From the NCBI GenBank assembly GCA_027593235.1, contig JAQCIU010000026.1, positions 1 to 44,756 on the forward strand: DNA of 44,756 nt. The letters are read 5' to 3'. The notes under the pieces were generated by a model. The model was not told the DNA's origin. It ran no database searches and saw nothing but the letters and a program-made list of their open reading frames with translations. Made by a program: the position numbers and the translations under genes. Within the stretch, counting starts at the first letter, position 1; each line of letters opens with the position of its first letter. This stretch comes from Chloroflexota bacterium (GTDB lineage: Bacteria > Chloroflexota > Dehalococcoidia > UBA2979). Below, piece by piece: positions 1 through 44,756 of this stretch.

Positions 1-119
1 ACCTCCTGCGAGTTCTGGGTGCTTCACACTTCCCAGTCTCGCTGGAGGTCCCTCCGCAGTCAGCCGTCTCGCAGGTGTGTGGTCAGTACAACTAGCGGCG
101 GTCAGTGAGGGAGATGTGG

Positions 120-569
120 ATGGCGAACGAACCAGGTAGTCAGGGCGGCGGACCCGCCGACGACATCCAGCGACAATTCAACGACGCAGTGGGCAAGCTG
201 ACTGGTCCCGGCGAACCATTGATCGCACTCGGCGCGATTCTCTTCGTCTTCGTCGACATCTTCGGAAACATCATCTTCGATGACTGGGGCGTCGACTATC
301 TGCAACTCGTTCCCGCCTGGTTCGTCCTTGCGGCCATCGGGTTGTTCCGCTTCAAGGGCTCAGCGCTCCCGGTCAACTACACGTTGCTGCTCGCAACGCT
401 CGGGCTGATCGCTGGTTTCGTCGGTGTCCGCGAGATCATCGGGGACCTCGAGAACAGCTTCTTCGACTACGACACCTCGAGCATCATCTTTGGGCTCATC
501 ACCTGGGCCGCCAGCATCGTCATGCTCCTCGGAGCCATCCAGCTCTGGCCGAGCGTGAAGAACGGCTAG
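120..569 (+). CDS. Hypothetical integral membrane protein (about 4 TM helices)
   Basis: ORF with several hydrophobic segments; GAGGGA SD-like motif at 107-112; start could be ATG 114 or 120. Confidence 0.75.
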   Translation: MANEPGSQGGGPADDIQRQFNDAVGKLTGPGEPLIALGAILFVFVDIFGNIIFDDWGVDYLQLVPAWFVLAAIGLFRFKGSALPVNYTLLLATLGLIAGFVGVREIIGDLENSFFDYDTSSIIFGLITWAASIVMLLGAIQLWPSVKNG

Positions 570-589
570 CGAAACGAACGGTCCAACGC

Positions 590-620
590 ACGGCGGTTCC
601 CGCAGGGGAGCCGCCGTTCT
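590..620 (+). terminator. Probable intrinsic terminator hairpin
   Basis: acggcggttccc-gcag-gggagccgccgt stem-loop followed by a pyrimidine-rich tract, 20 nt after the stop codon. Confidence 0.55.
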
Positions 621-696
621 CCGTTCCCGAAACATCGAGGGCGCCCCGTCGCGCCCCTGCGAGTGCTGGTTCGCCGTTGCGCGCTAGCCTCGCTCG

Positions 697-1974
697 ATGA
701 CCTCCCCTCCCGACACTCAACACCGCACGCTCTCGGACGGCATGTCCGAGGCCGATCGTCGCCGCGCGGAGTCGCTGCCCGGCATCGCACTCCTGATCGC
801 ACTCACCGCCGTCGCCCCGCTCGCCGTCGACATGTTCCTTCCCTCGATGCCAACCATGGCCGAGGAGTTCGACGTTCCCTCGTCGACCATGCAGCTTGCC
901 GTCACGCTCTTCCTCTTGTCGTTCGCCGCATCGCAGCTCGTCTACGGGTCCTTCTCGGATCGCTACGGTCGCCGCCCCGTGCTCATGGCCGGCATGCTCC
1001 TGTTCATCGCCGGTGGCGTCATCGCATTGCTTGCGCCCTCTGCGGAGGTGCTCATCCTCGGCCGCGTCGTGCAGGGACTCGGCGGCGGAGCCGGACCGGC
1101 CATCGGCCGCGCTATCGTCCTCGACGTGTTCGGGCGCACCCGTGCTGCCCGCGTCATGGCCTACATGACCATCGCCACGCCACTCGCCCCCGCGATCGCC
1201 CCGATCGTCGGCGGCTTCCTCCATGACGCGTTCGACTGGCGCGCCGTCTTCGTGACACTGATCGCCATCGGCGTCTTCCTCCTCGTCGCCTACCGGATGC
1301 TGATCCCGGAGTCGAACCTCCAGCCGGCGCCGGATGCGTTGAACGCCCGACGGCTGGCGGCCAACTACGCGACGCTCTTCCGCAGCCGCCCGTTTGTCGC
1401 CTACTCGCTCGTCATGGGCCTGATGTTCAGCGGCCAGCTGGTCTTCATCTCCGGTTCGTCATTCGTCCTGATCGACGAACTCGGCGTTTCACCCACGCTC
1501 TTCGGCTTCTCGTTCGCCTTCGTCGCGGTCGGGATCATGAGCGGCGCCTGGATCTCCAGCCGCCTCGTATCCCGCTGGCTGGAAACGCGGGTGGTGCTCC
1601 TCGGCGCGACGATCGCCGCTGGCGCCAGCCTCGTCATGGCCGCCCTCGCCTGGGGCGATGTCGCCAGCCCCTGGGCCGTGCTCCTGCCGATGTTCGCCAC
1701 TGCTGGCGGCCTCGGCATCTCCCGCCCGCCCGCGATGGCCGGCGCGCTGATCCCCTTCCCGCACATGGCCGGACTCGCCTCGGCCGTCATGGGCTTCACC
1801 CAGATGATCTTCGCGACGCTCTACAACATCGGCTACAGCAGCTTCATCGAGGTGGATCAGGTCGCCCTCGCCAGCGGCGTCGCCTTCGCCACCACCACCG
1901 CGCTCGTCATCTTCCTCGCCTTCCGCCCGCCCGCCGCCTCCGAGCTCGCCGCCTCCGAACTCGCCGCTAGGTAG
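697..1974 (+). CDS. Bcr/CflA-family multidrug efflux MFS transporter
   Basis: PLAVDMFLPSMP motif, GSFSDRYGRRPV (MFS motif A), about 12 hydrophobic segments. Confidence 0.9.
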   Translation: MTSPPDTQHRTLSDGMSEADRRRAESLPGIALLIALTAVAPLAVDMFLPSMPTMAEEFDVPSSTMQLAVTLFLLSFAASQLVYGSFSDRYGRRPVLMAGMLLFIAGGVIALLAPSAEVLILGRVVQGLGGGAGPAIGRAIVLDVFGRTRAARVMAYMTIATPLAPAIAPIVGGFLHDAFDWRAVFVTLIAIGVFLLVAYRMLIPESNLQPAPDALNARRLAANYATLFRSRPFVAYSLVMGLMFSGQLVFISGSSFVLIDELGVSPTLFGFSFAFVAVGIMSGAWISSRLVSRWLETRVVLLGATIAAGASLVMAALAWGDVASPWAVLLPMFATAGGLGISRPPAMAGALIPFPHMAGLASAVMGFTQMIFATLYNIGYSSFIEVDQVALASGVAFATTTALVIFLAFRPPAASELAASELAAR

Positions 1975-2158
1975 CCGCCGCTCACCCCGGCCCAACGGTC
2001 CGCCCTGCGGACGTCGTGACCACCGAGGTCAGCCGTCACGTTCGTCAGACCGTCGGTGTCGCCGTCGTGGTCCACGCGCTCTCCCGAAAGCCCGCGAGTA
2101 TACGAAGCGCCCTCACGCTCGTATCGTCGCCAGCGAACGTCCGAGGAGGGTTGAACCG

Positions 2159-2668
2159 ATGCCGATCGCCGAAGCGATCCCCGCCGCTGATCTCCTGCGC
2201 GCACTGCGCGACGCCGCTGTCACAGACGTGGTTGCCGTACCCGACACGCACCAGCGCAGCCTCATCGAACTCCTCGATCACACCGAGGACATTCGATTCA
2301 TCCAGGCCGCCACCGAGGACGAAGCCGTCGCCCTGGCCGCCGGCCTCATCGTTGGCGGGCGCCGGCCGATCGTCCAGATCCAGCACGCCGGCCTCTACGC
2401 CTGCGTGAACCACCTCCGAGGAATCGCCGGCGACGGCCGCTTCCCGATGGTCTTCCTGATCGGCCTCCTTGGACGCGACCCCCACCGGATGCCCAGCGAT
2501 CACGCCGGCTCCATGGTCCGTCTCGCCGAGCCCCTGCTCGACACCATGCAGGTGCCGCACTGGCTCCTCGATGGCCCCGCCGACGTCGCAATGGTGACCG
2601 AGGCATTCGCCGCCGCCGAGGAACGCCAGGGACCCACCGCGCTGCTCATCGGCGTGAACACGGCTTAG
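2159..2668 (+). CDS. ThDP-dependent decarboxylase, alpha (PYR-domain) subunit, sulfopyruvate/phosphonopyruvate decarboxylase-like
   Basis: VPD motif, TEDEAVALAAG, QHAG; adjacent to a PP-domain subunit. Confidence 0.75.
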   Translation: MPIAEAIPAADLLRALRDAAVTDVVAVPDTHQRSLIELLDHTEDIRFIQAATEDEAVALAAGLIVGGRRPIVQIQHAGLYACVNHLRGIAGDGRFPMVFLIGLLGRDPHRMPSDHAGSMVRLAEPLLDTMQVPHWLLDGPADVAMVTEAFAAAEERQGPTALLIGVNTA

Positions 2669-2678
2669 GGAGCGACCG

Positions 2679-3323
2679 ATGACGACCTCAACTACTTCCG
2701 GCGCACGCATCTCCGTCGACAGCGCGATCGAAGCCCTCGCGCGGCGCCGCGACGACCAGGTCGTGGTCTCGACCATGACCGTCATGCGCCCCTGGCGCAC
2801 CCGCGCCGAAACCGATCGTGACCTCGTCTGCGTCGGTTTCATGGGCGGCGCCTCCACCTTCGGCCTCGGCGTCCAGCTCGCCCGCCCGGACGTCCCGGTC
2901 TGGGTCCTCGATGGCGACGGCTCACTCGCGATGCAGCTCGGCTCCTTGCTCACCATCGCCAACGCCGCCCCGCGCCGCTTCCTCCACGTCGTCCTCCACA
3001 ACGGCGTCTATGACACCAGCGGCGCCCAGCCCGTCCTCGCCGAGGGCAGGATGTCCTTCGCAGATATGGCGAAGTCCGCCGGCTACGCCGACGCCGTGCG
3101 CTTCGACGACATCGAGTCCTTCGAGCTCGCGCTGGACGACCTGCTCGAGACGGATGGCCCCGTACTCGTCGAGCTCATTACCGAACCGACCGGCGACTCT
3201 TACCAGAACCCTGAACCCGGTACCTCGCCCGACCTCCCGGCTGATGGCCGCCCGATCGCTTCGGCACTCGCCTCGGTCTGGCCGAAGGTCCGCGATAGCC
3301 TCGCGAACGGACCCGCCGCATGA
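2679..3323 (+). CDS. ThDP-dependent decarboxylase, beta (PP-domain) subunit, ComE-like
   Basis: GFMGGAS and the ThDP motif GDGSLAMQLG...NGVYDTSG. Confidence 0.8.
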   Translation: MTTSTTSGARISVDSAIEALARRRDDQVVVSTMTVMRPWRTRAETDRDLVCVGFMGGASTFGLGVQLARPDVPVWVLDGDGSLAMQLGSLLTIANAAPRRFLHVVLHNGVYDTSGAQPVLAEGRMSFADMAKSAGYADAVRFDDIESFELALDDLLETDGPVLVELITEPTGDSYQNPEPGTSPDLPADGRPIASALASVWPKVRDSLANGPAA

Positions 3324-3694
3324 GCAACACCGACACCATCCGCGCCTTCCTCGACGCCTTCAACGCGAAGGACATCGATCGCGTCATGTCCTTCTTCTCG
3401 GACGACGCCATCTACCACAACATCCCCACCGCGCCGGTCCACGGCGCCGCGGCGATCCGCAAGAGCATCGAGGGCTACACGACCCCCGCCTCCGCGATCG
3501 ACTGGGAATTGGTCGCCGTCGCTGAGACCGCTGGCGGCACCGTCCTCACGGAACGCCTCGATCGCTTCGACTTCAGCGGCCACAAGGTCGAACTCCCGGT
3601 GATGGGCGCCTTCGACTTCGAGGACGGCAAGATCCTCGCCTGGCGCGACTACTTCGATCTCGCCCAGTTCCAGAAGCAGATGCCGGGCAACTAG
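3320..3694 (+). CDS. Limonene-1,2-epoxide hydrolase / SnoaL-like family protein
   Basis: YHNIP, VLTERLD and WRDYFD motifs; ATGA overlap with the upstream gene. Confidence 0.88.
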   Translation: MSNTDTIRAFLDAFNAKDIDRVMSFFSDDAIYHNIPTAPVHGAAAIRKSIEGYTTPASAIDWELVAVAETAGGTVLTERLDRFDFSGHKVELPVMGAFDFEDGKILAWRDYFDLAQFQKQMPGN

Positions 3695-3740
3695 CGGTCA
3701 CCGCGACCTCGTCGAGGCGCCGTTCCGGCAGGGAGTCACG

Positions 3741-4943
3741 ATGAGCGTCCGCATCGGCTTCGGCCTCGCCAACCTGCCCTTCAACAGCGCCCGCGAACTC
3801 TGGCGCTGGGTCGACATGCTCGAGGACGGCGGCGTCGACTCGCTCTGGCAAACAGACCGCCTCATCTCGAAACAGCCGATGCTGGAGTCGATGAGCTTCA
3901 TGGCCGCGCTCGCCGGCCGAACGGAGAAATTGAAGTTCGGCATGAACGTCGTCGTCTTGCCGTTCCGCGATCCGCTCGTCCTCGCCAAGCAGTGCGCCAC
4001 CATCGACTACCTCAGCGGCGGTCGCCTCCTGCCCGCTTTCGGCGTCGGCCGCGCCACGTCGCCCGAATTCGAGGGCGCCGGTCGCTCCGCCAGGGCCCGC
4101 GGCGCCTGGACCGACGAGGTCCTCCAGTTCTTCGCTCGCGTCTGGTCCGAGGACGATGTGACCTTCGAGGGCAAGCACGTCACCTATCGCAACGTCACCA
4201 TCGAGCCGAAGCCGGCACAGGCGCAGCTCCCGATCTGGATCGGGGGAGTTTCCGAGGCGGCAATCCGCCGGACCGCGCTCTACGGCACCGGCTGGTTGAG
4301 CGGCGTTCAGGCGCCCACGCAGATCGCACCCGCGATCAAGGCGATCCGCGAACAGTCCGCCGCGGCCGGCCGGCCGGTCGATGACGATCACTACGGCGCC
4401 GGGTTCAGCTACCGCTTTGGCTCGTGGGACGACCCGATCGTCCAGCGCACCGCCGCCGGTCTGGCCCGTGTCCCGGACGCCGGCGATCCGCGCTCGATGA
4501 TCGCCGTCGGCGACACCAGCGACATCATCGCGAAAGTCCGCGAGTACATGTCCGCCGGCGCATCGAAGTTCGTCGCGCGCCCGCTCGCCGAGACCAGCGC
4601 CGAGGTGTTCGCGCAGACCCAGCGCCTGATCGAGGAAGTGCTCCCCGCGATCCACGGGCTGGACCTCCCGGCCCATCCGCCCACCACAACCCCGATCGGC
4701 ATCGGCCCCAAGAGCCGCGAGATCCTCGAGCGGATCGGCATCACCACGATCGAGCAGGTCGAGGAGCGCGGGCTCGTCGAGACCTATCTCGACGTGCTCG
4801 ATCTCGGTGACACCGGCGCCACCGTCAACTTCCTCTGGGGCCTCGAATCGGCGAGCACCGGGATGCACTGGCTCGAGATTCCCGAGGAGCGCAAGGCCGA
4901 ACTGCGCGGCGAGGTGGAGCGGCTGCGCACACCGCGCGACTAG
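3741..4943 (+). CDS. LLM-class flavin-dependent oxidoreductase with C-terminal TfoX_C-like domain
   Basis: LLM motifs (LAKQCATIDYLSGGRL, PIWIGG..EAAIRR); tail IGPKSREILERIGI...NFLWGLESASTGMHW resembles TfoX_C. Confidence 0.85.
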   Translation: MSVRIGFGLANLPFNSARELWRWVDMLEDGGVDSLWQTDRLISKQPMLESMSFMAALAGRTEKLKFGMNVVVLPFRDPLVLAKQCATIDYLSGGRLLPAFGVGRATSPEFEGAGRSARARGAWTDEVLQFFARVWSEDDVTFEGKHVTYRNVTIEPKPAQAQLPIWIGGVSEAAIRRTALYGTGWLSGVQAPTQIAPAIKAIREQSAAAGRPVDDDHYGAGFSYRFGSWDDPIVQRTAAGLARVPDAGDPRSMIAVGDTSDIIAKVREYMSAGASKFVARPLAETSAEVFAQTQRLIEEVLPAIHGLDLPAHPPTTTPIGIGPKSREILERIGITTIEQVEERGLVETYLDVLDLGDTGATVNFLWGLESASTGMHWLEIPEERKAELRGEVERLRTPRD

Positions 4944-6982
4944 GGGACGAAGCTCGCCGAGAAGTCGGTCCCCGCCGGAGCCGGAGCAACGTTCGCCGTC
5001 GCCGCCGTGAACTCGACGGCCTCATAGCCACCCTCGGCGTCAACCTGGAACAGCCAGATCGCCATCGACACGGTCGCGTCGTTCTCGCTGAGCCCGGTGC
5101 AAATCACCAGGTGTCCCGTTGACACCGCACCCGCCGGATCGAACGTGCGGATGTCTTCGAAGTAGCTCGGCGCCGAAGCGCCATCCGCGCAGAAGTCGAT
5201 CCCAGCTCCGAGGTGTGCGGTCCCCTGCAGCAGATCGACTTCGCCGCAGAGCGTGCGGAGGATCTCTTCCGGTCCCGCAATGTCCACGTAGATCACGCCG
5301 TCGTCGCCGCGCAGCAGCCGCACGCTCACGTCGCCGTTCCAGGCCGGAACGACCCCCGTCGTCCTGAAATCCGCGCCGTACGTCTCCGCGACGCTCTGCT
5401 CGGCCACGGTTCCGTGCTCGCCGAACACCGAGGTTAGCGAGGCTGCTGCCTCGGTCGCTGTCGCTTCGGCGCTCGGCGTCGCCGTCGGTTGCGTGCCGCC
5501 ACCCGCCGCCGCCGACGTGGCGGTCGCGGAGGCCGCGCCGTCGCTGTCGCCTCCGCCACTGCCGAGCAGCAGCCCACCGACGACGATCACGGCCGCTGTA
5601 CCGGCGACGACCAGACCCGTCACGATCGGGTGCGCGCGAATCCGATCGAGGAACCCGACCGAGCGCGGGCTCGCGGCCGGCCGGACAGCGGCAGGCGCGC
5701 GCGGCGGTGTCGGTGCTGGCTGCGCCGCCTCGAACTCCTCGCGCGTCACCGCGTACTGCGGGTACATGCTCCCGAGGTAGCTGAAGTCGCTGTCCGAGAA
5801 ACCGCCACCGCGATTGGCAAACCCGATCAGCCCGATGATCTGCTGCTTCACACAGTCCCGGTACGCATCGATCGCGGCATCGAGCGGCGCCCGCGCGGCA
5901 CGCTCGCCTGCCGCCGCTTCGTCGTAGTTCGCCTCTGCCTCCTGCAGCAGCTCCCCGGCCGAGGCGCGTGCACTGTGCGCGCCCGCCACGTCCGCGCGCA
6001 ACTGATCGAGGTTCGCGGAACCCTGGCGGGCAGCGGGGGATGTCGCCGTCGCCAGCGCGGATTCGGCGCGGTCCGCATCCTGGCAGGCAAGCTCGAACCC
6101 GCCGCGCGCGTTCGACAGCCGCTCGTCCGCCGCCTCGCGCGCACGGGCCGCGTCGCTCCATGCCTGGATCCGCGGATCGTTCGTGAGTACCCGCTGCTCC
6201 TGGCAGCGGCTTTCCGCGCTCCGCACCACCACCTCGGGCTCCGGGATGCCATCCGCCGTCGGCGTCGCCTCGCGTTCCGCGCGCGCCAGCTCGATCATCT
6301 GCTGCGTCGTCGCGGCAATCTCGCCGTCGAGCTCGCGGATCTCGTCGCCAAGCCGCTCCTGCGCGGTTCGCGGCACGAAGTACATCCGCGTGCCCGGCCG
6401 GATCGTCGCCCAGATCCGTTCCGACTGCGCCTTCACGGCCTCGATCTGCTGCACCGAGGCCGCGATGTTGCGCACCGCCAGCACGTACAGCTCGAAGAAC
6501 TGGCCGAGCCCGGGGATGCGTTCGATCAGCGGGCCGAGCCGCTCGTTTGCGGCCTCAAGCGCGTTTGCCAACGCCTCGAGTTGGGCGGCCGGCTGGGCGT
6601 CCGCAAGCTCGAACGCCTGCTCCAGCAGATCCAGCGCCTCGTCGACCGGCCCGATCGCCTCGTTCGCCGCATCGAGGATCGACGCCGCCGTGTCCAGGCC
6701 GCCGGTCACACCCTCGGTCAGTTCCTCGATGTGTGGGTCGGAGAGCGCCTCGCGGACTGCCGCGCTCGCGTTCCGGAGATCGCCGAGGTGTTCCTCGATT
6801 TTGTCCTTGACCTCGGAGGCGTCGCCAGACGTGCTCTCCAGGACTTCGCGGATCTGGTCGACGGCGTTGTTGACCCGCGCCACCTCTTCACGAGGCGTTC
6901 GTTGCTGCATCAACTCGTCGCGTCGGGTCTCCAGATCACGACGACGTTGGTTCAGCCCGTCCCAGTTGATGTGGTCCGGCAT
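4940..6982 (-). CDS. Hypothetical protein: coiled-coil N-terminus, single TM helix, Ala/Thr linker, C-terminal domain
   Basis: Long ORF with GC3-biased codons; ATG 6982 preceded by TACACT-N6; TM segment IVTGLVVAGTAAVIVVGGLLL. Confidence 0.75.
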   Translation of the reverse strand: MPDHINWDGLNQRRRDLETRRDELMQQRTPREEVARVNNAVDQIREVLESTSGDASEVKDKIEEHLGDLRNASAAVREALSDPHIEELTEGVTGGLDTAASILDAANEAIGPVDEALDLLEQAFELADAQPAAQLEALANALEAANERLGPLIERIPGLGQFFELYVLAVRNIAASVQQIEAVKAQSERIWATIRPGTRMYFVPRTAQERLGDEIRELDGEIAATTQQMIELARAEREATPTADGIPEPEVVVRSAESRCQEQRVLTNDPRIQAWSDAARAREAADERLSNARGGFELACQDADRAESALATATSPAARQGSANLDQLRADVAGAHSARASAGELLQEAEANYDEAAAGERAARAPLDAAIDAYRDCVKQQIIGLIGFANRGGGFSDSDFSYLGSMYPQYAVTREEFEAAQPAPTPPRAPAAVRPAASPRSVGFLDRIRAHPIVTGLVVAGTAAVIVVGGLLLGSGGGDSDGAASATATSAAAGGGTQPTATPSAEATATEAAASLTSVFGEHGTVAEQSVAETYGADFRTTGVVPAWNGDVSVRLLRGDDGVIYVDIAGPEEILRTLCGEVDLLQGTAHLGAGIDFCADGASAPSYFEDIRTFDPAGAVSTGHLVICTGLSENDATVSMAIWLFQVDAEGGYEAVEFTAATANVAPAPAGTDFSASFVP

Positions 6983-7070
6983 GCCGGGAGTGTACCCAGT
7001 CCGCGCGCGCGGGTGGCGCACAGTACCGGCTCCTCTAAGTGTCAGCTACGTTCGTTCGTCGGGGGGCACG

Positions 7071-8291
7071 TTGAGTCGATTCCATCACGGCTGGGCCGTC
7101 GCCGCCGTCCTGTTCATGACCTACGCGCTGACGATTGGCATCACCCAGTACTCGTTCGGCGTGTTCGTCACGGACCTGGAAGCGGACCTCGGCTGGAAGC
7201 GAGCCGGCATTAACGGTGCCCTCACGCTGTTCGCCGTGGGCGGCCTCCTCGCGCCGTTGGTCGGTCGGTTCATCGATCGCTACGGAACGCGCTCGGTGAT
7301 GATGGCGTCGTTCGCGCTCCTCGCCGTCAGCCACCTCGCCCGACCCTGGATCACTGAGCTGTGGCAGTTCTACGCGCTCAGCTTCGTCCAGTTCGCCGCC
7401 ATTCCCGGAACGATCATGTTGCCGGCGGGCAAGCTGCTGGCGATCTGGTTCCCCACCGCGCGCGGTCGCGCGATGGGCTTTACATCGATGGGCGCGAACG
7501 TCGGCGGCGCGACCTTCTCCGCGCTCAGCGCCGTGTTGATCGGCAACATTGGCTGGCAGGGCGCCTACGCCACCTATGGGTTCGTGTTCCTCGCCGCCAT
7601 CCCGATCGTCTGGCTCGTGGTCCGCGAGGACGGCCACCCGCTGGCGGAAGGCGCGCCGCCCCCGCCCCGCGCCGAGGGCCTCACCACCCGCGAGGCGATG
7701 CGAACGCGTGCCTTCTACGTCGTCGTGATTTCGCTCACCCTCGCGCAACTCCAGTACCTCTCCGTCCTTACCCAGATCGTGCCCCACCTGGAGAACGTCG
7801 GCTTCAGCCGCGGCACCGCCGCGACGGCCGTTGGCGCGATGGCGATCTTCGGTGCGATGGGCAAGGTGAGCTTTGGCTGGCTGACCGAGCGAGCGCCCAG
7901 CCGCTATGTCGTCATGCTCAGTCTCGGCATGCAGGTTGTCGGGCTCGCGATCCTGGTCAGCGCCGGGAGCAGCGACGCGATGTGGACCTTCGTACCCGTC
8001 TTCGGGCTCGGCGTCGGCGCGATGGGCGCGCTGATGACGCTCTTCGTGCAGGAAACGTTCGGCATCCGCGAGTTCGCCACGATCTTTGGCGTCGTCAACT
8101 TCTGCACGATGGGCACCGCGATCGTCGGCCCCCCACTCGTCGGCGCGTCCTTCGAGGCCACCGGTGGCTACGAACTCGCGTTCACGGTCATCGCCGGCCT
8201 CTTCGTGCTCGCCGCCGCGATCGTCTTCTTCGCCGTCCCGCCGAAACCGACCGCGGCTGTCATGCAGGCGGCGGAACTGGAGGCGTCGTGA
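7071..8291 (+). CDS. MFS transporter (OFA/MCT-like)
   Basis: GRFIDRYGTR motif A, WFPTARGRAMG, about 12 TM segments; TTG start inferred. Confidence 0.85.
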   Translation: MSRFHHGWAVAAVLFMTYALTIGITQYSFGVFVTDLEADLGWKRAGINGALTLFAVGGLLAPLVGRFIDRYGTRSVMMASFALLAVSHLARPWITELWQFYALSFVQFAAIPGTIMLPAGKLLAIWFPTARGRAMGFTSMGANVGGATFSALSAVLIGNIGWQGAYATYGFVFLAAIPIVWLVVREDGHPLAEGAPPPPRAEGLTTREAMRTRAFYVVVISLTLAQLQYLSVLTQIVPHLENVGFSRGTAATAVGAMAIFGAMGKVSFGWLTERAPSRYVVMLSLGMQVVGLAILVSAGSSDAMWTFVPVFGLGVGAMGALMTLFVQETFGIREFATIFGVVNFCTMGTAIVGPPLVGASFEATGGYELAFTVIAGLFVLAAAIVFFAVPPKPTAAVMQAAELEAS

Positions 8292-8938
8292 CGTCCAGCC
8301 GCTTCGAGTTCGTGATCTTCGATTGCGACGGCGTGCTCATCGATAGCGAAACGATCGCCCTCCCCGTCCTCGGCACGATGCTCGCGGAACTTGGCGTGCA
8401 CCTCGATGTTCCCGAGGTCCATCGCCGCTTCGGTGGCCTCTCGATCGCGCAGGTCATGGCTGCCGTCGCCGACACCCTCGGCACGATACCCCCCGAAACA
8501 TTCGAGGCCGATCTGGCGCGCCGTTGGGAGGACGCCCTCCGCACCGAACTCGTCCCGATCCCCGGCGTCACCGCCGTCCTCGAGGGCCTGCGACTCCCCT
8601 TCTGTACCGCCTCGAACGCCGAGTCGCACGAAGTCCGGTTCAACCTCGATGTGGTCGGGCTGCGGCACCACTTTGGCGACCGCATCTTCGCCGCCACCGA
8701 CGTCGCGCACCCGAAGCCGGCGCCTGACCTCTATCTGCTCGCCGCACGCACGTACGGCGTCGACCCCGCGCGCTGCGCGGTCATCGAGGACACGCCGACC
8801 GGCGCCGCCGCCGGAGCCGCGGCCGGCATGCACGTCTTCGGCTACTCAACCCGCCACCCCGAGGATCTGCTCCGTGCCGCTGGCGCCCGCGACATCTTCC
8901 GCCCCATGGACGAGCTGCTCCCGCTCCTCCACGCTTAG
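8288..8938 (+). CDS. HAD-IA family hydrolase/phosphatase
   Basis: FDCDGVLIDSE, KPAPD and VIEDTPTG motifs; GTG start overlaps the upstream TGA. Confidence 0.9.
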   Translation: MTSSRFEFVIFDCDGVLIDSETIALPVLGTMLAELGVHLDVPEVHRRFGGLSIAQVMAAVADTLGTIPPETFEADLARRWEDALRTELVPIPGVTAVLEGLRLPFCTASNAESHEVRFNLDVVGLRHHFGDRIFAATDVAHPKPAPDLYLLAARTYGVDPARCAVIEDTPTGAAAGAAAGMHVFGYSTRHPEDLLRAAGARDIFRPMDELLPLLHA

Positions 8939-9007
8939 CGTCTCGATCGCGGGCGGTCGTGCTGGCGTACGCTACCGGCCCAACCGCACACATCGAGGAG
9001 CCACGCG

Positions 9008-9631
9008 ATGAACCCGAGCGAGCGATTCCCGATCACCCTCGGCGACGCGATGTACTCGCTGCGCGCGATCCGCCGCGTGAAGCCCGATCCGATCCCCGAC
9101 CAGGACCTGCGCGACATCCTCGACGCCGCGCGGCAGGCCCCGAACGGTGGGAACACCCAGCCGTGGCACTTCCTCCTGATCAAGGACGAGAACGTGCGCT
9201 GGCAGTTCGGTGAGCTCTACCGGGAGGCCTGGTGGGCGAAGCGCGCCGACCAGGGCATCCACGGCCCTGCCGACATCGACCCGTCGAACAAGACCACCCT
9301 CGCCGCGATGAAGCTCTCCGACGAGTTCGGCGCTGCCCCCGCGATCGTCCTCCTCTGCGCCACTGCGCAGGGAGCGGGTGCGATGGGCTCGGTCATCCCC
9401 TCGGTCCAGAACATGCTCCTCGCCGCCCGCGCGCTCGGCATCGGCGGCACGATCACCACCCTGCACGCCGTCGTCGACGCGCGCGTGAAGGAGCTGCTCG
9501 GCATCCCCGAGGACATCCAGATCGTCTACGCCATCCCGCTCGGCTACCCGCAGGGGAACTTCGGTTCGGTCACCCGCAAGCCGCTCGCCGAGATCGTTTC
9601 GGTCGATCGCTGGGGCAACTCGATCGGGTAG
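9008..9631 (+). CDS. Nitroreductase family protein
   Basis: RAIRR, APNGGNTQPWHF, QNMLLAARALGIG, IPLGYP. Confidence 0.9.
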   Translation: MNPSERFPITLGDAMYSLRAIRRVKPDPIPDQDLRDILDAARQAPNGGNTQPWHFLLIKDENVRWQFGELYREAWWAKRADQGIHGPADIDPSNKTTLAAMKLSDEFGAAPAIVLLCATAQGAGAMGSVIPSVQNMLLAARALGIGGTITTLHAVVDARVKELLGIPEDIQIVYAIPLGYPQGNFGSVTRKPLAEIVSVDRWGNSIG

Positions 9632-9671
9632 GGCGCGCGCCTCGGATTGACGCGGTAGGGAACGGACGACG

Positions 9672-10511
9672 ATGGATCGCTCGGCGCTGGTCAGTACCGA
9701 ATGGCTTCAGGCGCACCTCGATGACCCGACCGTTCGCGTGATCGAGGTGGTCGCATGGCCCGAGAGTCACGACTACGAGGATGGGCATATCCCCGGCGCG
9801 CTCCGCTGGTTCTGGAAGGCCGCGCTCTGGCACGACACCGACCGGGAATTCCCCACGCCCGAGGAGATGGCTGATCGTCTTGGGCGCGCCGGTATCCGTG
9901 ACACCGATACGATCGTGCTCTACGGCGACCTGATCCAGTTCGCCACCTACGCCTTCTGGGTGCTGACGATGACCGGCCATCCGGACGTGCGCCTGCTCGA
10001 AGGTTCGCGGCGGAAATGGGTTGCCGAAGTACGGGCGCTCGACGTTGACGTGCCGTCGGTCGCGCCCGTGACGTACCGGGCTCAAGCCGAGGATCAGTCC
10101 AGCCGTGTTGGACGCGATGACGTCCGGGAGCACCTCGGAAACCCGGGACGCGTCCTCCTCGATGTTCGTTCACCGGAGGAGTACGCGGGCGAGCGGGTCG
10201 GCATGTCGGCCACCGGCGACCACGGCGCAGAGCGCTACGGTCGCATCCCCGGGGCGGTGCACCTGTTCTTCCGGGAACTCCTGACCGACGACGACCAGTT
10301 CAAGTCGGAGGGCGAACTTCGATCGATTCTCGCGTCGCGCGGGGTCGTCGCGGACTCCGAGCGGGAGACCGTCGTCTACTGCCGGCTGAGCCATCGCGCG
10401 ACGCTGGCGTGGTTTGTGATGCGATACGTCCTCGGGCTCGACGATGTCCGGGTGTACGACGGGTCATGGACTGAGTGGGGCAGCATCGTCGGGTTTCCGA
10501 TCGAACGCTGA
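9672..10511 (+). CDS. Tandem-rhodanese sulfurtransferase (TST/SseA-like)
   Basis: GHIPGA, catalytic YCRLSHRA, VYDGSWTEW. Confidence 0.92.
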   Translation: MDRSALVSTEWLQAHLDDPTVRVIEVVAWPESHDYEDGHIPGALRWFWKAALWHDTDREFPTPEEMADRLGRAGIRDTDTIVLYGDLIQFATYAFWVLTMTGHPDVRLLEGSRRKWVAEVRALDVDVPSVAPVTYRAQAEDQSSRVGRDDVREHLGNPGRVLLDVRSPEEYAGERVGMSATGDHGAERYGRIPGAVHLFFRELLTDDDQFKSEGELRSILASRGVVADSERETVVYCRLSHRATLAWFVMRYVLGLDDVRVYDGSWTEWGSIVGFPIER

Positions 10512-10530
10512 CGATGAGGCGCTCGAGGGC

Positions 10531-10779
10531 CTAGGTTCCCAGCGCAGCCTTCACCTCGGGACGATCCTTCCACGCCGGCATCGTCGCCATGAACTCGATC
10601 GTCTTGCGCCGCGCGATCGCGGGATCGAGGTCGGGCTCCTCGCGGAGCGTCCAGCTCATGAACCGCTCGAGGCGCTCCTCGAACGGCTGCAGCGTGCCGC
10701 GTTCGTCGCTGCAGTGCTCGCAGTAGGTGCCGCTGTCGATCGTCATGCTGCAGCTCTCACAGGCCTTCTGGTCAGTCAT
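10531..10779 (-). CDS. Small zinc-ribbon domain protein
   Basis: CESCSM...YCEHC and C-terminal MPAW. Confidence 0.75.
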   Translation of the reverse strand: MTDQKACESCSMTIDSGTYCEHCSDERGTLQPFEERLERFMSWTLREEPDLDPAIARRKTIEFMATMPAWKDRPEVKAALGT

Positions 10780-11227
10780 CGTCTTCCCATCCCTGTTCGC
10801 TCGGTTTCGTATCGATCAGCGCGCGCATCCCATCGAGGAGCTGCGCGCGGCTGGTGACAGGCATCTGCGCGAACGCCTCGGCGATCGTTCGCTCGGAGAG
10901 CGCGTTCCCGGCCTTGCGCACGACCTCGACGCCGTTCGAGGACAGCCAGACCAGCGTCCGCCGTCGGTCGCGGTGATCGGGTACGCGCTCGATCAGCTCG
11001 CGTTGTTCGAGGCGGCTCACGATCTCGCTCGTCGCCGCCTGCGAGCGACCGAAGTGGTCGGCCGCCTCGCCAATCGTCAGCGGCCCCACGGCCGCGAGGT
11101 GACGCAGGATCGCCAGCGACTCGAGCGAGGGGCGGTATGCGGTCGGGCGGACGCGGCGGTAGAACCGCTCATGCACCGCGGAGTAAAGCCCCAGGAACTG
11201 TTCGGCGTCGTCTCGCGTCTCGCTCAT
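10772..11227 (-). CDS. MarR-family transcriptional regulator
   Basis: wHTH pattern SQAATSEIVSRLE...DRRRTLVWLS; start uncertain (11227 or 11236). Confidence 0.85.
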   Translation of the reverse strand: MSETRDDAEQFLGLYSAVHERFYRRVRPTAYRPSLESLAILRHLAAVGPLTIGEAADHFGRSQAATSEIVSRLEQRELIERVPDHRDRRRTLVWLSSNGVEVVRKAGNALSERTIAEAFAQMPVTSRAQLLDGMRALIDTKPSEQGWEDDD

Positions 11228-11358
11228 CACTCCCATCCTCACCCCGGGCGATGCATCGTCAATCCCGATGGATTCCCCGTCGGGTCACGCGGCATCCCGC
11301 CTGTGGAGATCCTCCGCTAGAGTCCGCAGACAACCGCTGCGACGAGGGGAGACAGAGC

Positions 11359-12102
11359 GTGCAAGATCTGACCGGGCAGGTCGCCTGGATCACCGGTGCC
11401 GGAACCGGCATCGGCGAAGCCGGTGCCATCAAGCTCGCCGAGGCCGGCTGCAAGGTGGTGATCTCCGGTCGCCGCGCCGAACCCCTCGAGGCCGTGCGCG
11501 CCACCATCGCGGCCGCCGGCGGCGAAGTGATGGTTGAGCCGCTCGATGTCTCGAACAACGCGGACGTGCTCGCGGTCGTCGCCCGGATCAAAGAGCGCTT
11601 CGGCCGGATCGACATCGGTGTGTTCAGCGCCGGCATCAACATCAAGGATCGCAACTGGCCGGTGGTCACGCCGGAGCTGTGGGACCAGGTAATCGGCATC
11701 GACCTCAGTGGCGCCTTCTACTGCTGCAGCGCGGTCCTGCCGCTGATGCGCGAGCAGGGCGGTGGCCTCGTGATCAACGTGTCGTCGATGGCGGCGAAGG
11801 GCGTCAGCCCGCTGACCGGGCCGGCCTACACCTCGGCGAAGCACGCGATGAACGCGATGACCGCCAGCCTCCTCGTCGAGGAACGCAACAACGGCATCCG
11901 CGCCACGGCGATCTGCCCCGGCGAGGTGGCCACGCCAATCCTCGACAACCGTCCCGTCCCCGTCAGCGCCGAGGATCAGGCGCGCATCCTCCAGTCGGAG
12001 GACCTCGGCGAGCTGATTCTCTTCGTCGCGCAGCAGCCGCCGCACGTCACCCTCAACGAGGTGCTCATCACCCCGACCTACAACCGCTTCGCCGCTCGCT
12101 AG
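11359..12102 (+). CDS. SDR family oxidoreductase
   Basis: TGAGTGIG, NVSS, YTSAK catalytic motif; GTG start after GAGGGGAG. Confidence 0.9.
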   Translation: MQDLTGQVAWITGAGTGIGEAGAIKLAEAGCKVVISGRRAEPLEAVRATIAAAGGEVMVEPLDVSNNADVLAVVARIKERFGRIDIGVFSAGINIKDRNWPVVTPELWDQVIGIDLSGAFYCCSAVLPLMREQGGGLVINVSSMAAKGVSPLTGPAYTSAKHAMNAMTASLLVEERNNGIRATAICPGEVATPILDNRPVPVSAEDQARILQSEDLGELILFVAQQPPHVTLNEVLITPTYNRFAAR

Positions 12103-12150
12103 CGCGCCAGCCAACCCGAGCCACCCGACCAGATCTGAGGAGTTCCCCAC

Positions 12151-13215
12151 ATGGCCTTGAGAGTCGTCAACGGCGGGCGTCCGCTCGCCGACACCAGCAT
12201 CTTCACCAACGCCGGCATCGAGCTGGTCGAACAGCAGGTCGGCGCGACCACCTCGAAAGAGGACTACATCGAGCTGCTGCGCGACGCCGACGGCGCGATG
12301 ATCAGCACCCTTCCGCTCACCGATGTCGACGTCCTCGAGGCCTGCTCGAAGCTGAAGGTGGTCAGCCGCGCCGGCGTCGGCGTCGACTCAATCGATCTGC
12401 CCGCCGCGACCCGCCTCGGCATCCTCGCCTGCAACACCCCCGCCGTGAACACCACCGAGGTCGCCGACCACGCGATGGCCCAGCTCCTCGCGCTCACGCG
12501 CATGATCCGCGAGTTCGACACCGCCGTGAAAGCCGGCCGCTGGAGCAGCGACACCGCCGCGGTCCGCGGCATGGCCGTCGGCCTCAAGCGGATCGCCGGA
12601 AGCACGGTCGGGATCATCGGCTTCGGAAACATCGGTCGCGCCTTCGCCACGCGCGTGAAGGGCTTCGGCCCGTTCCGCGTGATCGCCTACGACCCCTACA
12701 TCCAACAGACCTCGGCTGACCTCTTCGGAGTCGAGCTGGTCTCGCTGGAGGAACTGCTCAACGAATCTGACTTCGTCACCGTGCACACCCCATCCACGGC
12801 GGAGACGCACCACATCATCGGGACCGACGCGCTCAAGCGGATGAAGCCCTCGGCGATCCTGATCAACTGTGCCCGCGGCCCGATCGTCGATCCCGATGCC
12901 CTGCACATCGCCCTCACCACCGGCGAGATCGCCGGTGCGGCTCTCGATGTCACCGAGCAGGAGCCAATCTCCGCCGAGGACCCGCTGCTCGGCCTCGACA
13001 ACTTGATCATCACCCCCCACATCGCCGCCGGATCGCCGGTCACCGCCATCGAGGGCGGCAAGCGGCAGGCGGAGAACGTGCTGATGGCGCTGACCGGCAC
13101 CGCCCCGCACGGCCTCGCAAACCCCGAGGTCATCAAAACCATCGCCGTCATGCGTGCGACCAATCCCGGCCGTTGGGAAGGCATCCCAGACTTCTCGACC
13201 GCGCTCATGCTGTAG
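12151..13215 (+). CDS. D-2-hydroxyacid dehydrogenase family protein (CtBP/SerA-like)
   Basis: RAGVGVD, GIIGFGNIG, INCARG, LDVTEQEP, TPHIA. Confidence 0.9.
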   Translation: MALRVVNGGRPLADTSIFTNAGIELVEQQVGATTSKEDYIELLRDADGAMISTLPLTDVDVLEACSKLKVVSRAGVGVDSIDLPAATRLGILACNTPAVNTTEVADHAMAQLLALTRMIREFDTAVKAGRWSSDTAAVRGMAVGLKRIAGSTVGIIGFGNIGRAFATRVKGFGPFRVIAYDPYIQQTSADLFGVELVSLEELLNESDFVTVHTPSTAETHHIIGTDALKRMKPSAILINCARGPIVDPDALHIALTTGEIAGAALDVTEQEPISAEDPLLGLDNLIITPHIAAGSPVTAIEGGKRQAENVLMALTGTAPHGLANPEVIKTIAVMRATNPGRWEGIPDFSTALML

Positions 13216-13310
13216 GCATTGCCGGCCCTCGAACACTGCCCGTCAGGGGCCGAACGGCAGGTCCGGAGCACCGACCACAGGTGTAGTCTGACCGCAACGA
13301 GGAGGCACAA

Positions 13311-14225
13311 ATGAGCGAGCAAGAGCGATTCATTGCTGACCCGGCCTACCGGGCCTTCGTGAGCTACATCGACAAGTCGCGCGAGTTCTACGGCGCGCAG
13401 GGATACGAGCGGCCATACCGCTGGGCGCGGAACGACGAGTCGCCGTTCACCCCGCTCACCAAGCCGCTCTCCGAGAGCCGAATCGGCCTCGTCACCACCG
13501 CCGTCAACCTCGACCTCCCGGACGACACCGATACCGAAAAGCTCCCCATCGCCTCGACGTTCGCGGCGCCCTCCGACCCCCCGCCGGAACGGCTGTTCAC
13601 GCAGAACCGCTCATGGGACAAGGAAGCAACCCACACCAACGACGTGGATTCGTTCTTCCCGATCCACCGCATGCAAGAGCTGGTCACGCAGGGCAAGGTC
13701 GGCAGCCTCTCGCCCCGCTACTACGGCATCCCGACCGAATACAGCCAGCGCCGCACTAACGAGGTGGACGCGCCGCAGCTCCTGGCGCTCATGCGCGAAG
13801 ACGATGTCGACGTGGCCATGCTGGTGCCGCTCTGACCGGTCTGCCACCAGACCGTGAGTCTGGCCGCACGACACCTCGAGGCCAACGGCATCCCGACCGT
13901 GATCTGCGGTTCCGGTCGCGACATCGTCGAGCAAGCCGCGGTCCCGCGCTTCCTCTTCACCGACTTCCCGCTCGGTAACCCGATCGGCAAGCCGTACGAC
14001 GCCGAGATGCAGCGCGCGATCACCTCGATGGGTCTCGACCTGCTCGAGTCGGCGCGCTTCCCGCGCACCACGGTGCAGACGCCGTTCTCCTGGGGTGACG
14101 ACTCCTGGCGCCCCGGCTTCATGCGCGTCGATGAGTCGAATCGCGAACTGCTCCGCCGCGCCGGCGAAATCCGCAAGAAGCAGCAGGCGCGCCGCAAGAC
14201 CGAAGGCCGCGTCCGCCCCGAGTAG
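13311..14225 (+). CDS. Glycine/sarcosine/betaine reductase selenoprotein B (GrdB/PrdB-like) family protein; in-frame UGA at 13833-13835 read as Sec
   Basis: The two track ORFs are in one frame joined by LVPL-TGA-PVCHQTVSLAARHLEANGIPTV, a UxxC motif; a hairpin follows the UGA. Confidence 0.88.
13847..13863 (+). promoter_or_regulatory. Putative bacterial SECIS upper hairpin
   Basis: ccagac-cgtga-gtctgg stem-loop separated from the UGA by an 11-nt spacer. Confidence 0.65.
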
Positions 14226-14232
14226 CCACGCA

Positions 14233-14262
14233 CACCTCGAGGGCCGCCGAGCCCTCGAGGTG
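14233..14262. terminator. Inverted repeat between convergent genes (possible bidirectional terminator)
   Basis: Perfect 12-bp stem cacctcgagggc-cgccga-gccctcgaggtg; no U tract. Confidence 0.5.
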
Positions 14263-14279
14263 CCGCACCGGTCGCGCCG

Positions 14280-15026
14280 CTACGCCGTCCGTCGCTTCAG
14301 CGTGAGCGCGCCAAACACGAGGGCGAGCGCGACGCAGCCCATCCCCACCCCGATGTCGATCCAGAACCGCCCGTCGATGTCGTTCGCCGCCGCCTTCGCC
14401 AGCGCCTCGTAGGCGTACGTCAGCGGAAGGAAGTTCGAGGCGGCCTCCAGCGGTGCGGCCATGTGATCCCGCGGTGCGAACAGGCCCACCACGAAGAATT
14501 GCGGCATCAGCACGGCGGGCATGAACTGCACCGCCTGGAACTCGCTGGTCGCGAAGGCGCTGACCAGCAGCCCCAGCGCCATGCCGAGGATCGCGTTCGC
14601 CACGGCCAGCAGGATGACCAGCCAAACTGGCCCGGCGGTCTCGAGCCCGAGTGCGCCGAATGCGACGAGTGCGGTCACCAGCGCCTGGATGCTCGCCACG
14701 ACGGCGAACGCCAGGCCGTACCCCAGCAACAGGTCCAGCTTCGCCAGCGGCATCGACATCAGACGCTCCAGCGTCCCGTTCGTCCGTTCCCGCAGCATCG
14801 CGATCGAGGTGATGATGAACATCAGGATCAGCGGGAACAGCCCCACCAGCGGCGGCCCGATCCGTTGGAACACTTGTGGCTGCGTGTCGAAGACGTACTT
14901 CAGCAACGCCAGCAGCACGACTGGCACCAGCAGCACCAGCGCCACCGTGCGGCGATCGCGCCGAATCTGCTGCAGCACCCGCCGCGCCGTCGCAAGCACG
15001 ATCGAGGGATGTACGAGCGCGTTCAC
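14280..15026 (-). CDS. ABC-2 type transporter permease
   Basis: LRERTNGTLERL motif, about 6 TM segments, PLTYA. Confidence 0.9.
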   Translation of the reverse strand: MNALVHPSIVLATARRVLQQIRRDRRTVALVLLVPVVLLALLKYVFDTQPQVFQRIGPPLVGLFPLILMFIITSIAMLRERTNGTLERLMSMPLAKLDLLLGYGLAFAVVASIQALVTALVAFGALGLETAGPVWLVILLAVANAILGMALGLLVSAFATSEFQAVQFMPAVLMPQFFVVGLFAPRDHMAAPLEAASNFLPLTYAYEALAKAAANDIDGRFWIDIGVGMGCVALALVFGALTLKRRTA

Positions 15027-15784
15027 GATCCGCCTCCGCTCGCCACGTCCTGATGGCCTGCTGCCAGCGCGAGGAACGCATCTTCGAGGTTGCTCGTCCC
15101 GGTCCGCTCGAGCAGCGCGTTGGGCGGAGCGTTGGCAATCACCTCGCCGCGGCGGAGCAGAACCAGCTCATCGCAATAGCTCGCCTCGTCCATTACGTGA
15201 GTCGACACCACCAGCGTGGTGCCGCCATCCGCCAGTTCGTGGAAGGTGCGCCAGAGATCGCGGCGCAACGTCGGGTCGAGCCCAACCGTCGGCTCATCGA
15301 GGATCAGCAACTCCGGCTGCCCCAGCAGCGCCGCCGCCAGCGACGTCCGCGAACGCTCGCCACCGGACAGCGTGCCAACCACCTGACCTGCCTGCGGCTC
15401 GAGCCCCACGAGGCCGATCACCCGCCCCACGTCGTCGTGCGGCGCACCAAGCACGGAGGCGAAATAGCGCAGGTTCTCCGTGACGGTCAGGTCCGCGTAC
15501 ACGGAGGGTGCCTGCGTTACATAAGCGACACGCCGCCGTAGCTCGGGGTCGCCGGCCGCGATGCCCAGCACGCTGAGGCTGCCGTCCGCCACCTGCTGTA
15601 CGCCCACGATCGCGCGCATCAGCGTCGTCTTCCCGGATCCGCTCGGACCCAGCAAACCGGTCACCGCGCCGCGCCGGATCGAAAGCGACAGGTCGGGAAG
15701 GATCGCCTTGCCACCACGCCGGACATTCAGATGCTCAATCTCGATTGCTGCCAACTCAGGGGGAGTAGCCACCGTTGTCGTCAC
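15023..15784 (-). CDS. ABC transporter ATP-binding protein
   Basis: GPSGSGKTT, LSGGE, LILDEPT, STH; GTG start after AGGAGA. Confidence 0.92.
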   Translation of the reverse strand: MTTTVATPPELAAIEIEHLNVRRGGKAILPDLSLSIRRGAVTGLLGPSGSGKTTLMRAIVGVQQVADGSLSVLGIAAGDPELRRRVAYVTQAPSVYADLTVTENLRYFASVLGAPHDDVGRVIGLVGLEPQAGQVVGTLSGGERSRTSLAAALLGQPELLILDEPTVGLDPTLRRDLWRTFHELADGGTTLVVSTHVMDEASYCDELVLLRRGEVIANAPPNALLERTGTSNLEDAFLALAAGHQDVASGGGS

Positions 15785-15796
15785 TGTGAATCTCCT

Positions 15797-15851
15797 ATCC
15801 GGAATCTCCACCTCCAGTTATACCACTTAAACGGAGGAAAGCATTCCGGTT
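15797..15851. promoter_or_regulatory. Two related 23-bp putative TetR operator sites in the divergent promoter region
   Basis: AACTGGAGGTGGAGATTCCGGAT (minus, 15797-15819) and AAACGGAGGAAAGCATTCCGGTT (plus, 15829-15851). Confidence 0.5.
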
Positions 15852-15869
15852 ACCTGATAGACTCAGCCC

Positions 15870-16541
15870 ATGACTTCGACCCCCGACCCGGATCGCACCC
15901 TTCGCCGCGATGCCGCCCAGAACCAGGCGCGCATTCTCGCGGTCGCGCCACTCGTGTTCGCTGAACAGGGCTGGGGCGCCTCGATGGATGAGGTCGCCCG
16001 TCGCGCTGGCGTCGGTGTCGGCACCGTCTATCGCCGCTTCGCCACCAAGGAAGACCTCGTGGACGCCGTCCTCGCCGAACGCGTCGGGTTGATGGTGCAG
16101 TGGGCCGAGGCCGCCGCTGCGGAAGCCGATCCCTGGACCGGCCTCGTCGGCTTCATCGAGCAGATGATGGACGCGCCCGGCGGCGTGCTCGCGTTCAAGA
16201 GCGTCGTCCAGCTCCGCTGGACACTTGAGGACGCCCAGCGCTTCTTCTCCGGCTTCGCCCCTCTTATCGTCGGCCTGATCGAACGCGGCCAGCGCGATGG
16301 TCGCTTCCGCGCCGACCTCACGCTCTCCGATCTGCCGATGCTGATCCTCGGCCTCGACGCGATCCGCGCCGCGAGCGCGTCCGTCGCGCCCGACCTCTGG
16401 CGGCGGTTCCTCGGCATCTACCTCGATGGCATGCGCCCCGAGGCCGCAACGGACCTCGCCTCGCCCGGCCTCACCCCGCCCCAGATCGTTGCGCTCATGA
16501 GCGGTCAGTCCGAGGCGGCCCAGACGCCCTCGACGGCATAG
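15870..16541 (+). CDS. TetR/AcrR-family transcriptional regulator
   Basis: LRRDA..N..RIL and EVARRAGVGVGTVYRRF HTH. Confidence 0.92.
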   Translation: MTSTPDPDRTLRRDAAQNQARILAVAPLVFAEQGWGASMDEVARRAGVGVGTVYRRFATKEDLVDAVLAERVGLMVQWAEAAAAEADPWTGLVGFIEQMMDAPGGVLAFKSVVQLRWTLEDAQRFFSGFAPLIVGLIERGQRDGRFRADLTLSDLPMLILGLDAIRAASASVAPDLWRRFLGIYLDGMRPEAATDLASPGLTPPQIVALMSGQSEAAQTPSTA

Positions 16542-16894
16542 GCCTCCTCGGCTCCCGGCCACGGCGGCATCGTGATCCCAATCGCGCTGAGTGGCCCCTC
16601 CTCGGAAGCGCGGAACTGGAACCGCGTCCCCACCGGGATCGAAATGCACGTCCCGGCCTCTACCGCCACCGTGCTCTCCTCGCCGCCAAGCGCACGCCAG
16701 ATCTCCCCACGCCCTCCGAGGAAGAACCAGATCTCCTCGACGGTGCGGTGCGCCACCGCTTTCGAGGCGCGCCCGGCCGCCAGCTCGAAGTGCGCCATGC
16801 TGCCGCCCGGTCGCGCGAGCAACACCCGCACGTCCGACCCGTCCGGCGCCACGATCGTCGGCTCCTCCGGCAGCTGCATCGTCTCGAACGTCAT
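16505..16894 (-). CDS. Cupin domain protein
   Basis: APDGSDVR, HRTVEEIW, IPVGTRFQFR. Confidence 0.85.
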   Translation of the reverse strand: MTFETMQLPEEPTIVAPDGSDVRVLLARPGGSMAHFELAAGRASKAVAHRTVEEIWFFLGGRGEIWRALGGEESTVAVEAGTCISIPVGTRFQFRASEEGPLSAIGITMPPWPGAEEAYAVEGVWAASD

Positions 16895-16982
16895 CGGGTG
16901 GACTGTCTCCTCCGCTGCTGGTTCAGGCGACCACCGCTCGTACCGGGTCGAGCGCCTTCCTGTTAGGGATACGGTGAGACAG

Positions 16983-17645
16983 CTAGCGTTTCACTCCGAC
17001 CAGCACGTAGTGGCTGCCGCCGCGCTTGCCATGTGCCTTGACCCGATGCGTTCGAGGCTCGAACCCCGCCTGCTTCAGCTTCCGCTCGAAGCCACGCTGC
17101 TCATCCACCGACCAGACCGCCAGCGCGCCGTTGGGGCGCAGCGCGTTGTGGATCGCTTCGAGGCCGGTCGGGTCATAGAGGCGGACGTTGGCCTTCTGCG
17201 TAGGTGCGCTCGGCCCGTTGTCGACATCGAGGAGAATCGCGTCAAAGCGGTTGGTCGCGTCGCGGATCACCCGGACAACGTCCCGCGGCTCCACCTCCGT
17301 CCGAGGATCGTCGAGCGGGTTCCCCGCGAGCGGGCCAAGCACCCCTCGATTCCATTCGATCACCTCGAGGATCAGCTCGCTCACCACCGCCGCGCCGTCG
17401 GCGGGGAGCGCGTCCAGCACCGCCCGCAGCGTGTAGCCCATCCCGAGGCCACCAACCAGCACGCGCGCACCGCCGCGCGGCTTCGGACAGGCGAGGGCCA
17501 TCATCTGGTCCTCGGACTGGTGCGCCCGGGAGACCATCAGGTCGTAGCCGTCGGCGCGGATCGCGTAGTCGCGGTCATGCCGCCACAGCTCAAGGCTGTA
17601 CCCGTCCGGCGTCGGCGCGGTTCCAAGGTGTTCCCAGGGCTTCAT
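16983..17645 (-). CDS. Spermidine synthase-like SAM-dependent methyltransferase
   Basis: VLVGGLGMGYTL, FDAILLDVDNGP, LAVWS; true start MKPWEH inferred. Confidence 0.85.
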   Translation of the reverse strand: MKPWEHLGTAPTPDGYSLELWRHDRDYAIRADGYDLMVSRAHQSEDQMMALACPKPRGGARVLVGGLGMGYTLRAVLDALPADGAAVVSELILEVIEWNRGVLGPLAGNPLDDPRTEVEPRDVVRVIRDATNRFDAILLDVDNGPSAPTQKANVRLYDPTGLEAIHNALRPNGALAVWSVDEQRGFERKLKQAGFEPRTHRVKAHGKRGGSHYVLVGVKR

Positions 17646-17720
17646 CAACTCCACGATAGGCGGCGCCCGGAGTACCGTCAGGCCCGACCCACCTGCCCTG
17701 CACCCCCACCGAGGTGAACG

Positions 17721-18299
17721 ATGAGCGACCAGCCGATCAGCCGTTTCCCTGTTCCCGAGCTGGCCGATCTTCCGGATGACATTCGCGAGCAAATCCTGCA
17801 GGTGCAGGAGAGCACCGGCTTCGTGCCGAACGTCTTCCTCGTCTTCGCCCATCGCCCGGCCGAGTTCCGCGCCTTCTTCGCCTACTACGACGCTCTGATG
17901 ACGAAGGGCGGGGGCCTCTCCAAGGCCGAGCGCGAGATGATCGTCGTCGCCACCAGCGCCGCGAATCACTGCCTCTACTGCGTCGTCTCCCACGGCGCGC
18001 TCTTGCGGATCTTCTCGAAGGAACCGTTGCTCGCCGATCAGGTCGCCATCAACTACACCAAGGCCCCGATTACCGACCGCCAGCGCGCCATGCTCGACTT
18101 CGCCCTGCTCATGGCGAACGACTCCCACCTCGCGAGCGACGACGATTTCGAGGTGCTGCGCGACCACGGTTTCACCGACGAGGACATCTGGGACATCGGC
18201 GCGATCACCGCGCTCTTCGCGCTGTCGAACCGGATGGCCAATCTCACCTCGATGCAGCCCAACGCCGAGTTCTACTCGATGGGCCGTACGCCGAGGTAA
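17721..18299 (+). CDS. AhpD/CMD-family peroxidase-related enzyme
   Basis: GFVPNVF, EREMI, CLYCVVSHGA, SNRMAN. Confidence 0.9.
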   Translation: MSDQPISRFPVPELADLPDDIREQILQVQESTGFVPNVFLVFAHRPAEFRAFFAYYDALMTKGGGLSKAEREMIVVATSAANHCLYCVVSHGALLRIFSKEPLLADQVAINYTKAPITDRQRAMLDFALLMANDSHLASDDDFEVLRDHGFTDEDIWDIGAITALFALSNRMANLTSMQPNAEFYSMGRTPR

Positions 18300-18443
18300 C
18301 CGTCTGCTGGTCGGGGAAATCCCCCGCTCACGTTGGCTGATTCCGATGCTCGCGTCCTCGCCGACAGCTAGCCGTCAGTGTGGAGAGCAGCGCGTCAGCC
18401 GATGATCAGGAGTTGCCGCTGAACAAGGCGGGAACGAGCGCGG

Positions 18444-20744
18444 ATGGATGCGATGCGATCACGCCGCGGCGGGGGACCGCCGACTGCAGTGCTCTGGCTG
18501 GTGACGGTCCTCCTCACGGTCGGATCCGCGTGCGCGATCCTCGTGAATCTCCCCACCTGGCCCGATCTCCATCCCACTGACCTCGCCACCGGGCAAATCG
18601 TCGCCACGCTGCCGTTGCTCATCCTGCCGGTGATGCTGATGTCGCTCCTCGCGACCTGGCGCACCGCGGTCGTCCTCGAACGCGCCCGCGCCGAACGTGC
18701 CGAGGGCCGCCTGGAATCCCTTGCCGCCGACCTTCCCGATCAAATGCTCTACGAGGCCGATGCCGCGGGCCGCCTGACCTACGTCAGCCAGGGCTCCCGT
18801 TCCCTCCTCGGCTTCACCCCGGAGCAGATGCTCGGGCGCAGCCTCGGCGAATTCATGGCCGACGATCTCGCTGCCCTGTTGCCGCGCAACGCCGAGGGCG
18901 TTCGATCCAGCGACGGCGTCTGGTCGCACGCCGATGGCACCTTGCGCACCTTGCAGCTCGTACTCCGCCGCGTGCCGGGGGACGGCCCCGCCCGCTTCCG
19001 CGGCGTCGCTCGTGACATCGGCGCCCGCGTCGCCGTCGAGAACGAGCTACGCGAGACCCACCAGTCGTTCCTCGCCATGCTCGAGTCCGCGCAGAACGGC
19101 ATCCTGATCGTCTCGAGCACCGGCAAGATCCTGCTCTTCAACAGCGCCGTCTGTGACCTCCTCGGCTACGCGCCGGAGGCGCTGCGCGTGAAGGCGCTCG
19201 GCGAACTTACGCCGGCCTCGCCGACCGGCTCGCTCATGTCGCTGGTTACCGCCCGCATCTGGGGCGCCGCCCCGCCCGGCCGCTACGAGAAGCAGCTCAC
19301 CCGCGCCGACGGCGAGGTGCGCGACGTCGAGGTATCCGTCTCCAGCTACCCGCTCGGCGAAAACGAGCGCAGCGGCTGGATCGAGATCAGCGACATCACC
19401 GACCGCAAACGCGCCACCGAGCGAATCCAGCAGCTCGCCGACTACGACCACCTCACCGGCCTCCCGAATCGCCAGCTCATGGAGCGTTCGATCGCGGAGG
19501 CCTTGGAGCACGCCCGCATCGCCCGTCGCTCGTTCGCCGTCCTGCTGATGGACCTCGATCGCTTCAAGCTGGTGAACGACACGCTCGGTCACTCGGTCGG
19601 CGACCAGTTGCTCCAGCAGGTCGCCATCCGGTTCGTCGACGCGCTGCCTGCGGGTGACCTCGTCGCCCGCTTCGGCGGTGACGAATTCCTCGTGCTCATC
19701 CCCGATCTCGACGACATCGAGGGCGCCATGCTCTCCGCAAGCTCCCTCGTCGCGGCGCTGAACACCCCGCTCGAGGTCGATGGCCGCGTCCTCCACACCG
19801 CCACCAGCGTCGGCGTTGCCGTCTACCCGCACGACGGTACGGATGCCGCCACGCTGATCCGGCGCGCCGACTCGGCGATGTACCGCGCCAAGGAACTCGG
19901 CGGTTCCGGCTACCAGTTCGCTACCGCCTCGCTCGACGCGGACTCCCGCCACCGGCTCAACATCGAAAACGACCTCCGCGCCGCGATCGACGCCGGCGAA
20001 TTGACCGTCTACTACCATCCGGAAGTCGACATCGCGACCGGGCGCATCGTCAGTTTCGAGGCCCTCGTCCGTTGGAATCACCCGGATCACGGCCTGCTGC
20101 CGCCGCTTGAGTTCATTCCTATCCTCGAGGACAACGGCCTCATCCGCCTCGTCGACGAGTGGGTCCTCCGTCAGGCCTGCCAGCAGTCGCAGCTCTGGCG
20201 GGCGGACGGCCTCGGCCCCGTCATCGTCTCCGTCAACCTCTCCGCGCGACTGTTCGCCAACGAAGGCATGCTCGAGACCATCCAATCCGTGCTCACCGAG
20301 ACCGGCGTTGACCCCACGCTGATCGAGCTTGAGGTCACCGAAACCGCCGCGCTCAAGAACGTCGAGGACGCCGTCGCGATCCTCCGTCAGATCAACGACC
20401 TCGGCGTCCGCACCGCGCTCGATGACTTCGGGACCGGCCACTCCTCGCTCGTCCGCCTCAAGGAGTTCCCGCTCAACACGCTCAAGATCGACGGCTCGTT
20501 CGTCCAGAACGTCACCACCGATGACGATGCCGGCTCGATCGTCAGCGGCGTGATCGCACTCGGACACGCCATCGGTATGACCGTCGTCGCCGAGGGCGTG
20601 GAGAACGAACGCCAGCTCTCGCTGCTGCGGCACCTCGGGTGTGATCTGGCGCAGGGCTACCTGTTTGCGCGGCCGCTCACCGCTGCCGACGCCACGACCC
20701 TGCTCGGCGAGCATCGCCGCCTCGGTCAGGGCTACGCCGCCTAG
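18444..20744 (+). CDS. Membrane-anchored PAS-PAS-GGDEF-EAL c-di-GMP metabolism protein
   Basis: Two N-terminal TM segments, PAS-like regions, DHLTGLPNR, RFGGDEF, FEALVRW, DDFGTG, AEGVE, QGY. Confidence 0.92.
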   Translation: MDAMRSRRGGGPPTAVLWLVTVLLTVGSACAILVNLPTWPDLHPTDLATGQIVATLPLLILPVMLMSLLATWRTAVVLERARAERAEGRLESLAADLPDQMLYEADAAGRLTYVSQGSRSLLGFTPEQMLGRSLGEFMADDLAALLPRNAEGVRSSDGVWSHADGTLRTLQLVLRRVPGDGPARFRGVARDIGARVAVENELRETHQSFLAMLESAQNGILIVSSTGKILLFNSAVCDLLGYAPEALRVKALGELTPASPTGSLMSLVTARIWGAAPPGRYEKQLTRADGEVRDVEVSVSSYPLGENERSGWIEISDITDRKRATERIQQLADYDHLTGLPNRQLMERSIAEALEHARIARRSFAVLLMDLDRFKLVNDTLGHSVGDQLLQQVAIRFVDALPAGDLVARFGGDEFLVLIPDLDDIEGAMLSASSLVAALNTPLEVDGRVLHTATSVGVAVYPHDGTDAATLIRRADSAMYRAKELGGSGYQFATASLDADSRHRLNIENDLRAAIDAGELTVYYHPEVDIATGRIVSFEALVRWNHPDHGLLPPLEFIPILEDNGLIRLVDEWVLRQACQQSQLWRADGLGPVIVSVNLSARLFANEGMLETIQSVLTETGVDPTLIELEVTETAALKNVEDAVAILRQINDLGVRTALDDFGTGHSSLVRLKEFPLNTLKIDGSFVQNVTTDDDAGSIVSGVIALGHAIGMTVVAEGVENERQLSLLRHLGCDLAQGYLFARPLTAADATTLLGEHRRLGQGYAA

Positions 20745-20922
20745 CCCGTACCGCTTGGTCAGGACGGCCGCGTTCGCACCGAACAAATTGATTCGAAGGA
20801 CGGTTGTCCGAGGGCTATTCGCCGCGACCGGACCAGCCGCGTTCGTCGCGACCGTTCCGGCTCAGTGCGCGGCTATTCGACGTGCGCGTCGTCGCTGCGA
20901 CGGCCGGCCGATCCGAAACGCA

Positions 20923-21057
20923 TCAGGTCCCGCACCTTGGGGCGCAGCCTTCGCAGTAGTCCTTGCCGTTCGCCATGTACACGAACGGGCCGCGCGTCTG
21001 ACGGCAGGTCGTGCAGCGCATCACCGGTGTGCGAGGAACGGGTTCATTGGTCGTCAT
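20923..21057 (-). CDS. Putative 44-aa CxxC/CxxC zinc-finger microprotein (not in ORF track)
   Basis: Manual translation MTTNEPVPRTPVMRCTTCRQTRGPFVYMANGKDYCEGCAPRCGT*; no clear RBS. Confidence 0.4.
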   Translation of the reverse strand: MTTNEPVPRTPVMRCTTCRQTRGPFVYMANGKDYCEGCAPRCGT

Positions 21058-21134
21058 CGTGAGCCGATCATCGGATCGATCTGCGCATCCCGATACCGCC
21101 CCGCGAACCAGGAGATCAACGCGTGAGGCGTTCG

Positions 21135-21701
21135 TCAGCCCCGCCGGAGCTTGCGGATCTCTGCCGAAACCACGCCGTTCTTGATGTCTAGGTTCGCGAA
21201 CGTCCCCAGCTCACCGGAGGCGTGCCGGAAGTTCGGACGGGTGGTGCTCCCGGGGTTCACGAACAGCATCCCGCCCACCATCCCGATGTACTCGTGGTGC
21301 GTATCCCCGAAACAAACGACGTCGACCGGCCCGCCGAATCGCCGCTCGATCACCTCCCGCGGGTCATGTCGAGGAAACTCCACCGTGTGTGTGAACGCGA
21401 TCGTGCCGCCGTGCAGCCGGATATCGTGCACCATCCCGATCCGCACCCCCTCGATCTCCACGATCCGCGTCTCCTCCGCCAGCCGCTCCCCCGCCTCGCG
21501 TGGGTCCGGGTACCCGCGTACCGCCAGCACCGGCGCGATCGTTTCGAGGTGGTCCAGCACACCGAGGGCATCGAGGTCCCCGCAGTGCAAGATCAGATCG
21601 GAACCCTCGAGGGCGGCAAGCAACTCCCGAGGCGAACCCCAGCCGTCGCCCTGTTCGTGCGTATCCGACACGACAGAGATGCGCGTGCTGTTCACGCGCA
21701 T
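21135..21701 (-). CDS. YfcE/MJ0936-family metallophosphoesterase
   Basis: VSDTH, HCGD, GDTH, NPGS motifs; start uncertain. Confidence 0.85.
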   Translation of the reverse strand: MRVNSTRISVVSDTHEQGDGWGSPRELLAALEGSDLILHCGDLDALGVLDHLETIAPVLAVRGYPDPREAGERLAEETRIVEIEGVRIGMVHDIRLHGGTIAFTHTVEFPRHDPREVIERRFGGPVDVVCFGDTHHEYIGMVGGMLFVNPGSTTRPNFRHASGELGTFANLDIKNGVVSAEIRKLRRG

Positions 21702-21739
21702 CACGCCCGGCCAGGCGTCACCCGTCGATGCCAAGCGCG

Positions 21740-22114
21740 TTACCCCCCGAGGACCGACGTCTCGGCGCCGACCGGCATGATCGACAGGTGCGCCATCGGC
21801 GACCCGCTGTCGTGCGCCCCGTGCCAGTGCTCCAGGCCTGCCGGGACGACCGCGCAGTCACCGACGCTCACCACCCGCTCGCCCTCGCGATCGCCGACCT
21901 TGCCGATCCCGCTCACCACGTACAGCACCTGGTCGCGCGTGTGCGTGTGCCACCCGGCCCGCGCGCCCGGCGCGAAGTGCACCACCGCCACGTTCGTGTC
22001 CTCGGTCAGCCCCGTGCTCAGCGGGCGCCCCCACACCTGGCCACCCTCGAAGATCGCGGCCTCGGTCCGTTCGACCGTCTCGCCGTCGTCGGATTTGATC
22101 ACGTGAACCTGCAT
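21740..22114 (-). CDS. Cupin domain protein
   Basis: WHTH...QVL and EHWHGA metal-binding motifs. Confidence 0.88.
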   Translation of the reverse strand: MQVHVIKSDDGETVERTEAAIFEGGQVWGRPLSTGLTEDTNVAVVHFAPGARAGWHTHTRDQVLYVVSGIGKVGDREGERVVSVGDCAVVPAGLEHWHGAHDSGSPMAHLSIMPVGAETSVLGG

Positions 22115-22131
22115 CAGTGCTCCTTGGCGAT

Positions 22132-24084
22132 CTATGCGACGGGTTCGGGCACCCGCGCCTCAATGAATTCGTAATCCTCGGGGTCTGGTCGTTGTGTCTG
22201 CGTCCAGAACTCCAGCAGCGTGAACGGCCAGTTCTGCGTCACGTGCCCATCCGCGTTCTTGTACCAGCTCGTCACCCCCGAGGTCCCCCACGCCATCTGC
22301 GCGTTCCCCCGGTCGATCCGATCGTTGTAGGCGTCGTGCACCTCGGGACGCACGTCGATCGCCGCTTTCCCCTCCGCCAGCAGGAGTTGGATGCAGCCCA
22401 TCACGTACCGCATCTCGCACTCGGCGAAGAAGATCGTGCTGCCGTTCACCACGATGTTCGTGTTCGGCCCGTAGAGCAGGAACAGGTTCGGATAGTTCGG
22501 GATCGTCACGCCCATGTACGCGCGTGCCGTCCCCGCCCAGTGGTCGTGCAACTCGATCCCGCCGCGGCCGTACACCGCCATCGGCATCAGGAACGAGGAT
22601 GCCTGGAACCCCGTCGCATAGATGATCACGTCGAACGCCTCGCTGCGCCCGCCCGCCGTCTCAATCCCACTCGGCGTGATCCGCGCGATCGGATCGACCA
22701 CCACCTCCACGTTGTCGCGCTGCAGCGCACGCAGCCAGTTGCCGTCATCCACGACCATCCGCTTGCCGCCCGGCGGATAGTCCGGGATCGCGTGCTCCAG
22801 GACCGCTGGTGCGTCCTGCAAGCTCGCGTTGATGTACCCGGTCAGCGTCTCTCGCATCTTCTGGTTCGCCGCGCTAACCGAGCCGGCCTCGTCCCACTCG
22901 GGATCGACCGTCACCGACTTCAACATCCCCTCGCTGCTCCGCCAGAACAGCGAGAACCGGTACCAGTTGTAGTAGAACGGCACGTGCGTCAGCAGCCAGT
23001 GCTTCCCCTCCGGGATCGGCTGGCGGTAGATCGGCTGTGGCGCCATCCACGGTGGTGTCCGCTGAAAGATCACCACCTCCTCCGCCTGCTGCGCGATCTC
23101 CGGGACGAACTGGAACGCGCTCGCCCCCGTCCCCACGACCCCGACCCGCTTCCCCTCCAGCGACACCTCGTGCTGCCACTCCCCCGAGTGGAACGAGGGC
23201 CCCTCGAACGTCTCGCGCCCCTCGATCTGCGGCATCCGAGGACGGTTGAGCTGCCCGACGGCGCTGATCACCGCCGCCGCTTCGATCTCCTCGCTGCCCC
23301 CGCCCGGTGGTCGTACCATCACCGTCCAGCGCCCCGTCGCCTCATCGAGGCGTGCCGACTCCACCGCCGTGTTGAACCGGATCTTCGAGCGAATCCCGTA
23401 CTTGTCGGCACAGTGATCGAAGTACTCGAACAGCACCTGTCGGTTCGAATACCAGTACGGCCAGTCGTACGGCTCGAACGAGTACGAGTAGATGTGGTTC
23501 TGGTTGTCGACCCGGCAGCCCGGGTACTGGTTCTGCCACCAGGTCCCGCCGACCTGCCCGTTCTTCTCCACGATCGTGTACGGGATGTGCTCCTGATCGA
23601 GCCGGATCGCCGCGAGTAGGCCGGACGTCCCCGCGCCGATGATCACCACGTGGAAGCCCGCTCGGGGCTCCTCCGCGATCCCCTCAAACGAGGCGTGCGC
23701 GTACGGATCCTGTCCGTCGATCCCCAACTCCGAGTGCAGGAACGCCTTGTAATCGCGCGGGATCCCCTCCCCCACGATGTAGTCCGTCATCTCCTCGATC
23801 GCCTCGTCCGAGGGCCGCGCCGGCAGCGTGCTGCCGCCATCCCGAAAGCGCTTCAACACCTCGAGGGCAATCGCGCGGGCGCGCGCCTGATCCTCCGGCG
23901 GGATGCCGCCCTGCGGATCCTGGAACAACGCCGCGATCGGCTTGATGTCGCCGCGGATGTGGCTGATCTCGCCGCTGACGTGCACCAGCGCGTTCATCAG
24001 CGAGGGAACGTGCGCCACCTCAAGGGCGGCGCGCAACTCCTCATCGGTCGCGGTGATCGGTGGGTACGGCTCGGCCTGAGTCAT
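22132..24084 (-). CDS. Flavin-containing Baeyer-Villiger monooxygenase (HapE-like, N-terminally extended)
   Basis: GAGTSG, GGTWWQNQYPG, FEGPSFHSGEW (BVMO fingerprint), GTGASA, ATGF. Confidence 0.9.
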   Translation of the reverse strand: MTQAEPYPPITATDEELRAALEVAHVPSLMNALVHVSGEISHIRGDIKPIAALFQDPQGGIPPEDQARARAIALEVLKRFRDGGSTLPARPSDEAIEEMTDYIVGEGIPRDYKAFLHSELGIDGQDPYAHASFEGIAEEPRAGFHVVIIGAGTSGLLAAIRLDQEHIPYTIVEKNGQVGGTWWQNQYPGCRVDNQNHIYSYSFEPYDWPYWYSNRQVLFEYFDHCADKYGIRSKIRFNTAVESARLDEATGRWTVMVRPPGGGSEEIEAAAVISAVGQLNRPRMPQIEGRETFEGPSFHSGEWQHEVSLEGKRVGVVGTGASAFQFVPEIAQQAEEVVIFQRTPPWMAPQPIYRQPIPEGKHWLLTHVPFYYNWYRFSLFWRSSEGMLKSVTVDPEWDEAGSVSAANQKMRETLTGYINASLQDAPAVLEHAIPDYPPGGKRMVVDDGNWLRALQRDNVEVVVDPIARITPSGIETAGGRSEAFDVIIYATGFQASSFLMPMAVYGRGGIELHDHWAGTARAYMGVTIPNYPNLFLLYGPNTNIVVNGSTIFFAECEMRYVMGCIQLLLAEGKAAIDVRPEVHDAYNDRIDRGNAQMAWGTSGVTSWYKNADGHVTQNWPFTLLEFWTQTQRPDPEDYEFIEARVPEPVA

Positions 24085-24230
24085 CGTGGACGCTCCGGTG
24101 ATCGAGGGGGATCGGTCCGGACGATAGCAAGAATGCCGCACCCGGATACCGGCCCTCAGCCGTGCCCCCGCCCGGGGCGGACGGACCGTTCGTCCGCCCC
24201 CTCGGGCTCGCCTGCTCTCTGCTGCGGGTG

Positions 24231-25694
24231 CTACGGCGTGATCGTGACGGTGACCTGCTTCCCGAACCGCGCCTCACCGTCGCTGATGCCGATGTTCATC
24301 GAGTACTGCCCGGGCGCGAGGCCGCTCAGATCCCACTGCACCTCGGCAGTCTGCGGGTCCTTCGTGCCCGTGAGCCGCACCGTCGGCGGCGCAACCGTTC
24401 CCACGAACGGCGACCACTCAACCGTCACCGGGTCGCCGTCGCTGTCCTGCACCGTCACCGTGTAGGTGAAGATCCCGGCGCGCCCCTTCAGGCCGTTGGT
24501 CAACTCCAGCACCGCCGGAGCCTCGTTGGGCGCCTCGACCGCCACCGTGCTCGTCGTCACCTCTACGTTGACCGACTTCCCGATCCAGCCGGTCCCGTCC
24601 CCCACCCGCACGGTCATCGTGTAGGAGCCGATCGGGAACGCGCTCAGATCCCACTCCACCGAACTCGTCACCCAGTCGGGTGCTTCGCCGATCTCCTCGA
24701 TCTCCGGGTCGACCGTGCCCAGGAAGGGATTCCAATCCAGCGTCAGCGCCAGCCCCTCCGGGTGTCGCGCGCGAATCTCAATCGTGTACACCTCGTTCGC
24801 GCCGCTCAGGTCCGGCGTCAGGATCTCTGCCTCAATCGCGTTGAAGGCGTCACCGGAGAGGCCCGGACTCGCCGCCTGTACCAGCGCGTCAATCAGCTCG
24901 CTCGCGCTGTCGGCCTCGAAGTACTGGCCACCCGCCGCCGCTGCGATGCACTCCAGCTCCGCGCGCACGTTCGCGTCGACGTCAAAGCCGATCGTGTGAA
25001 TCGTCAGCGTCGCGTTCGCCGCAACGAGGGCTGCCGCCACCTCGCACACGTCCGCGCCACACGTCTCGAGGCCGTCCGACACCACGACGATCGTGTTTCG
25101 CTGTTCGCCGTCGCTCGGCAGGCTCTCCGCCGCCGCGATCATCGAATCGCCGATCGGCGTCCAACCCTTCGCGTCCAGCCCGTGCGCCATCTCGTCGAAC
25201 TGCGTCGGCTCGACCGGACCGAGCAGGATCACCTCCTCGATGTCCTTGCAGGACGCCTCCTGATCGGAATCGTCCAGCCGGTGCCCGTACACCCACAGGC
25301 TCGCGTGCGCCTCGCCCGGGAACGCCGTGCTGAGCCCTGCCACCGCGTCCTGCGCGATCGCCAGCCGCGTGCGCCCATCCAGGACGTTCAACATCGACCC
25401 GGATGCATCGAGGATCAGCGCGATGTTGTCCGTCACTACCGGCTGCGGCACCACCGTCGTTGCGCGCGGCGTCGCGCTCGCGCTTGCCGTCGCTGCGGCC
25501 GTGGCGGTTGCGCTCGCCGTCGCCTCCGCGGTCGCCGTCGCCGTCGCGCTGCTCTCCACGCCCGCGGTCGCGGTTGCCGTCCCGTCGTCACCGCCGGAAC
25601 AGGCGCTCACACTCAATGCAAACAAGATGCTCACGAGGGCAATCGCCCCAACTCGCGGATTCAACAGCGGATCCTTACCTAAGGCGTACGGCAC
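24231..25694 (-). CDS. VWA-domain lipoprotein with two C-terminal Ig-like repeats
   Basis: Lipobox-like LSVSAC, Ala/Thr linker, MIDAS motifs DASGS / TP / SDG; start uncertain. Confidence 0.8.
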   Translation of the reverse strand: MPYALGKDPLLNPRVGAIALVSILFALSVSACSGGDDGTATATAGVESSATATATAEATASATATAAATASASATPRATTVVPQPVVTDNIALILDASGSMLNVLDGRTRLAIAQDAVAGLSTAFPGEAHASLWVYGHRLDDSDQEASCKDIEEVILLGPVEPTQFDEMAHGLDAKGWTPIGDSMIAAAESLPSDGEQRNTIVVVSDGLETCGADVCEVAAALVAANATLTIHTIGFDVDANVRAELECIAAAAGGQYFEADSASELIDALVQAASPGLSGDAFNAIEAEILTPDLSGANEVYTIEIRARHPEGLALTLDWNPFLGTVDPEIEEIGEAPDWVTSSVEWDLSAFPIGSYTMTVRVGDGTGWIGKSVNVEVTTSTVAVEAPNEAPAVLELTNGLKGRAGIFTYTVTVQDSDGDPVTVEWSPFVGTVAPPTVRLTGTKDPQTAEVQWDLSGLAPGQYSMNIGISDGEARFGKQVTVTITP

Positions 25695-25757
25695 GCGCGG
25701 AACCGTACCAGCCGATCCGCTTGCGCGCGCCTGCGAAAGGTCATGTTCGCGAGCGCT

Positions 25758-27143
25758 CTACGCGGGCTCCCACAATTCGGTCTCGGGATAGAACTGCGAC
25801 CAGGCGAACCAGAATGATTGGTGCGTGGCGATCGTTTCGCCCGACGGCGTCTCCGCGCGCAACGCACCGTCCACCAGCCGCACCGTGATCCCGTCGAACA
25901 TCACCGCCGCTCCGGTCGCGATCGCGAAGCGTGCCGCTGCCGCCGGGAATGCCACCACGGTGCCCTCGTGCCGCACCCCCAGCACCGGCTCCTGCACCAG
26001 CAGCCGAGGGTCGACAGACCCCGTCGGGAAGATCGGGCCGTTCGCGTCCCGCTCCCCCAGCGGGTCGAGCGTGTAGCTGCCTAACTGCCCCGACACCGCC
26101 GCCACAATCTGGGCGTCCGGCCGCGCCGCTCGGAAGTGCCCCCACTCCGCCACCCCGACCGACACCGGTTCGAGGACCAGCCCCACGTCGTGCAGCGGAC
26201 CGGAGATCGCCCGCCCCCGGAACGTGTCGAACAGCGAGTACGTGTGGAGCTCGAACATCACCTTGTTCGATCGCGAGAGCAGCCCCGACGTCCGAATCTC
26301 CAGCGTCCCCGTCGATGTCTCGATGCCCTCCGGCAACTCGTCGGTGAAGAATGCCTGCGCCGTCCCGCAGAGCGTGCAATACACGAGCGCGATCCGCCGA
26401 CCGCCGATCGTGTCGTTCACCAACTCGTGCACTTCCATCACGTTCTTCGGATACGCGCGGATCTCGCCGTTGACCTCAACCGTGAACACCAGCCGCTCGT
26501 CCGGGTACCAGTCACCGTTTGCCGCCCCTGTCACCGGCGGATCGTTGAGCGACGGGATGCAGTTGCCGCACCCGCGGTCCGCCTGGTCGATCGGGCGGTC
26601 ATCGATCGCCACCCCGCCCCAGCTCACCAGCCGCCAGTCCACCTCGCTGTTCGGGTCGTCGAAGAACGGATTCCAGTCCGCGCCGATCAGTTGAATCAGC
26701 GCGATCTTCAGCCGCGCATAGTCGTCCGGTGCCGCGATGTCGTTGCCGATCAGGTAGTCGGTCGTCTGTTTCCAGCCGCGCGGGTACTCCTCCTGGCCGG
26801 TCAGCTCCTGCCACGCATCGTTCAGCTCTTCCGCCGTCTGCCCGCGCGGGAAGAACTGCATCAGGTCCGAGAGATACCAGGCGTTGCGAACGTCGCCGCT
26901 CCGCCCCACCCGCGCGATCCGCTCCGAACTCAGCCCGCGGTTGAACGCGTGCATGAGGACCTCGATGTCCTTCGCGGTCTGCTCCGGGGGAGTGGTCGGG
27001 GTTGCGAGCGCTGCCGCGGTCGTCGGCTCGGCCGATGACACCGCCGTCGCATCCGCTCCGTCGTCAGTGTCGGAGCAGGCCACGAGGCCCAGCGCGGCGG
27101 CAGCCAACGCCACGGCTATCGCCGCCCGGAGGTTCAGGCGCAT
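25758..27143 (-). CDS. DUF3179-domain lipoprotein
   Basis: Lipobox LVAC, WGGV, RAYP, HELVND, YCTLCG, SGLL..SN, FWFAW. Confidence 0.85.
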   Translation of the reverse strand: MRLNLRAAIAVALAAAALGLVACSDTDDGADATAVSSAEPTTAAALATPTTPPEQTAKDIEVLMHAFNRGLSSERIARVGRSGDVRNAWYLSDLMQFFPRGQTAEELNDAWQELTGQEEYPRGWKQTTDYLIGNDIAAPDDYARLKIALIQLIGADWNPFFDDPNSEVDWRLVSWGGVAIDDRPIDQADRGCGNCIPSLNDPPVTGAANGDWYPDERLVFTVEVNGEIRAYPKNVMEVHELVNDTIGGRRIALVYCTLCGTAQAFFTDELPEGIETSTGTLEIRTSGLLSRSNKVMFELHTYSLFDTFRGRAISGPLHDVGLVLEPVSVGVAEWGHFRAARPDAQIVAAVSGQLGSYTLDPLGERDANGPIFPTGSVDPRLLVQEPVLGVRHEGTVVAFPAAAARFAIATGAAVMFDGITVRLVDGALRAETPSGETIATHQSFWFAWSQFYPETELWEPA

Positions 27144-27280
27144 CTCAGCTCCTCGGATCGCCGGGTGGGGGCGCGCTGCCCGATCGTACGCGAGCACCCC
27201 TCTCTACGAGGGTGATCGCCGCTCCGCTGCCGCCCGCCTGACTGCGTTAGAGCTGCCGCCGCGCCGTCGGACCGCATTGC

Positions 27281-28144
27281 CTACTGACGCGCCCGCCGCT
27301 CCTTCCACCAGGCGTCTTCCTCGGCGAATCGCTCCGCGTTCCACGTGAGCGCCGCCTTCAGACCGCCCTCCGCCCGCCGCGCGTTGTACTCCTCGATCAC
27401 CGGTGACGACTCCGGGCTCGCGAGGGCATTCGCTTCGAGTTCGAGCGAGCGCTCGAGCACCTGCCGGACGCCCATCAACTCGTAAGACATGTTGATCAGC
27501 TTTTTGTTGTACTCGACCGTCGGCTCGGGCAGCTTCGCAATCGTCAGCGCCTGCCGCCGAACCGCCTCGTCCAGCTCGTCAGCCGGAACAACCTCGTTCA
27601 CGAGGACCAGCCGCTTCGCCTCTTGGGCGTCGATCAGGTTGCCGGTGTAGAGCAGCTCGCGCGCCTTCGTCATCCCAATCACCCACGGCCAGACTGCCGG
27701 GATGTACGGCCCGCCGGTCCGGATCTCCGGCGCGCCGAACAGCGCATCCTCTGAACAGATCCGCAGGTCGCAGAACGTCGCGGTCGCCAGCCCGCCGGCG
27801 ATACAGAAGCCGTGGATCTGCGCGATGATCGGCTTGGGGTTGTTCCAGAACACATCCCACCACGCCGAAGCGCTGAACCCCTTTCCCTTCATGAAGCGGT
27901 TGCGAACCTGCACCGCATTCGATCCCCCACCCCCGCCGCTGATGTCGAACCCAGCACTGAACGCGCGACCGGCCGCCTTCAGCACGATCACGCGAATCTG
28001 CTCGTCGCCCCAGCCCGCATCCTCCAGGGCGTCACGTACCTCCAGTTGGAGGTCTTCCGAGAGCGCATTGATCTTCTCGGGACGGTTGAGGGTGACCGTG
28101 GCGATCGGCCCGTCCTTCTCGTAAACGATGTTCTCGTAGTCCAT
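27281..28144 (-). CDS. Enoyl-CoA hydratase/isomerase family protein
   Basis: LNRPEKINAL, FSAGFD, KPIIAQIHGFCIAGG. Confidence 0.9.
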   Translation of the reverse strand: MDYENIVYEKDGPIATVTLNRPEKINALSEDLQLEVRDALEDAGWGDEQIRVIVLKAAGRAFSAGFDISGGGGGSNAVQVRNRFMKGKGFSASAWWDVFWNNPKPIIAQIHGFCIAGGLATATFCDLRICSEDALFGAPEIRTGGPYIPAVWPWVIGMTKARELLYTGNLIDAQEAKRLVLVNEVVPADELDEAVRRQALTIAKLPEPTVEYNKKLINMSYELMGVRQVLERSLELEANALASPESSPVIEEYNARRAEGGLKAALTWNAERFAEEDAWWKERRARQ

Positions 28145-28214
28145 GGCCGCCACCGTCTCCTCCGCGCACAGCGTGTGCGGCGGCATTGTAGGCCGCGTCA
28201 ACGAGGCCGATGCG

Positions 28215-29417
28215 CTAGCCGAAGACCCGCTTCGCCGCCAGCGCCGCGACCTCTTCCGCGCTGAATCCGTAGCCATCGAGGACCTGTCGCGTGTGCTCGC
28301 CGACGGCCGGTGCGGGACCGCGCGCGTGGATGTCCGCGCCGTGGATCTTGAACGGCGCCGCGAGCACTCGGTAGGTCTGCCCGGCGGCGTTGGTGACTTC
28401 CTCGAACGCGCCGCGGTCGCGGAGTTGCGGATCGTTCACCACCTCGAACGGCGTCGCGATCAGCGACCAGATGCAGCCCGCCGCATCGAGGCGTGCGCGC
28501 CACGTCGCGAGGTCGTGCTGGCGGAAGATCGCGTCCACCTCGGCGAGCAGCGCGGGCCCGTTCTCCCGCATCGCCGCCGTCGAGGTGTACCGGGCGTCCT
28601 CGGCGAGGTCGTCGCGCTCGATCGCCGCGCAGAAGCGCGACCAGTACCGCTCCGGCAACGGCATCGTGAGCTGCATCCAGCGGCCGTCGCTCGTCTCGTA
28701 GGTGTTGCGAGTGACGTGCCAGTGCTTCGACCGGTCCTGCCGTTCGAAGTCCCACTCATCGCGGTTCAGCGCCTGCTGCGTATCCGACGCGATCGCCCAG
28801 ACACCTGTCTGCAGCAGCGACACGTCGACGAACTGGCTCTCCCCGTCACGGTCCCGCAGCCGCAGCGCCGCGAGCGTTGCCGCCAGCAGGTTCAGCGCTG
28901 CCATGTGATCGCCCTGTCCCGCGCGCGATTGCACCGGCGGTGATCCCGCCTCGCCGATCAGCCACGTCAGCCCTGATCGCGCGAAGAACGTCGTCCCATC
29001 GAACCCCGGCCGCTCCGAGTCCGGCCCGTCCGATCCGTACCCCGTCAGCAGCGTGAACACGATCCGCGGCGCGGCGGCGCGCACTTCCTCGTACGTCAAT
29101 CCGTAGCGACGCAACCGCCCCGGCGTCAGGTTGGTCACCAGCACGTCCGCTTGCGCGGCCAGCCGCTTCACCACATCGCGCGCGTCGGGGCTCTCGAGGT
29201 CCAACGTCATCGAGCGCTTCCCGCGGTTGTCGACCGCGAACGGGAAGCTGATCGGATCGCCCTCTCGGACGGTGCGATGCCCTCGATAGACGTCACCGTC
29301 CGGCGGCTCGATCTTCACCACGTCGGCGCCCAGGTCGGCCATCAGCGCCGCCGATGCTGGTGCGGCGAGGTAATTCGCCAGCTCGATCACGCGAATGCCC
29401 TCAAGTGGTCCGGCCAT
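28215..29417 (-). CDS. CaiB/BaiF family III CoA-transferase
   Basis: PLEGIRVIEL, DLGADVVKIEPP.GD, NRGKRS, GFD, GEHT. Confidence 0.92.
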   Translation of the reverse strand: MAGPLEGIRVIELANYLAAPASAALMADLGADVVKIEPPDGDVYRGHRTVREGDPISFPFAVDNRGKRSMTLDLESPDARDVVKRLAAQADVLVTNLTPGRLRRYGLTYEEVRAAAPRIVFTLLTGYGSDGPDSERPGFDGTTFFARSGLTWLIGEAGSPPVQSRAGQGDHMAALNLLAATLAALRLRDRDGESQFVDVSLLQTGVWAIASDTQQALNRDEWDFERQDRSKHWHVTRNTYETSDGRWMQLTMPLPERYWSRFCAAIERDDLAEDARYTSTAAMRENGPALLAEVDAIFRQHDLATWRARLDAAGCIWSLIATPFEVVNDPQLRDRGAFEEVTNAAGQTYRVLAAPFKIHGADIHARGPAPAVGEHTRQVLDGYGFSAEEVAALAAKRVFG

Positions 29418-29610
29418 GGATCGCCTTCCCGACGCGGGGCGTGCAGCACGCTCCGACTCGGGGAGGATGCTATCTGCCCGACGCTGTGCGTGACATCCCG
29501 AAACCCACGTCGACCACGGCGTGCCGGGGTCCACGGATTGCATCTGTTGTATCGACACGGCGCCGGCCCGAGGCGTACCGTGCCGTCGTAACCCATGAGG
29601 AGGTGCGTAC

Positions 29611-30795
29611 GTGAGCATCCGCGGGAAAGCCGCGATCGTCGGCTTCTACGAAATTCCGACCCGGAAGGAGTATCCCGGACGGACCACGTTCGGGCTGCTC
29701 GCCGAGGTTGCGCGTGGCGCGATCAGCGACGCCGGCCTCCGTCGCGAGGACATCGACGGGCTGATCACCCCCGAGGCTCTCAATTCGATCACCGTCGCCG
29801 AGGTCCTCGGGCTCAAACCGCGGTACACGCAGTCGATGACGACGCATGGCGCCAGCGGCGCGACCTCCGTCGTGAACGCGGCGCAGGCGGTCGCCAACGG
29901 CCTGGCCGACTACGTGATGTGCATCTTCGGTGCCTCGCAAGGGCGGGGAACCACGCGCGCGCGCGGTCAGGCCGAAGCGCGCGGCATCCTGCCCCCCGCC
30001 AGTCGCACCAGCGAATGGGAGGCGCCCTACGGCCCCGTCATCGCCATGAACGGCTGGTACGGGCTGATGAAGCAGCGCCACATGTACGAGTTCGGCACGA
30101 CCCAGGAACAGTTCGCGAAGGCCGTCGTCGACCAGCGGTTCAACGCGTCGAAGAACCCGAACGCCGTCTGGTACGAGCAGCCCGTGACGATCGAGGACGT
30201 GCTCAACTCACGGTTCACGAACGAGCCATTGCATCTGCTCGAAAGCGTGATGCCGTCGTCCGGCGCGCACGCGATCATCATCGCCTCGGCGGAGCGCGCC
30301 CGCGCGATGCCCAACCCCCCGGTTTACATCCTCGGGATGGGTGGTCCTGCGACCCGCCACGACATCATCTACACGGACGACGACATCACGACCACGCCGG
30401 TCGTCGACTCCGCGCCGACCGCGTTGACGATGGCCCAGGTCAACATCAACGAGATCCAGCTCGCACAGTTCTACGACTGCTACACCATCCTCGAGATGGC
30501 CTGTCTCGAGGACGCGGGCATCGTGAAGAAGGGCGAAATCGGGCCCTTCTACGAGAGCACCGATACCACCTTCAAGGGGCAGTTCCCCATCAACACGGAT
30601 GGTGGCCAGATCGGCGCCGGCCAGTCGGGCAACGGCGGCGGCGGATTCCGCCACGTCGTCGAGGCAACACGTCAGGTCTCGGGACGCGCCGGTGAGCGGC
30701 AGGTAGAGGAGGCCGACCTCTGCCTGGTCAATGGCTGAGGTGGCTCAGGGAGCGTGATGTGCACGCTGGTGCTCGGTTCGAGCGCCACACTCTAA
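29611..30795 (+). CDS. Thiolase-fold (SCP2/Ltp2-like) protein with in-frame UGA at 30736-30738, candidate selenoprotein (394 aa if read through)
   Basis: YDCYT and PINTDGG motifs; after the TGA the frame continues GGSGSVMCTLVLGSSATL-TAA, which supplies the final thiolase beta-strand; DUF35 partner follows. Confidence 0.8.
30751..30767 (+). promoter_or_regulatory. Putative SECIS-like hairpin
   Basis: agcgtg-atgtg-cacgct: 6-bp stem and 5-nt GUG-containing loop, 12-nt spacer after the UGA. Confidence 0.5.
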
Positions 30796-30837
30796 TTCAG
30801 GAATCCAGCCAGCAAGGAACCAACGGACGGCACGCGG

Positions 30838-31263
30838 ATGACCACCGAAACCGAATACAAGAAACCGCTCCCACGTCCGGCTGAGCCGGAGTTGACCGAG
30901 CCGTTCTGGGAGGCGGCGAAACGCGGCGAACTGGTGATCCCTCGCTGCAACTTCTGCGCCGACTTCTTCTGGTATCCACGCGAGGCCTGTCCACAGTGCC
31001 TGCGCGCCGACTGGGATTGGACGCCGGTCAGCGGGAACGCCCGCCTCCACACCTACACGGTGGTCCGCCAGCCAGCGCACCCCGCGTTCGCGGACGACGT
31101 CCCCTACGCCTTCGCGATGATCCAGCTCGACGAGGGCGTGCGCATGATGTCCAACGTCGTGAACTGCGAGATCCCCGATGGCCTCGCGGTCAACATGCCG
31201 CTGAAGGTCGTGTTCGACTCGATCACCGATGACTGGACCTTGATCAAGTTCGAGCCGGCCTGA
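30838..31263 (+). CDS. Zn-ribbon/OB-fold (DUF35) thiolase partner protein
   Basis: PFWEAA, CNFC...CPQC, PYAFAMIQLDEG. Confidence 0.92.
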   Translation: MTTETEYKKPLPRPAEPELTEPFWEAAKRGELVIPRCNFCADFFWYPREACPQCLRADWDWTPVSGNARLHTYTVVRQPAHPAFADDVPYAFAMIQLDEGVRMMSNVVNCEIPDGLAVNMPLKVVFDSITDDWTLIKFEPA

Positions 31264-31312
31264 CCCGATCGAAGTCATCGCCAGCGGCCGCCGTTGGCGG
31301 CGGTCCGCGTCG

Positions 31313-31675
31313 CTACGGGTGGAGGCGGTGCTCGCGCATGAACGCGGCGACGTCGTCGTCGATCGAATGGAGGAAGTCGAAGCCGGCGTCCTTCGCCATC
31401 ATCTCGTCGATCTCCGTGTCGCCGATGTGCAGGTAGTGCTCGAGATCGTCGAATTCCGCCCGCACGACTGAGAGATGCTGCTTCAGCACCGTGAACTGCA
31501 TCGGCACATCGTGCTGCGCCCAGAGCCCCTGCTGGTAGCTGATCGGCCGGTCCGAGCAGGACCCGATCACGAAGCCGAGGCTGCGCGCCTGGCGGACCGC
31601 GGTGAGCGGGATGACCCCCGGCGGGTCACCCACCTCAAGGGTGCCGTCGATGTCGAAGCTGATCAATCGGAGCAC
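31313..31675 (-). CDS. Minimal HAD-superfamily hydrolase
   Basis: FDIDGTL, CSD, K and HIGDT..D motifs; GTG start inferred. Confidence 0.8.
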   Translation of the reverse strand: MLRLISFDIDGTLEVGDPPGVIPLTAVRQARSLGFVIGSCSDRPISYQQGLWAQHDVPMQFTVLKQHLSVVRAEFDDLEHYLHIGDTEIDEMMAKDAGFDFLHSIDDDVAAFMREHRLHP

Positions 31676-31817
31676 AGGTCCCCCGTCTTGCCCGCGAAGG
31701 AGCCAGCTTAGCGGTGCACGGCTGTGATGCCGACGCCCATCGGTGGCAACGCCTTTTGTGACGGCGTACACTAGCACGCAAGTCTGACCATGAAGTCAGC
31801 AGGGACGGGAGCCGAAG

Positions 31818-32468
31818 ATGGCAACCGCAACCAGAACACCCGAATCGCGCCCCCTCGACGTGTGGCGTGACGCCCTCGGTGACCGCCGGCCCTCGGAGCC
31901 GGAGACCTCACCCGAGCACCGCGCCCGTCGCTCCTCTCGGCGTAGCTTCATCACCACCTCGTTCTGGACCGGCCTCGGTGTCACCTTCGCCGGCGCGCTC
32001 GGTGGGGCGGTCGACTACCTCTACCCCAGGAACACGCCTGGATTCGGCGGCCCTGTGGCGGCGGGCAACGTCGCCGACTTCGCCGTCGGCGCTGACCCTC
32101 GAGCGTTCCGGGCCGGCCAGTTCTGGCTCATGAACCTCTCGCCCGAGGAGACGCGACCCGGTGGTTCCGGTGGCGCCGCCGGTCTGCTCGCGCTCTGGCG
32201 GAAGTGCCCGCACCTCGGCTGCGCCGTGCCGTGGAATCCGACATTCAACTTCAAGGGCGACTCGGCAGGCTGGTTCCGCTGCCCGTGCCACATGTCGACC
32301 TACACGAAGGCCGGCATCTGAGTGCACGGTCCCGCACCTCGCTCCATGGACACGATGCTGATCGAAATCGACGAGGTCGGCGACATCACCGTCCAGACCG
32401 GCATCCGCCGCAACGGCGGCGAGGACAACCCCACCCGCGCCGTCACCCACCCGCTCCTACCGACCTAA
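31818..32468 (+). pseudogene. Tat-exported Rieske [2Fe-2S] protein interrupted by in-frame TGA at 32319-32321
   Basis: SRRSFI Tat motif plus TM, CPHLGC, CPCH; frame continues VHGPAPRSMDTM... to TAA at 32468. Confidence 0.7.
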
Positions 32469-32522
32469 CCCCGCACCGGGTACCGTGAGCGCCGCCACGC
32501 GCAACTCACGAGGGGACCCCAC

Positions 32523-34181
32523 ATGCCGAGGATGACCGGCGCCACCGCGCTGATCGAGATGCTCAAAGCCGAGGGCGTTGAGTACGTCTTCGGCAACCCC
32601 GGCACCGCCGAGAGCGCCATCCTCGATGCCCTCGAGGACGCCCCCGAGCTGAAATACATCCTCTCCGTGCAAGAGAGCGCGGTGATGGGCATGGCCGACG
32701 CCTACGCCCGCGTCACCGGCAACGTCGCCTTCGTCAACCTCCACATCGACAGCGGCCTGGCGAACGGCATCGCCTTGCTGACCAACGCCTACGAGGGCGG
32801 CACCCCGCTCGTCCTCACCTCCGCGAACAAGGACGTGCGCAAGCTCGCCGAAGGCCGCGTGAACCTCCACCACATGACCGAGGAGTTCACGAAGTGGAGT
32901 GTGGAGGTCACGCACCCGGAGCAGATCCCCTCCGTCGTCCGCCGCGCCTTCACCATCGCCAAGACCCCGCCGACCGGCCCCGTCTACATCGCCTTCGCCG
33001 CCAACGCCCTCGACGACGAAGGTGAGATGGCGATCGTCCCCTCCGCGCCCGGCTACGCCGAGGCGCGCCCCGATCCCGCTGCCATCTCCGCCGCTGCCGC
33101 GATCCTCGAGGTCGCCGCGAACCCCGTCCTGATCGTCGGCGACCGCGTCGGCCTCGCCGGCGGAGCCTCCGAGGCGGTCCGTCTCGCCGAGTTGACCGGT
33201 GCGCGCGTCTACGCGACCAACCTCGGTCGCGTGAACTTCCCGACCAGCCACCCGCAGTACCTCGGCACTATCAACCCGACGATGCCGGCCGCACGCGCCG
33301 CGCTCGCCGACGCGGACGCAGTCGTCATGGTCGGCACCGCCTTCTCCGGATTCTTCTACTTCGAAGGCGAAGCGCTCCCCAACGCGAAGCTGATCCACAT
33401 CGACTCTGACGCTGACGCGGTCGGCCGCTCCGAACCGACCGACGTCGGCATCGTCGCCGGCCCGAAGGCCGGCATGGCCGACCTCTCAACTGCCCTCGAA
33501 GCTCGTCTCGGCGGCGAAGCGCGCGAGGCGGCGACCATCCGTGCTGCCACGGTCGCTGCCCAGAAGGAGGCGCAGCGCCAAGCGTGGCGCGCCCGCCTCG
33601 AGGCCCGGCGTGACCTCTCGCCAATGTCCACGGAGCGGATGATGACCGAGGTGGCCGCCGCCCTCCCGCAGAACACCCTCTTCGTCGACGACTCGATCAC
33701 CACGCGGGCGTCCGTCTACGGCGCGCTCGACTTCGACGAGCCGAATGACCTCGTCGGCATCTCTGGCGGCGCGCTCGGCTGGGGCATGGGCGCCGCCCTC
33801 GGCGCGAAGCTCGCGAGGCCCGATCAGCCGGTCGTCGCCGTCGTCGGCGACGGCAGCGCGATGATGACCATCCAGGCGCTCTGGACCGCCGCTGCCTCGA
33901 AGATTCCGGTTGTCTGGGTGGTCTGCAACAACGAGAGCTATCGGGTCCTCAAGCTCAACATGAACGTCTGGCAGACCCAGATCGCCCACCGTCCCGAGCC
34001 GCAGACCAACTACCTCGGCATGGACTTCGCCGTCCCCTTCGACATCGCCGCGATCGCCAACGCCTTCGGCGTCCGCGGTCGCCGCATCGAGGACCCCGCC
34101 ACCCTCGGCGCCGCGATCACCGAGGCGATCGCCTCCAACGAGCCGACCGTCCTCGATGTACGCATCGACGGCTCGATTTAG
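32523..34181 (+). CDS. ThDP-dependent enzyme, benzoylformate decarboxylase-like
   Basis: FGNPGTAE, QESAV..MAD, GDGSAMM...NN. Confidence 0.9.
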   Translation: MPRMTGATALIEMLKAEGVEYVFGNPGTAESAILDALEDAPELKYILSVQESAVMGMADAYARVTGNVAFVNLHIDSGLANGIALLTNAYEGGTPLVLTSANKDVRKLAEGRVNLHHMTEEFTKWSVEVTHPEQIPSVVRRAFTIAKTPPTGPVYIAFAANALDDEGEMAIVPSAPGYAEARPDPAAISAAAAILEVAANPVLIVGDRVGLAGGASEAVRLAELTGARVYATNLGRVNFPTSHPQYLGTINPTMPAARAALADADAVVMVGTAFSGFFYFEGEALPNAKLIHIDSDADAVGRSEPTDVGIVAGPKAGMADLSTALEARLGGEAREAATIRAATVAAQKEAQRQAWRARLEARRDLSPMSTERMMTEVAAALPQNTLFVDDSITTRASVYGALDFDEPNDLVGISGGALGWGMGAALGAKLARPDQPVVAVVGDGSAMMTIQALWTAAASKIPVVWVVCNNESYRVLKLNMNVWQTQIAHRPEPQTNYLGMDFAVPFDIAAIANAFGVRGRRIEDPATLGAAITEAIASNEPTVLDVRIDGSI

Positions 34182-34229
34182 CGGCGGACGCCGCTACTAT
34201 CCCGGTCTGGCATGGCGGGAGGATGAGCG

Positions 34230-35159
34230 ATGGCTGAGCACACCCTGGGGTCGGACGCCCCGCACTACGCCTGGGACAACTCGCTCGAGCCGAAGCTCAC
34301 CATCGACCCGGGTGACACCGTCACCATCCACTCGCGCGACGCGGGCGATGGCTTCATCACCTGGGACACCGAACCCGAGGACCTCGCCAACCGCGAGTTC
34401 AAGGGGCACGCCCTCACCGGCCCAATCGCCATCCGCGGTGCCCAACCCGGCGACACGCTCCAGATCGAGGTGCTCTCGCTCCAGCCCGGCGCGCTCGGCT
34501 ACACCACCTTCGCGCCGGGCCGCGGCCTGCTCCCCGACGACTTCGCGCGCGCCTTCCTCCAGAAGTGGGACCTGACGAAGGACCCCACGCCCTTCCGCCC
34601 CGGCATCGCCGTCCCGCTCGAGCCGTTCCTCGGCGTCATGGGCACCGCCCGCGCCGAGGAGGGCATCTTCTCGACCGCGCCTCCGACCGCCAACGGCGGC
34701 AACATGGACGTGAAGCAGCTCGTCGCTGGCAGCACCGTCTACCTGCCGGTCTCGGTCCCCGGCGCGCTTTTCTCCTGCGGCGACGGCCACGCCGCGCAGG
34801 GCGACGGCGAGGTCTGCATCACCGCGATCGAAACCTCGATGACCTCCCAGCTCCGCTTCGGGCTGATCAAGGACTGGTCGGTTCCCGAGCCGCAGTTCAA
34901 GACGCCCGGCCCGCTCACCCCACGTACCAACACCGAGGCCTGGTACGGCACCACCGGCCACTCGCCCGACCTGCTCGAGGCATCGAGGGCTGCCGTCCGC
35001 CACATGATCGACTACCTCGTCCGGGTGCACGAGCTCACCCGCGAGGAGGCCTACGTCCTCTGTTCCGTCGCGGTGGATCTGAAGGTCTCCGAGGTCGTCG
35101 ATGCCCCGAACTGGATCGTCTCGGCGCTGCTCCCGGACTCGATCTTCGTCGACGCCTAA
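34230..35159 (+). CDS. Acetamidase/formamidase family protein
   Basis: HALTGPI, GGNMD, GDGHAAQGDGEV. Confidence 0.92.
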   Translation: MAEHTLGSDAPHYAWDNSLEPKLTIDPGDTVTIHSRDAGDGFITWDTEPEDLANREFKGHALTGPIAIRGAQPGDTLQIEVLSLQPGALGYTTFAPGRGLLPDDFARAFLQKWDLTKDPTPFRPGIAVPLEPFLGVMGTARAEEGIFSTAPPTANGGNMDVKQLVAGSTVYLPVSVPGALFSCGDGHAAQGDGEVCITAIETSMTSQLRFGLIKDWSVPEPQFKTPGPLTPRTNTEAWYGTTGHSPDLLEASRAAVRHMIDYLVRVHELTREEAYVLCSVAVDLKVSEVVDAPNWIVSALLPDSIFVDA

Positions 35160-35162
35160 CCG

Positions 35163-35456
35163 CTAGGTCAGCGCGTTCGATCCGAAGGGCCGCGAGAAGT
35201 CCCGCAGCCGCCGTTCGTTGCGGCTGTACTCCGCCGACATGATCGCGTCGCGGGAATCCGTGCGCGCCAGCTTCACCATCCGCTCGAACTCCGCGAGGTT
35301 CCCGTTCGCCACGAACAACACGCAACGCGCGATCCGCGCGTGCTCGCGCGTTGCGGACGCGAGGCCCTCGAGGGCTGCGATCACCTCGGTCTGTCGATCG
35401 GCCGGCAAGTCCCGCTCGACCCGCGCGAGGATGTCGGCCGGGAGTGTTGCGGTCAT
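35163..35456 (-). CDS. Hypothetical protein (97 aa)
   Basis: MTATLPAD... start overlaps the MFS stop (ATGA); D.RD.I..AE segment. Confidence 0.65.
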   Translation of the reverse strand: MTATLPADILARVERDLPADRQTEVIAALEGLASATREHARIARCVLFVANGNLAEFERMVKLARTDSRDAIMSAEYSRNERRLRDFSRPFGSNALT

Positions 35457-36667
35457 CGTGCCACCGTCGGACGGGCCGGCCGCCGGTCCGTGCGAGCGAC
35501 GCCAACGGCGTAGATCGCAATCCCGACAAACGGAAGGAAACCCATCAGCACGAAGCCGAACGAATACGAAGTCGCGTCGATTATGAACCCCAGGATCACC
35601 CCGCCGATCACTGCACCCACGTCCCACGCCATCGTGTAAGTCGCCATCGCCGCGCCGCGCGCTGCTGACGGCGTGCGATCGACGATCAACGCCATCGTCG
35701 ACACCTGGATCCCGCCGAGCGCCAGCCCGCCGACCCCCGCCGAGATCAGGACCGTCGTCTGCGACTGGGCACTCGCCAGCAGGAACAGCGACAGCCCGGC
35801 GAGCGCGAGCCCCGGCAGGACCACCGTCGTCCGCCCCAGCCGGTCTGCGAGCGTTCCGCTCAGGAATCGCGATCCCAGCAGGAACGCCCCCCATACCGTG
35901 TAGTACAGCCCGGGATTCCCCAGGTCGCGCTCTTCGGAGAACAGCGGCAGGAACGCGCCAACCGCTCCGACCGTCGTCGTCACCGTGCAGAACACGATCG
36001 CCGGGATCAGCGCGTGCTTCGATACCCATTCCCGCTGTCGCCACGCGATCGGTGGCCCGGGGACCGGTGGCTCCAGGTCGCGCACCATCGCGCCGACCAC
36101 GAACCCCAGCCCCGCCGCCGCCGCGCCCACGAAGAACGCCATCTCGAACGAAGCCTGCCTCGCAATCCAGACCGACAACGGCGCGGCGTAGAGCTGCGCG
36201 ATCGCGTTTCCGCTCTGGTACAGCCCGATCCCGACGCCCCGCCGCTCAATGGGGATCAGGCTCGCCACCATCGCCAGCAACGCCGTCGTGAACATCCCCA
36301 TCGCGATCCCGTGGATCGCCCGAAAGATCAGCATGATCCACGGATCGAGGCTCAGCCCGTAGCCGACGAACGCCACCGCCGTCGCCGCGCCACCGATCTT
36401 CAGCCACTTCTCGCGCGCGCTGCTGTCCACCCACACGCCGATCAGCGGCCGCGTGAACATCCCCGCGAATCCGAGGGCGCCAACGACAATCCCCACCACC
36501 CAGTCCGCCTCGTTCGACAGCGAACTCGGCACGTTCACGACCGAGATCCCGTACGAGACGAAGTACAGGTGGATCGCCAGCGTTGCGAGGGCAAACTGCA
36601 TGCTGCGCAAGCTCGGCCCGCCCGGCTGGCGCCCGGCCGTCGCGATCTGCAGCGGAGAGTGCGTCAT
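35453..36667 (-). CDS. MFS transporter
   Basis: RPLIGVWVD, GTLADRLGR, about 12 TM segments; start MTHSP inferred. Confidence 0.88.
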   Translation of the reverse strand: MTHSPLQIATAGRQPGGPSLRSMQFALATLAIHLYFVSYGISVVNVPSSLSNEADWVVGIVVGALGFAGMFTRPLIGVWVDSSAREKWLKIGGAATAVAFVGYGLSLDPWIMLIFRAIHGIAMGMFTTALLAMVASLIPIERRGVGIGLYQSGNAIAQLYAAPLSVWIARQASFEMAFFVGAAAAGLGFVVGAMVRDLEPPVPGPPIAWRQREWVSKHALIPAIVFCTVTTTVGAVGAFLPLFSEERDLGNPGLYYTVWGAFLLGSRFLSGTLADRLGRTTVVLPGLALAGLSLFLLASAQSQTTVLISAGVGGLALGGIQVSTMALIVDRTPSAARGAAMATYTMAWDVGAVIGGVILGFIIDATSYSFGFVLMGFLPFVGIAIYAVGVARTDRRPARPTVAR

Positions 36668-36825
36668 CTGCCAGCCTGTCGGGTTGTCCGAGGACAGCGT
36701 AGCGACGGAGCGTACGCCCCCGTCGACCCGCGCGCACCGTCCGTCCGATCCGTCAGCCGCCGTGCTCACCCGCGAGGGTGCGCGTCACCACTGCGCACCG
36801 CGATCGCGCACCGCGGCGCCGCGTC

Positions 36826-38487
36826 CTAGGCGACGTACGCGCGCCACCACGTCTCCAGGCCGACCACTCGCCAGAGCGGACTGGCCAGGTACGGCAGGTG
36901 CGCGATGTCCGTGCGCACCGCCTCGGCGAGCCGGTCGTAGTCCGCGAGGACTGCATCTCGATCGAGCAGTCCGGCCGCTGCCAGGTGCGACGTTTCCAGT
37001 TGTTCCCGCACCCACGGGTGCTGCAAATGCTGCGCATAGCGGTAGTCGAAGTGCACCTTCCCGCGGCGCGCCAGCAGCTCCGAGGGCAGTCGAGACCCAA
37101 ACGCCTCGCGCTGCAGCCAGCGCGCGTCGTCACCCCGGTGGCGCATCGAATCCGGGATCCCCAGCGCCAGCTCGATCAGCCCGACGTCGAAGAACGGCAT
37201 CCTGAACTCGACGTCCGACACGCGCGAACGACTCGCATCGATCGATCGCCCCACCGCGAGCTTCGCCGAGGTGAAGTACTCCGCTCGTTCGCGCCCCGTG
37301 GCGTGGATCCCCGGCAGGCTGCGCGGCGGCACAAGCCGCGTGCCGAGCAACCGCCGCGCGGCCGCCGGAACGTACGCAGGTACCCGGCGTCGAGCGCGAA
37401 TCCCTCGCGTACCGACAGGATCGAGGTCGCTCAGACGCCCGCGCAGCTCGCGTCGGATCCCCCGTCCCCCCTGCAGCCCCCACCAGCGACCGATCGTCCG
37501 CCAGCGTCGCTGCAGCACCAGCTCCTCGATCCCCCAGCGGATCGGCGCGAACAGCTCGTCGCCCCCCACGCCATCAATCGCGATGTGAATGCCCTCGCGG
37601 CCAAGCGCTCGGTACAGCTCGTCGGTCTCCGGCGCCGCGACGTGCACCGGCATCGCCGCCGAGGTGATACGGGCGACATAAGCGTCAACGTCGAACGGCT
37701 GCGGTTCCACCACCAGCGGTTTCAGCCCGGTGAAACGGAGCACCGCCTCCTGGTACGCCGTCTCGTCCGAGGGCAACCTCGGGTACCGCAGCGAAGCGGC
37801 CACCGCCGGTTGTGGGAGCGTCTCATCCGCCGTGATCCAGCCCGCCAGCGTCGAGGAGTCCAGCCCGCCACTGAGCAGCAGCGCGTACGGCTCCGCCGGG
37901 AGATGCCGTCGCAGCGCGCCCGACAGTTCGGGCCGCAGCCGGCCGAGCCACGTCTCCGCGTCCGCGCGATTATCGAGCTGCGCCACCGGCTGCCAGTAGC
38001 GCCGCAACTGCGCGCCGCCCGCGTCCACCACCAGCCGGTGACCGGCCGGTACCGTCCGGACCCCCTCGAACAGCGTCTCCAGCGGATCGCTGAACGACCA
38101 CGCGATCCACTCCAGCACCCGCGGGAGATGCGGCGCCGCCGGCGTCCCCAGCTCCGCGAGGAGGAGCCGCAGATCGGATGCCACAATCGTCTCGTTGGCC
38201 TGTCGCGCCCAGTAGAGCGGCACATCGCCGAGCTGGTCGACCGCCGCTTCCAGACGACTGCCGTCGGTGCTGCGGCGCACCACCGCCCAGGCGCCCGTCG
38301 CCTCTCGGAGCGCCGACGGCGTCAGCGCGCGTGGATCGCCCGCCGACGCCCAGCCGAGCATCGCACTATCGAGGTCCGTCGCTCCGCTGCCGCCGACCAG
38401 CCGCACCGACGCCCGCCCCGCGGCGAACCGTCCGAGAATCTCCACGCCACGCTCGCGGCCGGGAACGGGTGGCGCTCCGGCCGTCAT
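36826..38487 (-). CDS. Lasso peptide cyclase (asparagine synthetase-like C protein)
   Basis: LLSGGLDSS PP-loop, DGVGGDELF, RMPFFD; no N-terminal Ntn Cys; clustered with RRE and B2 genes. Confidence 0.85.
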   Translation of the reverse strand: MTAGAPPVPGRERGVEILGRFAAGRASVRLVGGSGATDLDSAMLGWASAGDPRALTPSALREATGAWAVVRRSTDGSRLEAAVDQLGDVPLYWARQANETIVASDLRLLLAELGTPAAPHLPRVLEWIAWSFSDPLETLFEGVRTVPAGHRLVVDAGGAQLRRYWQPVAQLDNRADAETWLGRLRPELSGALRRHLPAEPYALLLSGGLDSSTLAGWITADETLPQPAVAASLRYPRLPSDETAYQEAVLRFTGLKPLVVEPQPFDVDAYVARITSAAMPVHVAAPETDELYRALGREGIHIAIDGVGGDELFAPIRWGIEELVLQRRWRTIGRWWGLQGGRGIRRELRGRLSDLDPVGTRGIRARRRVPAYVPAAARRLLGTRLVPPRSLPGIHATGRERAEYFTSAKLAVGRSIDASRSRVSDVEFRMPFFDVGLIELALGIPDSMRHRGDDARWLQREAFGSRLPSELLARRGKVHFDYRYAQHLQHPWVREQLETSHLAAAGLLDRDAVLADYDRLAEAVRTDIAHLPYLASPLWRVVGLETWWRAYVA

Positions 38488-38493
38488 CGCGGA

Positions 38494-39360
38494 CTACGCC
38501 TGCGTCGGTATACGCACGGCGTCGTCGACCGCTTCCAGCACTGCGTCGAGCATCCGCGGGTCACGCGGGTACTCGAGTCGGAACACCGGCAGCCACGCCG
38601 CCAGCGACGATGCCAGATCCAGGTAACGGATCGCCGAGGCAGGCGGCCCCGGCGGTGCGAAGAACGACCGCGCGATCACGTCCGTTGATTCCGCCGCGCC
38701 GCAGCGCGCCACCCGCACCGCGGCTCCGTCGCCAACGCGATCGATCGCGAACAACGCGAGGACGGGCCGCGCTCCCGAGGCCAGTCGAATCCCCTCCGCG
38801 TCCGCGTCAATCCGGCGCTTGCCGGTCAGCGTCACCACCTCGCCCGCCTGCACCGAGGGCAGCAGGTCCGTCGCGTGTTCCGCATGCAGACGCAACGTCG
38901 TAATCGACCCGATCCCCTGCCGATCGACCGCGCTGACCAGCACCCCGTCGTCGGCCACCAGCGCCGCGCCCCGCGTCGCCCCGGCAATCGCCAGCGTCGA
39001 CTTGCCACTGCCGCTCGGACCGGTGAACAGCACCGCGCCCGCCCCGCGGTCAATCGCCGAGGCGTGAAGCACCGGCTGGTCCCACGCCGTCAGCGCCGTC
39101 GGCACCGCCACGTCCACCAGCAGGTGTTGAAGGATCGGCGCCGGCATCTCCTGAAGCTGCTGCAGGTGGACATGCCGATCTTCGCTGAACGTCAGCATCG
39201 CTAGGTCGAGCAGTTGGTAGTGCGCCGGGCCCGCCATCGCCTCGCGATCCGTCGTCAGCCGGAACACCGGCGCCGCCGCCCCCGCTCCCGCGATCGGCAG
39301 ATCGAGGTCAGCGGTCGATGCGATCGTCCGCCCGTAGCTCGTGTACAGCCTGACGCTCAT
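38494..39360 (-). CDS. HPr-kinase-like P-loop kinase of lasso cluster
   Basis: VLHASAI, GPSGSGKSTL, LVADD motifs. Confidence 0.82.
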   Translation of the reverse strand: MSVRLYTSYGRTIASTADLDLPIAGAGAAAPVFRLTTDREAMAGPAHYQLLDLAMLTFSEDRHVHLQQLQEMPAPILQHLLVDVAVPTALTAWDQPVLHASAIDRGAGAVLFTGPSGSGKSTLAIAGATRGAALVADDGVLVSAVDRQGIGSITTLRLHAEHATDLLPSVQAGEVVTLTGKRRIDADAEGIRLASGARPVLALFAIDRVGDGAAVRVARCGAAESTDVIARSFFAPPGPPASAIRYLDLASSLAAWLPVFRLEYPRDPRMLDAVLEAVDDAVRIPTQA

Positions 39361-39881
39361 CGGTCAGCGCCCCGCGCGCCCGGCGCGCCCTGAGCACCCC
39401 GAGTGCCGCCCATCACCGACGCCGATCCTTCGAGGGCTGCGAAACGCTCCCGGACATCCGGTCCGTCGTCCACCGCAACTTGATCCACCTCGACCCACGC
39501 ATGCGCCTCGAACGTCGCGCCGTCCCGGCGTGACCCGATCACCACCACCGCATCGACGCCCCGTCGACGCAACAACCACCACAGGAACGTCGCGCGCGCC
39601 AGGCACCCTCGTCGATCCAGACGCAGCGCCGCCGCCACCGTCGCCACCGGTGCCGCGAGCCGTCGCCCGGTCGCCACGCCATCCATCGAGGTCTGGTCGT
39701 GGCGCCCGCTGAGCGGATCGCCCAGCACGCGCCGCACCGCCCGCAACCCGCCGAAGCGAGCCGTCAGGTGCACTGCCGGCAATGCGAACACGGACGCGAC
39801 CGCGATCCGCCGCTGCTCGCCGTCGAAGTCGCCGAAGCGTCGGAAGGCTCTACGCTGGTACGAGGTCAACGAGCCCGGCAT
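39357..39881 (-). CDS. Lasso peptide leader peptidase (B2, transglutaminase-like)
   Basis: CLARA catalytic Cys and FEAHAWVE His motif; start uncertain (ATG 39881). Confidence 0.88.
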   Translation of the reverse strand: MPGSLTSYQRRAFRRFGDFDGEQRRIAVASVFALPAVHLTARFGGLRAVRRVLGDPLSGRHDQTSMDGVATGRRLAAPVATVAAALRLDRRGCLARATFLWWLLRRRGVDAVVVIGSRRDGATFEAHAWVEVDQVAVDDGPDVRERFAALEGSASVMGGTRGAQGAPGARGADR

Positions 39882-40146
39882 CGAGCAGCTCCCGGAGCAG
39901 CACCGCGAGGTCGGCGCGGACGGTCGCCTCGGCTTCCCCGTGCGCCTCCGCCACCTGTGCCGCCACCGCGCTCGGCGACGCACCATCGACGAGCCCGTCG
40001 ATGAACGCCCGCGCCGTGAGGTTCAGCCCGAAATAGGCCTCCGTCTTCAGATCGAGCAAGATCAGCTCGTCGCCGACTTCGCGTCGCAACACGTCCGCGC
40101 CCAGGCGGATTTGTCCCGTCAGTAGTTGATCGTCTGTCACGGACAT
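39850..40146 (-). CDS. PqqD-family RiPP recognition element (lasso B1/E protein)
   Basis: ELILLDL...YFGLN.TA...L..LLDAGLV pattern, 98 aa. Confidence 0.9.
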   Translation of the reverse strand: MSVTDDQLLTGQIRLGADVLRREVGDELILLDLKTEAYFGLNLTARAFIDGLVDGASPSAVAAQVAEAHGEAEATVRADLAVLLRELLDAGLVDLVPA

Positions 40147-40155
40147 GTCCTCTCC

Positions 40156-41091
40156 TCAGACCAACAACGCGTGGGGAGCAATCGGGATCGCGTCTAGGCT
40201 GTTGCCGTTGCGACGCTCGTCCCCGGCGGACACCTGCCACCGCCAGACGTCGCCCGCGTCCAGCCGATCGAACGACAGTTCCACGTTGACCTCGTCGCCT
40301 TCGAGGAGTTGCAGCGGCTCCAGCAGGGGGAGCGTGATCTGCCCGTACGTCGTGTAGCTATCCCCCGGTGCGGAGTCGTAGCTAATCCCCTCGATCAACG
40401 TCGCGTCGAACCAGAGCGCGATCGTGTTGGCCGGGCCATCCGCGAGCGCCCGGAGGATCGTGCTCCCACGCCGCTTACGGCTGCGCAGGTTGTCCGCATC
40501 CGCGTAGTCGATGCTCGTCCAGACCCCCGAGGTCGTCACGATCTGATCCGCTTCGAGCTGCACGCGCCGCGGAACGCTGAGCGCGTGTCGCCGCAACGCA
40601 TCGAAGTCGAGCCCCGGCTCGTCCCACGCCGTCTCCAGCTCCGCGCGGTCGACGTACGCCAGCGCGGCGCGCAGATCGTCGCGCTGCTGCAGCCAGACGC
40701 CCCCCGGAGCCATCACGTCCTCCCGCACGTCCGCGACCACCGACAAACCCGAGGTGTGCAGGGGCAGCGGCCCGCGTAGATCCGCGATCACCACGTTCGG
40801 AGCCTCTGGCAATTCGATCGTTCGGATGTCGCCTCTGAAAGCCTGGATCCGCTCTTCCAGCCCGTTGGCGCGTGCCAACAACGGCACCGCATCCACGGCC
40901 TCCAGCAGATCCACCGCGAACACGCGGCGCGCGCCCAGCCGGGCCGCGACCGCGGCGAAAAATCCCGGTCCCGAGCCGAGATCGAGCACCACGCTATCGG
41001 GACCGACGGTCCGCGTCAGCGCGGCCACATACGCATCGCGTCGGCGGCGATCCCGCAGCATGGTGCTGAAGTGGACCATGTCATAAGGCAT
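40156..41091 (-). CDS. Class I SAM-dependent methyltransferase, PRMT-like
   Basis: H...ML.D..R..AY N-terminal helix, VLDLGSGPG, LWFDATL and SAPG..TTYGQ in the C-terminal beta domain. Confidence 0.8.
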   Translation of the reverse strand: MPYDMVHFSTMLRDRRRRDAYVAALTRTVGPDSVVLDLGSGPGFFAAVAARLGARRVFAVDLLEAVDAVPLLARANGLEERIQAFRGDIRTIELPEAPNVVIADLRGPLPLHTSGLSVVADVREDVMAPGGVWLQQRDDLRAALAYVDRAELETAWDEPGLDFDALRRHALSVPRRVQLEADQIVTTSGVWTSIDYADADNLRSRKRRGSTILRALADGPANTIALWFDATLIEGISYDSAPGDSYTTYGQITLPLLEPLQLLEGDEVNVELSFDRLDAGDVWRWQVSAGDERRNGNSLDAIPIAPHALLV

Positions 41092-41136
41092 TGGCTGATC
41101 ACCCGATCTGCACGATTGAGGGTCGGACTGCGGGGC

Positions 41137-41183
41137 TTAAATAAAGAGCGTTGCAGGGAGGCTCGCCTCCCTGCAACGCTCTT
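41137..41183 (-). terminator. Intrinsic terminator/attenuator between precursor and maturation genes
   Basis: Perfect 18-bp inverted repeat at 41144-41183 running into a TTTATTT tract on the minus strand. Confidence 0.8.
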
Positions 41184-41221
41184 CGAGTCAGGGTTCGCGA
41201 TCCGCGAGGGACCGCGACTGA

Positions 41222-41362
41222 CTAGTCGTCGCTCTTGCCAAGGATGTCGAAGTCGTTGGCCATGCCAACTGCCTTCTCGTTGCCGTCGTTGCCATACCCG
41301 CTCTTCGCGGAGGTCAGGTCAGCGAGCAGGCCAAGTCGCGTAACGGTCGGTCGTTCGTACAA
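41222..41362 (-). CDS. Lasso peptide precursor (46 aa): leader MYERPTVTRLGLLADLTS, core AKSGYGNDGNEKAVGMANDFDILGKSDD
   Basis: Manual translation; TTG start after AAAGGCGGGGA; leader fits YxxPx(L/V)xxxGxxxxxTx; core has Ala1 and Asp8. Confidence 0.88.
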   Translation of the reverse strand: MYERPTVTRLGLLADLTSAKSGYGNDGNEKAVGMANDFDILGKSDD

Positions 41363-41411
41363 GATCCCCGCCTTTCGGTGTTTTGGCGATGCCGCGCACC
41401 GCCTGGAAATA

Positions 41412-41516
41412 TGCTCTGTGATCCCAGTGTGATCCGCAATAACCGGTAACCTAATTGACTGTCAAAAGACTGATGGATCACACACTAATCTGTCAGGCGA
41501 TCCTGCTCTGTGATTT
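41412..41516. promoter_or_regulatory. AT-richer promoter region with repeated TGTGAT(C/T)(C/T) boxes upstream of the precursor
   Basis: TGTGATCC at 41417 and 41428, inverted copy at 41475-41482, TGTGATTT at 41509; palindrome TTGAC-T-GTCAA at 41455-41465. Confidence 0.5.
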
Positions 41517-41672
41517 CACTGCCCCACGAACGAGCCGGCTGGACCGCTGAATCGACGAGCATCCTGACCTGTGCGATTGAGCTCCGCGTTCTCGCTCCGC
41601 CGGCTCCGCCCTCGCCGTCAACGGCCGCCGTCGGCCATCGCCGTCTCCGGCCACCTCTGCTGGCCGCGCCGC

Positions 41673-43232
41673 CTACTCCACGAGGGCGCGCACCACGGCG
41701 GAGCGCACCGCCGTCACCTGCGCGCCGAAGCTCGCGAGGATCCGGCTCCCCCCGCCGTCGGATCGTGCGACGCCGATCAGCAGGTGCGCCGAGTCGATCT
41801 CGCCGCTCTCCAGCTCCCGCGCCTCCGCTGCCGCGAACTCGATCGCCCGCTTCGCCTCATCGGTCAGTCCGCGCACCGCGCCCGCGTTGTCGTCACGTCG
41901 GCCGGCGCGCCCGATCGCCCCCTCGACTGCCGCGATCTCCACCCCCAGCGCCTTCAGCGCCCGCGCCGCGGGACCGTCGTTGGGACGCGCGATCGCCAGC
42001 AGCATCGATTCGGTGCCAATCGGGCCACCGCGTCGTCGCGCCTCCGCGTCGGCCTGCGTTAGCGCCGCGCGCGCCCGCCCGGTGAACCTGTCGAACCGGT
42101 CGGGCGATCCAGTCGGCCGCGACATCGTAGTGTGGCCGTTCCGCGGATCCAGCATCCGTATCGTCTGCCCCGACTCCGATGCCGCCCGCACCGCATCCAG
42201 GATCTCCTGACACGCCACCGCGTCGTCGAAGTTCGGCGCCGGCGAGCTGCCCTCGCGGATCCCCCGCTCGAACTCCCGCACCAGCAACCGGAACGAGGCC
42301 AGCCGGTCGTCGCGGTTGTCCACGATCGGCACATATCGAGGATCGACCGGTAGCTCCTCGAGCCGGCGGTCCTCGGCCCCGCCCGCGCGCACCACGCCGT
42401 CCGGCTCCGGGTTCGGCCCCCGCTGCGTCGCCACCAGCACGCCCCTCGACCCCGCGATCGTGATCCGCGCGCCCAGGCTCGGCGCGACGAGCGACGAGGC
42501 AGTCATCGAGGCGACGACGCCGTTCTCGAACAACAGCGTCACCGCGAACGAGTCGTCGGTGTCCGCTTCGCGTGGGTTGCCGTCGGCGTCCATCCGCGCG
42601 GGCATGCGCGTCGTCAGCCGGCCACTCACCTCCGCGACATTGCCGAACCAGTGCCGTAGCCCGTCGATGTAGTGCGATCCCAGCGCGCCAAGCAGCCCGC
42701 CCCCCTGCGCCTTGTCCGAGGCCCAGCTGAACGGCGGCGGCGAATCCGGCCGCGGCCGTCCCATCAGCAGCTCCGCCGACACCAACTCCGGCTTCCCGAT
42801 CCGCCCGCCGTCCAGCAGGTCCTTGATCTGCGCCCGCTGCGGCGCAAACCGGAACTCATGCGCCACCATCGCGGTCAGCCCCTGCTCGCGAGCCAGATCG
42901 CGCATCGCCCGCGCCTCGACCCCGTTGAGGGCGAACGGCTTCTCGCAGAGCACGTGCTTCCCCGCTCGCAGCGCCGCCATCACCATCTCGCGGTGCGCCG
43001 CCGGCGGCGTCGTCACCGCGACCGCATCGAGGTCGTCGCGCGCGACGAGGTCCTGCCAGTCCTCGGCCACCCCGGCGATACCCAACTCGGCGGCCTTGCC
43101 GGCGGCAATCGCCTGGCGGCGGCCCCAGACGACCGGCACCTCCCAGCCCTCGGCGAGGAAGGCGGGCACGTGCACCCGCGCGCCGAACCCGACGCCGATC
43201 ACGCCGATGCGCAGCGGTTGGTTCGCGGTCAT
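41673..43232 (-). CDS. Gfo/Idh/MocA oxidoreductase fused to a C-terminal Clp N-terminal (double Clp-R) domain
   Basis: GVIGVGFG, HVLCEKP, GSHYID; tail FDRFTGRARAAL...IGTESMLL...LTDEAKRAIE...HLLIG. Confidence 0.82.
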   Translation of the reverse strand: MTANQPLRIGVIGVGFGARVHVPAFLAEGWEVPVVWGRRQAIAAGKAAELGIAGVAEDWQDLVARDDLDAVAVTTPPAAHREMVMAALRAGKHVLCEKPFALNGVEARAMRDLAREQGLTAMVAHEFRFAPQRAQIKDLLDGGRIGKPELVSAELLMGRPRPDSPPPFSWASDKAQGGGLLGALGSHYIDGLRHWFGNVAEVSGRLTTRMPARMDADGNPREADTDDSFAVTLLFENGVVASMTASSLVAPSLGARITIAGSRGVLVATQRGPNPEPDGVVRAGGAEDRRLEELPVDPRYVPIVDNRDDRLASFRLLVREFERGIREGSSPAPNFDDAVACQEILDAVRAASESGQTIRMLDPRNGHTTMSRPTGSPDRFDRFTGRARAALTQADAEARRRGGPIGTESMLLAIARPNDGPAARALKALGVEIAAVEGAIGRAGRRDDNAGAVRGLTDEAKRAIEFAAAEARELESGEIDSAHLLIGVARSDGGGSRILASFGAQVTAVRSAVVRALVE

Positions 43233-43299
43233 CGCGGCCTCCGGTGGATGATGGGACTCGCCGGTGTGTGGGCGGTGAGCATACTCGCGCCGCGCAAGC

Positions 43300-44583
43300 C
43301 TATCCGGCCCCGGCGACACCGTCGGTGTCCTCCGGAGGATCCACCACGATCCCCAGCTCCGGGTCCCGCAGCTCCGCGTCCTGCGCCACGATCCCACCAA
43401 CCGCGACCGCACAGGCGATCGCCCCCAGCACCACCGCCAACGGCGCACCAAACGCCGCCGCCAGCGCACCGCTCAGCGTGAAGCCCAGCGGTGGACCGCC
43501 GCCCGCCAGCATGCTGCGGAACGCCTCCACCCGCCCACGCAGCGCGTCCGGCGAGATCGCCAGGATCGCCGAGTTCCTCGGAATCATCTGGATCACATTC
43601 GTCGCGCCTAGCAATGCTCCCGCCACCAGACTCAGTCCGAACCAGGGCGACGCCGCAAGCAGCACCAGCGACAGCGCGTAACCCAGAACCCCGAACACCG
43701 TATAGAGCCCCTTGTGGCGGACGTCGCCCAGCGACAGCATCGCCGTCGCCGCAATCATGCTGCCCACCCCCGGCGCGGCGCTCAGCAGCCCGAACCCCGT
43801 CGCGCCCACCCCCAGCGAGTCCGCGAAGATCGGCAGCAACGCCCGGTAGCTGCCAAGCACCGTCGCCGCCAGATCCAGCATCAGCAGCGACACGATCACC
43901 CGCCGCTGCCGCACGAACGCGAGACCCTCCAGGAAGCTCCGCCACGGGCTGTCCGTCGTCGCCTCCGGCGTCGACGGTGTCCGGATCCCGACGATCGCCA
44001 CCATCGCTGCGAGGTAGATCGCCCCGTTCAGCAGGTACGTGGTCCCCAGGTCAAACATCCCGACCACGATCCCGCCGAGCGCCGGCCCGATGATCTGCGA
44101 GGTCTGGCCGATCGTCGCGTTCAGCGCGACGGCATTCACCAGGTTGCGCCGCGGGATCAAGCTCGGAATCAACGCCGTCCGCGCTGGCTGAGTCACGGCG
44201 CTGAACGACGCGTTGAGGAACGTGATCGCATAGAGGTGCCACAGCGAGACCGCGCCCGTCAGCGTCAGCCCCGCAAGCGCGAGGATCAGCACGCCGTTCG
44301 CGATCTGCCCCGCCTGGATCAACCGCACCCGGTTGAACCGATCGGCGAACACCCCGCCCACCATCGACAGCACCATGTGCGGCAGCGCCCGCGCCAACCC
44401 CGTCAGCCCCAGCAGCAGCGCGTCGCCGGTCAGCTCATAGACCTGCCAGAAGATCGCCGTCTGCAGCAGTTGCACGCCCAGCGATGTGAGCAGCAGCGAG
44501 CCAGCGAAACGCCGGTAGTCGCGATAGGCGAGCGCCGCTACGGCGACGCGTAGCCCTCTTTCCCCGGCCTGGCTCCGCGCCAT
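43300..44583 (-). CDS. MFS transporter (EntS/DHA3-like)
   Basis: ALAYRDYRRF, GGVFADRFNR, PARTALIP, ALRGRV. Confidence 0.88.
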   Translation of the reverse strand: MARSQAGERGLRVAVAALAYRDYRRFAGSLLLTSLGVQLLQTAIFWQVYELTGDALLLGLTGLARALPHMVLSMVGGVFADRFNRVRLIQAGQIANGVLILALAGLTLTGAVSLWHLYAITFLNASFSAVTQPARTALIPSLIPRRNLVNAVALNATIGQTSQIIGPALGGIVVGMFDLGTTYLLNGAIYLAAMVAIVGIRTPSTPEATTDSPWRSFLEGLAFVRQRRVIVSLLMLDLAATVLGSYRALLPIFADSLGVGATGFGLLSAAPGVGSMIAATAMLSLGDVRHKGLYTVFGVLGYALSLVLLAASPWFGLSLVAGALLGATNVIQMIPRNSAILAISPDALRGRVEAFRSMLAGGGPPLGFTLSGALAAAFGAPLAVVLGAIACAVAVGGIVAQDAELRDPELGIVVDPPEDTDGVAGAG

Positions 44584-44663
44584 CGGCGCGCCGCTCCATC
44601 CTCGTCATCAGCGAACACAGAGCGTACGCGCCGCTATGGCGAGGAGGGAGGTGGTGGCAGTCG

Positions 44664-44756
44664 CTAGTGCACTGTCTCAAGAACGGCTTTACAGCGGCCG
44701 ACCTTCTCGAGGATGGCGTCAACTGAGGCGGTCCAGACGAACGGCTTGGGGTTATC
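44664..44756 (-). mobile_element. 3' end of an IS630-family transposase (partial, runs off the window)
   Basis: Manual translation DNPKPFVWTASVDAILEKVGRCKAVLETVH*; the TAG stop lies in a CTAG, as is typical at IS630 ends. Confidence 0.75.

What the first reader, a model, noticed from the sequence alone, without database searches (positions are those of the whole stretch)
29611..30795. Candidate new selenoprotein family: thiolase-fold enzyme with UGA in its catalytic loop
Seen: the ORF stops at LCLVNG-TGA, but the frame continues GGSGSVMCTLVLGSSATL-TAA, the Gly-rich loop and last beta-strand the thiolase fold needs. A 6-bp stem with a 5-nt GUG-containing loop (agcgtg-atgtg-cacgct) lies 12 nt after the UGA. 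The GrdB-like gene in this window has the same geometry (ccagac-cgtga-gtctgg, 11 nt). Established: this C-terminal loop holds the CxG catalytic Cys in classical thiolases. The usual N-terminal nucleophile position appears to be His here (TTHGASG; alignment by eye). Inference: residue 376 is selenocysteine. I do not know thiolases as an established selenoprotein family.
Basis: partly seen in the sequence, partly recalled or inferred. Interest (0 to 1): 0.88.

Follow-up and report, generated by a model that had tools for sequence, protein, structure and literature searches.

The report
Selenocysteine in a thiolase-fold aldolase-like enzyme
A gene for a thiolase-shaped enzyme in a marine Dehalococcoidia (SAR202-type) bacterium carries an in-frame UGA that is almost certainly read as selenocysteine in the active site, which appears to define a selenoprotein family not yet in the published catalogues.

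Summary
The ORF 29611-30738 stops at TGA, and the frame runs on for 18 codons to TAA at 30793-95. The same TGA sits at the same column in all 62 TGA-bearing gene copies I aligned. The downstream frame is conserved as coding sequence. Contigs from three independent metagenome runs of three other studies carry the TGA unchanged. A hairpin 6-15 nt downstream is present in 25 of 31 distinct TGA forms but in only 2 of 16 sense-codon homologues. The genome has selA, selB, selD and tRNA-Sec(UCA).

A subclade (22 copies) has a second TGA exactly at the Cys of the YDCY motif. That Cys was shown by mutagenesis to be essential in the closest solved relative, the bile-acid retro-aldolase CtSal.

Sec376 sits two residues before the oxyanion-hole glycine. 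I read this as the place of the classical thiolase CxG cysteine; sequence-profile alignments give conflicting registers there.

The protein lacks the thiolase nucleophile Cys (Gly80) and the GHP His (Gln338). It is therefore a Sal-like, DUF35-partnered C-C lyase, not a true thiolase.

Non-Sec homologues mostly carry Asn, rarely Cys. No thiolase-fold family appears among the 119 families in a 2026 review. There is no protein-level proof yet.

The parts
29611..30795 (+). Full gene of the Sec-containing thiolase-fold (Sal-like) protein. It is 394 codons plus TAA, starts at GTG, and has a GAGGAGG Shine-Dalgarno at 29597-29603.
   Evidence: Pfam Thiolase_C_1 at 6.4e-41. AF2 model pLDDT 89.2. Foldseek top hit is 9myr_A, TM 0.91.
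30736..30738 (+). In-frame UGA, read here as selenocysteine 376.
   Evidence: The column is conserved in 62 of 62 TGA-bearing copies aligned. It is unchanged in contigs of runs X3, X4 and X6.
30739..30792 (+). Eighteen codons after the UGA. They encode the Gly-rich turn and the last beta-strand (model strand 382-389).
   Evidence: Mean pairwise difference is 0.22 / 0.156 / 0.461 at codon positions 1 / 2 / 3. The stretch is homologous to the C-terminus of the solved relatives 9myr and 4u4e. Secondary structure.
30751..30767 (+). Candidate SECIS hairpin: 6-bp stem AGCGUG/CACGCU, loop AUGUG, 12 nt after the UGA.
   Evidence: 88.6% of cells are paired, 3 of 6 pairs show compensatory changes, and 0 of 500 shuffles reach the covariation score. 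The hairpin is specific to TGA forms. Against: z = -0.14, and RNAalifold did not recover it.
30472..30483 (+). YDCY motif (Tyr288-Asp-Cys290-Tyr). It is equivalent to the CtSal catalytic Tyr302/Cys304. Cys290 is a second TGA (Sec) in a subclade of other genomes.
   Evidence: Alignment to 9myr. CtSal mutagenesis, passages of PMC12329534. YDUY in 22 copies.
29848..29850 (+). Gly80, at the position of the thiolase nucleophilic Cys (CtSal Gly89).
   Evidence: Invariant in alignment A2.
30838..31263 (+). DUF35 partner gene (C4 zinc ribbon plus OB fold). It ends at an ordinary TGA stop.
   Evidence: Pfam zf-ChsH2 and OB_ChsH2_C. A DUF35 match turned up in 35 of 37 related loci, directly downstream in most. 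TGA stop.
28215..29618 (-). Divergently transcribed family III CoA-transferase (genomic context).
   Evidence: Pfam CoA_transf_3 at 4.7e-104. It recurs near the double-Sec copies.
27281..28276 (-). Enoyl-CoA hydratase/crotonase family gene (genomic context).
   Evidence: Pfam ECH_1 at 6.4e-41.

Best explanation
The gene encodes a 394-residue selenoprotein. I propose that SelB and tRNA-Sec(UCA) read the UGA at 30736-38 as selenocysteine, guided by a short hairpin about 12 nt downstream.

The protein has the thiolase fold but is not a thiolase. It lacks the nucleophilic Cys (Gly80) and the GHP His (Gln338). It shares the catalytic set of the bile-acid retro-aldolase CtSal: a Tyr288/Cys290 dyad in YDCY, Gln333, Gln338 and the oxyanion Gly378. 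It also pairs with a DUF35 zinc-ribbon/OB protein encoded just downstream.

Sec376 sits two residues before the oxyanion-hole Gly, in the place of the classical CxG acid/base cysteine, and so next to Cys290.

Inferred mechanism: the enzyme cleaves (or forms) a C-C bond in a beta-hydroxyacyl-CoA. The substrate would be made by the neighbouring CoA-transferase and enoyl-CoA hydratase. The low-pKa selenol acts as proton shuttle or acid-base partner of Tyr288/Cys290, or reversibly bonds to Cys290.

What is shown: the conserved UGA, the coding extension, the TGA-specific hairpin, the Sec machinery and the active-site homology. What is inferred: Sec insertion itself, DUF35 binding, the substrate class and the chemical role of Se.
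For: 1. Conserved UGA. The TGA is at the same column in 13 of 13 orthologue loci (46-100% identity), 16 of 16 mapped genome-contig loci, 13 further copies and 20 of 20 further copies. Of 120 database cluster representatives, 106 end exactly at ...N[GT], meaning gene callers cut them at this codon.

2. The extension is coding.
- Pairwise variation is 0.22 / 0.156 / 0.461 at codon positions 1 / 2 / 3.
- In contigs of three other runs from three studies the TGA is unchanged. Both changed codons after it are synonymous, and 33 of 36 changed codons over the gene are synonymous.
- The extension matches the last strand of the solved relatives and strand 382-389 of the model.

3. Hairpin.
- 88.6% of cells are paired, against 53% or less when the partner is slid. 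Three of 6 pairs carry double changes, and the covariation score is 0.195 against 0.059 (0 of 500 shuffles reach it).
- A perfect stem of 6 bp or more, 6-15 nt downstream, is found in 25 of 31 distinct TGA forms against 2 of 16 sense forms. This includes divergent copies whose stem sequences differ.
- Third-position variation is 0.25 inside the hairpin and 0.565 outside it.

4. Sec machinery in this genome: selB 299.7 bits, selA 544 bits, selD (which has its own TGA), and tRNA-Sec 72.7 bits with anticodon TCA.

5. Distribution.
- selA is found in 12 of 13 TGA-form relatives and in 31 of 33 TGA-form genomes of a 251-genome class sample (background 178 of 251).
- Among the 8 family-bearing genomes without selA, 6 have a sense codon at the site.

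6. Second site.
- Twenty-two copies carry a second TGA exactly at Cys290 (YDUY).
- That Cys is equivalent to CtSal Cys304, and C304A/S/H mutants abolish activity (passages of PMC12329534).
- A hairpin with a 5-nt loop follows it; the loop reads CGUGA in 5 of the 6 sequences folded. For the L037 copy z = -2.95.
- All 5 double-Sec genomes tested have selA.

7. Active-site placement.
- CtSal's oxyanion Gly391 aligns with query Gly378, and CtSal Thr389 aligns with U376.
- AF2 models of this protein and of the genome's own canonical thiolase both have strand 370-377. U376 in one and the CxG Cys376 in the other are the seventh residue of that strand.

8. TGA is an ordinary stop elsewhere. The adjacent DUF35 gene ends at TGA, and paralogues show no internal stops.
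Against: - There is no protein-level or selenium evidence.
- The window's hairpin is not more stable than shuffled sequence (z = -0.14).
- RNAalifold's own consensus did not contain the hairpin, and no Rfam family matches it.
- One subgroup keeps the TGA but shows only a weak, interrupted stem. These are the orthologues with the GGTVSSMATLVL tail, 11 copies aligned from one genus.
- Sense-codon homologues mostly have Asn (7 of 11), not Cys (2 of 11). That is unusual for a catalytic Sec.
- Two TGA-form genomes gave no selA match: G040 (71% complete) and G117 (95% complete).
- Sequence-profile methods place U376 differently from my reading. hhalign aligns it with Gly380 of the canonical thiolase and pairs Cys371 with the CxG Cys. 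MAFFT and HMMER give yet another register.
- I had no model coordinates, so the Se-to-S(Cys290) distance is not measured.
Confidence: 0.85

Rival explanations
1. The UGA is read through, but as an ordinary amino acid (Trp, Cys or Gly, by near-cognate or suppressor decoding) rather than as selenocysteine.
For: Nothing run here identifies the inserted residue. The hairpin is short and not thermodynamically exceptional. Asn, not Cys, is the usual sense-codon residue at the site.
Against: The genome has a complete Sec machinery and a tRNA-Sec with anticodon TCA. Genomes with the TGA form nearly always have selA: 31 of 33, and 5 of 5 double-Sec genomes. The second TGA replaces a catalytic Cys, which is the classic Sec/Cys relation. 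TGA is a normal stop in the neighbouring gene and is absent inside paralogues.
Confidence: 0.06
2. The UGA is a true stop and a 375-residue protein is the product. On this view the downstream conservation reflects an RNA element, for example one that couples translation to the DUF35 gene.
For: Public gene calls end there (106 of 120 representatives). A second hairpin at 30771-30783 lies further downstream and also occurs in sense-codon homologues.
Against: The 18 codons vary mostly at third positions. They are homologous, in frame, to the last beta-strand of full-length sense-codon homologues and of crystal structures. Truncation would remove strand 382-389 of the core hairpin. The subclade with a TGA at codon 290 would lose a quarter of the protein.
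Confidence: 0.05
3. The TGA is a sequencing or assembly error, or a recent pseudogene in this one genome.
For: The window comes from a metagenome-assembled genome (89.66% complete, 78 contigs).
Against: The TGA is present in contigs of three other runs from three other studies. It is also present in every TGA-form orthologue aligned from dozens of genomes.
Confidence: 0.01

Closest known systems
CtSal, the bile-acid side-chain retro-aldolase of Comamonas testosteroni in complex with Shy(DUF35) (PDB 9myr; PMC12329534)
   Same: It is the best sequence and fold match: E 2.5e-70, and TM 0.91 at 36% identity. It shares the YDCY motif (Tyr base, Cys acid), both Gln that flank the Cys, Gly at the thiolase nucleophile position, the oxyanion Gly two residues after the Sec site, and a DUF35 partner.
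   Different: CtSal has Thr389 where this protein has Sec376. CtSal's oxyanion Gln161 aligns with Met146 here. CtSal's DUF35 is the C-terminal domain of a MaoC hydratase, whereas here it is a stand-alone gene next to a crotonase-type hydratase. No steroid context was seen, and the substrate is unknown.
TcLtp2-ChsH2(DUF35) steroid aldolase (PDB 6ok1)
   Same: Thiolase fold, no nucleophilic Cys, and a DUF35 partner.
   Different: Ltp2 uses YDHF plus a second Tyr (Tyr344). Here the motif is YDCY and that Tyr is Gln338, as in Sal.
SCP2-type thiolases and the trypanosomal SCP2-thiolase-like protein (HDCF / YDCF motif)
   Same: The acid/base Cys sits in the HDCF-type loop (Cys290 here). Fold matches have TM of about 0.8.
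   Different: SCP2 thiolases keep the nucleophilic Cys and the His; this family has Gly80 and Gln338. None of them is known to contain Sec.
Classical thiolase (CxS, NEAF, GHP and CxG loops). The motif names are recalled; the example used is this genome's own copy, L043:700-1875.
   Same: The fold is the same, and so is the C-terminal beta-hairpin that carries the CxG cysteine. By hairpin register, Sec376 occupies that cysteine's place.
   Different: Two of the four catalytic loops are changed (Cys to Gly80, His to Gln338). Profile alignments disagree on the exact register of the last loop.
Known bacterial selenoproteins (119 families and subfamilies in Table 1 of PMC13188914), for example the PrdB/GrdB-like gene in this window
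   Same: An in-frame UGA, a hairpin 10-12 nt downstream, and dependence on selA/B/D and tRNA-Sec.
   Different: No family with a thiolase domain is listed there. Most known families are thiol-type oxidoreductases with UxxC or CxxU motifs. Here the motif is NGUGG in a C-C lyase active site, and the usual non-Sec residue is Asn.

Membership tests
Bacterial selenoprotein (UGA-Sec with a downstream SECIS) | In-frame UGA conserved among orthologues, with conserved coding sequence on both sides | tested here: met
   62 of 62 TGA-bearing copies have it at the same column. Codon-position pattern. Synonymous variants after the TGA.
Bacterial selenoprotein (UGA-Sec with a downstream SECIS) | Stem-loop starting about 10-12 nt after the UGA, conserved as structure | tested here: met
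   Covariation. 25 of 31 TGA forms have it against 2 of 16 sense forms. Caveats: z = -0.14 in the window; RNAalifold did not find it; it is weak in one subgroup.
Bacterial selenoprotein (UGA-Sec with a downstream SECIS) | The genome encodes selA, selB, selD and tRNA-Sec | tested here: met
Bacterial selenoprotein (UGA-Sec with a downstream SECIS) | Cys-containing homologues at the Sec position | tested here: inconclusive
   At site 376, Cys is found in 2 of 11 full-length sense forms; Asn 7, Ser 1, Val 1. At site 290 there is a clear Cys/Sec alternation.
Bacterial selenoprotein (UGA-Sec with a downstream SECIS) | Selenium in the protein (75Se labelling or MS) | not testable with these tools
   No proteomic or labelling data were available.
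Thiolase (enzyme in the strict sense) | Thiolase fold | tested here: met
   Pfam Thiolase_C_1. AF2 and Foldseek.
Thiolase (enzyme in the strict sense) | Nucleophilic Cys in the CxS loop | tested here: not met
   Gly80 aligns with the Cys of the genome's canonical thiolase and with CtSal Gly89.
Thiolase (enzyme in the strict sense) | Catalytic His of the GHP loop | tested here: not met
   Gln338 aligns with that His.
Sal/Ltp2-type DUF35-partnered retro-aldolase | YDCY dyad (Tyr base, Cys acid) with two flanking Gln | tested here: met
   Y288, C290, Q333 and Q338 align with CtSal Y302, C304, Q347 and Q352. Y288 and D289 are invariant; Q333 is nearly invariant, in at least 90% of rows.
Sal/Ltp2-type DUF35-partnered retro-aldolase | DUF35 (zinc ribbon plus OB) partner | tested here: met
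   An adjacent gene with both Pfam domains, matched in 35 of 37 related loci. Physical binding was not tested.
Sal/Ltp2-type DUF35-partnered retro-aldolase | Oxyanion hole of Gly391 backbone plus Gln161 side chain | tested here: inconclusive
   Gly378 matches Gly391, but Met146 stands at the Gln161 position.
Sal/Ltp2-type DUF35-partnered retro-aldolase | Retro-aldol activity on a beta-hydroxyacyl-CoA | not testable with these tools
   This needs an enzyme assay.

The most novel reading that the evidence does not exclude
This would be the first selenoenzyme of the thiolase superfamily, with selenium acting in acid-base or nucleophilic C-C bond chemistry on CoA thioesters rather than in a thiol-oxidoreductase role. 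Sec376 occupies the ancestral CxG cysteine site beside the Sal-type catalytic Cys290. In a subclade both positions are Sec. Within one genus the two are lost together (to Ala290/Asn376), which points to a coupled Se/Se or Se/S catalytic or redox pair. The family is expanded in marine Dehalococcoidia/SAR202, with up to four copies per genome, and may give selenium a role in breaking down recalcitrant carboxylic acids in the ocean.
Probability: 0.45. Interest if true: 0.88.

Novelty: new variant of a known kind. Interest (0 to 1): 0.8.

Why it matters
- **A new fold and a new kind of chemistry for Sec.** If confirmed, this adds a fold (thiolase superfamily) and a reaction type (C-C lyase or aldolase on CoA thioesters) to the selenoproteome. 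The known selenoproteome is dominated by thioredoxin-like redox proteins.
- **A route to testing what selenium does.** The closest solved relative has a mutationally defined catalytic Cys that some members replace with Sec. The authors of that work noted that the Cys has a high intrinsic pKa.
- **A systematic annotation error.** 106 of 120 public cluster representatives are truncated by 18-19 residues, and the double-Sec genes by about 100 residues.
- **A link to the marine carbon cycle.** The family is common and multi-copy in marine Dehalococcoidia: 33 of 251 sampled genomes carry the TGA form. This ties selenium supply to carbon-degrading metabolism of an abundant ocean lineage.

Tried and rejected
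Placing U376 by sequence alone gave no single answer. hhalign of the family profile against a canonical-thiolase profile pairs Cys371 with the CxG Cys and U376 with Gly380. The single-sequence hhalign stopped at residue 363. MAFFT and the Pfam PF02803 match ends give other registers. I relied instead on the strand register of two AF2 models and on the CtSal oxyanion Gly. Model coordinates are not given to the script box, so no Se-S distance could be measured.

RNAalifold on the 22 distinct sequences returned a weak, different consensus of -2.89 kcal/mol. Rfam gave only chance-level hits in 30600-30900.

No RNA holder was listed for the gene pair, so nothing can be said about expression. Parts of the gene were without contig cover in some runs; this says nothing.

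A crude scan of the window for other split ORFs joined by one TGA gave about 100 places, nearly all noise from GC-rich spurious frames. Only 30736 and 13833 looked real by eye.

One '1 TGA' row of the class survey (G242) has Asn at site 376, so its TGA lies elsewhere. I moved that genome to the sense-codon group.

Literature. Searches for selenoprotein/selenocysteine/SECIS with thiolase, with acetyl-CoA acetyltransferase, with Dehalococcoidia, SAR202 with selenocysteine and thiolase with selenoproteome found no paper describing a Sec-containing thiolase-fold protein.
- PMC13188914: I read the outline and parts 1-2 of section 7, which include the whole of Table 1. No thiolase family is listed.
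- PMC13326102: passages only. Its family list is in a supplement I could not open.
- PMC2398784: term search only; 'thiolase' occurs 0 times.
- PMC5109826 and PMC5424206: passages only; not relevant.

The supplements of these papers, and Fig. S8 of PMC12329534, may bear on novelty and on residue equivalences. I did not see them.

I did not use complex prediction. The DUF35 pairing is a textbook pair, and a pass would not have changed my odds.
Full report
**1. The observation**

The sequence is as described.
- A GTG start at 29611 is preceded by GAGGAGG.
- The ORF ends ...DLCLVNG at TGA 30736-38.
- The same frame continues GGSGSVMCTLVLGSSATL to TAA 30793-95.
- AGCGTG-ATGTG-CACGCT lies at 30751-67, 12 nt after the TGA.
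Its hairpin CCAGAC-CGTGA-GTCTGG starts 11 nt later. This gene is a divergent PrdB/GrdB-family member: TIGR04483 scores 93.5 bits against a cut-off of 300.

The window's own hairpin is not thermodynamically special: z = -0.14, and 76 of 200 shuffles fold as well. The case therefore rests on comparison with other genomes.

**2. The TGA and the frame behind it are conserved**

Database and genome searches:
- A database search with the read-through protein returned 120 cluster representatives. Of these, 106 end exactly at ...N[GT], 11 run through the site with a sense codon (Asn 7, Cys 2, Ser 1, Val 1) and 3 are fragments. Sources name these proteins 'thiolase family protein' or 'acetyl-CoA acetyltransferase' from Dehalococcoidia/Chloroflexi MAGs.
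- Six-frame searches of 41 related genomes found orthologues with one in-frame TGA in 13 genomes, down to 46% identity.
- In all 13 the TGA is at the same alignment column, followed by GG[STIF]x[SE]xM..L[VI]LG and a real stop 17-18 codons later.
- The same holds for 16 of 16 mapped loci from named MAG records, all Dehalococcoidia, SAR202 or Chloroflexota. It also holds for 13 further copies and for 20 of 20 further copies.

The extension behaves as coding sequence:
- Over the 15 codons after the TGA, pairwise variation is 0.22, 0.156 and 0.461 at codon positions 1, 2 and 3.
- Contigs of three other public runs from three other studies cross the TGA unchanged.
- The two changed codons behind the TGA are synonymous in the read-through frame. 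Overall, 33 of 36 changed codons are synonymous.
- TGA is a normal stop for the adjacent DUF35 gene, and paralogues show no internal stops.

**3. The hairpin**

Evidence for a conserved structure:
- On 22 distinct sequences, the named 6-bp helix has 88.6% of cells paired, against 53% or less when the 3' arm is slid.
- Three of 6 pairs carry compensatory double changes (8 cells). The covariation score is 0.195 against a shuffled mean of 0.059, reached by 0 of 500 shuffles.
- Several of the double changes also alter amino acids, for example Val/Thr to Glu/Ser.
- Third-position variation is 0.25 inside the hairpin and 0.565 outside it.
- Most telling is the contrast between forms. A perfect stem of 6 bp or more, starting 6-15 nt after the codon, occurs in 25 of 31 distinct TGA forms. 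It occurs in only 2 of 16 sense-codon homologues (Mann-Whitney p = 2.7e-5; the sequences are related, so this overstates).
- Divergent copies keep a stem at the same distance with quite different sequences.

Evidence against:
- RNAalifold did not recover the helix.
- Rfam has no match.
- One subgroup, the orthologues with the GGTVSSMATLVL tail (11 copies aligned from one genus), shows only a short, interrupted stem.

**4. Sec machinery and distribution**

The genome has selB (299.7 bits), selA (544.2 bits), selD (359 bits, with its own in-frame TGA) and a tRNA-Sec (72.7 bits; ARAGORN reads anticodon TCA).

Among the 41 relatives, selA was found in 12 of the 13 TGA-form genomes. The exception is 71% complete.

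In an even sample of 251 genomes of the class:
- 54 genomes have a family match at E of 1e-85 or lower. The 104 listed matches comprise 40 rows with one TGA, 36 with two and 28 with none.
- After residue-level checks of at least one copy per genome, 33 genomes carry the TGA form.
- selA was found in 31 of those 33. The misses are G040 (71% complete) and G117 (95% complete).
- selA was found in 15 of the 21 sense-only genomes and in 178 of all 251. That last tally includes the unpublished G265.
- Of the 8 family-bearing genomes without a selA match, 6 have a sense codon. Asn was seen in the five of them I aligned.

These genomes are kin, so I give counts, not a test.

**5. A second Sec site**

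Twenty-two copies carry a second in-frame TGA exactly at the Cys of the YDCY motif: 6, 10 and 6. It is followed after about 10 nt by a hairpin with a 5-nt loop in the MFE folds of 5 of the 6 sequences folded. The loop letters are CGUGA in 5 of those 6 sequences, the same letters as in the window's PrdB-like gene. For the L037 copy z = -2.95. All 5 such genomes tested have selA.

Within one genus, the same paralogue is Sec290/Sec376 in four genomes and Ala290/Asn376 in five. The two residues are therefore lost together.

**6. What the protein is**

- Pfam gives Thiolase_C_1 (6.4e-41) and a weak Thiolase_N match.
- The AF2 model (pLDDT 89.2) ends in a beta-hairpin, with strands 370-377 and 382-389. 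Stopping at 375 would delete the last strand.
- The best fold matches are the Sal-Shy(DUF35) aldolase 9myr (TM 0.91, 36% identity), 4u4e, and the Ltp2-ChsH2(DUF35) aldolase 6ok1.

The CtSal paper reports the following (abstract and passages):
- Tyr302 and Cys304 of YDCY are the catalytic base and acid, and C304A/S/H mutants are inactive.
- Gln347 and Gln352 stabilise the thiolate.
- Gly89 stands where thiolases have the nucleophilic Cys.
- The backbone of Gly391, with Gln161, forms the oxyanion hole.

Using the HMMER alignment (9myr chain numbering is CtSal + 24), these residues map as follows:

| CtSal residue | This protein |
|---|---|
| Tyr302 | Tyr288 |
| Cys304 | Cys290 |
| Gln347 | Gln333 |
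| Gln352 | Gln338 |
| Gly89 | Gly80 |
| Gly391 | Gly378 |
| Gln161 | Met146 |
| Thr389 | Sec376 |

Sec376 is thus two residues before the oxyanion Gly. The genome's own canonical thiolase (L043:700-1875) reads ...LVSLC376-I-G378GG. Its AF2 model has strand 370-377 as well. By hairpin register, and by the shared pattern LV[NS]x[UC]xGG, Sec376 takes the place of the CxG cysteine. The catalytic role of that cysteine, and of the Gly at +2, in classical thiolases is recalled, not tested here. Profile alignments give other registers, so I hold this at moderate confidence. The nucleophilic Cys and the GHP His are clearly absent (Gly80, Gln338).

**7. Context**

- A DUF35 gene (C4 zinc ribbon plus OB fold) follows 42 nt after the TAA.
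- A DUF35 match was found in 35 of 37 related loci. It lies directly downstream in most, upstream in two distant sense-codon homologues and about 2.5 kb away on the other strand in one. The two loci without a match end at or inside the gene.
- A family III CoA-transferase and a crotonase-type hydratase are transcribed divergently upstream. A TPP enzyme and a formamidase-family gene lie downstream.
- This fits a route of CoA activation, then hydration, then C-C cleavage. That route is inference.

**8. Evolution**

- On a tree of 36 sequences, built with both trait columns removed, the Sec forms are paraphyletic. Asn, Cys, Ser and Val forms are nested among them, and Thr, Asn and Ser forms lie outside.
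- The fewest changes of the Sec state is 6, and well-supported branches force at least 3.
- The hairpin sits at the same place in distant Sec clades. I therefore favour one gain of Sec376 followed by repeated losses, but the tree does not prove it.
- Asn (AAC) is three substitutions from TGA, so losses must pass through intermediates. Cys and Ser are observed, but rarely.

**9. Novelty**

- Table 1 of a May 2026 review lists 119 prokaryotic selenoprotein families and subfamilies. None has a thiolase domain.
- NCBIfam release 20.0 gave no selenoprotein-specific model for this protein, and all 20 hits were below their cut-offs.
- Five full-text searches found nothing.
I leave about 15% for a prior description.

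**10. Verdict**

This is a real and well-supported candidate for a new selenoprotein family: a Sal-like, DUF35-partnered thiolase-fold C-C lyase with Sec in the active site, and with a second Sec at the proven catalytic Cys in a subclade. Sec insertion and the role of selenium remain to be shown at the protein level.

Noticed in passing
window 13311-14225 (+); TGA at 13833-13835; hairpin at 13847-13863: This is a divergent PrdB/GrdB-family selenoprotein gene with an L-U-P-V-C (UxxC) site. TIGR04483 scores 93.5 bits, far below its 300-bit cut-off, and there is no Pfam hit at 1e-4. Its hairpin loop CGUGA has the same letters as the loop behind the second Sec site of the double-Sec thiolase-fold genes.
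   Followed up: partly
L035-L039, L041, L076-L083, L087, L099-L104 (other genomes): Double-Sec members of the family have TGA at both codon 290 (YDUY) and codon 376. In one genus the same paralogue alternates between Sec290/Sec376 and Ala290/Asn376 among species. Genomes of that genus hold four family copies each.
   Followed up: yes
window 30771-30783: A second small hairpin (GCUCG-GUU-CGAGC) lies inside the LVLGSS codons, 32 nt after the UGA. Similar hairpins occur in many orthologues and, by eye in one case, in a sense-codon homologue, so it is probably not Sec-specific. Its meaning is unexplained.
   Followed up: partly
G000:C16:112734-113672 (-), locus L023: The genome's selD gene itself carries one in-frame TGA (...CAGUAGK...). 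It is followed by a GGGUC-UCGG-GACCC hairpin after 11 nt.
   Followed up: partly
window 25758-27197 (-): This is a DUF3179 protein. The 2026 review lists DUF3179 among selenoprotein families, but this copy shows no in-frame TGA. I did not check the residue at the family's Sec position.
   Followed up: no
window 28215-29618 (-) against 29611 (+): The longest ORF of the divergent CoA-transferase overlaps the start of the Sec gene by 8 nt. Its Pfam match begins only at residue 72, so the true start is probably further in.
   Followed up: no
public protein records (one search hits): Gene callers truncate this family systematically at the UGA: 106 of 120 cluster representatives end at ...N[GT]. Double-Sec genes would be split at codon 290.
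   Followed up: yes

Follow-up and report, generated by a model that had tools for sequence, protein, structure and literature searches.

The question raised by this locus is which product is formed by a compact gene set that combines a peptide kinase (K) and a methyltransferase (M) with the enzymes of lasso-peptide maturation. The window, i.e. the whole stretch of DNA that was analysed, comprises 44,756 nucleotides from an uncultured Chloroflexota bacterium of the class Dehalococcoidia (contig JAQCIU010000026.1). Gene content, motifs, folds and the conservation of both the gene set and the K-M pairing were observed or computed here. The locus is probably a functional class II-type lasso operon with the order A-hairpin-M-B1-B2-K-C, in which K and M tailor the precursor.

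Gene content and layout

All seven elements are found on the minus strand, in the following order:

41222..41362, minus strand: A, precursor gene
41143..41223, minus strand: two stem-loops, directly after the stop codon of A
40156..41091, minus strand: M, SAM-dependent methyltransferase
39850..40146, minus strand: B1, PqqD-like RRE
39357..39881, minus strand: B2, transglutaminase-like leader peptidase
38494..39360, minus strand: K, HprK-like peptide kinase
36826..38487, minus strand: C, asparagine-synthetase-like cyclase

The order proposed in the initial annotation (precursor, terminator, methyltransferase, RRE, B2, kinase, cyclase) was borne out. The tight packing of the enzyme genes, described there as overlaps or gaps of less than 10 nt, can be read directly from the coordinates: M and B1 are 9 nt apart, B1 and B2 overlap, B2 and K share 4 nt (ATGA) and K is followed by C after 6 nt. 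The frames of A, M, B1, B2, K and C are all intact (6/6) and translationally coupled. From its genes, the set is assigned to the class II-type lasso clusters with split B1 and B2. The claim of a complete lasso cluster with two tailoring enzymes is also supported by family matches, motifs and relatives.

In an independent assembly, one contig covers 36700..40895 with a single difference to the window. Compared to a related strain, 39 differences are listed, 32 of them at third codon positions, and the list contains no indels; this points to purifying selection on the cluster. The whole gene set recurs in a genome of the same genus at a protein identity of 67-73%. Judging from the precursor homologues, this same-genus gene set and the independent assembly, the co-occurrence of the genes goes beyond chance.

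One neighboring gene requires separate mention:

35453..36769, minus strand: MFS transporter (MFS_1, E 6e-46), downstream of C, doubtful as a member of the cluster

It had been regarded as the only export candidate, which does not hold: a second MFS gene is located nearby (43300..44583), and neither of the two flanks the cluster of the sister genome. An export role of the MFS is unsupported, and no conserved exporter or immunity gene was seen beside the cluster in the same-genus comparison. The window cluster also lacks the ABC transporter and the nucleotidyltransferase that are both present in its relative L052.

The precursor and its flanking elements

Gene A encodes 46 residues, divided into an 18-residue leader MYERPTVTRLGLLADLTS and a 28-residue core AKSGYGNDGNEKAVGMANDFDILGKSDD. 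It starts with TTG at 41362, directly preceded by a purine-rich Shine-Dalgarno sequence (GGCGGGG), and the protein collection contains an identical entry of 46 residues (P0001). The leader displays Y(-17), P(-14), V(-12), G(-8) and T(-2), where Y, P, V and T correspond to Y2, P5, V7 and T17. The YxxPxL pattern at -17 to -12 and Thr(-2) are thereby present, with Val replacing Leu at -12. According to the available part of PMC10368454, the lasso leader rule Y(-17)xxP(-14)xL(-12)...T(-2) fixes the start of the core. By this rule the core AKSGYGNDGNEKAVGMANDFDILGKSDD begins with Ala1 and contains Asp8, so that the 28-residue core with Ala1 and Asp8 claimed earlier follows from it.

Six more distinct homologues make up a precursor family of seven. 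The acidic residue expected at core position 7-9 is kept in all of them as Asp8, found at position 7 in P0004, which has one residue fewer. GNDGN, Phe/Tyr20 and GKS are each invariant (7/7), and the same applies to Lys25 and to Ser in the C-terminal motif GKS(D/N)D. Ser3, on the other hand, is present in the window core and in only 3/7 members overall; elsewhere R or P (twice) stands at this position, or the register is shifted. The window core contains no Arg and ends in ...GKSDD.

The stem-loops after A have a minimum free energy of -59.4 kcal/mol (z -8.65), and none of 200 shuffled sequences was as stable. The second one (41184..41143) consists of a 19-bp GC-rich stem running into UUUAUUU and likely attenuates or terminates transcription between A and M. 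A simple terminator scan returned 0 sites and did not flag this A/M hairpin. Upstream of A, a further element can be delineated:

41412..41521, minus strand: putative control region of A, an AT-richer stretch with TTGACA and repeated TGTGATCC boxes

The TTGACA hexamer is perfect (41465..41460). The TGTGATCC box occurs in two direct copies (41417-41424 and 41428-41435) and one inverted copy (41475-41483), and an 18-nt direct repeat (41412-41429 / 41504-41521, 83%) encloses the region. The promoter scan upstream of A gave no full -35/-10 match; the region may nonetheless comprise promoter and operator.

The processing enzymes

Both B proteins that a lasso cluster requires are encoded. B1 matches PF05402 with 41.1 bits (cut-off 23.4), while it stays below the cut-off of the NCBIfam lasso PqqD model NF033530 (50 bits, cut-off 70). 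B2 exceeds the cut-offs of both PF13471 (69.8 bits, cut-off 26) and NF033537 (66.6 bits, cut-off 33), and no other protein of the genome matches PF13471. Its longest ORF spans 39986..39357; the likely start is the ATG at 39881, with GGGAG 8 nt on the 5' side, yielding 174 residues. A Cys...His...Asp set was spotted by eye in GCLARA...EAHAWVEVDQVAVDD. The required asparagine-synthetase-like cyclase is represented by C, which matches PF00733 (Asn_synthase, E 9.6e-37) and carries the PP-loop SGGLDS in its translation; it also matches the NCBIfam lasso/macrolactam cyclase models, all below their cut-offs. Most curated family models thus fall short here, for K as well as in the case of the NCBIfam cyclase and lasso PqqD models.

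In two sister lineages B2 is gone and Thr(-2) is gone too, a joint loss that would be expected if B2 reads Thr(-2). The absence of B2 in these lineages might also indicate a silent or decaying cluster, or an unthreaded branched-cyclic peptide as its product, and the related bsf cluster gave no mature peptide in the laboratory, as far as the accessible text of PMC10368454 tells. The six intact and coupled frames, the mostly third-position differences without listed indels and the complete catalytic motifs make such a state highly improbable for the window.

The kinase and its target

K possesses the complete catalytic motif of the proven lasso kinases (His...G..G.GKS...DD), formed by H99, G114, G117, G119, K120, S121, D137 and D138; its scores for the HprK family lie under the cut-offs. 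An alignment of 18 kinases shows no variation at H99, G114, G119, K120, S121 and D138. The excerpts of PMC10368454 describe the same motif and spacing for BsfK (H148...D187), where mutations reduced activity.

The C-terminal Ser of the paeninodin type is absent from the precursor, with A ending in GKSDD. In the portion of PMC10368454 at hand, BsfK targets Ser3 of its precursor instead of a C-terminal Ser, and the C-terminal Ser is therefore not the exclusive target of lasso kinases. A Ser three residues from the C-terminus is without precedent among the proven kinases covered by the partial sources, which use either the C-terminal Ser or Ser3. Ser or Thr was found within the last six core residues in 10 of 12 precursor families delimited by eye, against about half expected by chance, a weak C-terminal trend across the families.

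Alternatively, K may target Ser3 in the future ring, as BsfK does, and GKSDD would then serve target binding or recognition by M. The BsfK precursor, according to what PMC10368454 offers in part, also ends in Asp, and the window core shares both this Asp end and Ser3. However, Ser3 occurs in only 3/7 family members, and Ser or Thr at position 3 in only 6 of 48 distinct candidate cores of K-M clusters, which renders Ser3 an unlikely target.

The methyltransferase

M displays the full type I PRMT fold, composed of a Rossmann domain and a beta-barrel. A PDB profile search aligned it with PRMT6 (E 1.3e-54, profile positions 4-273), the AF2 model has a pLDDT of 90.8 and Foldseek superimposes it on PRMT6/PRMT1 with TM values of 0.80-0.85. 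SAM motif I reads VVLDLGSGPG.

The active-site loops deviate. In PRMTs, the Glu pair of the double-E loop holds the arginine guanidinium, and the second Glu together with the His/Trp of the THW loop are the features that define arginine methylation. When the double-E loop of PRMT6 (SEWMGYGLLHES) is compared to that of the window (ADLRGPLPLHTS), the first Glu has been substituted by Asp and the second by Thr. The position reads D104-L-R-G...T113, where DLRG stands for E-W-M-G. The THW loop is not retained either, as TTYGQ of M aligns with THWKQ (T-T-Y249). Arg106 is nearly invariant (15 of 16 sequences), and a crude D[LIVM]RG pattern is found in 47 of 66 complete M ORFs.

Two other assignments were considered and rejected: neither a lassomycin-like/Methyltransf_2 type nor a PIMT/PCMT type appears among the Pfam matches at E <= 0.01, and the NCBIfam PIMT model gives 15.5 bits against a cut-off of 188. 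Going by sequence and model, M has a PRMT fold and lies outside both published types of lasso methyltransferase.

Pairing of kinase and methyltransferase

The family search for M returned 465 cluster representatives (50% identity) at E <= 1e-30. For the pairing survey 84 loci with an M relative were used, 39 of them at least 5 kb long. K is present in 56/84 loci; among those of at least 5 kb, K occurs in 33/39, C in 31/39 and B1 in 26/39. Sixty loci extend at least 900 nt upstream of M; in 38 of them, K lies at most 400 nt upstream on the same strand. Most of the inspected loci are lasso clusters. The predicted K-M pair recurs in many uncharacterised lasso clusters with many precursor families, and the window cluster is no one-off: it belongs, as a small and reduced member, to a widespread kinase + PRMT-fold subfamily. 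No paper describing a lasso kinase paired with a PRMT-fold methyltransferase was found.

The pairing bears on the substrate of M. M may N-methylate a basic side chain (Lys25, Lys2 or Lys12; Arg/Lys elsewhere), with the phosphate as a neighboring recognition feature or unrelated. The PRMT fold, the acidic D104 kept at the place of the first double-E Glu and the invariant Lys25 (7/7) speak for it, as does [KR][ST] within the last six residues of 35/48 candidate cores. The latter count is dominated by one family, however, and drops to 4/12 when counted by family. Moreover, M is missing the second Glu as well as the His/Trp of the THW loop, Arg is absent from the window core, and in at least one further K-M cluster (L014) the core contains neither Lys nor Arg. 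N-methylation is a possibility that we hold with reservation.

A second option is that M methylates an anionic oxygen, namely that of the phosphate added by K or of a carboxylate (C-terminus, Asp27 or Asp28); Arg106 would then bind the anion. It would fit the co-inheritance of K and M in many precursor families without a basic residue in common, as well as the DLRG replacement with its nearly invariant Arg106. A precedent for methylation of the C-terminal carboxylate is given by lassomycin/StspM, in the partial accounts available. On the other hand, D104 beside the acceptor site would repel an anion. To our knowledge, no O-methylating enzyme with a PRMT fold has been described. O-methylation is a doubtful assignment. 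In its most specific form, K and M would constitute a two-step module: K phosphorylates Ser or Thr near the C-terminus of the tail, and M methylates this phosphate by means of its Asp-x-Arg loop, generating a methyl phosphodiester. We know of no methyl phosphodiester in ribosomal peptides. If true, it would be new chemistry for the PRMT fold, and we consider it quite unlikely.

Proposed route to the product

For the favored reading, a lasso operon with a tailored precursor, every chemical step, modification site and threading, as well as the order of events, is what we infer from the genes. The hairpin after A would attenuate read-through and thereby provide an excess of precursor over enzymes. 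B1 would then bind the YxxPxV leader, as its family suggests, and present the linear precursor for tailoring and processing. Leader binding and presentation were shown for BsfB1 in the available sections of PMC10368454. With ATP, K would phosphorylate a Ser of the linear precursor, most likely the invariant Ser26 in GKSDD and alternatively Ser3. M, in which the second, arginine-binding Glu and the THW loop are lost, would methylate the same peptide, probably at or beside the phosphorylated site, given the joint inheritance of M and K. The core may in this way become both methylated and phosphorylated. Subsequently, B2 would cleave after Thr(-2)-Ser(-1), and C would link the Ala1 amine to the Asp8 side chain, trapping the acidic tail of 20 residues. 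The plugs are likely Met16 and Phe/Tyr20, which are conserved.

Significance

Few tailoring reactions are described in the consulted parts of the lasso-peptide reviews (including PMC9266682 and PMC8498205). That a PRMT-fold enzyme accompanies a peptide kinase in hundreds of sequence clusters is a sign of a modification not yet described, and the window cluster is a good lead for genome mining. The window cluster would be a convenient construct because it is a minimal six-gene form of ~4.5 kb, free of transporter and nucleotidyltransferase. The sister clusters without B2 and Thr(-2) offer a natural experiment on leader removal without a dedicated peptidase. No paper on lasso peptides from Dehalococcoidia was found, and the product would be a lasso peptide from a class for which we found no characterised example.

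Comparison with known systems

The closest parallel is bsf from Bradymonas sediminis FA350 (BsfA/B1/B2/C/D/K/N; PMC10368454, known in part). It shares with the window the split B1/B2, the HprK-like kinase with H-G-G-G-K-S-D-D, the YxxPxL-type leader, the Asp8 ring, Ser at core position 3 and the Asp end of the precursor. The bsf cluster differs by Ile(-2) and Gly1 and encodes an ABC transporter as well as a nucleotidyltransferase; the accessible text mentions no methyltransferase. The window instead combines Thr(-2) and Ala1 with a PRMT-fold methyltransferase, lacks the D and N genes and has a Ser3 that is not conserved in its family.

The paeninodin type (PadeK, ThcoK, SyanK, PsmK) likewise contains an HPr-kinase homologue within a lasso cluster. 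In the excerpts of PMC9266682 and PMC8498205, these kinases act on the linear precursor prior to leader removal and need a C-terminal Ser, whereas Ser-Asp-Asp forms the end of the window precursor. These excerpts mention no methyltransferase for such clusters, in contrast to M in the window.

SAM methyltransferases in lasso clusters are also known from LasF/StspM (methyl esters, lassomycin type) and from cellulonodin-2/lihuanodin (PIMT type, aspartimide). According to the partial sources, they belong to other enzyme families than M: mitomycin 7-O-methyltransferase served as the template for modelling StspM, and the cellulonodin-2/lihuanodin enzymes are PIMT homologues. The eukaryotic type I PRMTs (PRMT6, PRMT1, PRMT8, CARM1), finally, share with M the whole fold, the N-terminal helix MLxDxxRxxxY and the SAM motif VLDLGxGxG. 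M is set apart from them by its altered double-E and THW loops, its location in a RiPP operon and an Arg-free substrate peptide.

Gene layout of the lasso peptide cluster

Between 41362 and 36826, the minus strand encodes a small precursor ORF and six genes arranged head to tail. The precursor A is followed by two stem-loops and by the genes for the methyltransferase M, the PqqD-like RRE B1, the transglutaminase-like leader peptidase B2, the HprK-like kinase K and the cyclase C.

Features of the cluster and of the region upstream of it
41412-41521, minus strand: TGTGATCC box in two direct copies and one inverted copy, with an 18-nt direct repeat, upstream of the precursor
41465..41460, minus strand: perfect TTGACA hexamer, upstream of the precursor
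41362..41222, minus strand: precursor A ORF, 46 aa, TTG start after a purine-rich GGCGGGG
41223..41143, minus strand: two stem-loops after the precursor stop codon, the second with a GC-rich stem of 19 bp and UUUAUUU directly after it
41091..40156, minus strand: M, matching generic SAM-methyltransferase families only, plus a weak PRMT_C match (Pfam/NCBIfam)
40146..39850, minus strand: B1, PqqD match above cut-off
39881 or 39986..39357, minus strand: B2, Transglut_core3 and NF033537 (lasso B2), both above their cut-offs
39360..38494, minus strand: K, HprK-type matches below their cut-offs
38487..36826, minus strand: C, Asn_synthase, E 9.6e-37

From M to C (M-B1-B2-K-C) the genes are separated by a 9-nt gap, an overlap, a 4-nt ATGA overlap and a 6-nt gap. 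The initial annotation had described a complete lasso cluster with precursor, terminator, M, B1, B2, K and C. As the layout, the hairpins and the family matches are all present, it was correct in every element. An earlier in-frame start was looked for upstream of the TTG at 41362, and none exists. At -59.4 kcal/mol the hairpin region has a z-score of -8.65, a stability reached by 0 of 200 shuffles. Simple scans near the precursor returned neither a terminator-like site (the 19-bp hairpin was not reported) nor a promoter-like site. The TTGACA hexamer is likewise found upstream of the precursor of G001, a same-genus genome with a sister cluster. Together with this hexamer, the repeats at 41412-41521 look like a possible operator array.

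The precursor and its family

The leader, MYERPTVTRLGLLADLTS, carries Tyr at -17, Pro at -14, Val at -12, Gly at -8 and Thr at -2. In PMC10368454, lasso core starts are set by the spacing from the leader Tyr(-17). By this spacing the core is AKSGYGNDGNEKAVGMANDFDILGKSDD, in which Asp8 is the sole acidic residue at positions 7-9. The precursor family comprises seven distinct sequences: P0001 of the window, the database proteins P0002-P0004, the G001 precursor (loci L011 and L013), and those of the metagenome contigs L044 and L046. All seven share the GNDGN motif, an aromatic position 20 and GKS(D/N)D at the C-terminus; Thr(-2) is found in five and Ser3 in three. P0004 has one residue fewer before GND, which would give a 7-membered ring. 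A second precursor copy was searched for within the window, with nothing above noise, and a literature search with the core motifs GYGNDGN, GPKTG, YHKPEV and LGKSDD yielded chance matches to GPKTG only.

A methyltransferase of the PRMT fold

The PRMT-fold M is the main departure of this cluster from the lasso literature. A profile built on M with its relatives matches PRMT6, PRMT8, PRMT1, PRMT2, PRMT3 and CARM1, the alignments (E 1e-45 to 1e-54) covering both the Rossmann domain and the beta-barrel. The AlphaFold model of M is confident (pLDDT 90.8, pTM 0.87) and has only PRMTs as top Foldseek matches (TM 0.80-0.85). M is unrelated to both known kinds of lasso methyltransferase, namely the StspM/LasF type (lassomycin-type C-terminal methyl esters) and the aspartimide-forming PIMT type.

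Arginine methylation is defined by the double-E and THW loops. In the alignment, SEWMG...HES of PRMT6 corresponds to ADLRG...HTS of M, so that the first Glu is replaced by Asp104 and the second by Thr113, and the PRMT THWKQ corresponds to TTYGQ. Both arginine-methylation loops are therefore altered in M, as judged from the aligned sequences. Arg106 of M is nearly invariant among the aligned relatives. The longer relatives (~380 aa) possess a C-terminal extension that the M of the window lacks; its profile match to B1/PqqD sequences (E 9.5e-4, probability only 22%) is no more than suggestive of kinship with B1/PqqD.

In contrast, a canonical-looking bacterial PRMT-like protein of 359 aa with intact EQMG...EE and THW is encoded at 6477-7556 of locus L012, from the same-family genome G019, with no lasso cluster around it.

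The kinase-methyltransferase pair across loci

A word-based search for M returned nine close orthologues (60-98% identity), 19 more distant proteins (32-38%), including several annotated as arginine methyltransferases by their sources, and one partial match. With the exhaustive search, 465 cluster representatives were found at E <= 1e-30. In total 84 loci were examined: L013 to L016, four of the 31 found by the genome scan, and all 80 that were kept from the metagenome scan (of 179 relatives). L017 to L043 were excluded, as only the SAM-binding part matched (E >= 5e-7). K, B1, B2 and C were called by tblastn at E <= 1e-4. The counts include near-duplicates (L080/L081, L118/L119), and the relatives are not independent.

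K was found in 56 of all 84 loci, and at least one of K, B1, B2 and C in 67. In sixty loci the sequence extends 900 nt or more upstream of M; of these, 49 have K somewhere in the locus, and 38 have it on the same strand no more than 400 nt upstream. In the set of 39 loci that reach 5 kb or more, K was detected 33 times, C 31 times, B1 26 times and B2 12 times, and in four (L053, L084, L109, L111) none of K, B1, B2 and C was detected by tblastn; in L053 and L109, the piece ends no more than ~420 nt from M. K and M form a conserved module. In L052, a fully read example, the order over 4071-10955 is B1-C-A-K-M-ABC transporter-NTP_transf_5, and B2 was undetected by tblastn and Pfam across 14.8 kb. 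Since L052 carries an ABC transporter and an NTP_transf_5 gene, the cluster of the window is a stripped-down member.

The kinase and its likely site

The catalytic residues of K (H99-G114-G117-G119-K120-S121-D137-D138) can be compared with those of BsfK, the kinase of the bsf lasso cluster from Bradymonas sediminis FA350. PMC10368454 gives H148, G163, K169, S170, D186 and D187 as important for BsfK catalysis, and K has identical motif residues at identical spacing. When 18 kinases from related clusters were aligned, H99, G114, G119, K120, S121 and D138 proved invariant. The strict ...DD pattern is present in 16 of 49 complete K ORFs, with ED at this position in most of the others among those listed.

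Two serines of the core come into consideration as phosphorylation site. BsfK phosphorylates Ser3 of a substrate that also ends in Asp (PMC10368454), which gives a precedent for Ser3; this residue, however, is variable in the precursor family (three of seven). The paeninodin-type lasso kinases phosphorylate a C-terminal Ser (PMC9266682, PMC8498205), whereas the invariant Ser of the window precursor sits three residues from the end. Because this family Ser is invariant at that position and Ser3 varies, Ser26 is favoured as the site where K would act, Ser3 being its rival.

Precursors of K-M clusters and the acceptor of M

With the strict -17 spacing, 48 distinct leader/core pairs were obtained from K-M clusters, of which about two look like chance and more than half are supplied by one family (NxGxKGNxDGGGG..GPKTG). 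Thr is found at -2 in 43 of the 48 pairs, and Ser or Thr among the last six residues in 45; [KR][ST] occurs there in 35. Arg is present anywhere in the core in 15 pairs, Ser/Thr at core position 3 in six, and Asn as first core residue in 27. When counted over 12 families grouped by eye, Ser/Thr in the last six residues is found in 10 and [KR][ST] in four. The core of at least one K-M cluster, L014, contains neither Lys nor Arg.

Common to all K-M cores are a hydroxyl residue for the kinase, the ring Asp, in many cases with Gly or Asn after it, and the carboxylates, and nothing else; hence the acceptor of M is not readable from sequence. M may N-methylate a basic residue adjoining the phospho-site, or it may O-methylate an anion, either the phosphate or a carboxylate. 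These two readings appear roughly equally probable, the remainder falling to something else.

Asn, Lys or Gln as first core residue is unusual for lasso cores. Many K-M clusters among L047-L116 have one of these as predicted first core residue, and Gly-Gly or Asn-Gly usually comes right after their ring Asp.

Probable upkeep of the cluster and loss of the leader peptidase in sister lineages

The A, M, B1, K and C proteins have counterparts in G001 at 67-73% identity, and L013, the nearest titled locus, labelled as a Dehalococcoidia MAG, has the same matches and layout. A contig from another study's run spans 36700..40895 of the window with one difference, and is not fully independent, since that run is flagged as a possible source. 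A related strain in a further study's run differs at 4 to 29 positions in each piece of ~350-740 nt, with no indels among the differences listed. Of its 124 differences 40 are listed, and in this subset 32 of the 39 inside C and M fall at third codon positions (C 22/26, M 10/13), a pattern that fits purifying selection.

In sister lineages B2 has been lost.

B1-to-K junctions and leaders without B2
L011 8638-8960 (G001)
L045 1250-1514
L046 444-581

In G001, K follows directly after B1 with no B2 between, the leader ends in Gln-Gly instead of Thr-Ser, and a search for Transglut_core3 (PF13471) over the whole 89%-complete genome gave zero matches. L045 has the same B1-then-K junction; its M shares 95% identity over 136 aa with that of L046, where the leader ends in Gly-Gly. 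Thr(-2) is kept in both B2-bearing clusters (window and L044). No alternative leader protease (C39 peptidase/ABC gene) was found beside the B2-less cluster of G001, the neighbours being a sulfatase, an oxidoreductase, a KAP NTPase and unknowns. X1 and X3, the two best DNA runs, contain short contigs of low depth in which 39841..39820 and 39378..39354 of the window are matched with two letters between. As the matching sides are shorter than 30 nt, they give only a hint that a relative lacking B2 is present in those samples.

In G001, B1 shifts frame at a G run (L011 ~8781-8783), possibly through an assembly error, possibly as a genuine frameshift.

Host, surroundings and comparison with known systems

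The host genome comprises 3.39 Mb in 78 contigs and is ~90% complete; the window has 68% G+C, and its remaining genes are ordinary metabolic and regulatory ones. Two ORFs have an odd or composite make-up: at 41673-43469 (minus strand) a GFO/IDH/MocA oxidoreductase (residues 86-437) is oddly paired with two Clp_N repeats (462-595), and at 3741-4943 (plus strand) a luciferase-like monooxygenase domain precedes a TfoX C-terminal domain.

The downstream MFS gene had initially been taken as the sole export candidate. This does not hold: two MFS genes lie near the cluster, and neither has a counterpart beside the sister cluster of G001. For this reason export is not assigned to them, and membership of the downstream MFS gene in the cluster is unsupported.

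The lasso modifications reviewed in the available parts of PMC9266682, PMC8498205 and PMC13352647 are C-terminal methyl esters, aspartimide via PIMT, phosphorylation, glycosylation and acetylation, as well as hydroxylation, epimerisation, deimination, prenylation and a second isopeptide; a PRMT-fold enzyme is absent from these parts. Literature searches, judged by title and the opening of the abstract, on lasso peptides with PRMT/arginine methyltransferase gave no such cluster, although published cluster catalogues may mention methyltransferases beside kinases; those with Dehalococcoidia gave nothing on topic by title. The nearest characterised system is the bsf cluster, and the nearest enzymes to M are the eukaryotic PRMTs. 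Set against these, the window holds a minimal lasso cluster with an undescribed type of tailoring enzyme, and its host is an unusual one.
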